Shown one piece after another: positions 1-64,000 of a DNA stretch of 64,000 nucleotides; within the stretch, counting starts at the first letter, position 1, and each line of letters begins with the position of its first letter. The stretch covers positions 6,974 to 70,973 of the forward strand of contig JBEKLN010000013.1 in the NCBI GenBank assembly GCA_050010175.1, in the 5' to 3' direction. A program made the translations under genes and the position numbers. Source of the DNA: Rhizomicrobium sp. (GTDB lineage Bacteria > Pseudomonadota > Alphaproteobacteria > Micropepsales > Micropepsaceae). The notes under the pieces are model-generated. The model was not told the DNA's origin. It did no database searches and was given only the letters and a program-made list of their open reading frames with translations.

Positions 1-1
1 G

Positions 2-283
2 GATGCCGTCAAGTCCGACGCCGCATTGCCGCAGAATTCGATCGCCCAATCGCGTCTTGCCATGCGCATCGCCGAGGCGGAATCGGGCGCCGCCGTTCAG
101 ATCGCCCAGATCGCGCCGAAACCGCGCCCTGCAACTGACGTCGCTGCCGAGAAAATCGGCTCGCCTATTGTCGTCGCGGCGATCGTTCCCAAACCGCGGC
201 CTGAATTTGCGTCGACCGCAGCGCTGTCGCTCGCCGGACGTCAGTTCGCCGTCATGCTGCCGAAGCTCCGGCCGCACGATTGA
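2..283 (+). CDS. 3' end of a CDS entering from the left edge; Pro/Ala-rich C-terminus with PKPRP-like motifs, function unknown
   Basis: Frame open from nt 2 to TGA 281-283, followed by a terminator hairpin. Confidence 0.55.
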   Translation, partial: DAVKSDAALPQNSIAQSRLAMRIAEAESGAAVQIAQIAPKPRPATDVAAEKIGSPIVVAAIVPKPRPEFASTAALSLAGRQFAVMLPKLRPHD

Positions 284-285
284 AC

Positions 286-317
286 AAAAAGCCCGGTGGC
301 GAACCACCGGGCCTTTC
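286..317. terminator. Probable bidirectional intrinsic terminator
   Basis: AAAAA-GCCCGGTGG-CGAA-CCACCGGGC-CTTT between convergent genes. Confidence 0.8.
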
Positions 318-342
318 GGTATCCGAACTCTTCCAGCGTCGA

Positions 343-888
343 TCAGCGATGCCAGTCGCGATGCCAGCCCATGTCGTGATCGCGATCATGGCGCCAGTCC
401 CAATAGCGATCGTGATGGTTATTCTGCCACCAGATGCGTTCGGCGTCGTTGTGCCAGACATGCCAGCGATGCCAGCGATCCCAATAGCCATCGTTATAGG
501 CGTAGGCGATGTCGCCGACCCCGACTTCGAATCCGGGTACGCCGACGGCAACTCCGATGCCCGGTCCGCCCACGGCCACGCCGACGCCTGGTCCGCCCAT
601 CATCATTCCGCCGCCGCCAACGCGCCAGCCCATGTCCGCATCGCGGTCGTGGCGCCAGTCGTAATACGCGTCAGGGTGATGCGCGCGCCACCACACCCAG
701 TCGTCGCGGTCGGCCCAGGCATGCCAGCGATGCCAGCGATCCCAATAGCCGTCGCGATACGCGAAGCGCACGTCGCCTTCGTGAAGCGAAACGCCGAAGT
801 GAAGGAACGCCTGCGCGGGCGCAGTCGTGGCAAACGTCGCTCCAACCAGGGCAAGCGCGCAAACTGCTCCTGCCAGTAAGGTCTTCAT
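343..888 (-). CDS. Secreted Trp/His/Asp/Arg-rich protein with an internally duplicated ~45-aa module, 181 aa
   Basis: AAGGAG RBS at 895-900; signal peptide MKTLLAGAVCALALVGATFATTAPAQA; two copies of AYxDGYWDRWHRWHxW...YxDWRHDRDxDMGW. Confidence 0.8.
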   Translation of the reverse strand: MKTLLAGAVCALALVGATFATTAPAQAFLHFGVSLHEGDVRFAYRDGYWDRWHRWHAWADRDDWVWWRAHHPDAYYDWRHDRDADMGWRVGGGGMMMGGPGVGVAVGGPGIGVAVGVPGFEVGVGDIAYAYNDGYWDRWHRWHVWHNDAERIWWQNNHHDRYWDWRHDRDHDMGWHRDWHR

Positions 889-1112
889 GTATGACTCCTT
901 AATGTGAGATTCCCCTCTCACTCCCCTAACCTTGGTTAAGGTTAGCACACTTGCTGAACTGCAATAGGGCAAGAATATGTCGGGCATGTGTCTGCGGACC
1001 GGGTTCGCCACCAGGGCGTTTTGGGCCCGGAAAAACTTGCCGCATGCCGGTCTTCCGGCGGACGAGTTACGCATAGTACGTTGAAAATACTTGATTATTT
1101 TCACTTCGCCCG

Positions 1113-1128
1113 CGGCACGGAACTGGCA
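1113..1128 (+). promoter_or_regulatory. sigma54 (-24/-12) promoter of flgI operon
   Basis: CGGCACG-GAAC-TGGCA (GG-N10-GC); AT-rich IHF-like tract 1081-1101; ftr-like CCCGGAAAAACTTGCCG near 1026-1042. Confidence 0.6.
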
Positions 1129-1168
1129 AGGGTCATTGCGTGAAATCGCGCCCGAGCAGAACCCGCTC

Positions 1169-2308
1169 ATGATCCTGTTTCCCCGTCGCAGCCGAAAGAC
1201 CCGCGCGCTCGCCCTGTTCGCAAGCGCCTTGCTGGCGCTCGCGCCAGTCGATGCAGCCTTTGCCTTTTCCCGTGTCAAGGATCTGGTCGAAGTGCAGGGC
1301 ATTCGCGACAACATGCTGGTCGGCTACGGCCTGGTGGTCGGCCTGAACACAACCGGCGATTCGCTGCGCAACGCCCCTTTCACCCAGCTCAGCATCCAGA
1401 CCATGCTGGAACGGCTGGGCGTCAATACCCGCGGCGCGACGCTGCAGACCAAGGACGTCGCGGCCGTCATGGTCACGGCCAACCTTCCCGCATTCGCCGG
1501 CCAGGGAACGCGCATCGACGTGTCGGTCAGCGCGCTGGGTGATGCGACGAGCCTGCAGGGAGGCACATTGCTCGTGACGCCGATGTTCGGCGCCGATGGA
1601 GAAATCTATGCGCTGGCCCAAGGGCCCGTCGCCATCGGCGGCTTTGTGGCACAAGGCCAGGCCAGCAGCGTGACGAAAGGCGTACCGACTGCGGCACGGA
1701 TTTCCAACGGGGCGATCGTGGAACGCGAAATCGGCTTTGCGCTCGCGGCCCAGAAATCGCTGAAGCTTTCGCTGCACAATCCCGATCTGACAACGGCGAC
1801 ACGCATTGCCGATGCGGTCAACGCCTATATCGGACAGTCGGTCGCCACCGTGAATGATCCGTCGACCGTCAAACTCAACGTTCCCGACGCCTACAAAAAT
1901 GGCGTCGTGGGGCTGCTCGATGACGTCGAACAGCTCAAGGTCGATCCCGATCAGCCGGCCCGCGTCGTCATCGACGAGCAGTCGGGTGTCATCGTGATGG
2001 GTTCGGATGTGCGCATCTCCACGGTCGCCATCGCGCAGGGAAATCTGACCATCAAAGTCAGCGAGACGCCGGAAGTCAGCCAGCCGGGCCCGCTCAGCGA
2101 CGGCAAGACCGTCGTGGCGCCGCGCACGCAGATCCAGGTCGACGAAGGCAAAGGCAACAAGATGACCGTCGTCGCCCAGGGCGTGAGCCTTCAGAAGCTG
2201 GTTGACGGATTGAACGCGCTGGGCGTCGGTCCGCGCGACATCATCTCAATCCTGCAGGCCATCAAGGCCGCAGGTGCGTTGCAGGCCGATATCCAGGTGA
2301 TCGGATGA
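1169..2308 (+). CDS. flgI: Flagellar P-ring protein FlgI
   Basis: Signal peptide then SRVKDLVEVQGIRDNMLVGYGLVVGLNTTGD; C-terminal ILQAIKAAGALQADI. Confidence 0.97.
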   Translation: MILFPRRSRKTRALALFASALLALAPVDAAFAFSRVKDLVEVQGIRDNMLVGYGLVVGLNTTGDSLRNAPFTQLSIQTMLERLGVNTRGATLQTKDVAAVMVTANLPAFAGQGTRIDVSVSALGDATSLQGGTLLVTPMFGADGEIYALAQGPVAIGGFVAQGQASSVTKGVPTAARISNGAIVEREIGFALAAQKSLKLSLHNPDLTTATRIADAVNAYIGQSVATVNDPSTVKLNVPDAYKNGVVGLLDDVEQLKVDPDQPARVVIDEQSGVIVMGSDVRISTVAIAQGNLTIKVSETPEVSQPGPLSDGKTVVAPRTQIQVDEGKGNKMTVVAQGVSLQKLVDGLNALGVGPRDIISILQAIKAAGALQADIQVIG

Positions 2309-2637
2309 CCCTCGCAACCGACATCTCTACCGCACAGGCACAGGTTCCGCCGCGCGCAGTCGTGGCGCCGCATGCTACCAACAGCCCGTCCGCGGCCAAG
2401 AAGGCAGCAACCCAATTCGAATCCGTATTCATTTCGCAGTTTCTGGGCTCGATGTTCGAAGGTATCTCGACCGACGGGCCCTTCGGCGGTGGCCAGGGCG
2501 AAGCGATGTTTCGTTCGATGATGCTGGACGAATACGGCAAACAGATCGAAGCGCGAGGCGGCATCGGGCTGTCAGCCGCGATCACCCGCCAGCTTCTGCA
2601 CGCGCAGGAAACGCACACAGGTCTGTCAGGCAAATGA
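2305..2637 (+). CDS. flgJ: Short FlgJ-type rod-binding protein (no muramidase domain)
   Basis: AATQFESVFISQFLGSM...GEAMFRSMMLDEYGKQI; ATGA overlap with flgI. Confidence 0.85.
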   Translation: MTLATDISTAQAQVPPRAVVAPHATNSPSAAKKAATQFESVFISQFLGSMFEGISTDGPFGGGQGEAMFRSMMLDEYGKQIEARGGIGLSAAITRQLLHAQETHTGLSGK

Positions 2638-3050
2638 ACGCCCTGGAAGAAAAAGCAGACCGCGTCCGGACACTCACGCGCCGGCTGACCGAGGCGCTGC
2701 TGGGCGATATCGATGCGCTGGATCGCGGCCGTCCGTCCGAAATGCTGACGATCGTTCCGGAAACCCAGCAGCTATTGTCGCATTATGCGCGAGAAGCAGC
2801 GAGTCTGAGAACTCAGATCAAACTCTTGCCGGGGGAATCGCGCAAAGCGCTGACGAGCGCGGCGGAAAAACTCCACGAAGCACTGGCGCTGCACGAACGC
2901 CGGCTGACTCGCGTGCGCCGCGCCAGCGAAGGCATGATCAAGGCCATCGTCGACGACGTCGAGCGCAGGAAGCGCGTTACGCGGACATATGGACCGCGCA
3001 AGACGGCCACGCCCGCGCCCGGAGCCATGCTCTATAACGGTGTCGTATAG
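2634..3050 (+). CDS. FlgN/FlbY-like flagellar protein
   Basis: Helical 138-aa ORF coupled to flgJ; position matches the Caulobacter flgI-flgJ-flbY order. Confidence 0.6.
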   Translation: MNALEEKADRVRTLTRRLTEALLGDIDALDRGRPSEMLTIVPETQQLLSHYAREAASLRTQIKLLPGESRKALTSAAEKLHEALALHERRLTRVRRASEGMIKAIVDDVERRKRVTRTYGPRKTATPAPGAMLYNGVV

Positions 3051-3076
3051 CAGAAATTCGAACGACGGCAGCTGCG

Positions 3077-5992
3077 CTAGGCGATCAAGCTTGCCAGGGA
3101 GCCGCTGGTTGACGAGCTGCTCGACGAAGTGCTGTCGCCCAGCAAGGTGAGCCCGAGATTGTAATTGGCCACCTGTGCCGTCAGGTAGGCCGGCGCCTGC
3201 CCGCTCGACTGCGACGAAGTCTGGCTTGTCGATGTCGATCCCGCGGGCGTGTTCGTTTCCTGGTAAATGTTCTGAATCGTGTTCAGCACGTTCTGCAGCG
3301 AAATCTTGGCGACGCCTGCGTCGCCCGAGCTGGACAGGTCAATCGACGTATCGAGTTGCAGGCCGTAAACCGGTTTCGCAGCCGTCGACGGACTACTCGA
3401 GGAAGAACTCGACGCCGATGTGCTGCCGGTCGACGAGGAACTGCTTTTGGCGGGCGCGGTAATGACGCCGGGCGTGATGCCGAGCCGGCCGAGCGCGTCC
3501 GATGCGGCAGGCCCGGAATTGAGCGAGATCGTGGCGCCCGGACTGGCGGTAATCTCAAGTGCCTGACCTTTTGAGGTATAGGTGACGGACGCCTTGCCGT
3601 TTGACAGGAGTTCGCTGTTGATCTGGTCCACCAGGGACTGAAGCGTTGCGCCCTGACCGACAGTGATCGTTGCCGTGCGCGCAGCCGTGCCTTCGATCTG
3701 GAGATTGAAGGAGTCGCCGGCCTGCAACGTCGTATTGGATGAAAGATTGACGGATTGATTGGTGCTGATCGTTCCGTCGGGAAGACCGAGCGCATTCAGT
3801 ACGCTCGACCCCGTCGGATCCACGGCGACGCCGGAACCCGTCGACTGGCCGTCCGCGCCGCCATACTGGTTGGTCCAGTCGACCGTCCCGCCGCTCGATA
3901 GCGCCGCGACAAATGCATTGTTCGCGCCGGCGACGTTGCGGACCTGTCCGGCAAAAGTTCCTGTCGTCGTGCCCGCCAGGTAAACAGTGCCATCGGGACC
4001 GACGGTCAGCCCTCCTGCCGTGGTTTCGCCCGACGATGTGCCGACATAGCTGACAGTGTTGGCGGTACCGCTCGTGCCGTTGTCGGTGGCGTTGAACACA
4101 AACGCCTGCGTGCCGCCGGTGCTCGGGGTGGCAATGGTCGCCTGTCCGCCCGCTGTCAGTGCCGTGTTGCTGGTCGTGCCTGATACGTAAATCTGACCGC
4201 CGGAGACTGCGATGCCGCCGATCGATCCGCCATCGAGGCTGCCAAGATTCATCTGCCAGGTGGGCGCGCCCGTGATGGCGCCGCCGGCATAGGACGACAG
4301 GATGGCCTGGCCGTTTTGCTGTGAAGCGACGATGAGATCGCCGGTGGATGTAACGGCCGTTGCCGCAACGGAATCGTTCCCCGACGGGCCGAACTGATTT
4401 TCGGAAACGATCTGGCCGGAGCTGTTGAGCTGGGCGAGATAGGCGTTGGTGCCGCCCGAGTTCGTCTGTCCCGCACCGAGAGTGCCCGTCACGGAACCGC
4501 CGATATAAACGTTGCCCTGCGCATCCACACTGACTGCGTTCGCCTGATTGCTGGTCAGCGTAGGAATCTGCTGCACCCAGTTCTGGTTGCCGTTCGCATC
4601 GTAGGAGGCGACGAAACTGTCCGTACTGCCGTCGGCGATCGATGTGGTGCTGAGCGGCTCCGTGCTCGATCCGGCAACCACGACTCCGCCTTGCGGATTC
4701 AGCGCCAGGGAATATGCGGAGGAGGTTCCGGTGCTGCCCAGGAGTTGCGTCCATTCCACCTGGCCGGCCGAATTGTATTTCGAAAGATAGACGTCCTGAG
4801 ATGCCTGGTTGAGTTGGCTGCCGAAATTTCCGGTGGCGTTGCCGACGACGTAGAGGTTGCCTTGCGAATCCACGACGGAGGATTGGATCGTCGTGTTGCC
4901 GGAGCTCGGGGCCACGGCCGTGTTTCCAAGACTTTGCGGTGTGCCGGAAAGATTTCCCAGGGTGGCAATGTCGCCCTGGTTGCTTGGCTGCGTGGCCGTT
5001 TCGCCTGTCGTTGTGTTGGCAGGCGCACCAGTGCTCGAGCCGGACGTGCCGGTCAGGAACAGGGACGGCGTTGCCTGGCTCGACGACAGGTTGATGCTTT
5101 CTCCTGCTCCGGGCGTGATCGAGATGCCCCAGCTTGCGTCCTGAGCGTCGTTGATCGATCCGCTCGTGATCGTCGTCTGAAAACGGGACGTGAAGCCGTC
5201 CGCCTTCAATTGCGCATTGGTGTAGTTGACGATGTTGCCCAGCGTCAGAGGCCCCTGAATCTGGGATAGATCGATCGCCACGTTCGTCGTAGTGCCGCCT
5301 TTGGTGACGCCAACCGTGAAGCTGTCGCCGGCGCTGACGCCCGGAAGCGGGTTGCTCAAATCTGCGTCGCTGACCAACGTATTGCCGGTGACGCTGAACT
5401 GCGGCGTTGGAATCGTTGCCGTGCTCGTCACCGATGAACTCGGATTCTGGGTCTGCATCGTGAAGTTGTTGAACGTCGTGGAATTGATAAAGGATTCGAC
5501 CTGGGAGAGTCCGGTCTGGAATTGCGTATTGTAACCGGTCAACTCGCCGGGCGTGACTCCGGACTGTTGCGCGATCCCGGCGAGAGTGCCGAGCGAACTG
5601 ACTGCCTGGTAGAGCGTGAAGAGATTCTGATTGTCTTCCTGCGTCTCTTTGCTCGACCCGGATCCGCCGACTAGCGGGGTGGTGCTCTGCTTGATGAAAT
5701 CCGTCGTCGACAGAACCTGGGCTTCCAGCGCTTGCTGGTTGGTCGTTTGCTGTTGGTCCCAGGGCGGGGTTTGTGCCGAAGTGGACGTGCTGCTGGACGA
5801 ACTGCCCCAGGCGGTGGCTGAGGTCTGCGCCGTAGCAGTGGCCTCTACGATCGTGTCGGCGCCGAAATAGCTGAGCAATGTGGACGAATCGATCGAAGGC
5901 AGCGTGGTGATGGATGTGCTCGACGTGCTGCTCGACGTCGACAGCGGCGTGAACAGGCTCGCAATATTCGGCAGACTGCTGATGCTGGACAT
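3077..5992 (-). CDS. flaY: FlaY (FlaEY)-like flagellar factor, Ser/Thr-rich with SBBP-type beta-propeller repeats
   Basis: 971 aa, no signal peptide; repeats such as VDSQGNLYVVG, VDAQGNVYIGG, VGPDGTVYLAG; flagellar context. Confidence 0.7.
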   Translation of the reverse strand: MSSISSLPNIASLFTPLSTSSSTSSTSITTLPSIDSSTLLSYFGADTIVEATATAQTSATAWGSSSSSTSTSAQTPPWDQQQTTNQQALEAQVLSTTDFIKQSTTPLVGGSGSSKETQEDNQNLFTLYQAVSSLGTLAGIAQQSGVTPGELTGYNTQFQTGLSQVESFINSTTFNNFTMQTQNPSSSVTSTATIPTPQFSVTGNTLVSDADLSNPLPGVSAGDSFTVGVTKGGTTTNVAIDLSQIQGPLTLGNIVNYTNAQLKADGFTSRFQTTITSGSINDAQDASWGISITPGAGESINLSSSQATPSLFLTGTSGSSTGAPANTTTGETATQPSNQGDIATLGNLSGTPQSLGNTAVAPSSGNTTIQSSVVDSQGNLYVVGNATGNFGSQLNQASQDVYLSKYNSAGQVEWTQLLGSTGTSSAYSLALNPQGGVVVAGSSTEPLSTTSIADGSTDSFVASYDANGNQNWVQQIPTLTSNQANAVSVDAQGNVYIGGSVTGTLGAGQTNSGGTNAYLAQLNSSGQIVSENQFGPSGNDSVAATAVTSTGDLIVASQQNGQAILSSYAGGAITGAPTWQMNLGSLDGGSIGGIAVSGGQIYVSGTTSNTALTAGGQATIATPSTGGTQAFVFNATDNGTSGTANTVSYVGTSSGETTAGGLTVGPDGTVYLAGTTTGTFAGQVRNVAGANNAFVAALSSGGTVDWTNQYGGADGQSTGSGVAVDPTGSSVLNALGLPDGTISTNQSVNLSSNTTLQAGDSFNLQIEGTAARTATITVGQGATLQSLVDQINSELLSNGKASVTYTSKGQALEITASPGATISLNSGPAASDALGRLGITPGVITAPAKSSSSSTGSTSASSSSSSSPSTAAKPVYGLQLDTSIDLSSSGDAGVAKISLQNVLNTIQNIYQETNTPAGSTSTSQTSSQSSGQAPAYLTAQVANYNLGLTLLGDSTSSSSSSTSGSLASLIA

Positions 5993-6034
5993 CGGCTCTT
6001 GTTCCGGCTTTGGGGTCAGTTTCGCCGTTCGCGA

Positions 6035-6083
6035 TTAAGGACGCGCTAATTCGCGGGCAAATCGTGCTTAAGGTGCGCTTAAC
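6035..6083. promoter_or_regulatory. Two CtrA boxes in the flaY / flmG-like divergent intergenic region
   Basis: TTAA-GGACGCG-CTAA (6035-6049) and perfect TTAA-GGTGCGC-TTAAC (6068-6083). Confidence 0.8.
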
Positions 6084-6105
6084 ACGGAGTGTGCGAAAAC
6101 GGGGC

Positions 6106-7632
6106 ATGCAACCGGTGGCACACAAGGCGTACGAACAGGGCCTCGCGCTGTCGGCGCAGTCGCGGCATGCGGACGCCATCGGCGCCTATGAGCGCGCCCT
6201 GGCGGAGAAACCCGACGATATCCGCGTGCTGTTTGCGCTCGGCAATACGGCCAGCTCGCTCGGCATGCCAAGAGCCGCCGAGGAGTTTTTCCGCCGCGTG
6301 CTGGCGCTGGAGCCGGATCGTCTCGAAGCGTTAGTCAACCTTGCCAATGTCTTAAGGGCGCAGGGTCAGCTCGACGCCGCAAAGCGGCTGATCGAGCCGG
6401 CGCTGGAGCGCGCTCCGGATGCGCCAGATTTGTTGCTCACGCTGGGCTCCGTCCATCGCGAGATGGGCGACCGCGTTCAGGCCAAGGCGTTTTATCGCGA
6501 AGCGCTCAACCGCGATGCGAATCATGCCGCAGCCCAGGGTAATTTGGCTGATCTTCTGGCCGACGACGGCGACATTGCCGAAGCGATGGCGCTCTACGAC
6601 CGCGCGGTCTTGCGCGAGCCGAAGAACGCACAGCTCAAACTCAATCGTGCCATTCTGCATCTATTGCGCGGCGAGCTGAAAGACGGCTGGCGCGATTACG
6701 CGGCGCGCCTGAAAATCCCCGGCAAGGCGCCTATCTGCGATCACGGGCTGAAGCCGTGGAACGGTGCGCATCTCAAACGTACACGGCTGCTGGTGACTGT
6801 GGAGCAGGGCGTGGGCGACCAGATCATGTTCGCCAGTCTTGTCCCCGAACTCGCCGCGCGCGCGCAGGACGATCGCGGCGCGATCCTCCTCGAATGCGAT
6901 CCGCGCCTGGTTTCCCTGTTCGCGCGGTCATTCCCGCGCGTCTCCGTGCATCCCGCCCAGATGCAATCGAAAGCCGGCATGACAACAGCCCATTACGGCT
7001 GGTTGAAGCAGGCAGGTGGTGCCAACGCGGCGATCGAGATGGGCAGCCTCCCGCGCACGATGCGAAATTCGGTCAAACAGTTTCCCGCCGCGCATGCGTT
7101 TCTTGCGGCCGATCCTGACGAAGCCGGGCGATGGCGCTCCGCATTCGCCCTGGCAGGTCCGCCGCCCTACGTCGGCATCTGCTGGAGAAGCGGCAAGGTC
7201 GGAGGATTGCGCAACCTTCAGTTTGCACCGCTTGCAGCCTGGGCGGAATTTATCCGCAACGCGCCCGGCACGATTGTCAGTGTACAATATGACGCGATGC
7301 CCGAAGAGACAGATGGCCTCTCGTCGCTCAGTGGGCGGGATGTTTTCGTGCCGCCGGCGCTGGACCAGAAGAACGAACTCGACCGCGCCTGCGCCATGCT
7401 GTCGGCGCTCGATCATGTGGTGAGCGCGCCGACCGCGGTGTCATGGCTGTCGTCCGCAGCGGGAGTGCCGACATCAAAGGTACTCCACGACACCAGCTGG
7501 ACATCGTTTGGACAGCCATACGAGCCGTTCGCGCCGGCTTGCGCGTGCCTCTCGCCAAAGGTCGTGGGTGACTGGAGCGATGTGTTCGCACAGGCAACGG
7601 TTCGGCTGACGGCTCGGACGACGATCAGCTAA
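6106..7632 (+). CDS. FlmG-like TPR + GT-B protein glycosyltransferase (paralog 1)
   Basis: N-terminal TPRs; LLVTVEQGVGDQIMFASL, VGICWRSG and LDHVVSAPTAV motifs shared with the 26497 protein. Confidence 0.8.
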   Translation: MQPVAHKAYEQGLALSAQSRHADAIGAYERALAEKPDDIRVLFALGNTASSLGMPRAAEEFFRRVLALEPDRLEALVNLANVLRAQGQLDAAKRLIEPALERAPDAPDLLLTLGSVHREMGDRVQAKAFYREALNRDANHAAAQGNLADLLADDGDIAEAMALYDRAVLREPKNAQLKLNRAILHLLRGELKDGWRDYAARLKIPGKAPICDHGLKPWNGAHLKRTRLLVTVEQGVGDQIMFASLVPELAARAQDDRGAILLECDPRLVSLFARSFPRVSVHPAQMQSKAGMTTAHYGWLKQAGGANAAIEMGSLPRTMRNSVKQFPAAHAFLAADPDEAGRWRSAFALAGPPPYVGICWRSGKVGGLRNLQFAPLAAWAEFIRNAPGTIVSVQYDAMPEETDGLSSLSGRDVFVPPALDQKNELDRACAMLSALDHVVSAPTAVSWLSSAAGVPTSKVLHDTSWTSFGQPYEPFAPACACLSPKVVGDWSDVFAQATVRLTARTTIS

Positions 7633-7746
7633 AGTCCTACACGGATTATTCATAGCCGCCATCGGCGGGCACGCTGTCGCAATTCCTTCGCACGGTGCTA
7701 TCGTTGCCTGAAGACCGGATCGATGTCCGGCACGAGGGGACCCATC

Positions 7747-10011
7747 ATGAATCGTCTTGCGCTCATCGCCGCAACCAGCCTGCTGTGTGCAGGCGCCGTC
7801 ACTGCCGCCGAAGGGGATTCCGCGCCCACCGGCAGCCAGGCCGCGCTGGAGGCACAATTCGACGCAGCCATTCACCCCGCCGACCTGCGCGACTGGATGA
7901 AGCAGCTCGCCTCCGAGCCCAATCATGTCAGCTCGCCGCACGACAAAGCCAATGCCGAATGGATTCTGGCGCAGTTCAAATCATGGGGCTGGGACGCGCA
8001 TATCGAAACCTTCGAGGTGCTTTATCCGACACCCATCAGCGAATCCCTCGAGCTGATCGCACCCAAACATTTCAAGGCGACGCTGCAGGAGCCGCCGATC
8101 AAAGGCGACACGAGTTCGACGGCGAAAGAGCCGGCGCTCCCCGCTTACCTCGAATATCAGGGCGACGGCGACGTGACGGGCGAGCTTGTCTACGTCAATT
8201 ACGGCATGAAGGACGATTACGACACGCTGGAAAAACTCGGCGTGAACGTGAAGGGCAAGATCGTCATCGCGCGCTACGGCGACGGCTGGCGCGGCCTGAA
8301 GCCCAAGCTCGCGCAGGAACACGGCGCCATTGGTTGCATCATCTATTCCGATCCGCATGACGACGGCTACGCGCAGGACGCAGTCTACCCGAACGGCCCG
8401 ATGCGCCCGCCGCACGGCGTGCAGCGCGGCTCGGTCGAGGATTCGTCCACCTTCGACGGCGATCCGCTGACGCCCGGCGTCGGCGCCACGAAAGATGCTA
8501 AGCGGCTGAAGATTTCGGAATCGCCCGCCATCCTGAAAATTCCGGCGCTGCCGATTTCGTATGCGGACGCACAACCCTTGCTCGAAGCCATCGGTGGCCA
8601 GGTGGCGCCGTCGTCATGGCGCGGCTCGCTGCCGATCACCTATCGCGTAGGCCCCGGCGGCGCGATGGTGCATCTCGCCGTCAAATCGGAGTGGGGACTG
8701 AAGACGATCTACGACATCATCGGCGTCATGAAAGGCAGCACGTATCCCGACCAGTGGGTGGTGCGCGGCAATCATCATGACGGCTGGGTGTTCGGCGCCA
8801 GCGATCCCTTGTCGGGGCAGGTGGCGCTGCTGTCCGAAGCCAAAGCCATCGGTGCATTGGCGGCCACCGGCTGGCGTCCCAAGCGCAGCATCGTCTACAC
8901 GAGCTGGGACGGCGAAGAGCCGGGATTGCTGGGCTCCACGGAATGGGGCGAGACCCATGGTGGCGAACTGCGCAAGAAGGCCGTGCTCTACATCAATTCC
9001 GACACCAACACGCGGGGCATCCTTGCCGTGCAGGGCAGCCAGGATTTCGAGCATCTCGTCACGGACGTCGCCGGCGACATGATCGATCCGGAAACGCAAG
9101 CTCCCGTGCTTGCGCGTATGCGCGCGAAGATCAGACTCAATGCGCTCGACCCCTCCATCAAAGACAAGGATCACACGAAGGCCGAGGCGAAAATGGCTGC
9201 CGATCCGTCACGCGACGTGCCCATCGAAGCGCTGGGCTCGGGCTCGGATTACACCGTGTTTCTCGAGCATCTGGGCATTGCGTCGATGGATCTGCGCTAC
9301 AGCGACGAAGGGCATTCGAGCGGCGTCTATCATTCGCGGTACGACACGTTCGAGCATCACAGCCGCTTCGTCGATCCGGGCTTTGTCTACGACACGCTGC
9401 TCGCCAAAACGATCGGGCGCGCGGTCTTGCGCGTCGCCGATGCCGACCTGCCGCCGCAACGCGCCGGCGATTTCGCGTCGCAGATGGCGCAGGATCTCGC
9501 TGAGCTCAAAAAACTCGCGCAGGACAGCCGAGAAAAACAGGAATTGCAGGCGGCGCTGCTGCGCGACCGCGCCTATCCGCTCGCCGCGGATCCGACGAAG
9601 CCGAGCGGCAATCCGACGGCTCTGAAGGAAGTGCCGAAATTCGAATTCCTGCCGCTGGAAACCGCCGTGAAACGCCTGACCGACAGCGCGAAAGCCTACG
9701 ACGCTGCGCTTGCGAAATACGGCGCCTCGCTGCCGCCCGACCGGCTCGCGCATCTGCAGGCGCTGATGCTCGACATCGACCAGACGCTGGCGACCGACAC
9801 CGGCCTGCCCGGCCGGCCCTGGTATCGCAACCTGATCTACGCGCCGGGAACGCTGACGGGCTACGGCACCAAGACCATGCCCGGCGTGCGCGAAGGCATC
9901 GAGCAGGAACGTTTTGACGATGCCGCAAACTACATCAAGCTGACGGCCGATGCTCTCAATGCCTACTCGGATCGGCTCGACCAGGCGACGGCGGTGTTGA
10001 ACGGAAGTTGA
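7747..10011 (+). CDS. M28 metallopeptidase, glutamate carboxypeptidase II-like (PA + M28 + TfR-dimer domains)
   Basis: Signal peptide; GNHHDGW, GASDPLSG, SWDGEEPGLLGS, GVYHSRYD. Confidence 0.9.
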   Translation: MNRLALIAATSLLCAGAVTAAEGDSAPTGSQAALEAQFDAAIHPADLRDWMKQLASEPNHVSSPHDKANAEWILAQFKSWGWDAHIETFEVLYPTPISESLELIAPKHFKATLQEPPIKGDTSSTAKEPALPAYLEYQGDGDVTGELVYVNYGMKDDYDTLEKLGVNVKGKIVIARYGDGWRGLKPKLAQEHGAIGCIIYSDPHDDGYAQDAVYPNGPMRPPHGVQRGSVEDSSTFDGDPLTPGVGATKDAKRLKISESPAILKIPALPISYADAQPLLEAIGGQVAPSSWRGSLPITYRVGPGGAMVHLAVKSEWGLKTIYDIIGVMKGSTYPDQWVVRGNHHDGWVFGASDPLSGQVALLSEAKAIGALAATGWRPKRSIVYTSWDGEEPGLLGSTEWGETHGGELRKKAVLYINSDTNTRGILAVQGSQDFEHLVTDVAGDMIDPETQAPVLARMRAKIRLNALDPSIKDKDHTKAEAKMAADPSRDVPIEALGSGSDYTVFLEHLGIASMDLRYSDEGHSSGVYHSRYDTFEHHSRFVDPGFVYDTLLAKTIGRAVLRVADADLPPQRAGDFASQMAQDLAELKKLAQDSREKQELQAALLRDRAYPLAADPTKPSGNPTALKEVPKFEFLPLETAVKRLTDSAKAYDAALAKYGASLPPDRLAHLQALMLDIDQTLATDTGLPGRPWYRNLIYAPGTLTGYGTKTMPGVREGIEQERFDDAANYIKLTADALNAYSDRLDQATAVLNGS

Positions 10012-10015
10012 TGAG

Positions 10016-11830
10016 CTAACCCGCCGCGCGCCGCGCCGCGCTCTTGCGCTTCTCGGCCAGCGTCTGCGCGATGTCGGCGGCGATGCGCGAGGCGCCTTCG
10101 CCGTCGATGGTCATGAGGCCTGCCGCGCGCATTTCGCGGCGGCGGGCGGGGTTTGAAAGCAGTCCCCATACTGCGCGCGCAATCTCCTGCGGTTGGGCGC
10201 GTTCGGCAAGGCCCAGCGACAACCCCATGCCGGCCCGTTCGAAGGTCGAGGCCGATTCGGCGTGGTCTTCCGTCAGGCACAGATAAAGCGCCGGCACGCC
10301 GCAGGCGGCGAGTTCATAGGCGGTGACGCCGAACGATGCGAGCGCCAGATCGGAGCTCGCATATTCTGTTGCGAGATCGCTCGCGCCTTCGATGGTTTCG
10401 AAGTGCGGCGCCAGCGCGACGATGGCTTTCGCCAGCCGCGCGCCGTCGGCCATGCCCGGCCCGATGACGAAACGGGCGCGAAACACGGGATCGAGTTTGG
10501 CCAGCGCGCGCGCCGCGGTGAGCGTCAGTCCCAGCGGATCGCTGCCGCCCATGGCGACCAGCAATGACGGCCGCGGCAAGGGAACGCGCGACGGCGCAGC
10601 GACGCGCGAGAGTCCCAAGAGCGACCATTGCCAACCGATGCGCGGTTTGCATTTCGAGCCGGCCCATTCCATGCGCTCGGTCTGCGCCAGGGGCGGGTAG
10701 TAGGCGATGTCCGCGGCCAGCCGGAGATCCGAACCGTCGTCGACGACAGCGGCAACTGCAACCTTGCGCTTCATTGCCGCGAGCGCCTCGCGCGTCAGGC
10801 CGCCGCGCACGTCGCAGACCAGAACATCGGGCTTATGCGACGTGACTGCAGCGTCGAGTGCCGCAACCGGATCGTCGCCCAGCAACCGCGCTTCGAATCC
10901 CGCGGCTCTCGCCGGTTCAAGCGCATCCGCCGTTCCGTTGAGGCAAAAGATCGAGCCGATGCCCTCACAATCGCGCATGGCGCGCGCCAGCGCCACCATG
11001 CGCTTGACGTGACCATATCCAGACGATTCGCCGCCGTCGCAGCGGATCAGCGCCAGCGTGCCGTTCGATGCGATTGGCTTCTGTTTCACATGTCCATTGA
11101 GCCTGCGCAGCGCCGGCTCGCGGTCAAGCAGCAACAGGAGATCCGCGAGCGACGCTTCGCCCGCCCGTGCGGCCATGCGTTCATGAACCGCCTCGACGAA
11201 TGCCAGATCGTCGGGCGTATCGATGGTCAACCGTCCGCCTTTGCGCGCCAGCGGCGGATATTGTCCTGCGCGCGCAATGCGCACGAAGTCCGGGTGAAGC
11301 TTGAAATATCCGGTGACGTGTTCGCGCGCGACCGGATCCTCATGCGCGTCCATCATCAGCTTGTCCAAGGCGCGGCGTGTGAACGGATCCACTCCCTCAT
11401 GCGCCGTGACTGCGCCATCTTCCAGGAGAACGTAATCGCCGTCTTGCTCAAGCAAGGCCGTGATGAGATGGTCCACGAACGGCGCATCGATGAACGGCGC
11501 ATCCGAAGACACCCGCACGATGATGTCAGCGTCAAGCATTTCCGCCGCGCGCGCGAAGCGAGCGAGCACGTCCTCTTCCGGCCCGCGGATGACGACGACG
11601 CCGTTGTCCTTGCCCCACTCCACAATCGCATCGTCGCGCGGATGGGTGGATGTCGTGATGGCGATCTGCTCGATGAATTCCGATTGCTTCAGGCGATGGA
11701 CGATGTGCCACAAGAGCGGCTTGCCGGCGACGGGCTTCAGCACCTTGCCGGGCAGACGCGTGGAGCCCATGCGCGCCTGGATGACGGCGACGATGCGCAG
11801 GTGATCGCTCGGCTCGGGCGTGATCGTCAT
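10016..11830 (-). CDS. Fusion of SpsF/PseF-type cytidylyltransferase and SpsG/PseG-type UDP-sugar hydrolase (GT-B fold), 604 aa
   Basis: IQARMGSTRLPGKVL...RLTIDTPDD at the N-terminus; RCDGGESSGYGHVKR...LVAMGGSD at the C-terminus; ATG overlaps the pseI stop. Confidence 0.88.
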   Translation of the reverse strand: MTITPEPSDHLRIVAVIQARMGSTRLPGKVLKPVAGKPLLWHIVHRLKQSEFIEQIAITTSTHPRDDAIVEWGKDNGVVVIRGPEEDVLARFARAAEMLDADIIVRVSSDAPFIDAPFVDHLITALLEQDGDYVLLEDGAVTAHEGVDPFTRRALDKLMMDAHEDPVAREHVTGYFKLHPDFVRIARAGQYPPLARKGGRLTIDTPDDLAFVEAVHERMAARAGEASLADLLLLLDREPALRRLNGHVKQKPIASNGTLALIRCDGGESSGYGHVKRMVALARAMRDCEGIGSIFCLNGTADALEPARAAGFEARLLGDDPVAALDAAVTSHKPDVLVCDVRGGLTREALAAMKRKVAVAAVVDDGSDLRLAADIAYYPPLAQTERMEWAGSKCKPRIGWQWSLLGLSRVAAPSRVPLPRPSLLVAMGGSDPLGLTLTAARALAKLDPVFRARFVIGPGMADGARLAKAIVALAPHFETIEGASDLATEYASSDLALASFGVTAYELAACGVPALYLCLTEDHAESASTFERAGMGLSLGLAERAQPQEIARAVWGLLSNPARRREMRAAGLMTIDGEGASRIAADIAQTLAEKRKSAARRAAG

Positions 11831-12720
11831 GCGGCGGGTTTCCACACCGAACGCACATGGCGCAGCGGCCGCATGCCGTCGACTGGATCGGCGCGCCATT
11901 CGCGGTCTTCGATCTCGCAAGCTTGCGGCCCCTTGAAGCCATTGCCGTCGGCCTGCTCCGACTCGCGGATGCGCGCGATGACCGGCGCGATCTCGTCCGG
12001 CAGCCAGCAATGGCCGGCAGCATATTCCGCACCCTTTCCGTCGAGATCGAGATGGAATTCCACTGCGGCGGCATTCCAGTGATGTACGGCGCGTTCGATC
12101 ACCGACGCCTTGCGGGTGTGATCTGACCAACCCACGGGGCAGCCTGTCGCCTCGCGGATGGTGGCAATCGCAGAGAGATTGGCTTCGCCGGGCGGCGTCG
12201 GATACGCAGACACGCAATGCAGCAGCGTGATATCGCTTGCGCCTGCGGTTTGCAGCGTCGCTGCGGCCTGTTTGATTTCGTCGAGAGTCGCCATGCCGGT
12301 GGACAGCACGACGGGCTTGCCGCTTTTGGCGCAGGCGTCGAGCAACGGCGTTACGAGAAGTTCGTAGGACGCGACCTTGTAGAAATCGACGTGAGGCGCC
12401 AGCTCGTCGACCGCGGCGGCATAAAACGGCGTACACGAGAACCGAATGCCGCGCGCGCGGCAGCGCTCGGCCAATGGCGCCAGATGCGCGACCGGCAATT
12501 CCCACTCGCGGCGCGCCCGATGCTTGGCGCTCTGCGCCAGGATTTCCGGGGCAAACATGCGGTCGATCTTGAACAGCTGGAATTTTACCGCGTCGCCGCC
12601 GCAATCCGCTGCGGCGTCCACAAAGGCGAGCGCGCGGCCGAGATCGCGGCCGTGATTGGACGATGCTTCGGCGATGAAGAGAGGTCGCACGCGCGCGAAT
12701 CCCTTTTGACCCTTAACCAT
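11827..12720 (-). CDS. pseI: NeuB/PseI-family nonulosonate synthase lacking the C-terminal SAF/AFP-like domain
   Basis: IAEASSNHG, AVKFQ, YKVASYE, LSTGMA, LLHCVSAYP, GWSDHT; only 297 aa; start codon uncertain. Confidence 0.88.
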   Translation of the reverse strand: MVKGQKGFARVRPLFIAEASSNHGRDLGRALAFVDAAADCGGDAVKFQLFKIDRMFAPEILAQSAKHRARREWELPVAHLAPLAERCRARGIRFSCTPFYAAAVDELAPHVDFYKVASYELLVTPLLDACAKSGKPVVLSTGMATLDEIKQAAATLQTAGASDITLLHCVSAYPTPPGEANLSAIATIREATGCPVGWSDHTRKASVIERAVHHWNAAAVEFHLDLDGKGAEYAAGHCWLPDEIAPVIARIRESEQADGNGFKGPQACEIEDREWRADPVDGMRPLRHVRSVWKPAA

Positions 12721-12753
12721 TTCTAAAGCTCATTTGGCTAAGAGTTGGTTAAC
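12713..12753. promoter_or_regulatory. CtrA-like boxes at the divergent pseI / sulfotransferase promoter
   Basis: TTAA-CCATTTC-TAAA (12713-12727) and CTAA-GAGTTGG-TTAAC (12738-12753). Confidence 0.65.
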
Positions 12754-12792
12754 ACACGGCCGGCAGCCGCCCGTTTTGTAAAGAATCGACGC

Positions 12793-13629
12793 GTGAGTTC
12801 GACCACCAGGCCCTTTTTCATCGTGTCCAGCGGCCGTTCGGGCACGGCGATGCTTCACAAGGTTCTGTCCGCGGAACCCACCGTAGAGATGCACCATGAA
12901 TACATGGTGCACATCGTCCAGCCGCTGGCCGTGAAGCGCTATATGGGCTGGATCGGTTCACCGGATGCCGCGCGGGTTCTCGGCGAAACCCACTGCGCCG
13001 CCATTCGCTACAGCGACAAAACATTCTGGGGCGATTCGTCCAACAAGCTGTCCTGGCTCATTCCGGAACTGTCCGCATTGCTGCCGGATGCGAAATTCGT
13101 TCATCTCGTGCGCGACGGCCGGAAAGTGGCGAGTTCCTATTTCCACAAGCTCGGCCAGGAGTGTTACGACGACCGCTCCACGGCGACTCTTGCCACCTAT
13201 GCGCGCCATCGGGAGAAAATCCCCGCGCCGCCGCCTGAAAAGAAATACTGGTGGCCGCTTGGCCGGCCCGGCGATTCAGGCGCCGCAAGATTTGAGGATT
13301 TCAACCAGTTCGAGCGCATTGCGTGGCACTGGGCGGAGATCAACCGCGTCATCCTTGACGCGGTTCAACCACTACCGGAACACCGCAAGACTTTCGTCCG
13401 CCTCGAAGATCTTGAATCCGACGCGGCCAGCGTGCGGCATCTGTTTGAGTTTCTCGGCCTCGGATACCGCAACGAACACGCCCAGATGTTTGCCCGTCCG
13501 CACAACATCAACCGCCCTGAAGACCGGCTTCTCGATCCGGATCAGACCCAACGATTCGAGCGAATCGCGTCGCCTATGATGAGGGCACTGGGCTATGCGG
13601 GAAAACCGGAATACGTAGTGAATTATTAA
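12793..13629 (+). CDS. PAPS-dependent sulfotransferase family protein
   Basis: FFIVSSGRSGTAML (5'-PSB loop), FVHLVRDGRKVASS (3'-PB motif), VRLEDL; GTG start inferred. Confidence 0.85.
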   Translation: MSSTTRPFFIVSSGRSGTAMLHKVLSAEPTVEMHHEYMVHIVQPLAVKRYMGWIGSPDAARVLGETHCAAIRYSDKTFWGDSSNKLSWLIPELSALLPDAKFVHLVRDGRKVASSYFHKLGQECYDDRSTATLATYARHREKIPAPPPEKKYWWPLGRPGDSGAARFEDFNQFERIAWHWAEINRVILDAVQPLPEHRKTFVRLEDLESDAASVRHLFEFLGLGYRNEHAQMFARPHNINRPEDRLLDPDQTQRFERIASPMMRALGYAGKPEYVVNY

Positions 13630-13676
13630 CGCCGTTCGGGGAAGGATGGTTAGCGGAAGGTTCCCGAGGGGCTCTC

Positions 13677-14849
13677 ATGTACGCAGTTTGCGAACTTTGT
13701 CGCCGCGAGCATCTAACGCGGGTGTACGAGCCGGACGCGTCGAAGCGTGGATTGAAAGTTTACGCGTGCACGCATTGCGGACTTGTTCAAAGCCTGCCGC
13801 GCATCGATCGGGCCCCGCGCGCGCCGGCTGCCGTTTCCGGCGGTTCAGATTGGGGAAACGTCCGCTATGGCAAGGCGTTCCGGACGAACGTGGTGCTCTC
13901 GCTGCTCGACCGGCACGCCAATCTGTCAGGCGAATTGTCCGTTCTCGACGTCGGTTCCAATCGCGGCAGCTTCGTAAAGGCCTTTCTCGATATTGCGGAT
14001 CTTGCCTGCGTCGTGGCCGTCGAGCCGGACGAACGGGTTGCTTCGGCATGTGGCGGACTTGATCGTGTCGAGCTGATCAATGACCGCATCGAGAATGTTG
14101 CGCTGGAAACGGCGCGGTTCGATATCGTCCATTCCTGCCACACCATTGAACATCTCGCCGATCCCGCCCGCGTTCTTGCCGATCACTGGCGCGTGCTGAA
14201 ACCGGGAGGCCTGCTCATCCTGGATGCGCCCAACATCGCGTTTCTGGCAGCGAACGATATCGTCGAGGAATGGTTTATCGACAAGCATCTCTATCACTTC
14301 TCGGCGCGCACGCTGATGCGGTTGGTGGAAGCCGCCGGGTTCGAAGTGATCGTGGCGCCGGATATCGCCGACCGCGAAAACCTGCTCCTCATTGCACGGA
14401 AATCCTACACCGCGCATCGCGCCGTTGATGCAGATCCCCGTGAAGTCGCCTCGAGCGAGGAGCTGATCGCACAGTATGTCGTGAGCAGAGCGCGGAATCT
14501 CGCCGCGCTGACGTTCGTGGCGGCCGAAATCGCCGCGATGCGGCCGAAGCGTGTCGCCATCTGGGGCGCGGGGCGGATTTTCGATTCGCTTGTGACGCAC
14601 GGCGGTCTGGCGGCAGCTTCTCTGACACTGCTCGTCGACGCGCATCTGAAGGCGCATGTGCCCGATCGCTTCGGCTGTCCGCTCAAGGGGCCGGAAGATT
14701 TGAACACTGCCAAGCCGGACGTCGTCATCGTGATGTCGCGGGCCTTCGCAGATGAAATCTCCCGCGAGGCGCGCCGTCTCGTGCCCGGCGCCGAAATCAT
14801 TCTCTACACGGATTTGTTGGCGCGCGTGCGCCACAAAAAGGCAGCGTGA
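13677..14849 (+). CDS. Class I SAM methyltransferase with N-terminal Zn-binding Cys motif (sugar C-/O-methyltransferase-like)
   Basis: CELC...CTHC, VLDVGSNRG, HTIEHL, C-terminal VAIWGAG Rossmann-like domain. Confidence 0.85.
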   Translation: MYAVCELCRREHLTRVYEPDASKRGLKVYACTHCGLVQSLPRIDRAPRAPAAVSGGSDWGNVRYGKAFRTNVVLSLLDRHANLSGELSVLDVGSNRGSFVKAFLDIADLACVVAVEPDERVASACGGLDRVELINDRIENVALETARFDIVHSCHTIEHLADPARVLADHWRVLKPGGLLILDAPNIAFLAANDIVEEWFIDKHLYHFSARTLMRLVEAAGFEVIVAPDIADRENLLLIARKSYTAHRAVDADPREVASSEELIAQYVVSRARNLAALTFVAAEIAAMRPKRVAIWGAGRIFDSLVTHGGLAAASLTLLVDAHLKAHVPDRFGCPLKGPEDLNTAKPDVVIVMSRAFADEISREARRLVPGAEIILYTDLLARVRHKKAA

Positions 14850-14855
14850 CGCATC

Positions 14856-15767
14856 ATGGCATTGGCTCTTGCAAAATCCATCGGACCCGGAACGACTCTT
14901 TCTGCCCGCGGATTGCCGGAACAAATCGCCGAAGCGGCAAAATTCGTGCGCCAGCATGCGATTGCCGCCATCTATCATGCGGGCTCCGGACATCCGGGCG
15001 GCGCCCTTTCCTGCGCCGATATTCTCGCCTGCCTTTACGGCGCAGAACTGAACATCTGGCCGTCGGCCGTCGATGATCCGAACCGCGACCGCTTCGTCCT
15101 CTCCAAGGGACATGCCGCACCGGCACTCTATGCCGTGGGCGCGCATTACGGCTTCTGCGATGCAAAGGCAGCGCTCAATCTGCGCAAACCGGGAAGTCTG
15201 TTTCAGGGCCATCCGCACGTGCTCGACCTCCCCTTCGTCGAAACCAGCACCGGCTCGCTCGGACAGGGATTTTCGGTTGCGCTTGGCATGGCGATGGGTT
15301 TGCGGATGCAGAAGAGCGGCGCGCGCGTTTACGCGCTGCTTGGCGACGGCGAACTGCAGGAGGGTGAAGTCTGGGAAGCCGCGATGTGCGCGGCCCATCA
15401 TAAGCTCGATAACCTGTGCGCCATCGTCGACTATAACAAATTGCAGAGCGACGCGCGCAACGATGCGATCATGCGCTTGGAACCACTCACCGCCAAATGG
15501 CGCGCGTTCGACTGGGCCGTCGCCGAGATCGACGGACACGACATCGGACAAATTTTGTCGGGACTGCGCCGCGCGGGTGCAACGGTCGGCCGTCCGTCGA
15601 TTCTGATCGCGCACACGGTCAAGGGCAAAGGCGTTCCGACCATGGAAGACGTGCCGCAGTGGCACGGCAGCGTGAAGCTGACGCGCGCGCAGGCCGAAGA
15701 TGCCCTTGCGGCCCTTCATGCCACGCCAATGGAAATCAAGGATTTACTCGATGTCGACGCCGCCTGA
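14856..15767 (+). CDS. Transketolase N-terminal (TPP-binding) subunit
   Basis: GHPGGALS, DRFVLSKGHA, STGSLGQG, GDGELQEG, HTVKGKG. Confidence 0.93.
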   Translation: MALALAKSIGPGTTLSARGLPEQIAEAAKFVRQHAIAAIYHAGSGHPGGALSCADILACLYGAELNIWPSAVDDPNRDRFVLSKGHAAPALYAVGAHYGFCDAKAALNLRKPGSLFQGHPHVLDLPFVETSTGSLGQGFSVALGMAMGLRMQKSGARVYALLGDGELQEGEVWEAAMCAAHHKLDNLCAIVDYNKLQSDARNDAIMRLEPLTAKWRAFDWAVAEIDGHDIGQILSGLRRAGATVGRPSILIAHTVKGKGVPTMEDVPQWHGSVKLTRAQAEDALAALHATPMEIKDLLDVDAA

Positions 15768-16725
15768 CGCACCATCACTGATCGGCACCAGCGGCGATTC
15801 GCTGCGCGAAGCGTTCGGTAAGGCGCTTTCATCCCTGGCCGACGAGTTTCCCAGGCTTGTCGTGCTTGACGCCGATATTGCCGGTGGAACGGGTGTGCAT
15901 CATTTCCGCAAGAACCATCCCTCGCGCTTTCTTCAGTTCGGTATTGCCGAACAGAATATGATGGCCGCGGCCGGCGGTCTCGCCGCTACCGGGCTGCTTC
16001 CGGTCGTGACGACATTTGCCGTGTTCTGCCTCAGAGCAGTGGAGCAGGCACGGCTTTCAATTGCCTATTGCCGGCGCAACGCGAAGATCGTCGCCAGCCA
16101 TCCCGGACTGGACGTCGGCCCCGATGGCGGCTCAGCGCAGGCGTTGGAAGATATCGCCGCGTTCCGAGCCATTCCCGGCATGACGGTTATCTCGCCGGCC
16201 GATCCCATCGAGACCGCACTCGCGACACGTGCGATCCTGGAATTCGACGGACCTGTTTATATGCGTACCGGCCGCAGCCCCACGACGCGCATCTTCGGCG
16301 ACGCTCATAAGTTCGAAATCGGCAAAGGGCAGATCGTGCGCGACGGCTGCGATCTGACGATCATCGCCTGCGGCGTGGAAGTTGCGCGCGCCCTCGAAGC
16401 GGCGGAGATGCTGCAATCCGATCAGATTTCGGCCCGTGTCGTGAACATGGCGACGATCAAGCCGATCGACCGCGATCTGATCACGCGATGCGCCAAGGAA
16501 ACCGGTGCCATCGTGACGGCCGAAGACCACAACATTTACGGCGGTCTCGGAGGCGCGGTCGCGGAATCCCTTGTGCAGACGCGCCCATGTCCGATGGAAT
16601 TTGTCGGTGTGAAGGATATCTTCGGCGCATCCGGGGAGCCGCAGGAGCTCGCGGCGCTGTTCGGATTGAACGCGGCGCACATTGTCCAGGCGGCCAGACG
16701 GGTCCTGAAGCGGAAGAGCCATTGA
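15751..16725 (+). CDS. Transketolase C-terminal subunit
   Basis: LREAFGKAL, GIAEQNMM, DGGSAQ, VYMRTGR, EDHNIYGGLG. Confidence 0.93.
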   Translation: MSTPPDAPSLIGTSGDSLREAFGKALSSLADEFPRLVVLDADIAGGTGVHHFRKNHPSRFLQFGIAEQNMMAAAGGLAATGLLPVVTTFAVFCLRAVEQARLSIAYCRRNAKIVASHPGLDVGPDGGSAQALEDIAAFRAIPGMTVISPADPIETALATRAILEFDGPVYMRTGRSPTTRIFGDAHKFEIGKGQIVRDGCDLTIIACGVEVARALEAAEMLQSDQISARVVNMATIKPIDRDLITRCAKETGAIVTAEDHNIYGGLGGAVAESLVQTRPCPMEFVGVKDIFGASGEPQELAALFGLNAAHIVQAARRVLKRKSH

Positions 16726-16727
16726 AC

Positions 16728-17483
16728 ATGCAGCGATTTTCGCTTGCCGGCCGCACGGCCGTCGTCACCGGCGGCAGCCGCGGCATCGGCCGCGCGATTG
16801 CGATCGGTCTGGCGGAAGCGGGAGCCGACGTCGCGTTCACCTATCGCGATCGCGAAAAGGATGCAGCCGGCGTTTCCAAGCAGATCGAGGCTCTGGGCCG
16901 CCGCGCGCTTGCACTGAAGATGGATGTGACCGACCGTGGCAGCGTGGAGGCCGCGGCCCGGGATGCGCATGCAAAGCTCGGCGCGATCTCCATTCTCGTC
17001 AACAATGCCGGCGTCAACCGGCCGACGGATTTCGACAAGATCGAGGACGCCGACTGGGATTTCGTTCTCGATACGAATCTGAAGGGGCCGTTCGTCTGCG
17101 CCCAGGTTTTTCTGCCGCTGCTGGCGCAATCGGGCCACGGCAGCATCATTCACGTCGGCTCTGTCAGCGGCCAATATGGCGGGCCACGCACGGCGCATTA
17201 TGCGGCGTCGAAAGCCGGTCTCATTTCGCTCGGTCAGGTGATCGCGCGTTTCACCGCGCCGCAGGGCGTGCGGTCGAACACGATCGCCGCCGGTCTGATC
17301 GCTTCCGACATGGCCGAAGCGGCGCTGTCGTCGCCGGCAGTGCAGAAGGCGTCGGAGAACATCCTTCTCAAACGCTTCGGCTCGACACGCGAGGTGGCGG
17401 ATACCGTGGTTTTCCTGGCGAGTGACGCGGCGTCCTACATCACGGCGCAGACCATCAATGTGAACGGCGGACTTTATTTCTGA
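16728..17483 (+). CDS. SDR-family oxidoreductase (FabG-like)
   Basis: TGGSRGIG, NNAG, YAASK. Confidence 0.92.
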   Translation: MQRFSLAGRTAVVTGGSRGIGRAIAIGLAEAGADVAFTYRDREKDAAGVSKQIEALGRRALALKMDVTDRGSVEAAARDAHAKLGAISILVNNAGVNRPTDFDKIEDADWDFVLDTNLKGPFVCAQVFLPLLAQSGHGSIIHVGSVSGQYGGPRTAHYAASKAGLISLGQVIARFTAPQGVRSNTIAAGLIASDMAEAALSSPAVQKASENILLKRFGSTREVADTVVFLASDAASYITAQTINVNGGLYF

Positions 17484-18700
17484 TGGGCAAGACGCTGCTG
17501 ATCGTTTCCGGCGGAATCGAAGCGGCGGCTGCAGCGCGGCGGGCGAAGGAGCTTGGGCACTACGTCATCGTATCCGATCGCGATCCCGAAGCGCCGGGCT
17601 TTGAATTCTCCGATTCCCGCCTCATCGCCGATGTCTACGGCGCGACCGAAACAGCCGCTGCGGCCGAGCGTTTCAGCCGCAAGATCCGCAAGATCGACGG
17701 CGTGCTCTGTGTCGCGGCCGACGCCCCGATGACGGTTGCCGCCGTTGCAGCAAAATTGGGAATTCCCGGCCTGTCGAGCGAAAGCGCGCGGCTCGCCTCC
17801 GACAAACTCGCCATGAAGGAACGCTTCCGCGACGCGGGCGTGCCTATTCCGTGGTTCTCCATCGTCGATACGCCGCAGGCACTGGGGCGCGTCGCGGTGG
17901 AGCGCGGCAGCGATCTCGTCGTCAAGCCGGCCGACAGCCGGGGTAGCCGTGGCGTGCAGCGCATTGCCCGCGTGAAGGATCTGAATGCCGCGTTCGCGCT
18001 GGCGCAATCGCACTCGCCGACCCAGCGCGTGATGGTCGAGCAGTATCTTTCGGGGCCGCAGGTCTCCACCGAATCCGTGATCGTCAACCGCCGCTGCTTC
18101 ACGCCGGGGATGTCCGACCGCAACTACGAATTTCTCGAGCGCTACGCGCCGTTCTTCGTGGAGAATGGCGGCGATCTCCCCAGCGCGCTCGGCTTCGACG
18201 TGCAGGAGAAGGTCAAGGCCGTGGTGGCGAAGGCCGCCGCTGCGCTCGGTATCGTCAATGGCACGGTCAAGGGCGACATCGTCGTTCACGACAACGAAGC
18301 GTATGTCATCGAGATGGCGGCGCGGCTGTCGGGCGGATTTTTCTGCACGCGCGAAATTCCCCTGTCGTCGGGCGTCGATTTTATCGGCGCAGCCATCAAG
18401 GTTGCGCTGGGCGAAACGCCGGCGCCGGAAGAACTGGAGCCGCGCCAGTCCGTGGCGGTCATCCAACGCTATGCATTCCCAACCCCTGGCAAGATCGTCT
18501 CCATCCGGGGCGACGACGACGCGCGCGCCATGCCGGGCATCGCCGATGTGGTGGTGACGGCGAAGAGCGGCGACATCATCCCGCCCGCGGGCGACAAGCG
18601 GCCGTCCGCCGCGATGGTGCTGGCGACCGGCGACACGCGTGACGCGGCGCTTGCCAATGCGAACGCGGCGCTCGCCAGACTGCGCATCGAGACCGTATGA
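17483..18700 (+). CDS. ATP-grasp ligase (amide-forming, L-amino-acid-ligase-like)
   Basis: DKLAMKERF, VVKPADSRGSRGV, MVEQYLSG, IEMAARLSG. Confidence 0.88.
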   Translation: MGKTLLIVSGGIEAAAAARRAKELGHYVIVSDRDPEAPGFEFSDSRLIADVYGATETAAAAERFSRKIRKIDGVLCVAADAPMTVAAVAAKLGIPGLSSESARLASDKLAMKERFRDAGVPIPWFSIVDTPQALGRVAVERGSDLVVKPADSRGSRGVQRIARVKDLNAAFALAQSHSPTQRVMVEQYLSGPQVSTESVIVNRRCFTPGMSDRNYEFLERYAPFFVENGGDLPSALGFDVQEKVKAVVAKAAAALGIVNGTVKGDIVVHDNEAYVIEMAARLSGGFFCTREIPLSSGVDFIGAAIKVALGETPAPEELEPRQSVAVIQRYAFPTPGKIVSIRGDDDARAMPGIADVVVTAKSGDIIPPAGDKRPSAAMVLATGDTRDAALANANAALARLRIETV

Positions 18701-20682
18701 ACGCGCCTCTGGCTCATCGCGAACCTGGCGTCCGAGCCGGTACGCTCGACCTGTTCGCGCTGTTTCACCTCAATCTCGCGTTTTCCTCCATCGAGGAAGA
18801 GCGTCGCGCGGACGTGATCCGCTGCTGCTATCGGCCGCTGCTCGAGCTGGCAGACGCGCATGGTCCTATCGGCCTGGAAATCACCGGCTATACGCTTGAG
18901 GAAATCGCCCGCATCGATCCGCAGTGGTGCGCCCGCGCCCGCGCCCTGATCGCATGCGGCAAGATCGAATTGATCGGCTCGGGTTATGCGCAATTGATCG
19001 GCCCGCTGGTGCCGGCGCGCGTCAGCGAAGCCAATCTGCGCATCGGCAATAAGGTGTATCGTTCACTCCTGGGCGTTCAGCCCACCCTCGCACTGGTGAA
19101 CGAACAGGCATACGCGGCGGGGTTGGTCGGGCTCTATCTCGATGCAGGCTATTGCGCCATCCTGATGGATTGGGACAATCCCTCCGCTCACCATCCCGAA
19201 TGGCCGGACGAAACCCGTTACCTGCCGCAACGCGCAGTCGGCAGCGACGGTCGGGACATCGGCCTGTTATGGACAAGCACCGTCGCCTTCCAGAAGCTCC
19301 AGCGCTTCGTGCACGGAGACATCGCGCTCGATGCATTCTGCAGTTACCTTTCAGGTCGACGCGGCACAAGCGATCGCGCTCTCTGTTTCTATTCGAATGA
19401 CGCGGAGATTTTTGACTTCCGTCCCGGCCGCTACAAGACCGAAGAGGCGCGCTCGGAGACGAGCGAGTGGCAGAGACTCTCAGACGTGTTTGCCTGGGCG
19501 CGTAGCGAACCCGGCTGCCGCCTCGTGATGCCCAGCGAAGCGTTGGGGCTCACCAGCAGCACGTTCGCCGGCCAGCGCCTGCATCTTGAATCCGCGACCT
19601 GCCCGGTGCCGGTTAAAAAGCAGCGCAAGTACAATCTCGCCCGTTGGGCGGTGACGGGACGCGACGATCTGGCGATCAATGCGGCGTGCGAGCGCATCTA
19701 TCGCGGGCTTGTTGTGCACGGCGCCGACGATGCGGCCTGGAAGGAGCTCTGCTATCTCTGGTCGAGCGATTTTCGCACGCACATCACGGAAAAGCGCTGG
19801 ACGGCCTATTGCGCGCGGCTGCAGGAAGCCGAGCGGCGTTGGAGTATCCCGCCGAAACCATTTCCCGAATCTGCGACGGCCGAAACCGTCTCGACCCGCC
19901 ATCTCGACATCCGCACGCCTTATGTCAGTGCCGTGCTCGACAGGCGCCGCGGGCTCGCCGTCGATGCGCTGCAGTTCGCAGGGCACGCGCGTCCCGCCAT
20001 CGGCGGCCTGCCGCACGGCCATTTCGACGACATTTCGCTGCAGGCCGACTGGTACACGGGCGATTGCGTCTTCGAAGCCCCCGGCGAACACAAGGTCGCG
20101 GATTTGGATTGGTGCGAGGCACATGTGCATCGGGACGACAGCGGCGACGTCCGTGTTGCCGCGCGCATCGACACGCCCAAGGGTCCGATCGACAAACACA
20201 TCCGCATTCACGCCACAGAACCACGCATCGATTTCGACATCACATTCCATTGGCCGGACTGGGGAAAGGGATGCCTGCGCGTCGGGCACGTTACGCTGCT
20301 GCCGGATGCTTTCGACCGCGCACGGCTTCGCTTAACGACGCATAACGGCGGTAAGGATTGCGAAACCTTTTGCCTTAACGGTCACGATGTCGACCACGGC
20401 GCCCCCGTATCCTTTCTCGTCTCGTCGTCCTTCGGCTTCGGCATGACGGAAGGCTGGGCCGAACTGGGCGACGACAAAACCCGCGTCCGCATCGATGTCG
20501 ACCGCGAAACCGCGCCGTTGCTGGGGCTTCTCACCCATCGCCGCGCGGGCGGAAGCCTGTTTTGCCAGCTCGTGCTGTCGGCGCTCGAATTGGACGAAAC
20601 GCGCAAGCCCGCGCGCTACGACCGCCGCGCACGCCGCGTCCGCTTTTCCATCCGCGCCGTCGCTCCGTCAGCAGATTATTAA
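18697..20682 (+). CDS. GH57 / polysaccharide-deacetylase-like barrel hydrolase
   Basis: FHLNLAFSSIE, CYRPLL, LEITGYTLE, IELIGSGYAQLIGPL, LVNEQAY; ATGA overlap with the ATP-grasp gene. Confidence 0.65.
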   Translation: MNAPLAHREPGVRAGTLDLFALFHLNLAFSSIEEERRADVIRCCYRPLLELADAHGPIGLEITGYTLEEIARIDPQWCARARALIACGKIELIGSGYAQLIGPLVPARVSEANLRIGNKVYRSLLGVQPTLALVNEQAYAAGLVGLYLDAGYCAILMDWDNPSAHHPEWPDETRYLPQRAVGSDGRDIGLLWTSTVAFQKLQRFVHGDIALDAFCSYLSGRRGTSDRALCFYSNDAEIFDFRPGRYKTEEARSETSEWQRLSDVFAWARSEPGCRLVMPSEALGLTSSTFAGQRLHLESATCPVPVKKQRKYNLARWAVTGRDDLAINAACERIYRGLVVHGADDAAWKELCYLWSSDFRTHITEKRWTAYCARLQEAERRWSIPPKPFPESATAETVSTRHLDIRTPYVSAVLDRRRGLAVDALQFAGHARPAIGGLPHGHFDDISLQADWYTGDCVFEAPGEHKVADLDWCEAHVHRDDSGDVRVAARIDTPKGPIDKHIRIHATEPRIDFDITFHWPDWGKGCLRVGHVTLLPDAFDRARLRLTTHNGGKDCETFCLNGHDVDHGAPVSFLVSSSFGFGMTEGWAELGDDKTRVRIDVDRETAPLLGLLTHRRAGGSLFCQLVLSALELDETRKPARYDRRARRVRFSIRAVAPSADY

Positions 20683-20728
20683 CGACGTTCTGCAACCCTT
20701 TGGCCCGGAACAGAGGACGTTCAGGACC

Positions 20729-21817
20729 ATGGGACAACGCGCGGTTAAAATCTACCTCCAAGGCGAAGAGACGAGCGTACCCGCCGAGCCGCTCATTCGC
20801 GATTTCACGCAGCCCTGGCTCGATCTGAACGACAAGGCCGTTCTCGTCACCGGCGGTACCGGCTCCTTCGGCAAGCATTTCGTGAAGCTCATGATCGAAC
20901 GCTATCGGCCGCGGCGTCTGGTGATTTTCTCGCGCGACGAGATGAAGCAATACGAGATGCAGCAACTGTTCCCGATGGAACAGTACCCTTTCATGCGCTA
21001 CTTCATCGGCGATGTGCGCGATCGCGACCGCCTGGATATGGCCATGCGCGACATCGATTTCGTGGTGCACGCGGCCGCGCTCAAGCAGGTACCCACCGCC
21101 GAATACAATCCCTTCGAATGCATCCGCACCAATGTGTTCGGCGCGGAAAACATCGTCTATGCCGCGCTCCGGAGAAACGTCCGCAAGGTGATCGCGCTGT
21201 CGACGGACAAGGCCGCCAATCCGGTCAATCTCTACGGCGCCTCCAAGCTCGCATCCGACAAGATTTTCGTTGCCGCCAACAATCTTGCCGGCGCCGACGG
21301 CACGCGGTTCGCGGTCGTGCGCTACGGCAATGTGTTCGGTTCGCGCGGCAGCGTGGTACCGTTCTTCCGCAAGCTGACCCAGGAAGGCGCAGACACACTT
21401 CCCATCACCGACACGCGCATGACGCGCTTCTGGATCACGCTCACGCAGGGCGTGAACTTCGTGCTGTCCAGTATGGAAATGGCCCGCGGCGGCGAGATCT
21501 TCGTGCCCAAGATTCCATCCACCACCATCACCGATCTGGCCAGCCTCATCGGTCCCAAGCTGCCCCAGAAAATCGTGGGTGTGCGTCCCGGAGAGAAGCT
21601 GCACGAGACCATGATCCCCGCCGACGATTCCCGCTGGACGGTGGAGATGGACGACCGCTATGTCATTCTTGCAAGCTTCGCGGCTGCGGCGCGCGAAGCC
21701 TATCTCCATCGCGGCGGCAAGCCGGTGGCGGAGGATTTCGCCTATGCGAGTGACACCAACACCGAGAGGCTCGATGCGCGCGGCCTGCAGCTGTTGCTCG
21801 CTCAGGCGTTCGAATGA
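20729..21817 (+). CDS. pseB: UDP-GlcNAc 4,6-dehydratase (inverting) PseB/FlmA
   Basis: VTGGTGSFG, FSRDEMKQ, HAAALKQVP, STDKAANPVNLYGASK, RYGNVFGSRGSV, TRFWITL. Confidence 0.95.
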   Translation: MGQRAVKIYLQGEETSVPAEPLIRDFTQPWLDLNDKAVLVTGGTGSFGKHFVKLMIERYRPRRLVIFSRDEMKQYEMQQLFPMEQYPFMRYFIGDVRDRDRLDMAMRDIDFVVHAAALKQVPTAEYNPFECIRTNVFGAENIVYAALRRNVRKVIALSTDKAANPVNLYGASKLASDKIFVAANNLAGADGTRFAVVRYGNVFGSRGSVVPFFRKLTQEGADTLPITDTRMTRFWITLTQGVNFVLSSMEMARGGEIFVPKIPSTTITDLASLIGPKLPQKIVGVRPGEKLHETMIPADDSRWTVEMDDRYVILASFAAAAREAYLHRGGKPVAEDFAYASDTNTERLDARGLQLLLAQAFE

Positions 21818-23058
21818 GCGTACCCGCGCTCAAGCCCGCGGCTCAGTCGGGCAAGAACAGCTTTCTGCCTTACGGCCGGCAGCTGATCGAGGACGATGAC
21901 ATTGCCGTCGTGGTGGAGGCGCTGAAAGGCGATCTGCTGACGACCGGGCCCTACGTCGCCCGCTTCGAAACCTCGCTCGCAAATACGGTCGGCGCCAAAC
22001 ACGCCGTCGTTTGCACCAGTGGAACCGCGGCGCTGCACATGGCCGCGCGCGCGCTCAATCTGGGCCCCGGTGCCAAGGTCATCGTTCCCGTCGTCACGTT
22101 TCTGGCGACCGCCAGCGCACCGCACATGAACGGTGCGGAGATCGTCTTCGCCGACGTCGATCCGGAGACCGGCCTCATGCGCCCGGAAGATCTGACGGAT
22201 GCGCTTTATCGCGCCGGCCATGCCGACGCCGTCTTCAATGTGCATCTGAACGGCCAGTGCGGCGAGGTCGAGGAGATCGCAGCCATTGCGCACGCGCATG
22301 GCGCGCTTGTCGTCGACGATGCCTGCCATGCGCTGGGCGCGGCCTTCATCGGCAGCGACGGCGCGGCGCGCCCCATCGGGTCGAATGCCTTCTCCGATCT
22401 CACCGTTTTCTCCTTTCATCCCGTCAAGGCGATTGCGATGGGCGAGGGCGGCGCCGTCACGACGAACAACCCCGACATGGCCAAACGTCTGGTGCGGGCG
22501 CGCAATCACGGCGTGACGCGCGATCCGTCCGAGTTCCGCAACATCGACGATGCATTCGATGCCGACGGAACGCCCAATCCCTGGTATTACGAACTGACGG
22601 GACCCGAATACAACTGGCGCGCCAACGATATCCAATGCGCGCTCGGTCTCTCCCAATTGGGCAAACTCGGACGCTTCATCGCGCGGCGCAGGGCTCTTGT
22701 GGCGCGCTACGACGCGCTGTTCTCCGGCTATGCGCCGGCGCTGCGTCCGGTGGGGCGCACGCGCATGTGCCTGCCGGCATGGCATCTCTATGTCGTGCGG
22801 ATCGATTTCAAATCGGCCGGCATCACGCGCGGCGAGCTGATGCGGCAATTATCTGCGGACGGCATCGGTTCGCAGGTCCACTATTTTCCGGTTCACCGCC
22901 AGCCTTACTATGCCGATCGCTACGGCGCGATCGATCTGCCTGGGGCGGACTGCTACTACGACAGCGTGCTCAGTCTTCCGCTCTTTGCATCCATGACCGA
23001 AGACGACGTGGGGACTGTCGGCCGGGCGCTGCTGCGCCATCTCAATCTGCCGTACTGA
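21814..23058 (+). CDS. pseC: DegT-family aminotransferase PseC/FlmB
   Basis: LPYGRQLI, SGTAALH, DDACHALG, FSFHPVKAIAMGEGG, QVHYFPVH. Confidence 0.93.
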   Translation: MSVPALKPAAQSGKNSFLPYGRQLIEDDDIAVVVEALKGDLLTTGPYVARFETSLANTVGAKHAVVCTSGTAALHMAARALNLGPGAKVIVPVVTFLATASAPHMNGAEIVFADVDPETGLMRPEDLTDALYRAGHADAVFNVHLNGQCGEVEEIAAIAHAHGALVVDDACHALGAAFIGSDGAARPIGSNAFSDLTVFSFHPVKAIAMGEGGAVTTNNPDMAKRLVRARNHGVTRDPSEFRNIDDAFDADGTPNPWYYELTGPEYNWRANDIQCALGLSQLGKLGRFIARRRALVARYDALFSGYAPALRPVGRTRMCLPAWHLYVVRIDFKSAGITRGELMRQLSADGIGSQVHYFPVHRQPYYADRYGAIDLPGADCYYDSVLSLPLFASMTEDDVGTVGRALLRHLNLPY

Positions 23059-23126
23059 ACCGTCCCGTCGATCGGCGGGCGGCCGGACCGCTGACGGCCA
23101 GGATTCCAGACCGCCGAAATGCTGCC

Positions 23127-23162
23127 AGGCGGAGAGCCTCCCCCCCCGGGGTCTCTCCGCCT
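23127..23162 (+). terminator. Hairpin downstream of pseC
   Basis: AGGCGGAGAG...CTCTCCGCCT stem. Confidence 0.5.
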
Positions 23163-23250
23163 GCCGCATAAATCGTCTTCTTATTACACCCAACCACTCT
23201 TTTTCGCCGCGGGGACGAGCCGTTATGACGGCTCTGGCCTTGGGGAAGTT

Positions 23251-23282
23251 GACGTCGGAAGCGCCTGCGCGCTTCCGACGTC
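23251..23282 (-). terminator. 14-bp hairpin just downstream of flagellin 1
   Basis: GACGTCGGAAGCGC-CTGC-GCGCTTCCGACGTC. Confidence 0.65.
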
Positions 23283-23288
23283 GGGATT

Positions 23289-24122
23289 TTATCCGAACAA
23301 CTTCAGTGTGATGGATGGCGCCTGGTTGGCGATCGACAACGCCTGCACGCCGAGCTGCTGCTTGGTCTGCAAGGACGTCAGCATGGCGCTTTCCGTTGCC
23401 ATGTTGGCGTCGACGAGATTGCCGATGCCCGTGGTCAGGGCGTCGGACAACTGAGACACGAAGCTCGACTGAATCGAGAACTTCGCCGAGCCACTGGAGA
23501 GTGTCGCCAGCGCCGAGTTGACGTTGGTAAGCGAGGACTCGATCGTTGCGACCATCGTGGACGCCTTGGACTGCGTCGAGATGGTTCCCGTGGAGGAGAT
23601 CGTCACGATCGACCCGGACAGGCTCATGTTCTCGGCCGCGACAGTGATGCGATGCGTACCGTCGGCCGACGCCAGCGCGGTGATCTGGTTGGTCGAACCG
23701 TTGATCAGATTGAAGCCGTTGAACTGGGCGTTCTGGACGACCGATGCGATCTGGTCCTTCAGGGCGACGAAGTTCGAGTTGAGCGCCTGCCGGCTCGCCG
23801 TGTCGAGCGACTGGTCGGAAGCGGACAAAGCGGTTTGCTTCATCTGGATCAGCAGGTCGGAGATCGACTGACCGGCCGACATGGCCACGTCGACGGTCGA
23901 CATGCCGCGTGCAAGGCTGTCGCTGACCGCGCTGTAGCCCGCAACGTCGCCGCGCATGTTCTGCGCGATTGCGAAGACGGCGCCGTTGTCCTGCGCGTTG
24001 GCGACCTTCAGGCCCGTGTCGACCGCGTTCTGTACCTGGGTCAACTGGGCGTTGGTCTGATTGAGGTATTCCAGCGCCGTCATGGCGCCTGTGTTGGTGT
24101 TTACGCTAAGTCCGCCACTCAT
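23289..24122 (-). CDS. fliC: Flagellin 1 (277 aa)
   Basis: LSVNTNTGAMTAL, TGLKVANAQDNGAVFAIAQNMR, GIGNLVDANMATES...QALSIANQAP; GGAG RBS. Confidence 0.97.
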   Translation of the reverse strand: MSGGLSVNTNTGAMTALEYLNQTNAQLTQVQNAVDTGLKVANAQDNGAVFAIAQNMRGDVAGYSAVSDSLARGMSTVDVAMSAGQSISDLLIQMKQTALSASDQSLDTASRQALNSNFVALKDQIASVVQNAQFNGFNLINGSTNQITALASADGTHRITVAAENMSLSGSIVTISSTGTISTQSKASTMVATIESSLTNVNSALATLSSGSAKFSIQSSFVSQLSDALTTGIGNLVDANMATESAMLTSLQTKQQLGVQALSIANQAPSITLKLFG

Positions 24123-24194
24123 GGTGTATCTCCGTTCTGGTTCTTGATCACGAGCGTTTTGCTCGTGGGGCGTCTTGCCCCGCTTCTCCCAATG

Positions 24195-24209
24195 GCAAGT
24201 CGCATGCCG
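24195..24209 (-). promoter_or_regulatory. sigma54 promoter of flagellin 1
   Basis: Minus strand CGGCATG-CGAC-TTGC. Confidence 0.75.
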
Positions 24210-24263
24210 CGGACGATTCAAATTTTCTTAAATCTGTTTTTGGCTGCGAAGCGGAATCGATGC

Positions 24264-24354
24264 TCCGGCAGGAATGTCCGGGCGGCAAAAACCCCCGGCA
24301 GTAACTGCCGGGATGGGGAAAATTTTGCCGGGCCGATGGGCAATTTCTGCCGCC
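24264..24354. promoter_or_regulatory. Cluster of ftr-like (FlbD enhancer) dyads
   Basis: CCCGGCAG-TAA-CTGCCGGG (24294-24312) plus degenerate copies at 24264-82, 24314-32 and 24337-54. Confidence 0.7.
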
Positions 24355-24426
24355 GGTGCGCCGACGGTGCCTGTTTCCGCGCGGCGGAATGCGCCCGCGC
24401 TTAACCGACGAACTCCTTGGCGGAAA

Positions 24427-24468
24427 AAAGGAAAGGCGGCGTGAGGTCAGAGCCTCCGCCGCCTTTTT
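24427..24468 (-). terminator. Terminator of flagellin 2
   Basis: AAAGGCGGCG...CGCCGCCTTT stem flanked by A and T tracts. Confidence 0.75.
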
Positions 24469-24502
24469 CCATTGCCCAATGGTATAGCTTGCGTATCCGG
24501 TA

Positions 24503-25333
24503 TCAGCCGCCGCCGAAGAGCTTCAGTACGATGGACGGCGACTGGTTGGCGATCGACAACGCCTGCACGCCAAGCTGCTGCTTGGTCTGCAACGATGTCA
24601 GCATGGCGCTCTCGGTTGCCATGTTGGCGTCGACGAGATTTCCGATGCCGGTCGTCAGTGCGTCTGACAATTGCGAAACGAAAGTCGTCTGCACGGACAG
24701 TTTCGCGGAACCGCTGCCGAGCTGCGCCAGCGCGGCGTTGACGTTGGTCAGCGAGGATTCGACAGTCGCCACCATCGTCGACGCCAAAGCCTGAGTCGTG
24801 ATTGTCGCCGTGTTCGTGATCGTGACGATGGGGCCCGACAGGCTCATGTTCTCGGCGGAGACCGTGATCTTGTTCACGCCGTCCGCAGAGGCGAGCGCCG
24901 TGATCTGCTGGGTCGAACCGTTCAGGATGTTGAAGTTGTTGAACTGCGCATTCTGGACGATCGAAGCGATCTGGCTGCGCAGCGCCTCGAAGCTCGCGTT
25001 CAACGCCTGGCGGCTTGCCGTGTCGAGCGACTGATCGGAAGCGGACAAAGCCGTCTGCTTCATCTGGATCAGCAGATCGGAGATCGACTGTCCGGCCGAC
25101 ATTGCCACGCCGACCGTCGAAGTGGCCCGGTTGAGGCTGTCGGTGACGGCCTGGTAGCCAGCGACGTCGCCACGCATGTTCTGGGCGATGGCGAAGACGG
25201 CGCCATTGTCTTTGGCCGACGCGACCGTGAGCCCGGTGTCGATTGCGTTTTGCGTGGTCTCGAGTTGATCGTTCGTCTGATTGAGATATTCGAGCGCCGT
25301 CATGGCGCCGGAGTTCGTGTTGACGCTCAGCAT
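24503..25333 (-). CDS. fliC: Flagellin 2 (276 aa)
   Basis: MLSVNTNSGAMTALEYL...QALSIANQSPSIVLKLF; GGAGA RBS 7 nt upstream. Confidence 0.97.
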   Translation of the reverse strand: MLSVNTNSGAMTALEYLNQTNDQLETTQNAIDTGLTVASAKDNGAVFAIAQNMRGDVAGYQAVTDSLNRATSTVGVAMSAGQSISDLLIQMKQTALSASDQSLDTASRQALNASFEALRSQIASIVQNAQFNNFNILNGSTQQITALASADGVNKITVSAENMSLSGPIVTITNTATITTQALASTMVATVESSLTNVNAALAQLGSGSAKLSVQTTFVSQLSDALTTGIGNLVDANMATESAMLTSLQTKQQLGVQALSIANQSPSIVLKLFGGG

Positions 25334-25402
25334 TCCCATTCTCCATACCGTTGGGGCGGCGACTTTCTGCCGTCTGGGGCCCACTGCCCCGCGGTAAGTT
25401 TC

Positions 25403-25417
25403 GCAATAGGCGTGCCA
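25403..25417 (-). promoter_or_regulatory. sigma54 promoter of flagellin 2
   Basis: Minus strand TGGCACG-CCTA-TTGC (consensus); AT-rich tract 25441-25480; ftr-like CGGTAAATTCTGCCC at 25493-25507. Confidence 0.85.
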
Positions 25418-25536
25418 GCCTTCGTTGTGCGGTTAACCTGTTAAGTATCTGATTTCATTATATATTTATTTGGTTAATGCGCTTTGTACTTACGGTAAAT
25501 TCTGCCCATAGGCAGTGCTGACCCGGAAGAAAGCGC

Positions 25537-25567
25537 AAAAAAAACGCCGGCCTTTTTGGGGCCGGCG
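25537..25567 (-). terminator. Terminator of flbT-flaF
   Basis: CGCCGGCC-N7-GGCCGGCG followed by U8 on the minus strand. Confidence 0.8.
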
Positions 25568-25591
25568 ATCGATGCTGATGTCTGCGGCGGA

Positions 25592-25942
25592 TCAGGCTGC
25601 GTCCTGGAGGCCCTGCATGATTGTGCGGTTCACCTGGATCAGCGGATCCAGCGGCGCGCCTTCGCGGGTCACCGTCTTGGAATACTTCGCCACCCACAAC
25701 GACAGCGAAACGATCTTCGCGCGTACGTCCTTCGGCAGCTGGTTGCGGTCGTCCAGGCAGTCATTGGCCAGCGTGCGCCACAGCCGCTTGTTCCAGTCGA
25801 CAGCCTGGGCCAGATGTCCGAGCTTTGCGCCGGTCTTCTGGGCTTCGATCAGTGCGCCGGTGATCTTTCCGAAAAGCCGGTACTCGGTAGCACGCGGATT
25901 TTCAGTGACCAGCTGCGTGTTTTGGTACGCTTTGACTGTCAT
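25592..25942 (-). CDS. flaF: Flagellin regulator FlaF
   Basis: AYQNTQ...ENPRATEYRLF...AVDWNKRLW...NQLP...IVSLSLWV...LIQVNRTIMQGL. Confidence 0.93.
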   Translation of the reverse strand: MTVKAYQNTQLVTENPRATEYRLFGKITGALIEAQKTGAKLGHLAQAVDWNKRLWRTLANDCLDDRNQLPKDVRAKIVSLSLWVAKYSKTVTREGAPLDPLIQVNRTIMQGLQDAA

Positions 25943-26327
25943 AGGTGAGACGCTCCCGTTCGAATTCAAAGAGTTTTTTGCAGGCCATCAGCGCCTTGTA
26001 GTAGGCGCCGCTCATGACATCGCGGCTGATCTCGACGCAGACTGCCAGCGCCGCACCATTGCGGATCGCGCCCATGAATTCCGTCATGCGCAGGGCGAAT
26101 TCGGTATGATACGTCTCGGTCTCGGCCGGCTCGAGATACATCATCATGATGGGGAAATAGATGCGCCGGACCGGGGTTGTCGCATCCTCCGGCAGCATGA
26201 TGTCGCGTTCACGCAGCAGGCATGCCTTGTTCTGGATGACGAGGCTCGTCCGCTTGTCGCCGTTCGTCAGCACAGCCCCGTTGAGAACGAATTTTTCACC
26301 AGGTTTCAGCGACAGTTTCAGCGGCAT
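25902..26327 (-). CDS. flbT: Flagellin repressor FlbT
   Basis: MPLKLSLKPGEKFVLNGAV...TTPVRRIYFPIMMMY...YKALMACKKL. Confidence 0.95.
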   Translation of the reverse strand: MPLKLSLKPGEKFVLNGAVLTNGDKRTSLVIQNKACLLRERDIMLPEDATTPVRRIYFPIMMMYLEPAETETYHTEFALRMTEFMGAIRNGAALAVCVEISRDVMSGAYYKALMACKKLFEFERERLTYDSQSVPKHAAGH

Positions 26328-26439
26328 AAGCGCGTGTCCATCAAGGGCTGAAGGAACAAGGGCGCAATGGCGCTGTCCTTCCGGTCTGCAACGGTAGCGG
26401 CCTCAAGTTAACAAAACCCTGTCAAACCGCGCTTTATTG

Positions 26440-26454
26440 TTCACCGGGGATTAA
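26440..26454. promoter_or_regulatory. Near-consensus CtrA box upstream of flmG
   Basis: TTCA-CCGGGGA-TTAA. Confidence 0.45.
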
Positions 26455-26496
26455 GCATGCCGTGCATTTGATGATGCTCCACAGCGGAGAGATCTC

Positions 26497-28254
26497 ATGG
26501 CGTATGCAGCCGTCGCACCGAGCCTGGGTTCATTGGCGGGAGCCGGCGCCCAGCAAAGCGCGATCGCCAGACTTGAGGCGCTCGTCGAAGAGCGCGATGC
26601 GGCCATCGCCCGGCGCAAATCCAACGGCATTGTCCGGCGCAGCATCAAGGCGTGGCGGCGGGGCGATATCGCCCGCGCCGGCCAACTGGCACTCGCCGCG
26701 ACGGAAGCCGACGAGACCAATGCGCAGGCCTTTCACATCCTCGCCATGGCGCTCGAGCGCATGGGCCACCTCCACAAGGCGCTGGTAACCTACGAACACG
26801 CGTTCAAGCTCGATCCGCACGATCCGGATCTGCTGCTCAATCTGGGGCTGACGGCCTGGAACCAGAAACTCATCCCGGAAGCGGAAAAAATGTTCCGGCT
26901 CTTTATCGGCGCCAAACCGGACTCGCCGCTCGGCTACAACAATCTCGGCACGATCCAGAGCGACATGGGAAAGTCGACGGTCGCGATCGAAACCCTGCGC
27001 GCCGCCATCTATCGCATGCCGGCGGAAGCGATTCTGTGGAATTCGCTCGCCACCGTGCTGGCCGAGAACGGCCGCGCCGACGAAAGCCTCGTCTTCTACA
27101 AGGAAGCGATCCGCCTGCAGCCCACGCTGGCGCGGCCCTACCACAATATCGGCTTCGCCTATTCGCATCTCGGCATGCTCGAAGAGGCGCTCGAGGCGTA
27201 TGACAGCGCCCTGACATATGCCACCGATCCCACGGAGCGCATCGAAGGCACGCATTCCCGCAGCGTCTGTCTTATCGGCATGGGGCGGATCGAGGATGGA
27301 TTCAAAGACTACGAAATTCGCAACAACCCGCGCTTCCGCGCCTATGTGCATCACGTGCTGAAGGCGCCGCAGTGGGCCGGCGAACCGCTGGACGGCAAGC
27401 GGCTCCTGGTCGTGGGCGAGCAGGGCCTGGGCGACGAATTCATGTTCGCCAACGTCATCCCCGATCTGGCGCGCGCGGTGGGCCCGACGGGCCGGCTGCA
27501 GATCGCCGTCGATCCCAGGCTTATCGCGCTGTTCCAGCGCTCCTGGCCGCTGGCGCAGGTGGGCACCTATGACGACCGCAAGATCGTCGATCCCGATCAC
27601 TCGCAGGAAATCCGCTTCATTCCCTGGGCAACGGTGGATGGCGAGCCGGATTATTTTATCCAGATGGGGTCGGCTGTTCCCCATTTCAGAAAGCGCATCG
27701 AGGATTTCCCGCACGAAGCGTTTCTGGTGCCCGATCCCGCCCGCGTGGCTGAGTTCCGCGAACGTCTCTCCGCCTTCGGACCAGGCCCCTATGTCGGCGT
27801 CTGCTGGCGGTCGATGATGATGGGGGCCAAACGCAGCAAATACTACAGCGCGCTCGATCATTGGGCTCCCGTGTTCAAGGTGTCCGGCGCCACGTTCGTC
27901 AACGTTCAATATGGCGACGTGACCGATGAGCTCGCCCATGCGCGCGACACGCAAGGCGTCGACATCAGGGTGTTCGGCGATCTCGATCTGAAGAACGACA
28001 TCGACGGCGCGGCTGCATTGTCCGCAGCACTCGATCTCGTCATCTCCGCGCCGACGGCGGCGGCGGCAACGGCGGCAAGCGTCGGCACAGAAGTGTGGTT
28101 TCTCACGGCCGGACGCACCTGGCCGCAGCTCGGCACCGGCGAATTTCCCTGGTACGCGAAGACGACCGTCCTTTCGCCGGACAAATTCGCCGACTGGCAG
28201 GGGCTGATGCCGCTGGTGGCCGAGAAGCTCGCGGCGTTCGTGCGCAAGGGTTGA
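26497..28254 (+). CDS. flmG: Flagellin glycosyltransferase FlmG (FlbA), TPR + GT-B
   Basis: TPR array; LLVVGEQGLGDEFMFA, VGVCWRSM, ALDLVISAPTA; divergent from flbT-flaF beside the flagellins. Confidence 0.85.
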   Translation: MAYAAVAPSLGSLAGAGAQQSAIARLEALVEERDAAIARRKSNGIVRRSIKAWRRGDIARAGQLALAATEADETNAQAFHILAMALERMGHLHKALVTYEHAFKLDPHDPDLLLNLGLTAWNQKLIPEAEKMFRLFIGAKPDSPLGYNNLGTIQSDMGKSTVAIETLRAAIYRMPAEAILWNSLATVLAENGRADESLVFYKEAIRLQPTLARPYHNIGFAYSHLGMLEEALEAYDSALTYATDPTERIEGTHSRSVCLIGMGRIEDGFKDYEIRNNPRFRAYVHHVLKAPQWAGEPLDGKRLLVVGEQGLGDEFMFANVIPDLARAVGPTGRLQIAVDPRLIALFQRSWPLAQVGTYDDRKIVDPDHSQEIRFIPWATVDGEPDYFIQMGSAVPHFRKRIEDFPHEAFLVPDPARVAEFRERLSAFGPGPYVGVCWRSMMMGAKRSKYYSALDHWAPVFKVSGATFVNVQYGDVTDELAHARDTQGVDIRVFGDLDLKNDIDGAAALSAALDLVISAPTAAAATAASVGTEVWFLTAGRTWPQLGTGEFPWYAKTTVLSPDKFADWQGLMPLVAEKLAAFVRKG

Positions 28255-28427
28255 ACCTATCCCGGACCGCCTGCATCACTGTGACCCCGCGCATCTTGCT
28301 CGCATCGCTGCGAAGCGGCGAAACAGTTTGAGACGTGTCACGCCGGATTGCACGGTCCTTCAGCACTGCCGCGCGCGAGCGCGAAGTGTTGCAGAATGGC
28401 CCTTGGGCCGTTCTGCAACACTTCTCC

Positions 28428-29783
28428 GTTGCGGTTGGCCCTCAATCACCAGACCGCTAAGCTCCACGGCAGAACGCGCCGCTCCCGCCTGCGGTTGCGG
28501 TTGGCCCTCAATCACCAGACCGCTAAGCTTCCACGCGGCGACGACGCGCCAGCCGGATTGTTGCGGTTGGCCCTCAATCACCAGACCGCTAAGCTATTCA
28601 ACGGACGCAGCCGCAGCTTGCCGTTGTTGCGGTTGGCCCTCAATCACCAGACCGCTAAGCTATGACCTGCCAGACATCCGACGCCGGATTGGTTGCGGTT
28701 GGCCCTCAATCACCAGACCGCTAAGCTTGGTTCGGCCTGCGCGTTCTCGTCCTTGTCGTTGCGGTTGGCCCTCAATCACCAGACCGCTAAGCTAACGGGC
28801 GTACCGGATGGCAGAATGCTTATGTTGCGGTTGGCCCTCAATCACCAGACCGCTAAGCTACTACGTTTCACCGGCACGTCGATCATCGTGTTGCGGTTGG
28901 CCCTCAATCACCAGACCGCTAAGCTGAATGCCGACGCGCGGTCTACCCATCCGACGTTGCGGTTGGCCCTCAATCACCAGACCGCTAAGCTCCAAGGTCG
29001 GGGTGATCGAATCCGCATATGGTTGCGGTTGGCCCTCAATCACCAGACCGCTAAGCTGATTCCGGCGCTGGCCAGCCCAGCGCTGCAGTTGCGGTTGGCC
29101 CTCAATCACCAGACCGCTAAGCTGCAGCCCCGGCGTTGCCGTCGCGATCTCAAGTTGCGGTTGGCCCTCAATCACCAGACCGCTAAGCTGCCTTCGCCCA
29201 CATGGCGCACGCGTCGATGGTTGCGGTTGGCCCTCAATCACCAGACCGCTAAGCTCCGATCGTAGCGCGCGATGCACTCGGCATAGTTGCGGTTGGCCCT
29301 CAATCACCAGACCGCTAAGCTGTATTTCACGCTCGATGAGGAGCTCCAGTAGTTGCGGTTGGCCCTCAATCACCAGACCGCTAAGCTGAAAGCACGCGAG
29401 GATGGTTTCAAAATTGTGTTGCGGTTGGCCCTCAATCACCAGACCGCTAAGCTGGCCTGCTTAAACTCGATACCCTCGTGCGCGTTGCGGTTGGCCCTCA
29501 ATCACCAGACCGCTAAGCTGACGCCCTAGAAACAGCCGCAAAGACGGTAGTTGCGGTTGGCCCTCAATCACCAGACCGCTAAGCTACGCCGGAAGATTTC
29601 CCGCTCGATCAGTGGGTTGCGGTTGGCCCTCAATCACCAGACCGCTAAGCTGGGCTCATCGACACATGCGCCACGTGCGGCGTTGCGGTTGGCCCTCAAT
29701 CACCAGACCGCTAAGCTCAAACGAAACGGTAATGGAAATCGAGGGATGTTGCGGTTGGCCCTCAATCACCAGACCGCTAAGCT
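28428..29783 (+). CRISPR. Type II-C CRISPR array: 21 x 36-bp repeats and 20 x 30-bp spacers
   Basis: Repeat GTTGCGGTTGGCCCTCAATCACCAGACCGCTAAGCT at a 66-bp period; orientation inferred from tracrRNA complementarity and the downstream terminator. Confidence 0.98.
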
Positions 29784-29795
29784 AGAAACCCTCTC

Positions 29796-29822
29796 AAGGC
29801 CCTGATTTCAGGGCCTTTTTTC
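29796..29822 (+). terminator. Terminator at the 3' end of the array
   Basis: AAGGCCCTGA-TT-TCAGGGCCTT followed by a T-tract. Confidence 0.8.
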
Positions 29823-29856
29823 TTGCTATGGATGCGCAGATTCTGCACCGGGCGTC

Positions 29857-30240
29857 TCAGAACAGCGCGTATTGATCAGGGTTTTTCGGTGATGGTTCTC
29901 GTTTCCTTCCCCTGTAGGTCTTGATGTTCTCGTACTGCTTGTCGGTGATTTGCACGAGATGAACCTTTCCCGAAGGCGCCATGTCCGCCTCCACCTGCCG
30001 GGCCAATGAGTCGGCCTGCTCCTTGCCCGCACAGAACTTCAGATAGACAGAAAACTGGCTCATCTCGAAGCCGAGGTCGAGCAGGGAATGGCGGAATTTC
30101 GTGGCCGCCTTGCGCTCCTTCTTGGTACCCACCGGCAGATCGAACAGCACGAACACCCACATGATCCTATATCCACTCAGTGCAACGGGTTCGCCTGTTC
30201 CCAAGGGGATCGGCGGTACGTTCCTTCTCCCGCGCGCCAT
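29857..30240 (-). CDS. cas2: CRISPR-associated endonuclease Cas2 (start may be 30162)
   Basis: SGYRIMWVFVLFDLPV, GFEMSQFSVY, ITDKQY. Confidence 0.95.
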   Translation of the reverse strand: MARGRRNVPPIPLGTGEPVALSGYRIMWVFVLFDLPVGTKKERKAATKFRHSLLDLGFEMSQFSVYLKFCAGKEQADSLARQVEADMAPSGKVHLVQITDKQYENIKTYRGRKREPSPKNPDQYALF

Positions 30241-30241
30241 C

Positions 30242-31141
30242 TCAACTCTCGAGCGGCAACGCCGGCAGCGGCAAATCCAGCGCCTCGTCTTCGCCGGCAA
30301 AAGCGCGCGCCAGCGACTGTGCGAGGCGCTCCGCACACACCATCAACGGGCTCAGCCCTGCATTCGTGGGAAGGTCCACGATCATGATGCGCGCGAGCGC
30401 CGCCTTCGAGTTCTTGTCTACGTCCTGGACTCCCTGATTGCCGAGCCGCCAGACTTCACGGTCTACCACGGGGCGAAACGGCTCCATCAGATCGTCGATC
30501 AGGACCATCGGATTGGCGCGACTCGAGTGCATAAGTCCGAAGCTCGGATGCAGGCCTGCCGCCATCACGGCGCGGGCGATTCCGGCGCGCAGCACCGCAT
30601 AGCCGTAATTCAACATGCCGTTCAGCCCGCTGCCGTCCTTGTCCCTGCGGAACGCAGCTCCGAACAGGAGCGGCCAGTAGCGTCGGGCGGCTTCGGCCTC
30701 CACATTATCGGGATCGCCTGATCGCACCTTGCGTGAGAGGAGATAAAATCCCGTGTGCGTCGCGCCGACGCTTTCCAGGGTAGCCGCCTGCGCCAGGATT
30801 TTCGATCGCACAAGCTGCGCCCAAAGTCGCTTTTTGAGCGGCAGGCCAGCCGATACCTGATCGCTCATTCGGCCGGTCTGAATATGGTGCGCATCCACGG
30901 GCCACACGATGGCTGCCGGCATGTGATTGGCGCCGCAAAGAACGATCGGCACGCCCCGCGCCGACAACTCTACAAGCGCGTTGTTGGTGTAAGTGAGGCC
31001 GTGTGCGTTGGCCACAACCGCCGCAATGTCGTCGAGCGGCACCTTCCCCACTTCGCTGCCGTGTTCCGAGACAAGCAGAAAGCCACGTTGGATTGAGACA
31101 TGCCGGCCATCGGTTGCGACCTCCACCACACGGCCGACCAT
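30242..31141 (-). CDS. cas1: CRISPR-associated endonuclease Cas1 (type II)
   Basis: VPLDDIAAVV, KRLWAQLVRSKI, NVEAEAARRYW, LNYGYAVLR, LIDDLMEPFRP. Confidence 0.97.
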   Translation of the reverse strand: MVGRVVEVATDGRHVSIQRGFLLVSEHGSEVGKVPLDDIAAVVANAHGLTYTNNALVELSARGVPIVLCGANHMPAAIVWPVDAHHIQTGRMSDQVSAGLPLKKRLWAQLVRSKILAQAATLESVGATHTGFYLLSRKVRSGDPDNVEAEAARRYWPLLFGAAFRRDKDGSGLNGMLNYGYAVLRAGIARAVMAAGLHPSFGLMHSSRANPMVLIDDLMEPFRPVVDREVWRLGNQGVQDVDKNSKAALARIMIVDLPTNAGLSPLMVCAERLAQSLARAFAGEDEALDLPLPALPLES

Positions 31142-31153
31142 CGGGTGCTCCCT

Positions 31154-34100
31154 TCAGGCGGCAATGCTGCGCGCGGCTTCATCCGGCCGCACACGCCACA
31201 CCCGCCCAAGTTCATCCACGCGCACGCGCTCGGCGTTCCATTCGCGCAAGCGATCGAAGTTCGCGAATATCCATCGGAATGGATCGTCCTTGTCGTCGTG
31301 CCTCTCTTGAAAATTGCCCGCTTCGTTATGTGCAACGAGATACAAAACATTGTTTGACGGAGACAATCTTACGATCTTGACGATCTTGCTCTTTCCGTCG
31401 TGATCGACTCGAAGCATATCTCCCTTGAATACGCGCATCACGAAGCGGGCGCCGCTCGCAGAGTTTTGCCAGTCCGGCCTCAAGTCATTCTGATTGGCTC
31501 TGAACACGGACATTGCCGCGGCAACCCACTTGCCGTCCGCCGACTCAAGAATGTCGACAAAGGCGTTTTCGCCCGCACTGTACGCCTTATATGCGTTGCT
31601 AAATTTGTCTGAGATAGGAACAAGGTATTCCGGCTTCTCAGCTTTGGTCAGGCGCACATGCCGGATACCGTTCGGTAATCCCGGTATGTTCTTTCGCTCC
31701 GAGAACGACTGAAGCGCAGCCTTGAGGTCCTTGCCCTCGCGTTTCTCCTGCTCCACATGTGCCTGCACCAGGCTGCGCAGCCTCCGATCACGAATACGGC
31801 CGATCTCCCTTTCATTGAGCGCCAGGAAACCCTTTCGATAGACAAGGTTCGCGCCATCCTCTTTGTCAGGGTCGTCAATCTCACCGTACGCCGTATCTTC
31901 GTGCAGCTGCCCCTCCACGCCATGATCTGGCTTGTGTGAAACCGTCATTGCCTTGAGCTTCGAGTCGAGGTCGTCCCGAAGTGTCGGCCAGGGCAGCGGT
32001 ATCTCAATCTTCTGCCGCTCGTCATCATAGGCGCTCGACATGCGATGAAGCAGTTTTCGATCCGTCAGCGCGGCAACCAATGCGTCGATGGCGTGGTGGC
32101 GATGATCTTTTCGATTCTTGGTATCGCTGTAATTGTGGTCAGGCAGCAGATCGTTGAGACCCCATTTGCCGCGGATCATGGCCGTCAATTTGCCCGGTAA
32201 AACATGAACGGCATACGGATCGCAGACAGCCGCGAAGTAATGCGTGGCGACGCGCGCGAGCCAGCCGGTCTCGTTCAATTGGCGTGCCTGGAAACCTCCC
32301 GATTTTTCGAAGCGCTCACGAGCGCCCGGTTCGAACCGCCAGCGCTTCGACTTTGGCAGTGCGGCCGCGCGGAGAGAGATGGCTTCCCAGTCATAGGGTG
32401 CACCCTTGCTGTTGCCGAATGCCTCGAATGGCGTGCGGTTGCCTTTGTCGCGGTTCGAGTAGCGCATGCACACGACCTTGTTCGCCGCGCTATCGTCCCA
32501 CGAATCCGAGAACGGAATGAGATGGTCAACGTCCACTTCGTCCGACAGCAGCCGCGCGATATTGATGACCTCCCCGGTGTAAGGGCACCGCCGGTCCAGC
32601 GGATCGTGCGGGTTCTGTTCCTCCCACAGCCGCAGTTTAAGGAGATTGCGCGCGTTCACCTGCTGGCCAAGCTTGCGAATCTCCTCGGCGCGTTTGTCGT
32701 TCTTGCGCTGGTTGTCGACTTGCTCGCTCTCAACCTCGGCAAGCTTCTTGGGAGAAAGTTTGAACGCCCGGGTCATCTCAACCGTGATCTCCGCCGGCGC
32801 GCCATGCTCGCCAATCAGCGCGTTGACGACCCGGCGTAATTGCCCGAGTCCGATATGGACCGTCGGATTAGGGAAACGCCCCCACCGCTTGTCGTTCGTG
32901 TCGCGTTCGTCACCGGACCCGATCACGTCATTCTGCAGCCACTCGCCGTAATACGGCAGGCGTCCATTTGCAGACAACTCTCCGGTCGGCAATTGCGCGT
33001 GGTCGTAACCCGCCGCCTTTGCCGCGTCCGGATAATTCATGCCCGTTTCCATATGCGGCAGGATGTTCCGGATCGCGCGCAGACCCAAACGGCAATGGCT
33101 GTCCGGAAGGAACGCCGTCGCGATCCTTCCGGCAGTGTCCGCGCCAATCTGGGTACGGGCGATCAGCCACGCGATGAGCGTCTCTTCGTCAGCTTCGTCA
33201 AGCAGGCGGTCGACGATCTCGATTTGCCGATCCAGAGAAAAGCTTCGCCAAACTTTTCCAAACAGCGACTTTCCCGAAAGCTTTGCCGTAGTCTCGTCAC
33301 CGAGGAGTTCTTTTCGTTTTTCGCTTTCCAGGTTGAACTTCGCTTCCTCCGGCAGCTTCAGAAGCGTGCGCATCTTGTCGAAGGAGAATTTGTTGTTCTG
33401 GAGCAATGCGAAAGCAATCTTGTCGCCATCTTCTTTCAAGAGATGCTTGGACGGCCTGCCTGTCTCCATGATCGCGAGATTGCGGACCTCCTGCCATATG
33501 CGGAAGCGCTGGGCCAGCGGGTGTGCCCAGGGGCAGCGAAAGCCTTCCAGATCGTCGTTGCTGCTTGCAGGATCGAGCGAGCACTTACCGACGGGAGGCT
33601 GCTTCAGCGGGCGCTGATAGAAAATCGCATGGTGGATCGCATCGTGCGCCGCCTGAGTTATGGACGGGTGGTGACGCGCCTGCGCATTCCAGATTGCTTC
33701 GAACTCGTCGAGCAGCAACTGCCTGGTTGGATAGAAGTCGTATTCCGCTTTCGTGCCGGTGCTCGTGTTGCGCGCACGCACTGATTTCCGCGCGCGATGA
33801 CGCCAGAAGAAGAACTCGCCGAGCGTGCGTGCGCCTGAAGTCTGCATGGCCTCCTGAAGCTTGGTTGCAGCCTGCTTAATGGTGCCCGATTCCTTGTCGC
33901 CCTTTTCCGTTTTTCGATTTGAAAGGAAGCCACGCCGCTGGTTGAGATGGAAAAGCGCCCGGCCCACATGATGCGGAGGTAATTTGTCGTCGAGCGCCTT
34001 CGCGCGAAGCTCATAGGGATCGAGGTTTTCGAGCGCTTTGCGCGGCGCTTCCTCCTTCGGCATGAGACCGTGTGCGATGAGCAGCGACATCAGGCTTGTT

Positions 34101-34324
34101 CGTCGCTTCAGATAGCGATCGCGCCGCCGCCGGGCGCCGCGGGCAACACGCCGATCCACTGCATTCGACGTCTTCGACTGGGGATCGCGTCCGTCCGGAT
34201 AAATCCGCACGCCGCCGGGACCAAGGCCGGTCGGCTCGCCCTGATCGCTCAGCCAGACGACGAACCAGCCGAGCGAATTCGAGCCGACATCGATACCAAG
34301 TCTATACTTCCGTTGACGCGCCAT
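31154..34324 (-). CDS. cas9: Compact type II-C Cas9, 1056 aa
   Basis: RuvC-I LGIDVGSNSLGW, bridge helix RRRRDR, RuvC-II VEMTR, HNH VDHLIPFS...NKVV...NRDKGN, RuvC-III RHHAIDA; no csn2 or cas4. Confidence 0.97.
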   Translation of the reverse strand: MARQRKYRLGIDVGSNSLGWFVVWLSDQGEPTGLGPGGVRIYPDGRDPQSKTSNAVDRRVARGARRRRDRYLKRRTSLMSLLIAHGLMPKEEAPRKALENLDPYELRAKALDDKLPPHHVGRALFHLNQRRGFLSNRKTEKGDKESGTIKQAATKLQEAMQTSGARTLGEFFFWRHRARKSVRARNTSTGTKAEYDFYPTRQLLLDEFEAIWNAQARHHPSITQAAHDAIHHAIFYQRPLKQPPVGKCSLDPASSNDDLEGFRCPWAHPLAQRFRIWQEVRNLAIMETGRPSKHLLKEDGDKIAFALLQNNKFSFDKMRTLLKLPEEAKFNLESEKRKELLGDETTAKLSGKSLFGKVWRSFSLDRQIEIVDRLLDEADEETLIAWLIARTQIGADTAGRIATAFLPDSHCRLGLRAIRNILPHMETGMNYPDAAKAAGYDHAQLPTGELSANGRLPYYGEWLQNDVIGSGDERDTNDKRWGRFPNPTVHIGLGQLRRVVNALIGEHGAPAEITVEMTRAFKLSPKKLAEVESEQVDNQRKNDKRAEEIRKLGQQVNARNLLKLRLWEEQNPHDPLDRRCPYTGEVINIARLLSDEVDVDHLIPFSDSWDDSAANKVVCMRYSNRDKGNRTPFEAFGNSKGAPYDWEAISLRAAALPKSKRWRFEPGARERFEKSGGFQARQLNETGWLARVATHYFAAVCDPYAVHVLPGKLTAMIRGKWGLNDLLPDHNYSDTKNRKDHRHHAIDALVAALTDRKLLHRMSSAYDDERQKIEIPLPWPTLRDDLDSKLKAMTVSHKPDHGVEGQLHEDTAYGEIDDPDKEDGANLVYRKGFLALNEREIGRIRDRRLRSLVQAHVEQEKREGKDLKAALQSFSERKNIPGLPNGIRHVRLTKAEKPEYLVPISDKFSNAYKAYSAGENAFVDILESADGKWVAAAMSVFRANQNDLRPDWQNSASGARFVMRVFKGDMLRVDHDGKSKIVKIVRLSPSNNVLYLVAHNEAGNFQERHDDKDDPFRWIFANFDRLREWNAERVRVDELGRVWRVRPDEAARSIAA

Positions 34325-34440
34325 TATTGCCCCACCTACCCAGATTATGCACCAGCGCCCGCAAAGACTACAGCTTGACATTGATGGGCAGAAATAGAAC
34401 GCTAAGGGTGGTCCGAGTTCGCCGGAAGGTTTTGCCAACG

Positions 34441-34525
34441 ACTTAGCGGTCTGGTGATTGAGGGCCTCCCGTTAACAAGCTGAAAAGCACCAAATGGGGC
34501 GAGCTGCGGCTCGCCCCTTCTCTTT
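34441..34525 (+). ncRNA. tracrRNA (5' end uncertain)
   Basis: 25-nt exact anti-repeat at 34442-34466, then TCCCGTTAAC lower stem, GCT-GAAA-AGC nexus-like hairpin and GGGGCGAGC-TGCG-GCTCGCCCC-TTCTCTTT terminator; TTGACA at 34375-34380. Confidence 0.9.
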
Positions 34526-34909
34526 GTTGGGGGCGGTCAGAACGGCCGGCGGAACGGTCAGGGGGAGCTTGACCCAGCGGGAGATATATGTTCTTCTTTT
34601 GTTCTTATCACCGCGCATGCGGCGCCGCTCTTTGACAGTGTGAATGAACAAAAAGGTGGACGCGTCAGCGTTCTGTGCACATCCGCGCGCGCCTGGAAAT
34701 GACATGCCGGACAATCGAGCTTTTGTGCTGCTTTTTCGCTGTTCCGCCGCTGTTATCGCCGGAAAGTGCCGCTGTTCCTGTAAAAAATGATTCACCTATC
34801 CATTTGATATAACGTGGTTTTCCAGAATAACAGGGCGGAAATCGATTTTTCCGCTGTTAATTGCCCCTGTTATCGCCGCTGTTTTGTCCGAGCATGTGAA
34901 AATCGGCCG

Positions 34910-35863
34910 CTACTGTTGCTGTTGCTGCTGCCAGGCTGTGTCCGCTGCCGCCGCCGCCTGAGGCTTCATCGGGCGCGCCACGCGCAGAAATTCCTCATGC
35001 CTGTTCGGCGCCTGTGCCGGTTCGACGGTGACGGAAATCGCCAGTTCCGATTCGGCATCGCCCTTGAACGTGCCTCGCGTCGGCGGCACGTCGGCATAGT
35101 CGCGGCCCACCGCAACGCGAATGTGCCGCTCCGCGGTCATGATGTCGTTGGTGGGGTCGAAGCCCACCCAGCCGATGCTCGGCAGATAACATTCCACCCA
35201 GGCATGGGTCGCATCCTGGGCGGAGCGGTCCTCGTCCTTGCGGCGGTGATAGAGATAGCCCGAAACGTAGCGGGCCGGGACGCCCCAGGCCCGCGCGACC
35301 GCGATCATGATATGGGCGAAATCCTGACAGACGCCGCGCTCTGCTTTGAGCGCGTGATCGATGGGCGAATGCACTTCGGTGACGCCCGATTCATAGTCGA
35401 ACGAATCGTAGATCGTATGGCTCAGATGTTTCAGCGCCGTCAGCGGATCGCCCTGCGGCCTTGTCAGTCCGTGTGCCGTCAGGAATCCGTCGAGCGCCTG
35501 TGATGTGCGCGCGAAGCGCGACGGCTCGAGCAGATCGAAATGATCGCTGGAAAGATTGAGCGGGTTGTAACGATCCCACTCCAGCATGTCGGAAACAGGC
35601 GCCACAGCGGCCGGCGCTCGCTCGATGACGGCCGTGGCTTCGATCCTCAGTTCGGAATGTTCGCGCAGCACGTTGAAATGATAGACGGCGTTGCCCGGAT
35701 GATCGGTATAGGCGTGCAGCTGTGCGCGCGGCGCCGTCATGATCTGGAAGCTGCGCAGCGTCTGGGGACCCTCCGAACGCGGCTGCATCCTGAGTTCCAT
35801 CACGCTTTCATGGACCGGCGCGGAGTAGCGGAAGCGGGTGATGTGACGGATCGCAAAGAACAT
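34910..35863 (-). CDS. Transglutaminase-family protein with Bact_transglu_N domain and poly-Gln tail
   Basis: FAIRHITRFRY, GVCQDFAH, RYVSGY, THAWVE, GFDPTN, GRDYADV; ends WQQQQQQ. Confidence 0.92.
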   Translation of the reverse strand: MFFAIRHITRFRYSAPVHESVMELRMQPRSEGPQTLRSFQIMTAPRAQLHAYTDHPGNAVYHFNVLREHSELRIEATAVIERAPAAVAPVSDMLEWDRYNPLNLSSDHFDLLEPSRFARTSQALDGFLTAHGLTRPQGDPLTALKHLSHTIYDSFDYESGVTEVHSPIDHALKAERGVCQDFAHIMIAVARAWGVPARYVSGYLYHRRKDEDRSAQDATHAWVECYLPSIGWVGFDPTNDIMTAERHIRVAVGRDYADVPPTRGTFKGDAESELAISVTVEPAQAPNRHEEFLRVARPMKPQAAAAADTAWQQQQQQ

Positions 35864-35873
35864 CAGGAATCCC

Positions 35874-36830
35874 TCATGCCACCGCATCCGCATCGTAGAC
35901 GATGTAGGCGGAAAAGATCGCGTCGTGGACATGCTCGCATTGCTTCATGACTTCGCCCAGGAACGGCGCAATGGACTCGTTCATCAATTCGTCCATCTGT
36001 CCGAAATCCATGGCCGCCTTCAATCGTCCCGCCAGCCTGTCGCAGCGGGCGCGTCGCTGCGGCGGCGCGCCGGGCGCCACACGCGACAGCGTATCGTGCA
36101 TGCGGCCGACCGAGAATTTCACCGAATGCGGAAACTCCGGATCGAACAGGAGAAATCCCGCCACGCGTTCGGCCGTCACGGCGGCCGTGTGTTCCTTGCA
36201 ATAAGGCTCGAAGGCCGAGCAGAATTTCAGGAGCACCAGCCAGTCGAGATACTTGCTTGCCTGCGGCACGAGCAGCGACTCTTCATCCATGGCGCCGAAG
36301 TGGATGCCCAGCAAGCGGCTGATGAGCTGCGCGCGCTCGATGTAGCGGCCGAGCTCGAGAAAATACCAGCCTTCGCCGTGCCGCAGCGTCGTGTGAGTGA
36401 CGCCTTCCAGCGTGTGCATGTCGCGGAGAATCTCTCTGAACGCCAGCGCCGGTTGATGAACCCAGATCGCGTCGATGTCGAGCGGCTGCATCCGCAAGTA
36501 CAGTCTGTTCAGATGCTCCCACACTTCCGTCGACAGCTGTTCGCGCACCTGGCGCGCGTTGTCGCGTGCGCGCGCCAGCGAGGACGTGAGCGACGACGGG
36601 TTGTCGCGCTCCAGCGTGATGGCGTGCGTCGTCGCTGCGGCATTGGACGGATCGAGCGCGAACGCTTCCGCCGACAGTGCCGCGATCACCCGCGCCCATG
36701 ACGCTTCGGCATCCTCCCTGTTCTGCTCGATCATGGATTCGAGCTTGACGGCGATGAGCCTGCTCGTGTGCTCGGCCCGCTCGATGTAGCGGCCCATCCA
36801 GTAAAGGCTGTCGGCGACCCGGCTCAGCAT
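35874..36830 (-). CDS. Alpha-E domain protein
   Basis: [44 protein letters not shown]. Confidence 0.92.
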   Translation of the reverse strand: MLSRVADSLYWMGRYIERAEHTSRLIAVKLESMIEQNREDAEASWARVIAALSAEAFALDPSNAAATTHAITLERDNPSSLTSSLARARDNARQVREQLSTEVWEHLNRLYLRMQPLDIDAIWVHQPALAFREILRDMHTLEGVTHTTLRHGEGWYFLELGRYIERAQLISRLLGIHFGAMDEESLLVPQASKYLDWLVLLKFCSAFEPYCKEHTAAVTAERVAGFLLFDPEFPHSVKFSVGRMHDTLSRVAPGAPPQRRARCDRLAGRLKAAMDFGQMDELMNESIAPFLGEVMKQCEHVHDAIFSAYIVYDADAVA

Positions 36831-38293
36831 CAGGTGCTCAACACCCAGGTGTCCTTGGAGCCGCCGCCCTGACTCGAGTTGACGACAAGGCTGCCGCGCC
36901 TGAGCGCCACGCGCGTCAATCCGCCGGGCACGATGGTCGTGCGTTCGCCGTGCAGGATGAACGGCCGCAAATCGACATGTCGTCCTTCGATGGCGCCGTC
37001 CACCAATGTCGGCGCTGTGGACAGCTGAATCGTCGGCTGGGCGATGTAGTTGTCCGGATCGCTTTTCAGTTTGCGCGCGAAGGCTTCGCGTTCTTCGCTT
37101 GCCGCTTGCGGTCCGACGAGCATGCCGTAGCCACCCGACTCGCCCACGGCCTTCACCACCAGCGTGTCGAGATTGGCGAGCACATGGCTGAGCGACGCCG
37201 GTTCGCGGCAGAGGTAGGTTTCGACATTCTGCAGAACGGGGTCTTCGTCCAGGTAATAAGCGATCAGCCGCGGCACGTAGGCATAGACCGCCTTGTCGTC
37301 GGCGACGCCGGTTCCGGGCGCATTGGCGATTACCACATTTCCGGCGCGATAGGCGTTGAAGAGCCCGGGAACGCCGAGCGTGGAATCCTCGCGGAACGTC
37401 AAGGGATCGATGAAGTCGTCGTCGACGCGGCGATAGATGATGTCGATGCGCTTCAGTCCCGACGTGGTGCGCGCGAAGACGATGTTGTCGTTCACGAGAA
37501 GATCGCGCCCTTCGACGAGCTCGATGCCCATCTGGCGGGCGAGAAAGGCATGCTCGAAATAGGCTGAGTTGAAGACGCCCGGCGTCAGCACCGCGATGGA
37601 GGCGTCTTCCTGATAGGGCGCCAGCGATTTCAGCGTCGCCAGCAATTGCTGGGGATAATGCTCGATGCTGCGGACATTGGCGGCGCGAAACACGCCGGGA
37701 AAGGCGCGCCGCACCACTTCGCGATTGGCCAGCATGTAGGAAACGCCGGAGGGCACACGCAGATTGTCTTCCAGCACGACAAACTGTCCGTCCTCGCGGC
37801 GGATGAGATCGGTGCCGCAGACGTTGACATAGGCGCCGTGCGGCACGGACAGTCCGCGCATTTCGCGGCGATAATGTTTCGAGCCGAAGATCATCGCGCG
37901 CGGAATGATGCCGTCCTTCAGCACGCGCGCTTCGCCGTAGATGTCTTCCAGAAACAGATTGAGCGCGCGAATGCGCTGCGTCAGGCCGCGCTCGACGCGG
38001 TCCCATTCCGCGGACGTCACGATGCGCGGAATGAGATCGGTGGGGATGATGCGTTCCGTCGCCTGCGCGTCGGAATAGACGGTGAAGGTGATCCCCTGAT
38101 GCAGAAACGACAACTCGCAGGCCTGCTGGCGGCGGATCAGTTCGTCGGCGGGCAGCGCTGTGATGCGCGCATTCAATGCGGCGCAGTGCGAGCGCACGGT
38201 TCCATCGCGCCCGAACATTTCGTCGTAGGCCGCACCCAGGCGATAGTTCTGATAGATGGTGCCGGCCCCGGTGCGCCCGGCGCCGTCAGACAT
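36830..38293 (-). CDS. Circularly permuted type 2 ATP-grasp protein
   Basis: [56 protein letters not shown]. Confidence 0.93.
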
Positions 38294-38478
38294 CCCCCTG
38301 ATGTCCTCCGGCACGCCGATCATCGCACCCGCCCGATGTTGCATACGCGAAATGTGAAAGGCAGCGCTGGGGGTTCGTCAAGCAGCTGACGCAGTTTTAT
38401 CCAAAGTCACGCTTGGGCGCACGCACCAGCAAAGCGCCGTGCAACTCATCCATGGCGTGACGTGGCGCCGATTCGACT

Positions 38479-38727
38479 TTAATGGGCCACGGCCCCGGTC
38501 GTCTTGGTCGTGGAGCTGGAGTGCTTGCTCGCAAGCGGGATCGCGACCGCGCCCACGACTGCCGCCCCACCGGCCAGCCACCAGATTGCGCCGCCATCGA
38601 CCAACGGCGCATCGACTGTGCCGGCGGCATGCCCGGGAGGCAGGGGTCCCTGGGAATCGTCTTCTGCCGCGAAAACGGGAGACACGACCAATGCCGCCGC
38701 CAACGTCAGAAACGCCAATGTCTTCAT
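38479..38727 (-). CDS. Small secreted/membrane protein
   Basis: Signal peptide MKTLAFLTLAAALVVSPVFA and a second hydrophobic segment; GGGAG RBS. Confidence 0.65.
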   Translation of the reverse strand: MKTLAFLTLAAALVVSPVFAAEDDSQGPLPPGHAAGTVDAPLVDGGAIWWLAGGAAVVGAVAIPLASKHSSSTTKTTGAVAH

Positions 38728-38769
38728 CGTCGATCTCCCATCGGACAGGCCCGCCCGAACCGATTCATC

Positions 38770-39381
38770 TTAACGCGGACTGTCTTTCGCCGCAAATGCT
38801 GTCAGAAACATGCTGAAGGAGTCCTCCACGATCTGCTCGAAGCGGCAGTCCGTCGTCAGCTTGCCTGCCATCTTCAGCATGATGGCGCCGTGCAATGTGG
38901 CCCACATGACATGGCCGATGGCGACCGGGTCCCCCTCCAAGATCCCGTCAGCGATCAATGCATCGATGTGCCGGGTCATCGTGGCCCGCGCCCGCGTACC
39001 GGCCCGCAGCAGATCCGGATAGCGTTCCTCGCCGGGTTGCGCGGTGTCGAACATCAGGCGGTAGGCAGCGGATTCGGCGAACGCAAATCGGACGTAAGCC
39101 CTTCCGGCCGAACGCATTTTCTCCAACGAATCCCCGGAAGTCCGATGGGCGGTTTCAAGCGCATCCGCGAACCGGTCGAAGGCCCGCGCCCGCACCGCCG
39201 CCAGGATTTCATCCTTGTCCGTGAAGTACCGGTAGGGAGTCATGGCGCTGACGCCGACTGCGGCGGCCAAATCGCGAATCGACACGCCGGCCGCACCGCG
39301 CTCGGCAAAAAGCCGAGTGGCGGCATCGCAGAACTGATCGCGGAATTCCTGGATTTTGGGTTCGGAGAGAGGTTTGGGCAT
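38770..39381 (-). CDS. TetR/AcrR family regulator
   Basis: AATRLFAERG...SIRDLAAAVGVSAMTPYRYFTDKDEIL. Confidence 0.93.
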   Translation of the reverse strand: MPKPLSEPKIQEFRDQFCDAATRLFAERGAAGVSIRDLAAAVGVSAMTPYRYFTDKDEILAAVRARAFDRFADALETAHRTSGDSLEKMRSAGRAYVRFAFAESAAYRLMFDTAQPGEERYPDLLRAGTRARATMTRHIDALIADGILEGDPVAIGHVMWATLHGAIMLKMAGKLTTDCRFEQIVEDSFSMFLTAFAAKDSPR

Positions 39382-39425
39382 CGGATTTCGGCAACCAGTC
39401 TTGCCACGGTATTTTTTGCTACGTA

Positions 39426-39442
39426 AATTTACAACGTAAATT
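39426..39442. promoter_or_regulatory. Probable TetR operator
   Basis: AATTTAC-AAC-GTAAATT dyad between the divergent genes. Confidence 0.65.
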
Positions 39443-39456
39443 ATAGGGAGGACATC

Positions 39457-40863
39457 ATGAACGCCCCGGTCGCCGCCGACCCGTATCTCACGGGAAACTT
39501 CGCTCCGCTCCAGAGCGAGGACGATTTCGCTGATCTTCCGGTGGCCGGCGCCATTCCCGCGTCCTTGTGCGGCACACTCGTCCGCAACGGTCCCAACCCG
39601 CAATTCGCGCCGCGCGATTCCAACCATCACTGGTTTCTCGGCGACGGCATGCTGCATGCGTTCCGGCTCCGCGACGGCAGGGCGAGCTACAGCAACCGCT
39701 ATGTGCGCACGCCCAAATGGGACGCGGAGCATCGCGCCGGGCGTGCGCTGTTCGGCAGCTGGGGCAATCCGATGACGACAGATCCGGATTTCATCGGCAA
39801 GGATTCCGGCGTCGCCAACACGAACGTTGTCTGGCATGCAAACCGGCTTCTGGCGCTGGAAGAGGCGCACCAGCCGTTCGCCGTCGATCCGCGCACCCTT
39901 GCGCCTCGGGGATACGTTCCGCTGGCGAAAGCCGCTGCACATTTCACCGCCCATCCGAAAATCGATCCCGAAACCGGTGAAATGCTGTTCTTCGGTTACG
40001 GCGTCGGGGATCTGCCGCTCTCCGCAGGAATGGCCTACGGCGTCGTTGATGCTGGCGGCGCCACAACGCGGCTTGATCGCTTCGACGCGCCGTTTGCCAG
40101 CATGGTGCACGACTTCATGGTGACGCGCGGGCATGTGATGTTTCCCGTTCTGCCGCTGACGCTCAGTTTTTCACGCGCGATGAATGGATTGCCCCCGGTT
40201 GCGTGGGAGCCGGAGCAGGGCGCCCAGGTCGGCGTGATGGCGCGCGGCGCGTCGACAGACTCGATCCGCTGGTTCACGACGGACGCTTGTTACGTCTTTC
40301 ACGTCATGAATGCCTGGGAAGACGGCGCGCGGCTGTTCGCCGATGTGATGGAATACCCCAATGCACCTCTGTTTCCCAATGCGGACGGCTCCCGCGGCAC
40401 GCCGGCGAGGGCCGTGCTTGTCCGCTGGACTTTCGATCTCGCCGCGCCCAGCGACACCATCGGGCGTACGGTGCTGGACGATATGGCCGGCGAGTTTCCC
40501 CGCATCGACGATCGCCGCGCCGGTCTCTCCTATCGTCATGGCTGGTTCGCCGGCAACTCGCGCAATGAGGCGGACGTGCGCTTCGATGCGATCGCCCATT
40601 TCGACGTCTCCACAGGAAAGAAAAACGTGTTGTCGTTACCGAAGGGCGACGTCACGTCCGAGCCGGTATTCGTGCCGCGCGCTGAGGATTCGTCCGAAGG
40701 CGAGGGCTGGCTGCTCGCCGTGGTCTACCGCGGCGCAGAAGATCGCAGCGATCTGATCGTCCTGGATGCGCAGAATGTCGGCGCCGGCCCGGTCGCAACC
40801 GCCGCGCTCCCGCGCCGCGTGCCGTTCGGCTTTCACGGCAATTGGGTCGGGGGAGTTGCATAG
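39457..40863 (+). CDS. Carotenoid oxygenase / lignostilbene dioxygenase family
   Basis: RNGPNP, GDGMLH; four Fe-ligand His motifs AHPKID, MVHDF, FHVMNAW, FHGNW. Confidence 0.92.
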   Translation: MNAPVAADPYLTGNFAPLQSEDDFADLPVAGAIPASLCGTLVRNGPNPQFAPRDSNHHWFLGDGMLHAFRLRDGRASYSNRYVRTPKWDAEHRAGRALFGSWGNPMTTDPDFIGKDSGVANTNVVWHANRLLALEEAHQPFAVDPRTLAPRGYVPLAKAAAHFTAHPKIDPETGEMLFFGYGVGDLPLSAGMAYGVVDAGGATTRLDRFDAPFASMVHDFMVTRGHVMFPVLPLTLSFSRAMNGLPPVAWEPEQGAQVGVMARGASTDSIRWFTTDACYVFHVMNAWEDGARLFADVMEYPNAPLFPNADGSRGTPARAVLVRWTFDLAAPSDTIGRTVLDDMAGEFPRIDDRRAGLSYRHGWFAGNSRNEADVRFDAIAHFDVSTGKKNVLSLPKGDVTSEPVFVPRAEDSSEGEGWLLAVVYRGAEDRSDLIVLDAQNVGAGPVATAALPRRVPFGFHGNWVGGVA

Positions 40864-41024
40864 CCGTCGCAGTCAGCCGGCGCGTATCGAAATAATTCTG
40901 CGTTACTCTCCGAACCGTCACCGTGCCGCCATGTTCCCTCGGGACTCTTCAGGCGATTGATTTGCCCCGATAGCGCCGCGCCGTTAGGCTCCCAATGGCG
41001 CCGTCGGGCGCTTCGGAGGGGTCC

Positions 41025-44000
41025 ATGATTCGGCGGGTTTTGATCATCGGCGGCGCTGTCGTCGCCGTGCTGCTTGTCGTGGCGGCCATTCTTTATTATT
41101 TCGGCGGCGGCAATCAGCTCGGTCAGAACGGGCAGGGCTTTTTCGCCCGGCTGAAAAGCGGCTTCGGCGTGCTTACCCGCGAAGTCACGCCGGAAGAGAT
41201 GGCCGGCTCTCCCGAATTCGCCTTTCACCGCCTCGATATCGACACCACCGGACGCGACGCGCTCGCGTGCCTCGTCTTCACCCGCACGCTCGATGTCAGC
41301 GGACGCACCCATTACGAGGATTATCTCTCCGTCGATCCGAAAACCCGCATCGTCGTTCGCCCCATCGACCAGCGGCTTTGCATCGGCGGACTGGCGTTCA
41401 ACCAGACGTACGGTGTGACGCTGAAAAAAGGCATGCCGGACGCGGACGGCGGCAAGCTCGTCGAATCCGAAACCGTTCCCGTCGAGCTCGCCGACAAGCC
41501 GGCACTGGTGCGCTTCTCCGGCGGCATCATCCTGCCGCGCGACAATGCCGACGGCGTTCCGGTCACGACCGTCAATATCGCAAAACTCAAGCTTGAGATC
41601 GTTCGCGTGGGCGACCGCCTGCTGTCGCAGATCGAAGCCGGCGTGGTCGATCAGACGACAATGGAAAGCTGGGACGAAAGCCAGCTCAAGACCAACCAGG
41701 GTGCGCTGGTCTGGTCGGGAACGATGGACGTAACGGGCGCTCGAAACGATTCCGTGGTGACGCTTGTCCCCATCCGCGACATTCTGAAGGGCAAACCGCC
41801 CGGTGCATACGTGCTGATCGCCAGCGATGCGGCCAAGCGCCCGGCAGGCGAGTCCGAAGACGAAGACGGTGGCGAGAAGGCCTCGCAATGGGTAATCGAT
41901 TCCGACATCGGGCTCACCACCTTCCAGGGCCGCAACGGTCTTGTTGTGTTCGCGCGTTCCTACGCGACCGCAAATCCAATCGCCGGCGTAAAGCTCAATC
42001 TCGTGGCCCGCGACAACAATGTGCTCGCCTCGGCCGTCACGGATGCAAACGGTCGAGCGGATTTTGACGGCGGCCTCTTCCGTGCGACGGGAGGCGACGA
42101 GCCTGTCGTCGTCACGGCCTACGGAACGGATCAGGACTTCAGCTTCCTGGATCTGCGCCGGCCGGCGTTCGATCTGACGGACCGAGGCGTCGGCGGCCGA
42201 CCCGCACCGGGGCCGATCGATGCCTATCTCTTCACCGAGCGCGGCGTCTACCGGCCGGGCGAAACCGTGCGCTCTGTCGCAATGCTGCGTGACGAAATCG
42301 GTGCGGCGATCACTGCCCCCGTGACATTGATCGCAACCCGGCCCGACGGCCTGGAAGTTTCGCGCACCGTTGTGCAGGGCAAGGATCTGATGGCGGGCTC
42401 CACGCAATGGCCGGTGCTGCTCAATGCCCACGCACCGCATGGCCGCTGGCAGATCGCTGCGTACATCGATCCCAAAGCCGACGCCATCGGCCGCGTCGAG
42501 TTCGACGTGCAGGATTTCGTGCCGCAGCGGCTCAAGGTGACGCTGACTCCGCAGGAGAAATTCCTTCGCGCCGGGGGCGACATCCAGATCGAGGCGCAGA
42601 GCCGGTTCCTCTACGGCGCGCCTGCGTCCGGTCTGTCGGGCGAGGGCGAAGCGCGCATCACGAAAGATTCCAATCCGTATCCGGCCTTTCCGCAATACCA
42701 GTTCGGACGCGTGGACGATTCGTTCTCGGACGTGACGGTTACGTTGACGGTGCCGGCGACGGACGCAACGGGCACGACAGTCGCGGCCGGCTCTATCGGA
42801 GAACTCGCCGATACGACATTGCCGCTCAAGGCCGCGATCAAGGTTTCGATTCATGAACCGGGCGGACGCACGACCGACAAGACGGTCGATGTTCCGGTGC
42901 GAACACACGACGTGGCGCTCGGCATCCGCCCCGATTTCGATGACGGCTCCGTGAGCGAGAATGCGAAAGCGGGCTTCGAAGCCATTGCCGTCAACGCCGA
43001 CGGCCAGCGAATTTCGTTGCCAAACCTGTCGTACTCCTGGGTGCGCGAAGTCACCAATTATCAGTGGTACCAGGACAGCGGCGTGTGGAAGTACCAGTCT
43101 GTCACGCGCGACCGTCTCATCGCTGCGGGCGCATTGTCGATCCCGGCACAGGCGCCGGCGCGACTGGCGCAGGCGTTTCCATGGGGTACGTATCGCCTGA
43201 CGATCACCGATCCGAAGTCGGGTGCGTCGAGTTCGTATCGGTTCTACTCGGGCTGGGCGGCAAGCGCCTCCGGTGACAGGCCCGACCGCATTCCCGTCGC
43301 GGCGAACAAGGCGGCCTATGCGGCGGGCGAAGTGGCTCACATCTCGATCAAGCCGGCGTCCGACGGCCATGCGCTCATCGTTGTCGCCGGCGATCGCGTG
43401 TTCTCGTCGCAGTTGATCGACGCACCGGCCAAAGGAGCAACCGTCGACATTCCCGTCTCGGCCGATTGGGGCGCGGGCGCGTATGTCCTCGTCACCGATT
43501 ATCATCCGCTGAACGGCGCCACGGGCCGCGAACCCGTGCGCGCCATCGGCGTCACGTGGCTCGGCGTCGACAATGCGCCGCGCACATTGACGGCCGTGAT
43601 CGGCGGGCCTGCCAAGATCACGCCGCGTCAGCGCATCGTCATTCCCGTGACGGTGAAGGGTCTTGCCAATGGAGAGCCCGCCTATCTCACGCTTGCCGCC
43701 GTCGATGAAGGCATTCTGCAGCTCACCGATTTCAAATCGCCCGATCCGGTGACTTATTATTTCGGCAAGCGCCGGCTGGGCGTGGGCATGCATGACGATT
43801 ACGGCCGGCTGATCAAGGCCGAAAAAGGACCGGTCGGATCGTTGCGTGAAGGTGGCGACAATCTCGGTGGCCGCAACCTGGCAGTGGTACCGACGCAGAC
43901 CGTGGCTCTGTTCTCGGGCCTTCTGAAAGTCGGTGCCGACGGCATCGTGCAGGTGCCGCTCGATGTTCCCGATTTCAACGGCGAACTCCGGCTGATGGCC

Positions 44001-45932
44001 GTTGTACTCAGCGACAAAAAACTCGGTCATGCCGACCGGCCGTTGACGGTGCGCGATCCGGTCGTTGCGGATATCGTGCTGCCGCGGTTCCTCGCGCCGA
44101 ACGACAAGGCGCAGGCCGCGCTCAACATCAACAACGTCGAAGGTCCGGCTGGCAGTTACACGGCGGTCGTCACCGCCTCCGGTCCCGTGGGTCTGGATGC
44201 AGGCGCGCCACGCGATGTACTCACCCGCGACATCGCGCGCGGTCAGCGCGTGCTGCTGCCGGTCATGCTGGATGGCACGGGTCTCGGCGTCGCCAATGTC
44301 ACGCTTGCATTGACCGGACCGCAGGGCTTCAGGGTTCAGCATTCCTGGCCGATCGAAGTGCGTGCACCTCAACTCGATCTGGTCCGCGACGATATCGGCG
44401 TGTTGCGCGCAGGCCAGAGCTATACGGCGGGCAGATCGCTGGTCGCAGATCTCGTGCCGTCGACGGCATCCGTGGCGCTCACCGTGTCCGCGGCGCACGG
44501 TTACAGCAACGTGGCCGGCATTCTGAAGTGGCTCGACAAATATCCCTACGGCTGCATCGAACAGACGACGAGCGTGGGCATGCCGCTTCTTTATTTCAAC
44601 GATCTGGCGGGCCTTGCGGGGGTTGCGAAGGACCAGGCGTTGCGCGCGCGCATCCAGAATGCAGTAGACGACGTGCTCGACATGCAGAACTTCGCCGGCA
44701 ATTTCGGCATGTGGGGACCGGGTTCGGATGCCGACCCGTGGCTGTCCGTGTTCGCGCTCGATTTCCTCCAGCAGGCGAAGAACAAGGGCTACGTCGTGCC
44801 AAGCGAGGCGCTCAGGCGCGGCGCGGGTTGGCTCAGGACGGCATCCACCTCAGACTCCAACGACGACCAGGTGCGCGCATATTCCTTTTACGTGCTCGCG
44901 CATATGGGGCAGGCGAACCTGAGCGATCTGCGCTACTACTCCGACACGCGCGGTTCGGAATGGAACAACGCCGTGGCCGCCGCACTGACGGGCGCTGCTG
45001 CGGCTCAGGCCGGCGACAAGAGCCGCGCGAATTATGCGCTGGGCCGCGCGCGCGCGATCCTGATGGCGGCCAATCCCGCGACCTATACGACGGACGATTA
45101 CGGTTCGTTCGTGCGCGATCTTGCGGCCACCACCGCGCTCGCCATCGAAGGCGGCGATCCGGAAATCGTACCTGCACTCATGAGGCGCGCCGACGATGTC
45201 GACATGCGCCTCAACTCGACCACGACGCAGGAAAAGGCCTGGATGCTGCGCGCGGCCTATGAACTGGGGTTGCAGCGCGTACCGCTTGCCATCGCTGTCA
45301 ACGGCACGCCGGTGCAGCCGCGCGACGGCGCGGTGCGCCTGGGGCCTTCGCTGGCACAACTCGATGCCAGCGTGACGCTGACCAACCGTGGCGACGCATC
45401 CGTCTGGCGCACCGTCTCCGTCGAAGGCACACCTGCCGCGGCGCTGCCCGCCATGGCCAACGGATTCAGCTTGAAGAAGACGGTGTGGACGATGTCGGGA
45501 TCGCCTGCCGATCTCGCCGCCGTCAAACAGAACGACCGCCTGATGATCGTCATCGAGGGCCAGATGGCCAACGATTACTATCGCCAGATGGCGGCGCTCG
45601 ATCTGTTGCCCGCCGGACTCGAGATCGAGATGCCCGTCGCGGGCGACGACGGCAAGGCCTATGCCTGGCTCGACACGCTGAGCGACGTGACGGTCGAAGA
45701 AGGGCGCGACGACCGCTTCGTTGCCGCGTTCAACATCGGCTCGCAATACCAGGAGAAGCCGGACCCGAAGAAGCCCGTTCCGCCGCCGCCCACCTTCCGG
45801 CTGGCCTATATCGCGCGCGCGGTGACGGCGGGAACGTTCGCGATGCCGGCAGCCGACGTGAGTGAGATGTACGCGCCCTCCATCCATGCGCGCACGGATA
45901 TGGCAACGATCACCATCGCGCCGGAACAGTAG
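41025..45932 (+). CDS. Bacterial alpha-2-macroglobulin, 1635 aa
   Basis: TERGVYRPGE, LAAVDEGIL, thioester motif YPYGCIEQ, DLLPAGLE; N-terminal TM anchor. Confidence 0.93.
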   Translation: MIRRVLIIGGAVVAVLLVVAAILYYFGGGNQLGQNGQGFFARLKSGFGVLTREVTPEEMAGSPEFAFHRLDIDTTGRDALACLVFTRTLDVSGRTHYEDYLSVDPKTRIVVRPIDQRLCIGGLAFNQTYGVTLKKGMPDADGGKLVESETVPVELADKPALVRFSGGIILPRDNADGVPVTTVNIAKLKLEIVRVGDRLLSQIEAGVVDQTTMESWDESQLKTNQGALVWSGTMDVTGARNDSVVTLVPIRDILKGKPPGAYVLIASDAAKRPAGESEDEDGGEKASQWVIDSDIGLTTFQGRNGLVVFARSYATANPIAGVKLNLVARDNNVLASAVTDANGRADFDGGLFRATGGDEPVVVTAYGTDQDFSFLDLRRPAFDLTDRGVGGRPAPGPIDAYLFTERGVYRPGETVRSVAMLRDEIGAAITAPVTLIATRPDGLEVSRTVVQGKDLMAGSTQWPVLLNAHAPHGRWQIAAYIDPKADAIGRVEFDVQDFVPQRLKVTLTPQEKFLRAGGDIQIEAQSRFLYGAPASGLSGEGEARITKDSNPYPAFPQYQFGRVDDSFSDVTVTLTVPATDATGTTVAAGSIGELADTTLPLKAAIKVSIHEPGGRTTDKTVDVPVRTHDVALGIRPDFDDGSVSENAKAGFEAIAVNADGQRISLPNLSYSWVREVTNYQWYQDSGVWKYQSVTRDRLIAAGALSIPAQAPARLAQAFPWGTYRLTITDPKSGASSSYRFYSGWAASASGDRPDRIPVAANKAAYAAGEVAHISIKPASDGHALIVVAGDRVFSSQLIDAPAKGATVDIPVSADWGAGAYVLVTDYHPLNGATGREPVRAIGVTWLGVDNAPRTLTAVIGGPAKITPRQRIVIPVTVKGLANGEPAYLTLAAVDEGILQLTDFKSPDPVTYYFGKRRLGVGMHDDYGRLIKAEKGPVGSLREGGDNLGGRNLAVVPTQTVALFSGLLKVGADGIVQVPLDVPDFNGELRLMAVVLSDKKLGHADRPLTVRDPVVADIVLPRFLAPNDKAQAALNINNVEGPAGSYTAVVTASGPVGLDAGAPRDVLTRDIARGQRVLLPVMLDGTGLGVANVTLALTGPQGFRVQHSWPIEVRAPQLDLVRDDIGVLRAGQSYTAGRSLVADLVPSTASVALTVSAAHGYSNVAGILKWLDKYPYGCIEQTTSVGMPLLYFNDLAGLAGVAKDQALRARIQNAVDDVLDMQNFAGNFGMWGPGSDADPWLSVFALDFLQQAKNKGYVVPSEALRRGAGWLRTASTSDSNDDQVRAYSFYVLAHMGQANLSDLRYYSDTRGSEWNNAVAAALTGAAAAQAGDKSRANYALGRARAILMAANPATYTTDDYGSFVRDLAATTALAIEGGDPEIVPALMRRADDVDMRLNSTTTQEKAWMLRAAYELGLQRVPLAIAVNGTPVQPRDGAVRLGPSLAQLDASVTLTNRGDASVWRTVSVEGTPAAALPAMANGFSLKKTVWTMSGSPADLAAVKQNDRLMIVIEGQMANDYYRQMAALDLLPAGLEIEMPVAGDDGKAYAWLDTLSDVTVEEGRDDRFVAAFNIGSQYQEKPDPKKPVPPPPTFRLAYIARAVTAGTFAMPAADVSEMYAPSIHARTDMATITIAPEQ

Positions 45933-46572
45933 ATGTCACGCGCCGGAACCAGACAGCGTCCAAGCATCGTAGCAGACACGCCAACGTTTAGCGCATGCCG
46001 TTCTGCAGCTTCGAAACGTCAGCTTTGCCGCTAGTGGCAGGACGGGTCGGCAGGCAAGGCGATCTGTGCCGTTTCGGCCGCCGCATCGTCCGCGCTGATC
46101 AGATTGGCATCGGCAAGGGCGTACGCGACGGTACGGCTGAGAAGCGAAGCCAGCTGTCTGTGTATGCTCGTTTTTTGATCTGCAGTGAGTTGCTCCGCGC
46201 TCGTTGCCCATAGGTCATTGGAGCATTTTTCTTTGAACGGATTCCCGGACCGGGAGAAAAGCGATCTTCGAAATACGGCTTTACCGTCGTCTATTTTCTT
46301 GCCGCTTTTGGCGTCGATGACACCCACAACATAATAAGGGATAAAATGGGTGGTTTCGTCGAGCATCACCGACGCATGCTCCCCTGTCAGGCCCCACGGA
46401 TTCATGTGACCAACAGCAATGGACCCGTGCCTCTTTACTTGGGGAATCACAACAACGTAGGCGTCGACTCCGTTCGTCTTCGGCAGTGCCATCAACCGGC
46501 GCTCAACATCAGGCCAGAAATCGAGAAGCAGATCTCCTGAGAGGTTGGCAAACGCCTGCGGATCGGTCGCTA

Positions 46573-47620
46573 GAGCGTTTCAGGTTTGGGTAGAAGCATA
46601 GCCTGCGTTTGCGATGTAGTTTGCGCATTCGTCTGGCGTGATGGTGTCGACGAGGTGGCCGATGTGTCGCCAAGTTTCGATGATGGAGCGTTTTTGTGCG
46701 ATGCGCATCCAGTGCTTGATCTTGGCGAAGGCCTGCTCGATGGGGTTGAGGTCTGGTGAGTAAGGCGGCAGGAAATGGAGCTTTGCGCCGGCAGCTTTTA
46801 TGGCGCTGCGCACGGCCTTGCTCTTGTGGCTTCCGAGATTGTCCATGATGACGATGTCGCCAGGCCTCAATGCCGGCACGAGCTGTTGCTCGACCCAGGC
46901 GCGGAAGGATTGGCCGTTGATCGGCCCATCGAAAACGCACGGTGCAGTGAGCCGATCGAGCCTGAGAGCGCCGAGGAAGGTCAGCGTGCGCCAATGACCG
47001 TAGGGAGCAAAGCCGCGCAGCCGCTTGTTCTTCGGACCCCAGCCACGCAGGGGCGCCATGTTGGTCTTGATCCAGGTCTCATCGATGAAGACGAGCCTGG
47101 CAGGATCGAGATTACCTTGCCGGGCTCTCCATCGCTGACGTCGGCGCGCAACATCGGCACGCGCCTGCTCAAGGGCGAACAGTGTTTTTTTTAAACCGCA
47201 ACCCTTGGCGCCGCAGGAAGACCCAAACCGTATCATGCGAGACCTTCACACCACGCGCCGCCAGTTCCGCCTTCAGTCCGTGCAGCGTCACATGAGGGTT
47301 CTGCTCCAGCCGCTCCACGATGAAGGCCCGATGCGGTTCCAAAACCGGCTTGCGATGACCGCCGATCTTGCCCGGCGCCACAGAGCCAGTACGGCGTCGC
47401 CGCTGCGTCCACTTCACAACCGACGACACCGCGACTTCAAACCGGGCCGCTACAGACCGGCAACTCTCTCCGCTATCCACCGCTGCAACAACACGCTCCC
47501 GAAGATCATTTGAAAGGGCTCGTCCCATCCTTGGCCAGCCTCCATAACAGCCAGCTTCTTGAATCAGACTCGTGACCCGCCGGGAATCCCTAATCGATTC
47601 CCCCTAACCCGGAATTGCTC
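46573..47620 (-). mobile_element. IS630-family insertion sequence, 1048 bp
   Basis: TA duplication at 46571-72 and 47621-22; imperfect TIRs (TA)GAGCgtTTCaGGtTTgGG and (TA)GAGCaaTTCcGGgTTaGG. Confidence 0.93.
46580..47528 (-). CDS. IS630 transposase in two frames (ORF A 47528-47169; ORF B to 46580), joined at TTTAAAAAAAAC
   Basis: [17 protein letters not shown]; DDE motifs [23 protein letters not shown]; ORF B is +1 relative to ORF A. Confidence 0.9.
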
Positions 47621-48075
47621 TAGTGTTTTGACCGTGAATTGCTTTGCAAGGATCCGCGAGATTTCATCGACCGCTTGAGCGTCGAGATTCCAATCCGTGT
47701 GTAGCGTATAATCGGAGTCAAGAATGCTTGATAGGCCATAGGTCTGCATATCGACGTCGTTTCCTAACGCCGAGATCACCGCGATCGTGTGAATGTTCGC
47801 GTATTCGTGCACGTCGGCTGCGAGTGCAGGCGCGATTTGTGACACGAGAACACAAATTGCGGCGAGTGCTGCTGTCCTGCTCGAACGATTCATCAAGATG
47901 CCCCCCCTCGAACGCAACCGGATGTCGACTGCATTGCCGATAGCACAAAAAAGGACTCTGCGTACACCAGCCACGCCGTCTTTCACGGAACGAATACGAT
48001 AAGAGCGGAGGTTTTGCTTCCGTCGCACTGCATTGTCCGGCGAATTCCCGACTGCACGACAGTGACCAAACGTCC

Positions 48076-48489
48076 CTATTGCATCCCCGCCGGACAATGA
48101 AGCGCGTGTTGTTCGATCAGGAGGTCATCGATTTTCTTCTGCCGTTCATCGAGTTCCGCCTTGCGCGTTTTTTCCTGATCGATCGCGAGCAGCGCCGGCG
48201 GAAAAAGCACGTCGGCGAGATACCCCTCCACCTGATCCTTCTGGCGATGACCGGTAATCACATCCTCGATGGTTGCCATCTCACGCCGTAAATCGGCAAC
48301 CTGAATGACCAAAACCGAGCAACGTTGCAGCCGATCCTGTTCGCTCATCGCCGGCTGAATCGCCGGCGCATTGAAGGTATCCGCGGCAGGCAGCGGCGGC
48401 GCCTCGCGGGCGCAGGCGGCGACGGCGAGCACCATTCCGAGCAACAGCCTAGTTGAACTTGACCGCACGACCCTGGCCGTCGAGTTCAC
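48076..48489 (-). CDS. Putative lipoprotein (start uncertain)
   Basis: LLLGMVLAVAAC lipobox-like sequence; helical body. Confidence 0.6.
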   Translation of the reverse strand: MNSTARVVRSSSTRLLLGMVLAVAACAREAPPLPAADTFNAPAIQPAMSEQDRLQRCSVLVIQVADLRREMATIEDVITGHRQKDQVEGYLADVLFPPALLAIDQEKTRKAELDERQKKIDDLLIEQHALHCPAGMQ

Positions 48490-48841
48490 CCCAGCTCATG
48501 AATCCCACGCCCACCGTTCCGTAGCGCACGAGAACGACCGCGTCCGCGCCAAGCTTTGCGGCCTTTTCCCGCAGCGCCGCATTGATATCGTCGTGCGTCG
48601 GATCCTTGTTGAAGATGGTCGTCTTGTTGACGGTCACCTTGATGTCGCCGAGCACCGTGTACGGTCGGTTGTTGATGTCGTTTTCGGTCACGACGATTGA
48701 GTCGGCCGATGTCGGCGCCGCCTGGCTTTGTGCAGAACCGCCTGTCGATGCAGGCGTGACATGGCCGGTGGACCAGGTGGCACACGCCGCAAGCGTTGAG
48801 ACGGCGACACACGCGGCAAAGATTTTGAGAAACTTGGTCAT
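48449..48841 (-). CDS. Lipoprotein with a YbjQ/heavy-metal-binding-like domain
   Basis: STLAAC lipobox; PYTVLGDI...ALREKAAKLGADAVV...GRAVK. Confidence 0.75.
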   Translation of the reverse strand: MTKFLKIFAACVAVSTLAACATWSTGHVTPASTGGSAQSQAAPTSADSIVVTENDINNRPYTVLGDIKVTVNKTTIFNKDPTHDDINAALREKAAKLGADAVVLVRYGTVGVGFMSWGELDGQGRAVKFN

Positions 48842-48944
48842 GTTATCCCCCCGACGAATTGTCTGTGAGTAGCGCAGGCCGGCCAGATATTCAACAACGA
48901 AGTCGCCGTACGGGTCGGCAGGATCAAAGGACTCAGCGTGACGA

Positions 48945-50141
48945 TCAGACAATGCACAGGCTTACCAACGACTTGATCTCCGCCGCCGAATACCCAAGCT
49001 CGCCCAGTATCTCCTCGTTGTGCTCGCCCAGAGTCGGCGGGCGCTTGCGAACACTGCCCGGAGTTTCGTGCAGCTTGACTGGCGTGGACGCGACCGTCGC
49101 CGCACCGATGCCCGGATAATCGATGGCGGAGAAGAAGTCGCTCGCGCGAACATGCGGGTCGTCCAGCGCTTCGCGCGTGGTGTAAACGGGGCCGGCCGGC
49201 ACCCGCGCCGCTTCGAACGCGGCGATCGCCTCGTCGCGGCTGCGGGTGGCGCACCATTCGGCGACGCCTTTACTGATGATCTCGCCGTGATCGCCCCTCA
49301 ATCTGTCATTGGCAAAGCGCGGATCGTCGATCCATTCGGGAACGCCGACCAGCTTTGCCACTTTGCGGAAGAGGGGATCGCCATTGACCGCGACGGTGAT
49401 CCAACCGTCCTTCGTGCGATAGATGTCCGACGGCGCGGCCGTCTGGCTTCGGTTGAGCGTCGGGGTGCGGCCGCGCGTGGCTACGGATTCCTCGATCAGC
49501 ATGGTGCTGAAAAAGGTCATGGCGGTGCGCAAAAGAGCGCCTTCGACGAGTTGGCCCCTGCCCGTCTGCTCGCGCGCCTTCAGCGCCGCCATGATGCCGA
49601 AGGCCATCAGCGACGCGGTTCCGAAATCGACATAGGGCGCAGCCGCCCTCAACGGCTGATCCTCTGCGCCGGAGAAATACGATGCGCCGCTCATGGCTTG
49701 GGCGATACCGTCGAAGCCGACACGATCCGCGTACGGACCATCGAGCCCGAAGGCCGACACCGCCGCCAGCACCGCGCGCGGGTTGGCGCTTGACACGGCG
49801 CCGTAATCCAGCCCCATACTTTTGAGTGTCTGGCCGGGCAGGTTTGCGACGACGACGTCGCTCCTTTCGACCAGACGACGGATGATCTCGCGGCCTTTCG
49901 GTCCGGAGGGATCGAGTGTCAGGCTGCGCTTGTTCCGGTTCATCTGCAGGAAGAGTGCGCCTTCGCGCGGATCGCCGTCCGACGTCTCTGCGAGCGAGAT
50001 GAGCGTGCGGTCCTCGCGGCCGTCGCGCTTTTCGATTCGGATGACGTCGGCACCAAGATCGCCCAGGAGCGCGGCGCAGAACGGTCCGGCGATGTAGCGG
50101 CCGAAGTCGGCCACACGCAGACCTTCAAGAGGTAGACTCAT
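48945..50141 (-). CDS. CaiB/BaiF family III CoA-transferase
   Basis: LEGLRVADF, IAGPFC, NRNKRSLTLD, PYVDFGT, PTLGEHN. Confidence 0.93.
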   Translation of the reverse strand: MSLPLEGLRVADFGRYIAGPFCAALLGDLGADVIRIEKRDGREDRTLISLAETSDGDPREGALFLQMNRNKRSLTLDPSGPKGREIIRRLVERSDVVVANLPGQTLKSMGLDYGAVSSANPRAVLAAVSAFGLDGPYADRVGFDGIAQAMSGASYFSGAEDQPLRAAAPYVDFGTASLMAFGIMAALKAREQTGRGQLVEGALLRTAMTFFSTMLIEESVATRGRTPTLNRSQTAAPSDIYRTKDGWITVAVNGDPLFRKVAKLVGVPEWIDDPRFANDRLRGDHGEIISKGVAEWCATRSRDEAIAAFEAARVPAGPVYTTREALDDPHVRASDFFSAIDYPGIGAATVASTPVKLHETPGSVRKRPPTLGEHNEEILGELGYSAAEIKSLVSLCIV

Positions 50142-50214
50142 GAATTATTCCCCAGGCTCCGGCAAGATTGCAGGACTCAAGGAGCGGGAATATACCGGGC
50201 GGACGGAGAACTCC

Positions 50215-51630
50215 ATGACGCCGCGGGACGCGTTCGCATCCCTGAACCGGATGACAGGGATCGCACCCCTGCGCGCCCCTGCGTTCGAAGGCGCGGATCC
50301 GCTTGCCCCGACGCCATTTCGCGTCGGCACCGCCGCCGCCGCCGCCGTCACGCTTGCAGCCTCGGCCGCCGCGGAAATCTGGCGCCTGCGCGGCGGTGTC
50401 CAGCAGGACATTGGGATCGATCTGAAGGCTGCCGCTGCGTCGCTGGCGTCTTTTGCCCTGCTCAATCTCAACGGCCAGCATGTGCCGCGGGCGGCCCAGG
50501 ACAGGCCCACCGTCGGGTTCTATCAGGGCGCCTGCGGGCGATGGATTCACTTGCAGGGCAGCTTTCCGCATCTGGAGCGACGCACGCTCGATCTACTCAA
50601 TGCCGCGAACACGCGCGAAGCCGTGGCAGAATCCGTCTCCAAATGGAGTGTGCTGGCGCTCGAGGATGCGCTGGCGTTCATGGAGCAATGCGGGGCAGTG
50701 GCGCGCACGGAAGAGGAATGGAAACAGACGCCGCAGGGCGCATCGCTCACCGGCGTTCCACCCATCGTGCTGAAGAAATTCGCCGATGCGCCGGTCTTGC
50801 GACTTCCCGACAGCGGCCAGCCGCTGGACGGCGTGCGCATCCTCGACCTGACCCGCGTGCTGGCCGGTCCGGTCGTCGCGCGCACATTGGCAAGCCACGG
50901 CGCCGAAGTGCTCGGCGTGCGCTCGGAGCGGTTGGCGAACGATCCGGTGTTCGATCTCGATACGGGTGCCGGCAAGCGTTCCGCGTTTCTCGAACTCACC
51001 AAGCCGAGTGAAGCAGAACTGTTACGGTCGCTGGCGCGCAACGCGCATGTGTTCGTTGATTCCTATCGTCCCGGCGCTCTGGCAGAACTCGGATTTACGC
51101 CGGCCGCACTTGCACATACCTCGCCGGGAATCGTTTATGTCTCGGTGTCGTGCTACGGCCATCAGGGTCCGTGGGCGGCCAGGCGCGGCTTCGAACAGAT
51201 GGCGCAGAGCGCCACCGGCCTTGCCTGGGAGCAGGGCATGTTCGAAGCCGAACGCGCCGGCCAGAAACGTGACGCGGTGCCCAGGCTGCTCCCCGTTGCC
51301 GCCTGCGACTACATCACGGGCTATCTCGCCGCGGCAGGCGCTGCTGCTGCGTTGCTCAGGCGGTTCCGCGAGGGCGGCAGCTGGCTGGTGCAGGTGTCGC
51401 TGTCGTCGACGGCCATGTGGCTGCAATCTCTGGGAAAGGTCGCGCCTGCCGCTGTCCCGAAAACATGGGACCCCATGACGGGGCTCGACGGACTCATGCA
51501 GTCATGCGAGACGACGCGGGGCATACTCGAGCATCTGGGGCCCATCGTGCACATGTCGCAGACGCCGCCGAAATGGCAGTGTGCGCCGCCCGAGCCCGGC
51601 GCGGATACGGCCCAATGGATTGGCCTGTGA
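50215..51630 (+). CDS. CaiB/BaiF family CoA-transferase (two-domain type)
   Basis: PLDGVRILDLTRVLAGP, RRGFEQ, ACDYITGY; GGAGA RBS. Confidence 0.88.
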   Translation: MTPRDAFASLNRMTGIAPLRAPAFEGADPLAPTPFRVGTAAAAAVTLAASAAAEIWRLRGGVQQDIGIDLKAAAASLASFALLNLNGQHVPRAAQDRPTVGFYQGACGRWIHLQGSFPHLERRTLDLLNAANTREAVAESVSKWSVLALEDALAFMEQCGAVARTEEEWKQTPQGASLTGVPPIVLKKFADAPVLRLPDSGQPLDGVRILDLTRVLAGPVVARTLASHGAEVLGVRSERLANDPVFDLDTGAGKRSAFLELTKPSEAELLRSLARNAHVFVDSYRPGALAELGFTPAALAHTSPGIVYVSVSCYGHQGPWAARRGFEQMAQSATGLAWEQGMFEAERAGQKRDAVPRLLPVAACDYITGYLAAAGAAAALLRRFREGGSWLVQVSLSSTAMWLQSLGKVAPAAVPKTWDPMTGLDGLMQSCETTRGILEHLGPIVHMSQTPPKWQCAPPEPGADTAQWIGL

Positions 51631-51637
51631 GGACGAA

Positions 51638-51982
51638 ATGACGCCGAAACAAAATCCGCTGAAACTCAATCCGCTGCAATTGCGCACACTCACAGTGCTG
51701 CAGGCTCTGGCGCGCGTTCCCGGCGCAGCGGGCGCCGATCCGCGCAGCGGCGATCTCATTCTTCAGCGTTTCCCGCAGGCGCATGGCGATCATTTCCATT
51801 TGGGCGATGCGGTCGTCGCATCGAAGGATGCGACCGGTCTCTACAACGAGAAGGTCTGGCACGCGCTGGAGCGCAAGGGTCTTGCGAAGGCGGACTGGCC
51901 CAGCCGCATTTCACTGACGCCGGAAGGCCAGCGTTACGAAACCGGCCTCGTGGACGAGATCCTGCACCGCGCGTCCCACTGA
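51638..51982 (+). CDS. Conserved hypothetical protein
   Basis: MTPKQNPLKLNPLQLRTL...HGDHFH...LERKGL; immediately follows the CoA-transferase gene. Confidence 0.75.
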   Translation: MTPKQNPLKLNPLQLRTLTVLQALARVPGAAGADPRSGDLILQRFPQAHGDHFHLGDAVVASKDATGLYNEKVWHALERKGLAKADWPSRISLTPEGQRYETGLVDEILHRASH

Positions 51983-51990
51983 AGCATCAG

Positions 51991-52590
51991 CTACTTCACC
52001 CGGTGCATCACCAGCAGCGGCTTGATGAAGAGCGCGCGTCCGGCCTTGCTTGCGAAAAACGCATCGAGTTCGGCGGGAGCCGCGGTCAGCATCACGTCTC
52101 CATTGTCGCCACGGCCGACGGTGCCGGCGATCTTTCCCGTCTTCACGGCTGCGCGCGTCGCATCTTCGTCGAGCAAATAGAGTACCAACGTGCCGTTCGG
52201 ATCGATGCGGTAGTAAAGAGGAAACGCATTCTGTGCATCGGGACCGTCCGCGGGATGACCATCGGCAAAGGTTGCGCGCGCGTTGATATATCGGTGGATG
52301 CCGAGCTTGGCTGTGGTGAGCGCGTAAGTCGCCCAGTCTCCGCTTTTGACCGGTACTGGCATGTCGATGAAAACCGCCGTCGCGTTTCCCTCGTCGCCGG
52401 GCAGGATGGAGATGAAGGCGACACGATCTGCATCTTCTGGGGCCGTGTCGGTGGGCTTGCCTTCCCACATGCCGTAGAGATCCGGATCCGCCTTGAAGCC
52501 CGCCGTCGAGCCGACCGGCGACGTGCTGGTAACCGGCAGACATCCGGCCAGCATTATGGCGGCCGCCAGAATGACAAATATCCGTCTCAA
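51991..52590 (-). CDS. Putative lipoprotein
   Basis: TTG start, RRIFVILAAAIMLAGC lipobox. Confidence 0.7.
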   Translation of the reverse strand: MRRIFVILAAAIMLAGCLPVTSTSPVGSTAGFKADPDLYGMWEGKPTDTAPEDADRVAFISILPGDEGNATAVFIDMPVPVKSGDWATYALTTAKLGIHRYINARATFADGHPADGPDAQNAFPLYYRIDPNGTLVLYLLDEDATRAAVKTGKIAGTVGRGDNGDVMLTAAPAELDAFFASKAGRALFIKPLLVMHRVK

Positions 52591-52737
52591 CGAAGCCCCC
52601 GATGCCGCCGATCCGCCGGGAAGTTTGAACGGCGAATAGGGCGGAACGGGGGCAGCCGATGGCCGCAATTCCGAATTGCGGGCGGCGTGCGGCTGGGCTA
52701 CCCATGAGTCCCGCCCTTCCAGCCAGGACAATTCCCC

Positions 52738-52911
52738 ATGACCGTCGAAGCGCCCGAGATCATCGAAGTGGACGACACGCGCGTCGCCTGCGACGGCGGT
52801 GGTGCGCTGGGGCATCCGCTGGTTTATCTCGAGATGGGCGACGAGACCTTCGTCGAATGCCCCTATTGCGACCGCAAATTCGTCCTGCGCGAAGGAGTAA
52901 CGCCGCATTGA
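52738..52911 (+). CDS. Zinc-finger (zf-CHCC) protein, 57 aa; not in the ORF track
   Basis: Translated by hand: VACDGGGALGHPLVYL...VECPYCDRKF. Confidence 0.88.
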   Translation: MTVEAPEIIEVDDTRVACDGGGALGHPLVYLEMGDETFVECPYCDRKFVLREGVTPH

Positions 52912-55844
52912 GCACATCCCCTGTCAAGAAGGGCGATCATCTCTATCTGGTTGACGGTTCGGGTTATCTTTTTCGCGCCTATCACGCGCTGCCGCCTCTG
53001 ACTCGCAAATCGGACGGTCTGCCCACCGGCGCCGTGTCCGGTTACTGCAACATGTTGTGGAAGCTATTGGAGGACATGCGTGACGGCGACAGGCCGACTC
53101 ACCTCGCCGTGATCTTCGATGCGGGCAAGACCACCTTTCGCAACGAAATCTACCCGCAATACAAAGCCAACCGCCCCGAGCCACCCGAAGATCTGATTCC
53201 ACAATTTCCGCTGGTGCGTGACGCCACGCGCGCCTTCAGCGTGGCGTGCATCGAAGAGCCGGGTTTCGAGGCCGACGACCTGATCGCAACCTACGCGCGG
53301 ATCGCACGCGAGGCGGGTGCGAAGGCAACCATCGTGTCCTCAGACAAGGATCTGATGCAGCTGATCGTCGACGGCACCGTCGAGTTGTTCGATCCGGTGA
53401 AAAACAGGCGCCTGGCGTCAGCCGATGTGATCGAAAAATTCGGCGTACCGCCGTCGAAGGTCGTGCAGGTCCAGGCGCTCGCGGGGGATTCTACCGATAA
53501 CGTGCCGGGCGTGCGCGGCATTGGGGTGAAGACGGCCGCCGAACTGATCACCCAGTACGGCGATGTCGAGACGTTGCTCGCTCACGCGGGTGAGATCAAG
53601 CAACCCAAGCGCCGCGAGACCCTGATCGAAAATGCCGCAAATGCGCGAGTTTCGCTCAAGCTTGTCACGCTCGACGATCATGTGAACCTTCCCACCGGCA
53701 TCGACGAATTCGCGGTCAGAGAACCCGAAGCGCCGAAGCTGATCGGCTTTCTGAAGGCGATGGAGTTCGCGAGCCTCACCAGGCGGGCTGCGTCGCACTT
53801 TGGCATCGACGACGTGGATGCGATTTCGGCCGCCACAGATCCCGTGAGGCGCGCGGCGCCGGGTTCCGATTTGAGGCCTGCTGCGCCTGCACAGATTCCT
53901 GCTGGCGAAGGCGCTGCCGCACCGGTTCCGGATTCGAAGAAGGCCGGCGCGCCGGGCGCCGTCATGGATCGGGCAGAACTCCTCAAGCCCATCGATCACT
54001 CGAAATACGAAACCGTCGTCACGCGCGATCGGCTAAAACACTGGATCGCCCGCGCACATGAGGTGGGCAGGGTCTGCGTCGACACGGAGACGACATCGCT
54101 CGATCCGATGCAGGCGGGTCTGTGCGGTGTTTCGCTGGCCGTGGCGCCGGGAGAGGCGTGCTACATCCCGTGCGGTCATCGCGCCGGCGACGGCCTCGAT
54201 CTGGCAGGCAACGGGAAAAGCGGCATCGTTCAACTGACCGAAGCCGATGTCGTGAAGCATCTTAAGCCGTTGCTGGAGGACGAGACCGTTCTCAAGATCG
54301 CGCAGAACATGAAATACGACTTTCTGATTCTGCTGCAGCGCGGAATCCGCGTCGCGCCGTTCGACGACACCATGCTCCTGTCCTATGTGCTCGGTGCCGC
54401 GCTGCACGGCCATGGCATGGATGAACTCTCCGAGCTTCATCTCGGGCACAAGCCGATCACGTTCGATGAAGTCACGGGTACGGGCAAGTCCCGCGTCAAG
54501 TTCGATTGCGTGCCGCTTCCGGAAGCCACACGCTACTCCGCCGAAGATGCCGATGTGACCTTTCGCCTGCACGCGCTTTTGAAGCCGAAGCTGATCGCCG
54601 AAGGCAAGGTCGCGGTTTACGAAACGCTCGAACGCCAGCTGGTGCCGGTACTGGCGGACATGGAGAGCGCAGGCATCGTCATCGATCCCGATCACTTGCG
54701 CAAACTCTCCAACGATTTCGCCACGCAGATGGCCAAGCTCGAAAAGGAGATCCACAAGCTGGCCGGGGGCAGCTTCAACATCGGTTCGCCGAAGCAGCTG
54801 GGCGATCTTCTGTTCGGACAGCTCAAAATTGCCGGCGGCAAAAAGACGAAAACCGGCGCGTGGTCGACCGATGCCGACGTGCTCGAAGATCTGGCGGCGC
54901 AAGGTCACGCCATCGCGAAACAGGTTCTTGAGTGGCGCCAGCTGCAGAAACTGCGGGGCACCTATACGGATGCGCTTCCGACATACATCAATCCGCAGAC
55001 GGGACGTGTTCACACATCGTATGCGATGGCCTCGACGTCGACCGGACGGCTTTCGTCGAACGATCCCAATCTGCAGAACATCCCCATCCGCACCGAGGAA
55101 GGCCGGCGCATCCGGGCCGGATTCATCGCGCCTGCCGGATCGAAGCTGATCAGCGCAGACTACAGCCAGATCGAGCTCCGGTTACTTGCGCATATCGCCG
55201 ACATCCCCGAACTGAAGAAGGCATTCGCCGAAGGGCTCGACATTCATGCCATGACGGCGTCGGAAATCTTCGGCGTGCCCGTGAAGGATATGCCCTCGGA
55301 AGTCCGCCGGCGCGCAAAGGCCATCAACTTCGGAATCGTGTATGGCATTTCGGGTTTCGGACTAGCCAACCAGCTCGGCATCGCGCGCGGCGAAGCCGAC
55401 GACTACATCAAGAAGTATTTCCAGCGCTTTCCCGGCATCCGCGACTATATGGAAAGCACCAAGGCATTCGCCCGCACGCACGGGTATGTCGAGACGCTGT
55501 TCGGGCGGCGCATTCACATCCGCGAAATCAACGCGTCGAACCCCGGCCATCGCGGCGGGGCGGAGCGCGCCGCCATCAACGCGCCCATCCAGGGTGCCGC
55601 GGCCGACATCATCCGCCGCGCCATGATCCGCGTGCCGCCTGCGCTTGCCGGGAAGAAGCTCAAGACACGGATGCTGCTGCAGGTGCATGACGAACTCGTA
55701 CTGGAATCGCCCGACAAGGAAACCGATGCCGCATCGAAAGTCGTCAGGTCCGTGATGGAGAAGGCGGCGCTCCCGGTCGTCGAGCTGTCCGTCCCTCTGG
55801 TTGTCGAGGCGCGCGCTGCGAGGAACTGGGACGAGGCCCACTAG
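52908..55844 (+). CDS. polA: DNA polymerase I
   Basis: LVDGSGYLFRAYHA, GDSTDNVPGV, DTETT, ADYSQIELR, AKAINFGIVYG, LQVHDEL; TTG start inferred. Confidence 0.97.
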   Translation: MSTSPVKKGDHLYLVDGSGYLFRAYHALPPLTRKSDGLPTGAVSGYCNMLWKLLEDMRDGDRPTHLAVIFDAGKTTFRNEIYPQYKANRPEPPEDLIPQFPLVRDATRAFSVACIEEPGFEADDLIATYARIAREAGAKATIVSSDKDLMQLIVDGTVELFDPVKNRRLASADVIEKFGVPPSKVVQVQALAGDSTDNVPGVRGIGVKTAAELITQYGDVETLLAHAGEIKQPKRRETLIENAANARVSLKLVTLDDHVNLPTGIDEFAVREPEAPKLIGFLKAMEFASLTRRAASHFGIDDVDAISAATDPVRRAAPGSDLRPAAPAQIPAGEGAAAPVPDSKKAGAPGAVMDRAELLKPIDHSKYETVVTRDRLKHWIARAHEVGRVCVDTETTSLDPMQAGLCGVSLAVAPGEACYIPCGHRAGDGLDLAGNGKSGIVQLTEADVVKHLKPLLEDETVLKIAQNMKYDFLILLQRGIRVAPFDDTMLLSYVLGAALHGHGMDELSELHLGHKPITFDEVTGTGKSRVKFDCVPLPEATRYSAEDADVTFRLHALLKPKLIAEGKVAVYETLERQLVPVLADMESAGIVIDPDHLRKLSNDFATQMAKLEKEIHKLAGGSFNIGSPKQLGDLLFGQLKIAGGKKTKTGAWSTDADVLEDLAAQGHAIAKQVLEWRQLQKLRGTYTDALPTYINPQTGRVHTSYAMASTSTGRLSSNDPNLQNIPIRTEEGRRIRAGFIAPAGSKLISADYSQIELRLLAHIADIPELKKAFAEGLDIHAMTASEIFGVPVKDMPSEVRRRAKAINFGIVYGISGFGLANQLGIARGEADDYIKKYFQRFPGIRDYMESTKAFARTHGYVETLFGRRIHIREINASNPGHRGGAERAAINAPIQGAAADIIRRAMIRVPPALAGKKLKTRMLLQVHDELVLESPDKETDAASKVVRSVMEKAALPVVELSVPLVVEARAARNWDEAH

Positions 55845-55865
55845 GGGCCCCCGCGCCGGTCAGCC

Positions 55866-55880
55866 TTAAGCGGCAGTTAA
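55866..55880. promoter_or_regulatory. Perfect CtrA box upstream of the PAS kinase
   Basis: TTAA-GCGGCAG-TTAA. Confidence 0.75.
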
Positions 55881-55935
55881 TGCGCAGGAGTTAGTCTTCC
55901 GCGATCGAGGCGCGTCAGCGCGAGGGAGCTCGACC

Positions 55936-57519
55936 GTGAGGGATGAGGGGGCAGATCGCAGTCGCGCGGATCAGGCGCCGTCACCCAATGGCTGGAAACA
56001 TTTCGACCTTGCCGAACGCGCCGCGCGATTTGGTTATTGGCGCACGACGCTCGCCGACGGTAAAATGTTCTGGTCGGACGGTATGTACCGCCTTCTCGGC
56101 ATCGATCCTGCCTCGCAACCGCCGGACAGCGACTGGTTGCTCGACCAAATCAATCCGGACGACGTACGCGAACTCAGGCAACGCATCGCGGCTGCCGTCG
56201 AGAGCCGCTCGTCGTTCTGCTATCGCACCCGCGCAAAATCCGCCGACGCTGTGGCGCAGATCGTGGAGACGGTGGGAGAGGTTGATGTAGATCCCGACGG
56301 CTATGTCGTGGCCATCGTCGGCGTCTGCACCGATATTACGGCCCAGGTGACGGCCGAGGCCGAGCGTGAAATCGCAAAGGAGCGCTATCGCGTGATGGCG
56401 GAGGAAGCCTCCGACATCATCGTCCTGCACGAAAACGACCGCATCGTGTGCGCGTCCAGCGCACTGGAGCGGCTTCTTGGCCGCAAGCCGGAGGAGATGC
56501 AGCAGGGCCGCTATCTCGAACTTGTTCATCCCGACGATCTCGATGAAGCGTTGAAGGTGCGTGGACGTCCGCCCCCCGGCGAGACGCGCACGGCGGTGTA
56601 CCGCATACGGCACGCAGACGGGCAGTACATCTGGTTCGAAACCAGCACGCGGGGCGTCTATGACGAAACGACGGGCGAGTTCCTGAAGGAGATTGCGGTC
56701 GCGCGCGACGTAACGGAGCGCAAGGCACAGGAACTCGAGATGCGTGCAGCCCAGCTGAAGGCCGAGGCCGCCAACCGCGCCAAATCGCTTTTCCTTGCCA
56801 ATATGAGCCACGAACTGCGCACGCCGCTGAACGCGATCATGGGATTCTCAGACATGATGCGCCAGCATGTCTTCGGCGGCCTCGGAGACACGCGCTACGA
56901 CAGTTACGCGAATGAAATTCACAACTCCGCCAAGCTGCTGATGGAGCGCATTACCGACGTGCTCGAGATCGCCAACATCGAAGCCGGCATGCTCGAGTTG
57001 GAGATCGAGCCGGTCAGCCTGCGCGATGTCGTTGATGCGTGTACCCGGGAGGTTGGCGACGCGTTCCGCCAGCGGGCCATTTCCCTGGCGGGAGAGGTGG
57101 ATGAACCATGCATCGTGGCCGGCGATCGCCGCGCCTTGCGGCAGATTCTTCTTCAGTTGCTGTCCAATGCGCTTAAATTCACGGCCCCCGGCGGCCACGT
57201 TTCGGTAAGCGCACACCGTGCAGGCGGGTGCACGGTGCTGGTGGTGAGCGATGACGGGATCGGCATACCGGTCAGCGAGTTGCCGCGGCTGGGCCGGCCG
57301 TTCGAGCAGGTGTGCGCCGAGCGCTACCTCACCAAGAACGGTCAGGGACTTGGTCTGGCCCTTGTGCGGGCCCTTGTCGAAAAGCAGGGCGGCAGCTTCG
57401 CAATCCAAAGCGAGCCGGGAAAAGGTACGTGCATCAGGATCGAATTCGCGCCGCCCCTGCATCGATCCGGTGACGCGGCCGCATCGGCGCACGCGCCGTC
57501 GTTGCGCCGCGCCGGTTGA
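55936..57519 (+). CDS. PAS-PAS sensor histidine kinase, PleC/DivJ-like HisKA
   Basis: FLANMSHELRTPLNAIMGFS, QILLQLLSNALKFT, DDGIG, GLGLALV. Confidence 0.92.
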   Translation: MRDEGADRSRADQAPSPNGWKHFDLAERAARFGYWRTTLADGKMFWSDGMYRLLGIDPASQPPDSDWLLDQINPDDVRELRQRIAAAVESRSSFCYRTRAKSADAVAQIVETVGEVDVDPDGYVVAIVGVCTDITAQVTAEAEREIAKERYRVMAEEASDIIVLHENDRIVCASSALERLLGRKPEEMQQGRYLELVHPDDLDEALKVRGRPPPGETRTAVYRIRHADGQYIWFETSTRGVYDETTGEFLKEIAVARDVTERKAQELEMRAAQLKAEAANRAKSLFLANMSHELRTPLNAIMGFSDMMRQHVFGGLGDTRYDSYANEIHNSAKLLMERITDVLEIANIEAGMLELEIEPVSLRDVVDACTREVGDAFRQRAISLAGEVDEPCIVAGDRRALRQILLQLLSNALKFTAPGGHVSVSAHRAGGCTVLVVSDDGIGIPVSELPRLGRPFEQVCAERYLTKNGQGLGLALVRALVEKQGGSFAIQSEPGKGTCIRIEFAPPLHRSGDAAASAHAPSLRRAG

Positions 57520-57564
57520 AGATCGCCTATCTGCGGCGACAGGCATGCGCGACGGCGGCGAGCT

Positions 57565-59295
57565 TCAGGCGGCCAGCGATTTCAGCCCGGTCTCGGGCGC
57601 GATTCCCGCCTTCTCGAGCATCTGCATCAGGCTCGCCATTGCGGAGTCGGCGTCGGATTGGCCGGTCGATCGCGCCAGCTGGGAAACATAGGCGGTGAAA
57701 AAGCCCGGCTGCGCCAGCTGAGCCAGCACGAGCGCGCGGGCTTTTTCGGCGAGACGGCCTTCCGTGAACGTGCCGGCGGCGAAGAGCTTCAGGAAGGCGA
57801 CGGCCCTCTCGACGGGCGTGGCGGTTTTCTCGTCGATCGCGTGCAGCAGTTTCGCACGCGCTTCGGCTTCAACGGCCAGACGATCGAGATGACCGGCAAG
57901 CTCGTCGCGCTGGCGCTCCGGAAAGGCGGAGCGGCGCACGCGGGTCTGAAGCTCGGCCAGGCGCTTCAATCGCGTCAGCACGGGAGATTTCGGTGCCAGG
58001 AATTGTGCTTCGAATGTGGCGCTCGTCAGGATGGGAAGCACGAACGCCGCCAGCTGGCGCTTGTTTTCGGCGCCGACGAGATTCTCCTCGATCAGCAGCA
58101 GACGCTCGAGCTTCTCGTCGGGCAGGGTAGCTTCCGCAAGATGCTCGGCGACGGATTCGTGTGCCACGATTCGCCGGGAGCGCAACGTGAAGGCGGCGAT
58201 GAGTTCTTCGTGGCTGAGGTATTTGCCCTGACCGAGAACGAGCCGGTTGGCAATCTGGCGCAGCAGCCTGAGTTCGTCCTGCAACGACGCCGGACACAGC
58301 CGTCGCATGCTGCGTAATTCCGCAACGATTCGGCATGCAACGGCGGTACGCGAATCCGGCAGCATGTCGGCCGCGAAGTGACGCGCAAGCGCCGACAATG
58401 GCGTGGCCTGGTCCTCCACCGCAGAACGGCTGAGAAACAGTTCGATGAGCACCATCAGCGCCTCGCCGAGATTTTCGGTTTCGCCGATCAATTCGTGCAG
58501 GGCGGCAGCGCTGCCGAGGATTTCCGCGATGAGCGCGTCGACGACGCCCAGAAGCAGCGTGCGACCCGCGCCGTCCGCCGGCGCCTCGTTGACCATCGCG
58601 AGCAGAATCAGCAGTTTCTCGTTCCAGCTTTGTGCCTCCGCCAGCACGCGGGCAATTGTTCCATTGAGTTGATAGGCGCCGTCGCCCGCTGCGGAGAGTT
58701 TCTTCGCGAGCGCACCGAACTCGCCCGGCCTGCCGGCGGGAAAATAGCCGCGCCGCGTGTCGCGATAGACGCGATGAACGCTGCGCTCGGTCAGTTCGTT
58801 CAGGCCCTTGATGATGTGCGCCACGGGGGTCGACGTCGACGACGCCTGTGCGATGGCGATCTTCTGGATGGCGTGCTGGTAGATGGTGCCGGTCGCTTCG
58901 AGCCTTTCCAGCGCATCGGCGCGATGGATGAGTTCCGTCACCGTCAACTTATGGCGCGACAGATATTCGTGCAGCAGCCGCGCCATGGTCGCGCGCGCGT
59001 GATAGGAATAGAGATCGTCGGGCTTGAAGCAGGGCAACGCGTGCGGCACGTCTTCCGCTGCCGCGTCTACTTTGTGCTTGGTGTGGCCGTCTTCGAATAT
59101 CTTGAGCGACAGGTACTCGCCCGTGTCCGGCCAGTAGGTTTCTTTGACGACCTTGACGCCGGTCGCCTTCTCTCCGGCCATGAGGTCTTCGGCCATCGCG
59201 AGCGCAGCCTCGCGCTTGACGGCGACATCGTGCAGCGTCCAGCCGCCCTTCGAACCGAGCCGGCGAAAGATTTCGTAGTGTATTTCCTGGGCCAT
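57565..59295 (-). CDS. Conserved hypothetical helical protein (~576 aa)
   Basis: Long ORF with typical codon usage; MAQEIHYEIFRR...VKVVKET; start could be 59313. Confidence 0.8.
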   Translation of the reverse strand: MAQEIHYEIFRRLGSKGGWTLHDVAVKREAALAMAEDLMAGEKATGVKVVKETYWPDTGEYLSLKIFEDGHTKHKVDAAAEDVPHALPCFKPDDLYSYHARATMARLLHEYLSRHKLTVTELIHRADALERLEATGTIYQHAIQKIAIAQASSTSTPVAHIIKGLNELTERSVHRVYRDTRRGYFPAGRPGEFGALAKKLSAAGDGAYQLNGTIARVLAEAQSWNEKLLILLAMVNEAPADGAGRTLLLGVVDALIAEILGSAAALHELIGETENLGEALMVLIELFLSRSAVEDQATPLSALARHFAADMLPDSRTAVACRIVAELRSMRRLCPASLQDELRLLRQIANRLVLGQGKYLSHEELIAAFTLRSRRIVAHESVAEHLAEATLPDEKLERLLLIEENLVGAENKRQLAAFVLPILTSATFEAQFLAPKSPVLTRLKRLAELQTRVRRSAFPERQRDELAGHLDRLAVEAEARAKLLHAIDEKTATPVERAVAFLKLFAAGTFTEGRLAEKARALVLAQLAQPGFFTAYVSQLARSTGQSDADSAMASLMQMLEKAGIAPETGLKSLAA

Positions 59296-59343
59296 CGGCG
59301 CCCGTTGCTCCATTCGGGCGTCCACAGTGTCTTCCGATTAGAT

Positions 59344-59358
59344 TTAAACAGGCGTTAA
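59344..59358. promoter_or_regulatory. Perfect CtrA box overlapping the moeB stop codon
   Basis: TTAA-ACAGGCG-TTAA. Confidence 0.65.
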
Positions 59359-60135
59359 GCCGGTAATCGTCGGGTTACCACCGCATAAACCACACGCAGG
59401 ATCGGGTGGCACGGATACGGTCCGGAATCGCGTTGCCAGTGCATCGTAGATCAGCAGCCGGCCGGCCATGCTGTCGCCCAGCCCCAGGATTTCCTTGAGC
59501 ACTTCGAGCGCCTGAAGCGTGCCCATGACCCCGGCGGCCGCCCCCAAGATGCCGGTCTCCGAGCAGGAGGGCGTGGATCCGGGCGGCGGCGGTTCGGGAA
59601 ACAGACAACGGTAGCAGGGAAACGCGCCTGTCCGGTCGTAGGCCTTGAAGACCGCCAGCTGGCCGTCGAACTCGGTGACGGCAGCCGAGACCAACGTCTT
59701 GCTGGCGAAAAAGCAGGCATCGGCAACGAGGAAGCGGGTCACAAAATTGTCCGAACCGTCGGCGACCAGATCGTAATGCCGTACAAGCTCCATCACGTTT
59801 TCCGGCCCGACGCGCACGGTATGGGGTTCGATCCGTATGCCGGGATTGAGCGCCTGCACGGCGTCTCTCGCCGAGTCCGTCTTCAGTCGTCCGACGTCCG
59901 AGGTCCGGTGGGCGATCTGCCGCTGCAGGTTGGAGAGCGAGACATGGTCGAAATCGGCCACACCGATCGTGCCGACCCCTGCCGCCGCAAGATAAAGGAT
60001 CAACGGGCTGCCGAGCCCGCCCGCTCCGATCGCCAGCACGCGAGCACATTTCAACTTCGCCTGGCCGGCGCCGCCCACCTCCCGAAGCACGATATGCCGG
60101 GCGTAGCGGTCGAGCTCGTCGTCGGAAAGCGCCAT
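59344..60135 (-). CDS. moeB: MoeB/ThiF-family adenylyltransferase
   Basis: RYARHIVL, GAGGLGS, SNLQRQ, CYRC, CGLC. Confidence 0.92.
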   Translation of the reverse strand: MALSDDELDRYARHIVLREVGGAGQAKLKCARVLAIGAGGLGSPLILYLAAAGVGTIGVADFDHVSLSNLQRQIAHRTSDVGRLKTDSARDAVQALNPGIRIEPHTVRVGPENVMELVRHYDLVADGSDNFVTRFLVADACFFASKTLVSAAVTEFDGQLAVFKAYDRTGAFPCYRCLFPEPPPPGSTPSCSETGILGAAAGVMGTLQALEVLKEILGLGDSMAGRLLIYDALATRFRTVSVPPDPACGLCGGNPTITGLTPV

Positions 60136-60317
60136 AAGGCCTTGCACCCTGGCCGCCGGATGCGGCAATGGGTCTTTAGCATAAGGGGAGGATCGGGTTG
60201 CCTTTTTCGGCTGCCGATGCCGATTCCTTGCGAGGCAGACCGGCGGAAGCGTATCCTGCCCGGACGGTGGGGACGAGCCGGCCCATACGAAGCACGGCGA
60301 TTTTGACGGGAGCGATC

Positions 60318-61934
60318 ATGTCTCAGGACGGGCGGCATCCGAGCGCCCATGGCCTTGAAGGCCAGGGGTTCCGCAATCTCAAGGCCGCGCACTGGAATTT
60401 CACTGCCGCCGAGCTTTACGAGCGTGCCGTCGCGCTGGGCGAAGGCCATGTCGCAAAGAACGGTCCGATCGTCGTCCTCACAGGCCAGCACACCGGCCGC
60501 TCTGCGTCCGACAAATTCGTCGTGCGCGACGCCTCGACCGACGCCCACATCTGGTGGGACAACAACAAGGCGATGTCGCCTGCGCATTTCGAGGCGCTGT
60601 TCCAGTCGATGATGTCCTATGCGCAAGGCCATGAGCTGTTCGTGCAGGATCTCTTCGGCGGCGCCGATCCCGTCCATCGCCTGGCCGTCCGCGTCGTCAC
60701 CGAATATGCCTGGCACGCGCTCTTCATCCAGCATCTGCTGATCGAACCGAATGCCGGCCAGCGCGACGGCTTCAATCCCGAATTCACGATCATCGATCTT
60801 CCCGGCTTCCAGGCCGATCCGAAAGTCCATGGCAGCGAGACCGGCACGGTCATCGCCGTGAACTTCGCAAAGAAGCTCGTGCTGATCGGCGGCACATCCT
60901 ATGCGGGCGAGATGAAGAAATCCGTCTTCACGATCCTCAACTATCTGCTGCCGCCCAAACGCGTCATGCCGATGCATTGCTCGGCCAATGTGGGGAAGAA
61001 CCGCGACGCGGCGATCTTCTTCGGCCTGTCGGGAACCGGAAAAACCACGCTCTCCGCTGACGCCACGCGCACGCTTGTCGGCGATGACGAGCATGGCTGG
61101 TCGGAAAACGGCGTCTTCAATTTCGAAGGCGGCTGCTACGCCAAGGTGATCAAGCTCTCCGCCGAAGCCGAGCCCGAGATTTACGCCACGACGCAACGCT
61201 TCGGCACGGTGCTCGAAAACGTCGTGATGGACCCCAACACACGCGAGCTCGATCTCGACGACGGCCGCTATACGGAGAATACCCGCGCGGCCTATCCGAT
61301 CGATTACATTCCGAACGCCTCGACCAGGGGCACGGCGCCGCATCCGAAGAACGTCATCATGTTGACGGCCGATGCCTTCGGCGTGTTGCCGCCGATTTCG
61401 AAGCTCACGCCGAGCCAGGCGATGTATCATTTTCTCTCCGGCTTCACCGCGAAAGTCGCCGGCACCGAGAAGGGTCTGGGCAAGGAACCGCAGCCCACGT
61501 TCTCAACCTGTTTCGGCGCGCCGTTCATGCCGCGCCATCCCTCCGAATACGGCAATCTGCTGCGCGATCTCATCGCCCAGCATCGGGCCGATTGCTGGCT
61601 CGTCAACACGGGCTGGACGGGCGGCGCGTTCGGCGTGGGCTCGCGCATGCCGATCAGGGCGACGCGTGCGCTGCTTGCAGCCGCGCTCGACGGCACGCTT
61701 GCCAATGTCGAGATGCGCATCGATCCGCATTTCCGCTTCCGCGTGCCGGTCTCCGTACCGAACGTCGATGCGACGATATTGAACCCGCGCGATACCTGGG
61801 CCGACAAGGCGGCGTACGACGCGCAGGCGAAGAAGCTTGTGTCCATGTTCCGCGATAATTTCCGCAAGTTCGAAGCCCATGTCGGCGCGGACGTCCTTCA
61901 GGCGGCGCCCCAGCTGGCTGAGGCTGCGGAGTAG
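60318..61934 (+). CDS. pckA: Phosphoenolpyruvate carboxykinase (ATP)
   Basis: [50 protein letters not shown]. Confidence 0.97.
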
Positions 61935-62028
61935 CCCGTCTTTCCGTTTGAAATGAGATGCAGCGGGGCATTGAAGACCGCGGCTCATTCGTGCGATAGT
62001 CGAGGAAGACGTTTCGGAATTGTCTTCC

Positions 62029-62298
62029 ATGAGTGCCCTCAACATCAAGGATGCCGAAGTCGCGAAGAAGGCCAGGCGGCTGGCGAAACTCAAGCGCACG
62101 ACGATCACTGCAGCCGTTTCGCAGGCGCTCGACGAGAGCCTTCGGGTTGCTCAATGCCAGACAGCGGCGGCCCACGACGCACGGGAGCGGGTGGTTGACG
62201 AGATCGTCAAACGCTTCAGAGCCGGGTTGAAGCACGCCACAAAAAAGCCATCGCAGATCATTGCCGAGATGTACGACGAAAACGGTCTCCCGCGTTGA
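62029..62298 (+). CDS. vapB: VapB-type antitoxin
   Basis: MSALNIKDAEVAKKARRLAKLKRTTITAAVSQAL; overlaps vapC. Confidence 0.85.
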   Translation: MSALNIKDAEVAKKARRLAKLKRTTITAAVSQALDESLRVAQCQTAAAHDARERVVDEIVKRFRAGLKHATKKPSQIIAEMYDENGLPR

Positions 62299-62684
62299 TC
62301 GCCGTTGATACATCCGCACTTGTTGCAATTCTGTGGAGCGAACCCGAGTCGGATGGCCTGCGCGCCAAACTCGCTGATGCGAGCGGAGCAATCATTTCGG
62401 CCGGTTCAGTTTTCGAGTTGCAGCTTGTCCTGGCGAGATTGGGCGCCGCTGCAAACTGGGACCAAGTCGAGGCTCTGTTGAATGCCTATGGAATCACCAT
62501 CAGGCCGTTCGACGATGACCAGTTGCGGATAGCGCGTGGAGCCGCACTCCGCTTCGGAAGGGGACGGCACAGGGCGGCTCTCAATTTTGGCGATTGCTTT
62601 GCTTATGCGCTGGCGCGCTCGGAGAATGCCAAACTTCTCTGCACGGGCAACGATTTCGCGCAAACGGACATCGCCATTTCGTGA
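62295..62684 (+). CDS. vapC: VapC PIN-domain toxin
   Basis: AVDTSALVAIL, FEL, LNFGDCFAYALA, TGNDF. Confidence 0.93.
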   Translation: MIAVDTSALVAILWSEPESDGLRAKLADASGAIISAGSVFELQLVLARLGAAANWDQVEALLNAYGITIRPFDDDQLRIARGAALRFGRGRHRAALNFGDCFAYALARSENAKLLCTGNDFAQTDIAIS

Positions 62685-62751
62685 ACCGCGACGTCACCCA
62701 AGGACCGCGCGCATCTTGCGCGCCCGCGCTCCCCGGGAAACGCCGCCGCCC

Positions 62752-63138
62752 TCAATAATCGCATTGCGTCGAGGAGCTGCCGTCGGCGCCGTGGCTGATC
62801 GCCGGATATTTGCCGGAGAGGAACGCCTTGCACGTCAATCCGTCCGTACCGACGGTGACCTTCTCCATGTGGCTGAGATGGGCGCCGGCTGCCAGCGGTG
62901 CGGTGAGCGCGAAGCAGTCATACTGTTGGCCGTTGGGTTTCGCAGTGATGTAGAGATTGACGATCGTCTCCGCCGGCAACGCCGCTTTCGTCGTGTTCCG
63001 GATATCGAGCATGTGATCCTGCGCCATCGACTGGCCGAAGGTGCACGGCAGCGTCGCCTTGATTTGCGGCGCCGCCGACGCGGACGCACAGCAGACGGCC
63101 GCGATTGCGGTCGTTGCAACGAGAATCGTGATGCGCAT
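62752..63138 (-). CDS. Secreted Cys-containing hypothetical protein
   Basis: Signal peptide MRITILVATTAIAAVCCASASA; four mature Cys. Confidence 0.7.
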   Translation of the reverse strand: MRITILVATTAIAAVCCASASAAPQIKATLPCTFGQSMAQDHMLDIRNTTKAALPAETIVNLYITAKPNGQQYDCFALTAPLAAGAHLSHMEKVTVGTDGLTCKAFLSGKYPAISHGADGSSSTQCDY

Positions 63139-63254
63139 GTCTGGTCCCCCGGGTGAAGCGCGAGGGCGCGAGTCTGGACCGGTTTGCCGATTCGCGAAAG
63201 GGGCGGGAGCAATGACCTGGTGGTTAGAATCCGACTCCTGGTGCCCACCCCCAA

Positions 63255-63388
63255 TTGTCATGGCCCGCGACTGCGGGCCACCCAGTTTGGTCTCCGCGAT
63301 ATGGAGTTTCGGCGCGGACTGTGCGTAACAATGGTCGAAATCAGTGGGTTGAATCACCTGGGTGGCCCGCAGTCGCGGGCCATGACAA
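63255..63388. repeat. Inverted REP doublet (REPIN/BIME-like)
   Basis: TTGTCATGGCCCGCGACTGCGGGCCACCCAG (63255-85) and its exact reverse complement (63358-88). Confidence 0.85.
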
Positions 63389-63672
63389 ATAATAAGTGGG
63401 ACGCGAGTGTCAGGGTCCTTCCACCAGAGTGCGACAACTGGCTTGCACGACCACTGTCTGTCCTTCGACAAGGATCGGCAGATTGGAGCTTGAATCAATG
63501 CCGATGGCGCCAAGACTCCCCTCGTGCTGAGTCTGCCCGTCTTCGCTGAAGCTGCGCCGGGTTTGCAATTCGCTGCGTTCGCCGAAGCCGTGGTGAAGGC
63601 GGATCGAAGCACGCATCATGGTGCTCCATGTCGCGTAGCTGAAATTCTCATAGGCGATAGCCCCCACCCATT

Positions 63673-63999
63673 CTACCGCGACAATTCGCAGATCCAGTTG
63701 ACTTCCCAGCTTTTGCCGCCATCGGGCGAGAAGGCTTGCTCCATCCGCGCGGCCTGAGGCGAAATATCGAGCCACATGTAGCGCACGAGGATCGCGCGGC
63801 CCGCCCAGACTTCCTGGTCGTAGAACTCTCCGCGCCTGCCCGTGAACTGGCCGGTCACCGGCGGCAGTCCGAGAGTGCCCGCGTCGAGATCGACGAGATA
63901 GATCGACCATTGGTGCGAGACGGGATTGTAGAGCCTGAGCGTCTGCGCCTTGATGCGCAGCTTTTTGTCGGCGCTGCGGACGTCGAACTCCTCGAAATT
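63673..63999 (-). CDS. 3' part of a DUF1579-like protein entering from the right edge
   Basis: LRLYNPVSHQWSIY...GEFYDQE...MEQAFSPDGGKSWEVNW. Confidence 0.75.
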   Translation of the reverse strand, partial: NFEEFDVRSADKKLRIKAQTLRLYNPVSHQWSIYLVDLDAGTLGLPPVTGQFTGRRGEFYDQEVWAGRAILVRYMWLDISPQAARMEQAFSPDGGKSWEVNWICELSR

Positions 64000-64000
64000 C

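What the first reader, a model, noticed from the sequence alone, without database searches (positions are those of the whole stretch)
12793..23058. Candidate new pathway: flagellin nonulosonate decorated by a sulfotransferase/methyltransferase/transketolase/SDR/ATP-grasp/GH57 tailoring operon
Seen: nine co-oriented genes, most with overlapping or nearly abutting stop/start codons, ending in pseB-pseC. They are divergent from pseI and the PseF-PseG fusion, with CtrA-like boxes between, and lie beside two flagellins and two FlmG enzymes. Known: the canonical Pse route is PseB-C-H-G-I-F, and FlmG transfers nonulosonates to flagellin in Caulobacter. Inference: transketolase plus SDR build a polyhydroxy acid, the methyltransferase and sulfotransferase modify it or the sugar, the ATP-grasp enzyme amidates it onto the amino sugar, and the GH57-like protein may deacylate N5. 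The product would be an anionic, bulky Pse derivative. O-methylated polyhydroxyacyl Pse is known on Treponema denticola flagellin, but I do not know this gene set as a characterised pathway. An alternative is that the transketolase builds a branched or extended sugar.
Basis: partly seen in the sequence, partly recalled or inferred. Interest (0 to 1): 0.85.

Follow-up and report, generated by a model that had tools for sequence, protein, structure and literature searches.

The report
Flagellin sugar-tailoring operon, Pse-derivative pathway
This is a real nine-gene operon, conserved across bacterial phyla, that most likely replaces one acetyl group of the flagellar sugar pseudaminic acid with a larger methylated and sulfated hydroxy-acid chain; related gene sets are known genetically in Shewanella, but no enzyme of this set has been characterised.

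Summary
Nine co-oriented, mostly overlapping genes (12793-23058) encode a sulfotransferase, a methyltransferase, a split transketolase, an SDR, an ATP-grasp ligase, a GH57-like protein, PseB and PseC. They diverge from a short PseI and a PseF-PseG fusion. Two flagellins, FlaF/FlbT and two FlmG-type transferases flank them. No PseH is present.

In 61 Micropepsales loci the order is kept, always beside flagellin (40/40) and FlmG (38/38). The block transketolase-SDR-ATP-grasp recurs in at least four other lineages. Sulfotransferase-methyltransferase(-transketolase) fusion proteins exist.

The closest known system is Shewanella sfmABCDE (NeuB, ThDP enzyme, SDR, methyltransferase, ATP-grasp). It puts a nitrogen-free, O-methylated C9H16O7 moiety on mono-acetyl Pse.

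Best reading: the ATP-grasp enzyme replaces PseH and ligates a transketolase/SDR-built, methylated and sulfated polyhydroxy acid to N7.

The methyltransferase resembles sugar C-methyltransferases, so C-methylation stays open.

Verdict: a new variant of a known kind. The chemistry is inferred.

The parts
6010..7632 (+). FlmG-type flagellin glycosyltransferase paralogue 1 (N-terminal TPR, C-terminal about 300 aa; the start codon is uncertain)
   Evidence: TPR Pfam hits. It is 31% identical to FlmG2 over the full length, including the C-terminal domain. CtrA-like boxes lie at 6035 and 6068. It is syntenic next to pseFG in related loci.
10016..11830 (-). PseF-PseG fusion (CMP-transferase plus UDP-sugar hydrolase), 604 aa
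   Evidence: CTP_transf_3, 114 bits. TIGR03590 PseG matches residues 261-526 at 95 bits, which is below its cutoff. Fusions of 584-606 aa occur in Geobacter, L087, L089 and L093.
11827..12720 (-). Short NeuB/PseI-type nonulosonate synthase, 297 aa, lacking the C-terminal SAF domain
   Evidence: PF03102, 204.7 bits. It scores below the PseI and NeuB equivalog cutoffs. It is 60-64% identical to the short NeuB of cassettes in other phyla.
12713..12752 (.). Divergent promoter spacer with two CtrA-like boxes (TTAACCATTTCTAAA and CTAAGAGTTGGTTAA)
   Evidence: Both boxes are conserved in 49/49 orthologous spacers.
12793..13629 (+). PAPS-type sulfotransferase (Sulfotransfer_3), GTG start
   Evidence: PF13469, 62.8 bits. 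Orthologues start at the equivalent position. It is present in 48/51 related loci. Homologues are fused to the methyltransferase and to TK-N.
13677..14849 (+). SAM methyltransferase with a 4-Cys zinc ribbon and a C-terminal domain (KijD1/TcaB9-like build)
   Evidence: A profile matches KijD1 (5t64) over residues 28-367, E 4e-7. The DKHLYHFS motif aligns to the TcaB9 DEH(225)FFLFS motif. C5, C8, C31 and C34 are invariant.
14856..15767 (+). Split transketolase, N-terminal (ThDP-binding) subunit
   Evidence: PF00456, 164 bits; NF004559, 297 bits.
15751..16725 (+). Split transketolase, C-terminal (pyrimidine-binding) subunit
   Evidence: The best PDB match is the split transketolase 6yaj, E 9e-90. 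The equivalents of R318, H416, D424 and R474 are kept and Ser345 is replaced by Gly. The signature DADxAGGTG is shared by all cassette transketolases.
16728..17483 (+). FabG-like short-chain dehydrogenase/reductase
   Evidence: adh_short_C2, 208 bits. Orthologues are 61% identical in Solidesulfovibrio and 47% identical in Vicinamibacterales.
17483..18700 (+). ATP-grasp carboxylate-amine ligase with an L-amino-acid-ligase C-terminal domain; proposed substitute for PseH
   Evidence: LAL_C2, 69 bits, plus ATP-grasp_3. PDB relatives are listed. Orthologues are 36-49% identical in six distant cassettes.
18697..20682 (+). GH57-like two-domain protein, predicted to be catalytically competent; role unresolved
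   Evidence: PF03065. AF2 model plus Foldseek: 1k1x (GH57) ranks first, followed by GH38 enzymes. Invariant E136 and D235 align to E123 and D214 of 1k1w.
20729..21817 (+). PseB, UDP-GlcNAc 4,6-dehydratase (inverting)
   Evidence: TIGR03589, 511 bits against a cutoff of 407.75.
21814..23058 (+). PseC aminotransferase
   Evidence: TIGR03588, 433.9 bits against a cutoff of 423.5.
23249..23284 (.). Terminator-like hairpin with a 16-bp stem, between pseC and the convergent flagellin gene
23289..24122 (-). Flagellin 1 (about 277 aa, with a Ser/Thr-rich centre); a CtrA-like box lies at 24217-24231
   Evidence: Flagellin_N and Flagellin_C; translation; box.
24503..25339 (-). Flagellin 2 (about 278 aa)
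25592..26327 (-). flaF and flbT flagellin regulators (25592-25969 and 25902-26327)
   Evidence: PF07309, E 4e-31; PF07378, E 1.5e-44.
26497..28254 (+). FlmG-type flagellin glycosyltransferase paralogue 2 (TPR + GT-B); a CtrA-like box lies at 26440-26454
   Evidence: TPR hits. AF2 pLDDT 85.4. The top Foldseek matches are SPINDLY and OGT, E 7e-15. Box.

Best explanation
The operon, together with the divergent pseI and pseF-pseG genes, makes a CMP-activated pseudaminic acid derivative for O-glycosylation of the two adjacent flagellins by the two FlmG-type transferases.

Proposed route:
1. PseB and PseC make UDP-4-amino-4,6-dideoxy-beta-L-AltNAc.
2. There is no PseH. The ATP-grasp ligase instead acylates the 4-amino group, which becomes N7 of Pse, with a carboxylic acid.
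3. The acid is built by the split transketolase and the SDR. The transketolase transfers a glycolaldehyde unit to an aldehyde that already carries an anionic (carboxylate) end. The SDR reduces the resulting ketone to give a polyhydroxy acid.
4. The methyltransferase and the PAPS-type sulfotransferase tailor this moiety.
5. PseG removes UDP, the SAF-less short PseI condenses the bulky hexose with PEP, and PseF adds CMP.

The GH57-like protein is a frequent partner of the ATP-grasp enzyme and is predicted to be an active retaining glycosidase. Its step is unknown. My guess is that it releases a free reducing sugar acid, for example from UDP-glucuronate.

Shown: gene content, order, conservation, family membership and conserved catalytic residues.
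Inferred: every substrate, the order of the steps, and N7 as the site of acylation.
For: Family assignments.

No PseH or GNAT was found among the ORFs I scanned against Pfam or NCBIfam.

Synteny in 61 Micropepsales loci:
- SDR 57/57
- transketolase 55/55 and 56/56
- methyltransferase 49/51
- sulfotransferase 48/51
- flagellin 40/40
- FlmG 38/38

The orthologous block transketolase-SDR-ATP-grasp occurs in:
- a Solidesulfovibrio plasmid
- Vicinamibacterales
- an unclassified bacterium
- a low-GC organism, with the sulfotransferase included
- another flagellin locus

Where the transketolase is missing, other enzymes that act on keto or aldehyde acids take its place:
- UxaC + SDR beside Maf and flagellin in Geobacter
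- KduI + an aminotransferase
- a ThDP decarboxylase + Fe-ADH
- an IlvB-like ThDP enzyme beside the sulfotransferase and a methyltransferase

Fusion proteins sulfotransferase-methyltransferase and sulfotransferase-methyltransferase-TK-N exist.

Shewanella sfmABCDE has the same enzyme classes and similar protein sizes. It yields mono-acetyl Pse (274 Da) plus C9H16O7, C10H18O7 or C11H20O7. This moiety is nitrogen-free and O-methyl groups are seen by NMR.

T. denticola flagellin carries 2-methoxy-4,5,6-trihydroxyhexanoyl-Pse.

The transketolase keeps the Arg, His and Arg residues that bind the distal anionic group of the substrate.

ATP-grasp homologues sit beside 4,6-dehydratase and DegT aminotransferase pairs in capsule loci of Parabacteroides and Enterococcus.

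FlmG2 has the TPR + GT-B fold.
Against: - No enzyme of the set has been assayed, and no glycan data exist for any Micropepsales species.
- The methyltransferase resembles NDP-sugar C-methyltransferases. It may therefore act on the sugar rather than on the acid.
- The LAL_C2 domain would also fit an amino-acid substrate.
- The transketolase's conserved phosphate-type site would also fit ordinary sugar phosphates.
- The GH57-like protein has no assigned step. It is absent from two otherwise complete cassettes, and paralogues sit in unrelated polysaccharide loci.
- Sequence-level orthology to the Sfm proteins could not be tested.
- Distant cassettes are often next to Wzx, Wzy or glycosyltransferase genes, so flagellin targeting is specific to this lineage.
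Confidence: 0.55

Rival explanations
1. Skeleton-modification model. The KijD1/TcaB9-like methyltransferase C-methylates the UDP-4-keto sugar made by PseB. The ThDP enzyme plus the SDR add and reduce a two-carbon branch, in the manner of YerE/YerF in yersiniose synthesis. The result is a branched or extended nonulosonate rather than an N-acyl chain.
For: The methyltransferase has the three-domain build, the 4-Cys zinc ribbon and the conserved catalytic His of sugar 3-C-methyltransferases. The pairing of a ThDP enzyme with an SDR resembles YerE/YerF; this comparison rests on my own knowledge and was not tested here.
Against: In Shewanella the 274-Da unit has the exact formula of an ordinary mono-acetyl Pse (oxonium C11H19N2O6+). 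The methyl groups sit as O-methyl on a separate nitrogen-free moiety. The equivalent of TcaB9 Glu224 is Lys, and the Methyltransf_14 score is below its cutoff. Transketolases use aldehyde acceptors, not keto acceptors. PseC still needs the 4-keto group. This model gives the ATP-grasp ligase no role.
Confidence: 0.12
2. The ATP-grasp enzyme ligates something other than a transketolase-derived acid. One option is that it attaches an amino acid to the sugar amine, as in glutamyl-legionaminic acid of Clostridium botulinum. Another is that it amidates the sugar's own carboxylate. The transketolase and SDR would then supply an unrelated substituent such as a polyol or polyol phosphate.
For: The LAL_C2 domain is present, and the closest solved relatives are L-amino-acid ligases and D-Ala-D-Ala ligases. 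The phosphate-binding Arg, His and Arg of the transketolase are kept.
Against: The Shewanella moiety contains no nitrogen. The ATP-grasp enzyme is the constant partner of variable acid-forming enzymes such as UxaC, KduI and ThDP decarboxylases. No amino-acid-modifying genes are present in the cassette.
Confidence: 0.12
3. In this organism the Pse derivative goes mainly to LPS, capsule or EPS, and its position next to the flagellin genes is incidental.
For: Distant cassettes lie beside Wzx flippase, Wzy, GT4 or GT2 genes, with no flagellin nearby.
Against: Within the order, flagellin is linked in 40/40 loci and FlmG in 38/38. CtrA-like boxes are shared by the cassette, flagellin and FlmG promoters. 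Geobacter and L093 also place the cassette beside Maf or flagellin. There is no flippase, polymerase or lipid-carrier transferase in the window.
Confidence: 0.07
4. The transketolase and SDR are housekeeping genes that landed in the operon by chance.
For: Both belong to large housekeeping families.
Against: They are linked to the ATP-grasp gene in at least five unrelated lineages and are fused to the sulfotransferase and methyltransferase. The DADxAGGTG signature is specific to cassette transketolases.
Confidence: 0.02

Closest known systems
Shewanella oneidensis sfmABCDE flagellin-modification operon (SO_3261-SO_3265; PMC3765264), with the neighbouring pseB/pseC genes and the oversized cytidylyltransferase SO_3269
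   Same: The enzyme classes and protein sizes match. The NeuB-only synthase is 290 aa there and 297 aa here. The FabG-like SDR is 255 versus 251 aa. The SAM methyltransferase is 395 versus 390 aa. The ATP-grasp is 412 versus 405 aa. Both have a ThDP-dependent enzyme, no clear PseH, and an unusually large cytidylyltransferase (here a PseF-PseG fusion). The product in Shewanella is mono-acetyl Pse plus a nitrogen-free, O-methylated C9-C11 polyhydroxy moiety on flagellin serines.
   Different: The ThDP enzyme there is IlvB-like rather than a split transketolase. The published five-gene operon contains no sulfotransferase and no GH57-like gene. The transferases are Maf proteins rather than FlmG. 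Orthology at the sequence level was not testable here. The Shewanella glycan structure and its enzymology are themselves unsolved.
Treponema denticola FlaB glycan, 2-methoxy-4,5,6-trihydroxyhexanoyl-pseudaminic acid (Kurniyati 2017, cited via PMC13439194)
   Same: It is a solved example of the predicted product class: Pse with one N-acyl group replaced by an O-methylated polyhydroxy acid, O-linked to flagellin.
   Different: The gene set in T. denticola could not be examined because the paper is not held. No sulfate is reported. The chain there is a C6 3-deoxy-hexonate type, with no hint of a transketolase extension.
Canonical Pse5Ac7Ac pathway PseB-C-H-G-I-F (Campylobacter, Helicobacter) and Caulobacter FlmG-dependent flagellin pseudaminylation
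   Same: PseB and PseC score above their equivalog cutoffs. PseG-, PseI- and PseF-type domains are present. The TPR + GT-B transferases sit beside small flagellins together with flaF and flbT.
   Different: PseH is absent. PseI lacks the SAF domain and scores below the equivalog cutoff. PseF and PseG are fused. Seven extra genes are inserted ahead of pseB-pseC.
KijD1 / TcaB9 NDP-sugar 3-C-methyltransferases
   Same: The methyltransferase shares the zinc ribbon, the SAM domain and the C-terminal domain. The D-x-H-(F/L)-x-x-F-S motif with the catalytic His is kept.
   Different: Similarity is low (E about 1e-6 to 1e-7). The Glu next to the catalytic His is Lys. Some orthologues lack the C-terminal domain (L061). 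The protein is fused to a sulfotransferase in other organisms.
GH57 4-alpha-glucanotransferase of Thermococcus litoralis (1K1W/1K1X)
   Same: Both have the two-domain fold. The nucleophile Glu123 and the acid/base Asp214 align to invariant E136 and D235.
   Different: Sequence identity is only about 12%. The genomic context is nonulosonate synthesis, not alpha-glucan metabolism. The substrate is unknown.
Campylobacter jejuni Pse with a 2,3-di-O-methylglyceroyl N-acyl group, and the C. jejuni capsule ATP-grasp amidoligase Cj1438 (both cited from my own knowledge, not checked here)
   Same: These are precedents for an O-methylated hydroxyacyl Pse on flagellin and for an ATP-grasp enzyme forming sugar amide bonds.
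   Different: The genes are different, and there is no transketolase, sulfotransferase or GH57-like component.

Membership tests
Pseudaminic acid pathway | PseB equivalog (inverting UDP-GlcNAc 4,6-dehydratase) | tested here: met
   TIGR03589, 511.1 bits against a cutoff of 407.75.
Pseudaminic acid pathway | PseC equivalog (aminotransferase) | tested here: met
   TIGR03588, 433.9 bits against a cutoff of 423.5.
Pseudaminic acid pathway | PseH N-acetyltransferase | tested here: not met
   No GNAT or PseH was found in any window ORF that I scanned. A copy elsewhere in the genome cannot be excluded.
Pseudaminic acid pathway | PseG UDP-sugar hydrolase | tested here: inconclusive
   TIGR03590 is the best hit for residues 261-526 of the fusion, but at 95 bits it is below the cutoff of 153.55.
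Pseudaminic acid pathway | PseI synthase with the NeuB and SAF domains | tested here: inconclusive
   The NeuB domain scores 204.7 bits. TIGR03586 scores 166 bits against a cutoff of 340, and the SAF domain is absent.
Pseudaminic acid pathway | PseF cytidylyltransferase | tested here: inconclusive
   CTP_transf_3 scores 114 bits. TIGR03584 scores only 26 bits against a cutoff of 205.7.
FlmG-class flagellin glycosyltransferase | N-terminal TPR domain plus a C-terminal GT-B domain (as defined in bioRxiv 10.1101/2022.03.25.485807) | tested here: met
   TPR Pfam hits. AF2 pLDDT 85.4. The top Foldseek matches are SPINDLY and OGT, which are TPR + GT-B enzymes, at E 7e-15. The C-terminal domain has no Pfam or PDB sequence match.
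FlmG-class flagellin glycosyltransferase | Transfers Pse or Leg to flagellin | not testable with these tools
   Only linkage is available: 38/38 loci.
Shewanella sfm-type flagellin modification operon | A NeuB-only synthase, a ThDP enzyme, an SDR, a SAM methyltransferase and an ATP-grasp in one locus | tested here: met
   All five enzyme classes are present, with similar protein sizes.
Shewanella sfm-type flagellin modification operon | The ThDP enzyme is of the IlvB/acetolactate-synthase type | tested here: not met
   Here it is a split transketolase. An IlvB-like version does occur with the same sulfotransferase family in L095.
Shewanella sfm-type flagellin modification operon | Sequence orthology to SfmA-E | not testable with these tools
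GH57 glycoside hydrolases | Catalytic nucleophile Glu and acid/base Asp in the (beta/alpha)7 barrel | tested here: met
   A profile matches 1k1w at E 7.5e-9. E136 aligns to E123 and D235 to D214, and both are invariant in 18 diverse homologues. The assignment of catalytic roles in 1K1W is from my own knowledge.
GH57 glycoside hydrolases | Activity on alpha-glucans | not testable with these tools
   The genomic context argues for a different substrate.
Transketolase (split type) | Two subunits homologous to a characterised split transketolase; residues that bind the substrate phosphate | tested here: inconclusive
   6yaj matches at E 9e-90. The equivalents of R318, H416, D424 and R474 are kept, but Ser345 is Gly and Q428/His is Ala. 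The residue roles are from my own knowledge of human transketolase.
NDP-sugar C-methyltransferases (TcaB9/KijD1) | Zinc ribbon, SAM domain, C-terminal domain and the catalytic His | tested here: inconclusive
   The build and the His are present. Methyltransf_14 scores 18.7 bits against a cutoff of 23.5, and the equivalent of Glu224 is Lys.
CtrA-regulated flagellar genes | A TTAA-N7-TTAA or TTAACCAT box in the promoter | tested here: met
   Two one-mismatch boxes are present, one of which contains TTAACCAT, and both are conserved in 49/49 spacers. Binding by CtrA itself is not testable here.

The most novel reading that the evidence does not exclude
Proposed reading: a widespread, cross-phylum 'sugar-acid N-acyl nonulosonate' pathway.

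- An ATP-grasp ligase replaces PseH.
- A ThDP carboligase (transketolase here, IlvB-like in Shewanella) extends a free hexuronate by two carbons.
- An SDR reduces the product to an octonic acid.
- The GH57-like enzyme supplies the free uronate by cleaving an alpha-linked precursor such as UDP-glucuronate.
- A dedicated sulfotransferase then yields what would be, as far as I could find, the first O-sulfated flagellin glycan.

The arithmetic fits the Shewanella formula: hexuronate + C2H4O + 2H - H2O + CH2 = C9H16O7.

For this window, the same logic predicts glycan residues of about 512.19 Da (unmodified), 526.20 (methylated), 592.14 (sulfated) and 606.16 (methylated and sulfated) on flagellin Ser/Thr.
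Probability: 0.2. Interest if true: 0.8.

Novelty: new variant of a known kind. Interest (0 to 1): 0.6.

Why it matters
Flagellin glycans shape filament assembly, motility, phage recognition and immune recognition. The atypical Pse derivative of Shewanella has stayed structurally unsolved since 2013.

This cassette and its relatives give a genetic rule for such derivatives. The marks are: no PseH; an ATP-grasp ligase; a short NeuB that lacks the SAF domain; a PseF-PseG fusion; and a swappable acid-building module.

The GH57-like marker alone has thousands of homologues in Alphaproteobacteria, Desulfobacterota, Acidobacteriota and other groups.

Working out the pathway would add new enzymology:
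- amide ligation to a nucleotide amino sugar
- a transketolase subfamily with an altered phosphate-binding site
- a GH57-clan enzyme outside glucan metabolism
- a sulfotransferase for a bacterial protein glycan

It would also make the mass and charge of flagellar glycans predictable from genomes.

Tried and rejected
- A perfect TTAA-N7-TTAA box is not present in the divergent spacer. Only one-mismatch boxes are present.
- I rejected the TTG start at 12745 for the sulfotransferase, because orthologues begin at the equivalent of GTG 12793.
- A single-sequence PDB search with the GH57-like protein gave nothing useful. A profile was needed.
- I rejected the idea that the GH57-like protein is an N5-deacylase. 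The glycosidase dyad is invariant, and a separate PIG-L deacetylase is present in L092.
- I tested whether the transketolase Ser-to-Gly change tracks the presence of the sulfotransferase. It does not; every cassette transketolase has it.
- PDB sequence searches with the sulfotransferase and with the FlmG C-terminal domain found nothing. Pfam at E up to 10 found nothing for the FlmG C-terminal domains. The fold was obtained with AF2 instead.
- S. oneidensis Sfm sequences could not be reached. The plasmid collection returned Solidesulfovibrio as the only close cassette relative; the other ATP-grasp hits were 32% identical or less.
- The T. denticola glycan paper (PMC5182079) and the amidoligase survey (PMC3268129) are not held.
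- The ORFs at 28328-28795 and 28693-29265 are artefacts of a CRISPR array.
- The window's 390-aa methyltransferase is not the methyltransferase shared by distant cassettes. Those carry an approximately 305-aa type.
- Literature searches for transketolase, GH57 or sulfotransferase together with flagellin or Pse found nothing relevant.

Full report
**What is there**

The window is 62% G+C with no compositional break over the locus. On the + strand from 12793 to 23058 lie nine ORFs.
- a Sulfotransfer_3 protein;
- a class I SAM methyltransferase;
- the N and C subunits of a split transketolase;
- a FabG-like SDR;
- an ATP-grasp enzyme with an L-amino-acid-ligase C-terminal domain;
- a 661-aa GH57-like protein;
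- PseB (TIGR03589, 511 bits, above its cutoff);
- PseC (TIGR03588, 434 bits, above its cutoff).

The gaps between successive genes are 47, 6, -17, 2, -1, -4, 46 and -4 nt. A strong hairpin terminator follows pseC.

Divergently transcribed are a 297-aa NeuB-family synthase without a SAF domain and a 604-aa fusion of a cytidylyltransferase with a PseG-like domain.

The neighbourhood is flagellar:
- flgI and a rod-binding gene lie upstream;
- two flagellins of about 277 aa lie downstream;
- flaF and flbT follow them;
- two paralogous TPR proteins flank the locus.

The model of the second TPR protein (pLDDT 85) matches SPINDLY and OGT, which are TPR + GT-B protein O-glycosyltransferases. This is the architecture that defines FlmG (bioRxiv 10.1101/2022.03.25.485807).

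No PseH or GNAT was found among the window ORFs that I scanned.

**Regulatory boxes**

The 72-nt spacer between pseI and the sulfotransferase gene has no perfect TTAA-N7-TTAA. It has two one-mismatch boxes, TTAACCATTTCTAAA and CTAAGAGTTGGTTAA. The whole window has 8 such boxes against 2.1 expected. Six of the eight lie in this spacer, at the start of the first FlmG gene, and in the promoter regions of flagellin 1 and of the second FlmG gene. Both spacer boxes are present in 49 of 49 orthologous spacers. This is a clear phylogenetic footprint. Assigning it to CtrA is an inference.

**Conservation within the order**

A scan of GTDB genomes with the GH57-like protein returned 80 loci. Nearly all are Rhizomicrobium or Micropepsaceae MAGs, plus Rhizomicrobium electricum DSM 21034. 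In 61 of these loci the ATP-grasp gene abuts the GH57-like gene. Counting only loci with enough flank:
- SDR 57/57;
- transketolase 55/55 and 56/56;
- methyltransferase 49/51;
- sulfotransferase 48/51;
- pseI 49/50;
- flagellin 40/40;
- an FlmG-type gene 38/38.

Roughly two in five of these loci (20 of 49) carry an extra methyltransferase of about 300 aa between pseI and the sulfotransferase. The window lacks it.

**Conservation outside the order**

- The Solidesulfovibrio carbinolicus plasmid pDCAR1 has a divergent NeuB gene, followed by pseF, a cytidylyltransferase, a methyltransferase, FabG, TK-N, TK-C, a methyltransferase, ATP-grasp, a glycoside hydrolase, pseB and pseC. Identities to the window proteins are 44-66%.
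- The block transketolase-SDR-ATP-grasp-GH57 also occurs in a Vicinamibacterales MAG and in an unclassified bacterium.

Elsewhere the ATP-grasp/GH57 pair is kept and the upstream enzymes change:
- UxaC + SDR in Geobacter metallireducens, immediately beside a Maf transferase, fliS, fliD and flagellin;
- a split ThDP decarboxylase + Fe-ADH in Maridesulfovibrio;
- KduI + an aminotransferase + a second ATP-grasp;
- an SDR + two methyltransferases beside a Wzx flippase;
- a GFO/IDH oxidoreductase + a TK-N-like protein beside Wzy.

The short NeuB is 60-64% identical across these phyla, more than PseB or PseC. The ATP-grasp and GH57-like proteins are orthologous throughout.

**The sulfotransferase**

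Its family is small, with 86 representatives at E <= 1e-30. Several members are fusions: sulfotransferase-methyltransferase (649-722 aa) and sulfotransferase-methyltransferase-TK-N (946 aa). I sampled four contexts.
- L092, a low-GC organism, has the window's gene order: methyltransferase, sulfotransferase-methyltransferase fusion, TK-N, TK-C, SDR, ATP-grasp. Between the ATP-grasp and the GH57-like gene it adds PIG-L, a formyltransferase, NeuB and an unassigned 337-aa ORF, and pseB follows.
- L093 places the cassette beside flaF, flbT and two flagellins, and has no GH57-like gene.
- L094 has three B12-radical SAM genes followed by the triple fusion.
- L095 has NeuB, an IlvB-like ThDP enzyme, the sulfotransferase and a methyltransferase.

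The sulfotransferase and methyltransferase are therefore tied to the ThDP step, whichever ThDP family supplies it.

**Individual enzymes**

*GH57-like protein.* The AF2 model has a mean pLDDT of 69.5, with the N-terminal barrel better resolved. The best structural match is the T. litoralis GH57 4-alpha-glucanotransferase, followed by GH38 mannosidases. A profile of 18 diverse homologues hits 1k1w at E 7.5e-9. It aligns invariant E136 and D235 with E123 and D214. From my own knowledge, these are that enzyme's nucleophile and acid/base catalyst. This points to an active retaining glycosidase, not a deacetylase. Paralogues at about 60-62% identity sit in other polysaccharide loci of Rhizomicrobium.

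*Methyltransferase.* It has four invariant Cys (a zinc ribbon), a SAM domain and a C-terminal domain. A profile covers KijD1 almost end to end (E 4e-7) and also hits TcaB9. Its DKHLYHFS motif aligns with the TcaB9 DEH(225)FFLFS motif, so the His is kept and the Glu is replaced by Lys.

*Transketolase.* The best match is the characterised split transketolase of Carboxydothermus (E 9e-90). Against human transketolase, the equivalents of R318, H416, D424 and R474 are kept and Ser345 is Gly. All cassette transketolases share the DADxAGGTG signature, whether or not a sulfotransferase is present.

*ATP-grasp.* Relatives at about 31% identity sit next to 4,6-dehydratase and DegT aminotransferase pairs in capsule loci of Parabacteroides and Enterococcus. 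This fits N-acylation of a 4-amino sugar.

**Literature**

In the held library, only one paper links an ATP-grasp enzyme with a nonulosonic acid. It describes the Shewanella oneidensis sfmABCDE operon: a 290-aa NeuB, a TPP enzyme, a 255-aa 3-oxoacyl-ACP-reductase-like SDR, a 395-aa SAM methyltransferase and a 412-aa ATP-grasp. The operon is required for flagellin modification, and no clear PseH, PseG, PseI or PseF was found.

The glycan there is a 274-Da mono-acetyl Pse (oxonium C11H19N2O6+) bearing C9H16O7, C10H18O7 or C11H20O7. This moiety is nitrogen-free, and O-methyl groups are seen by NMR. A 2023 preprint still calls it an atypical Pse derivative and notes an oversized cytidylyltransferase, SO_3269. 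This matches the PseF-PseG fusions seen here.

T. denticola flagellins carry 2-methoxy-4,5,6-trihydroxyhexanoyl-Pse. I found no paper that links a transketolase, a GH57 enzyme or a sulfotransferase with a flagellin Pse glycan.

**Mechanism**

The best-supported reading has these steps:
1. PseB and PseC make the UDP-4-amino sugar.
2. The ATP-grasp ligase, taking the place of PseH, attaches a carboxylic acid to that amine, which becomes N7 of Pse.
3. The acid comes from a swappable module. Here it is the transketolase plus the SDR, which would give a terminal 1,2,3-triol on an acceptor that already bears a carboxylate.
4. The methyltransferase and the sulfotransferase tailor the chain.
5. PseG, the SAF-less PseI and PseF finish the CMP-sugar. 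Loss of the SAF domain plausibly makes room for the bulky acyl group; this is an inference.
6. The two FlmG-type enzymes transfer the sugar to the flagellins.

The recurrence of uronate-pathway enzymes (UxaC, KduI) in sister cassettes, and the T. denticola structure, suggest acyl chains derived from sugar acids. As arithmetic only: hexuronate + a pyruvate-derived C2 unit + 2H - H2O + CH2 equals the Shewanella C9H16O7. The transketolase analogue would give C8H14O8 (238.07 Da), or 252.08 with one methyl and 332.04 with a methyl and a sulfate. On a 274.12-Da Pse this gives 512-606 Da. These numbers are predictions, not results.

The step carried out by the GH57-like protein is unknown. My guess is that it releases a free reducing uronate from an alpha-linked precursor.

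**Rivals**

The rival readings are given with their evidence in the Rival explanations section. They are: skeleton modification by C-methylation or branching; ligation of an amino acid or amidation of the sugar's carboxylate; a non-flagellar target; and chance clustering.

**Verdict**

The broad interpretation is supported by comparative and literature evidence. The proposed GH57 role is not supported, and the claim of complete novelty needs to be softened. This is a new variant, with a transketolase, a sulfotransferase and a GH57-like protein, of a known but biochemically unsolved kind of flagellin Pse tailoring.

Noticed in passing
window 28428-34438: A type II-C-like CRISPR-Cas locus. It comprises cas9 (31154-34438, minus strand; HNH and RuvC_III domains), cas1 (30242-31141, minus), cas2 (29857-30336, minus), and an array of about 20 copies of the 36-nt repeat GTTGCGGTTGGCCCTCAATCACCAGACCGCTAAGCT at 28428-29783. 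The ORFs listed at 28328-28795 and 28693-29265 are artefacts of the array.
   Followed up: partly
window 7723-10011: An M28 peptidase with PA and TFR-dimer domains (762 aa) lies between the first FlmG-type gene and pseF-pseG. In related loci the FlmG-type gene lies about 1.3-1.5 kb from pseF-pseG, which leaves no room for it, so it appears to be a local insertion.
   Followed up: partly
window 12713-12752, 6035-6082, 24217-24231, 26440-26454: CtrA-like boxes (at most one mismatch) number 8 in the window against 2.1 expected. Six of them lie in the pseI-sulfotransferase spacer, at the start of the first FlmG gene, and in the promoter regions of flagellin 1 and the second FlmG gene. The two boxes in the pseI-sulfotransferase spacer are conserved in 49/49 related loci.
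   Followed up: yes
L008 3038-4093 and about 20 other related loci: Roughly two in five of the Micropepsales cassettes (20 of 49) carry an additional zinc-ribbon methyltransferase of about 300 aa between pseI and the sulfotransferase. It is the same type as the approximately 305-aa methyltransferase found in all distant cassettes. The window lacks it.
   Followed up: partly
P0363, P0367, P0375, P0365/P0519; loci L092-L094: Natural fusion proteins sulfotransferase-methyltransferase (649-722 aa) and sulfotransferase-methyltransferase-transketolase-N (946 aa) exist in metagenomes. Their flanking genes follow the same order as in the window.
   Followed up: yes
L060, L062, L069, L071, L072, L076: GH57-like paralogues (60-62% identical) in some Rhizomicrobium genomes sit without an ATP-grasp gene in other sugar contexts. 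These contexts include a Bac_transf sugar transferase, phosphoglucose isomerase, GDP-mannose pyrophosphorylase and a DegT aminotransferase. The family is therefore not restricted to the Pse cassette.
   Followed up: partly
window 15751-16725 and all cassette TK-C subunits: The cassette transketolases share the signature DADxAGGTG. In it, the phosphate-binding Ser of classical transketolases (human Ser345) is Gly, and the Q428/His position is often Ala. The Arg, His and Arg of the anion site are kept.
   Followed up: partly
L061 and L065: A reduced cassette variant (two methyltransferases, SDR, GH57-like, pseB, pseC) lacks both the transketolase and the ATP-grasp gene.
   Followed up: no
window 34910-38344: A transglutaminase-like protein (34910-35932, minus strand) lies near a circularly permuted ATP-grasp protein (36830-38344, minus strand). 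This pairing is a conserved two- or three-gene module of unknown function in many bacteria.
   Followed up: no
window 3077-5992: A large ORF (971 aa, minus strand) with SBBP beta-propeller repeats lies directly beside flgI and the rod-binding gene. Whether it is really coding and what it does were not examined.
   Followed up: no
window 40995-47236: A bacterial alpha-2-macroglobulin gene (1645 aa) is followed by a DDE_3 transposase at 46580-47236. The region around 46-48 kb has the lowest G+C of the window (0.574).
   Followed up: no
L086 and L090: In two Acidobacteriota loci, thiG and thiS (thiazole synthesis for thiamine) lie just downstream of the transketolase-bearing cassette. This may reflect cofactor supply, or simply shared ancestry of the two loci.
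   Followed up: no
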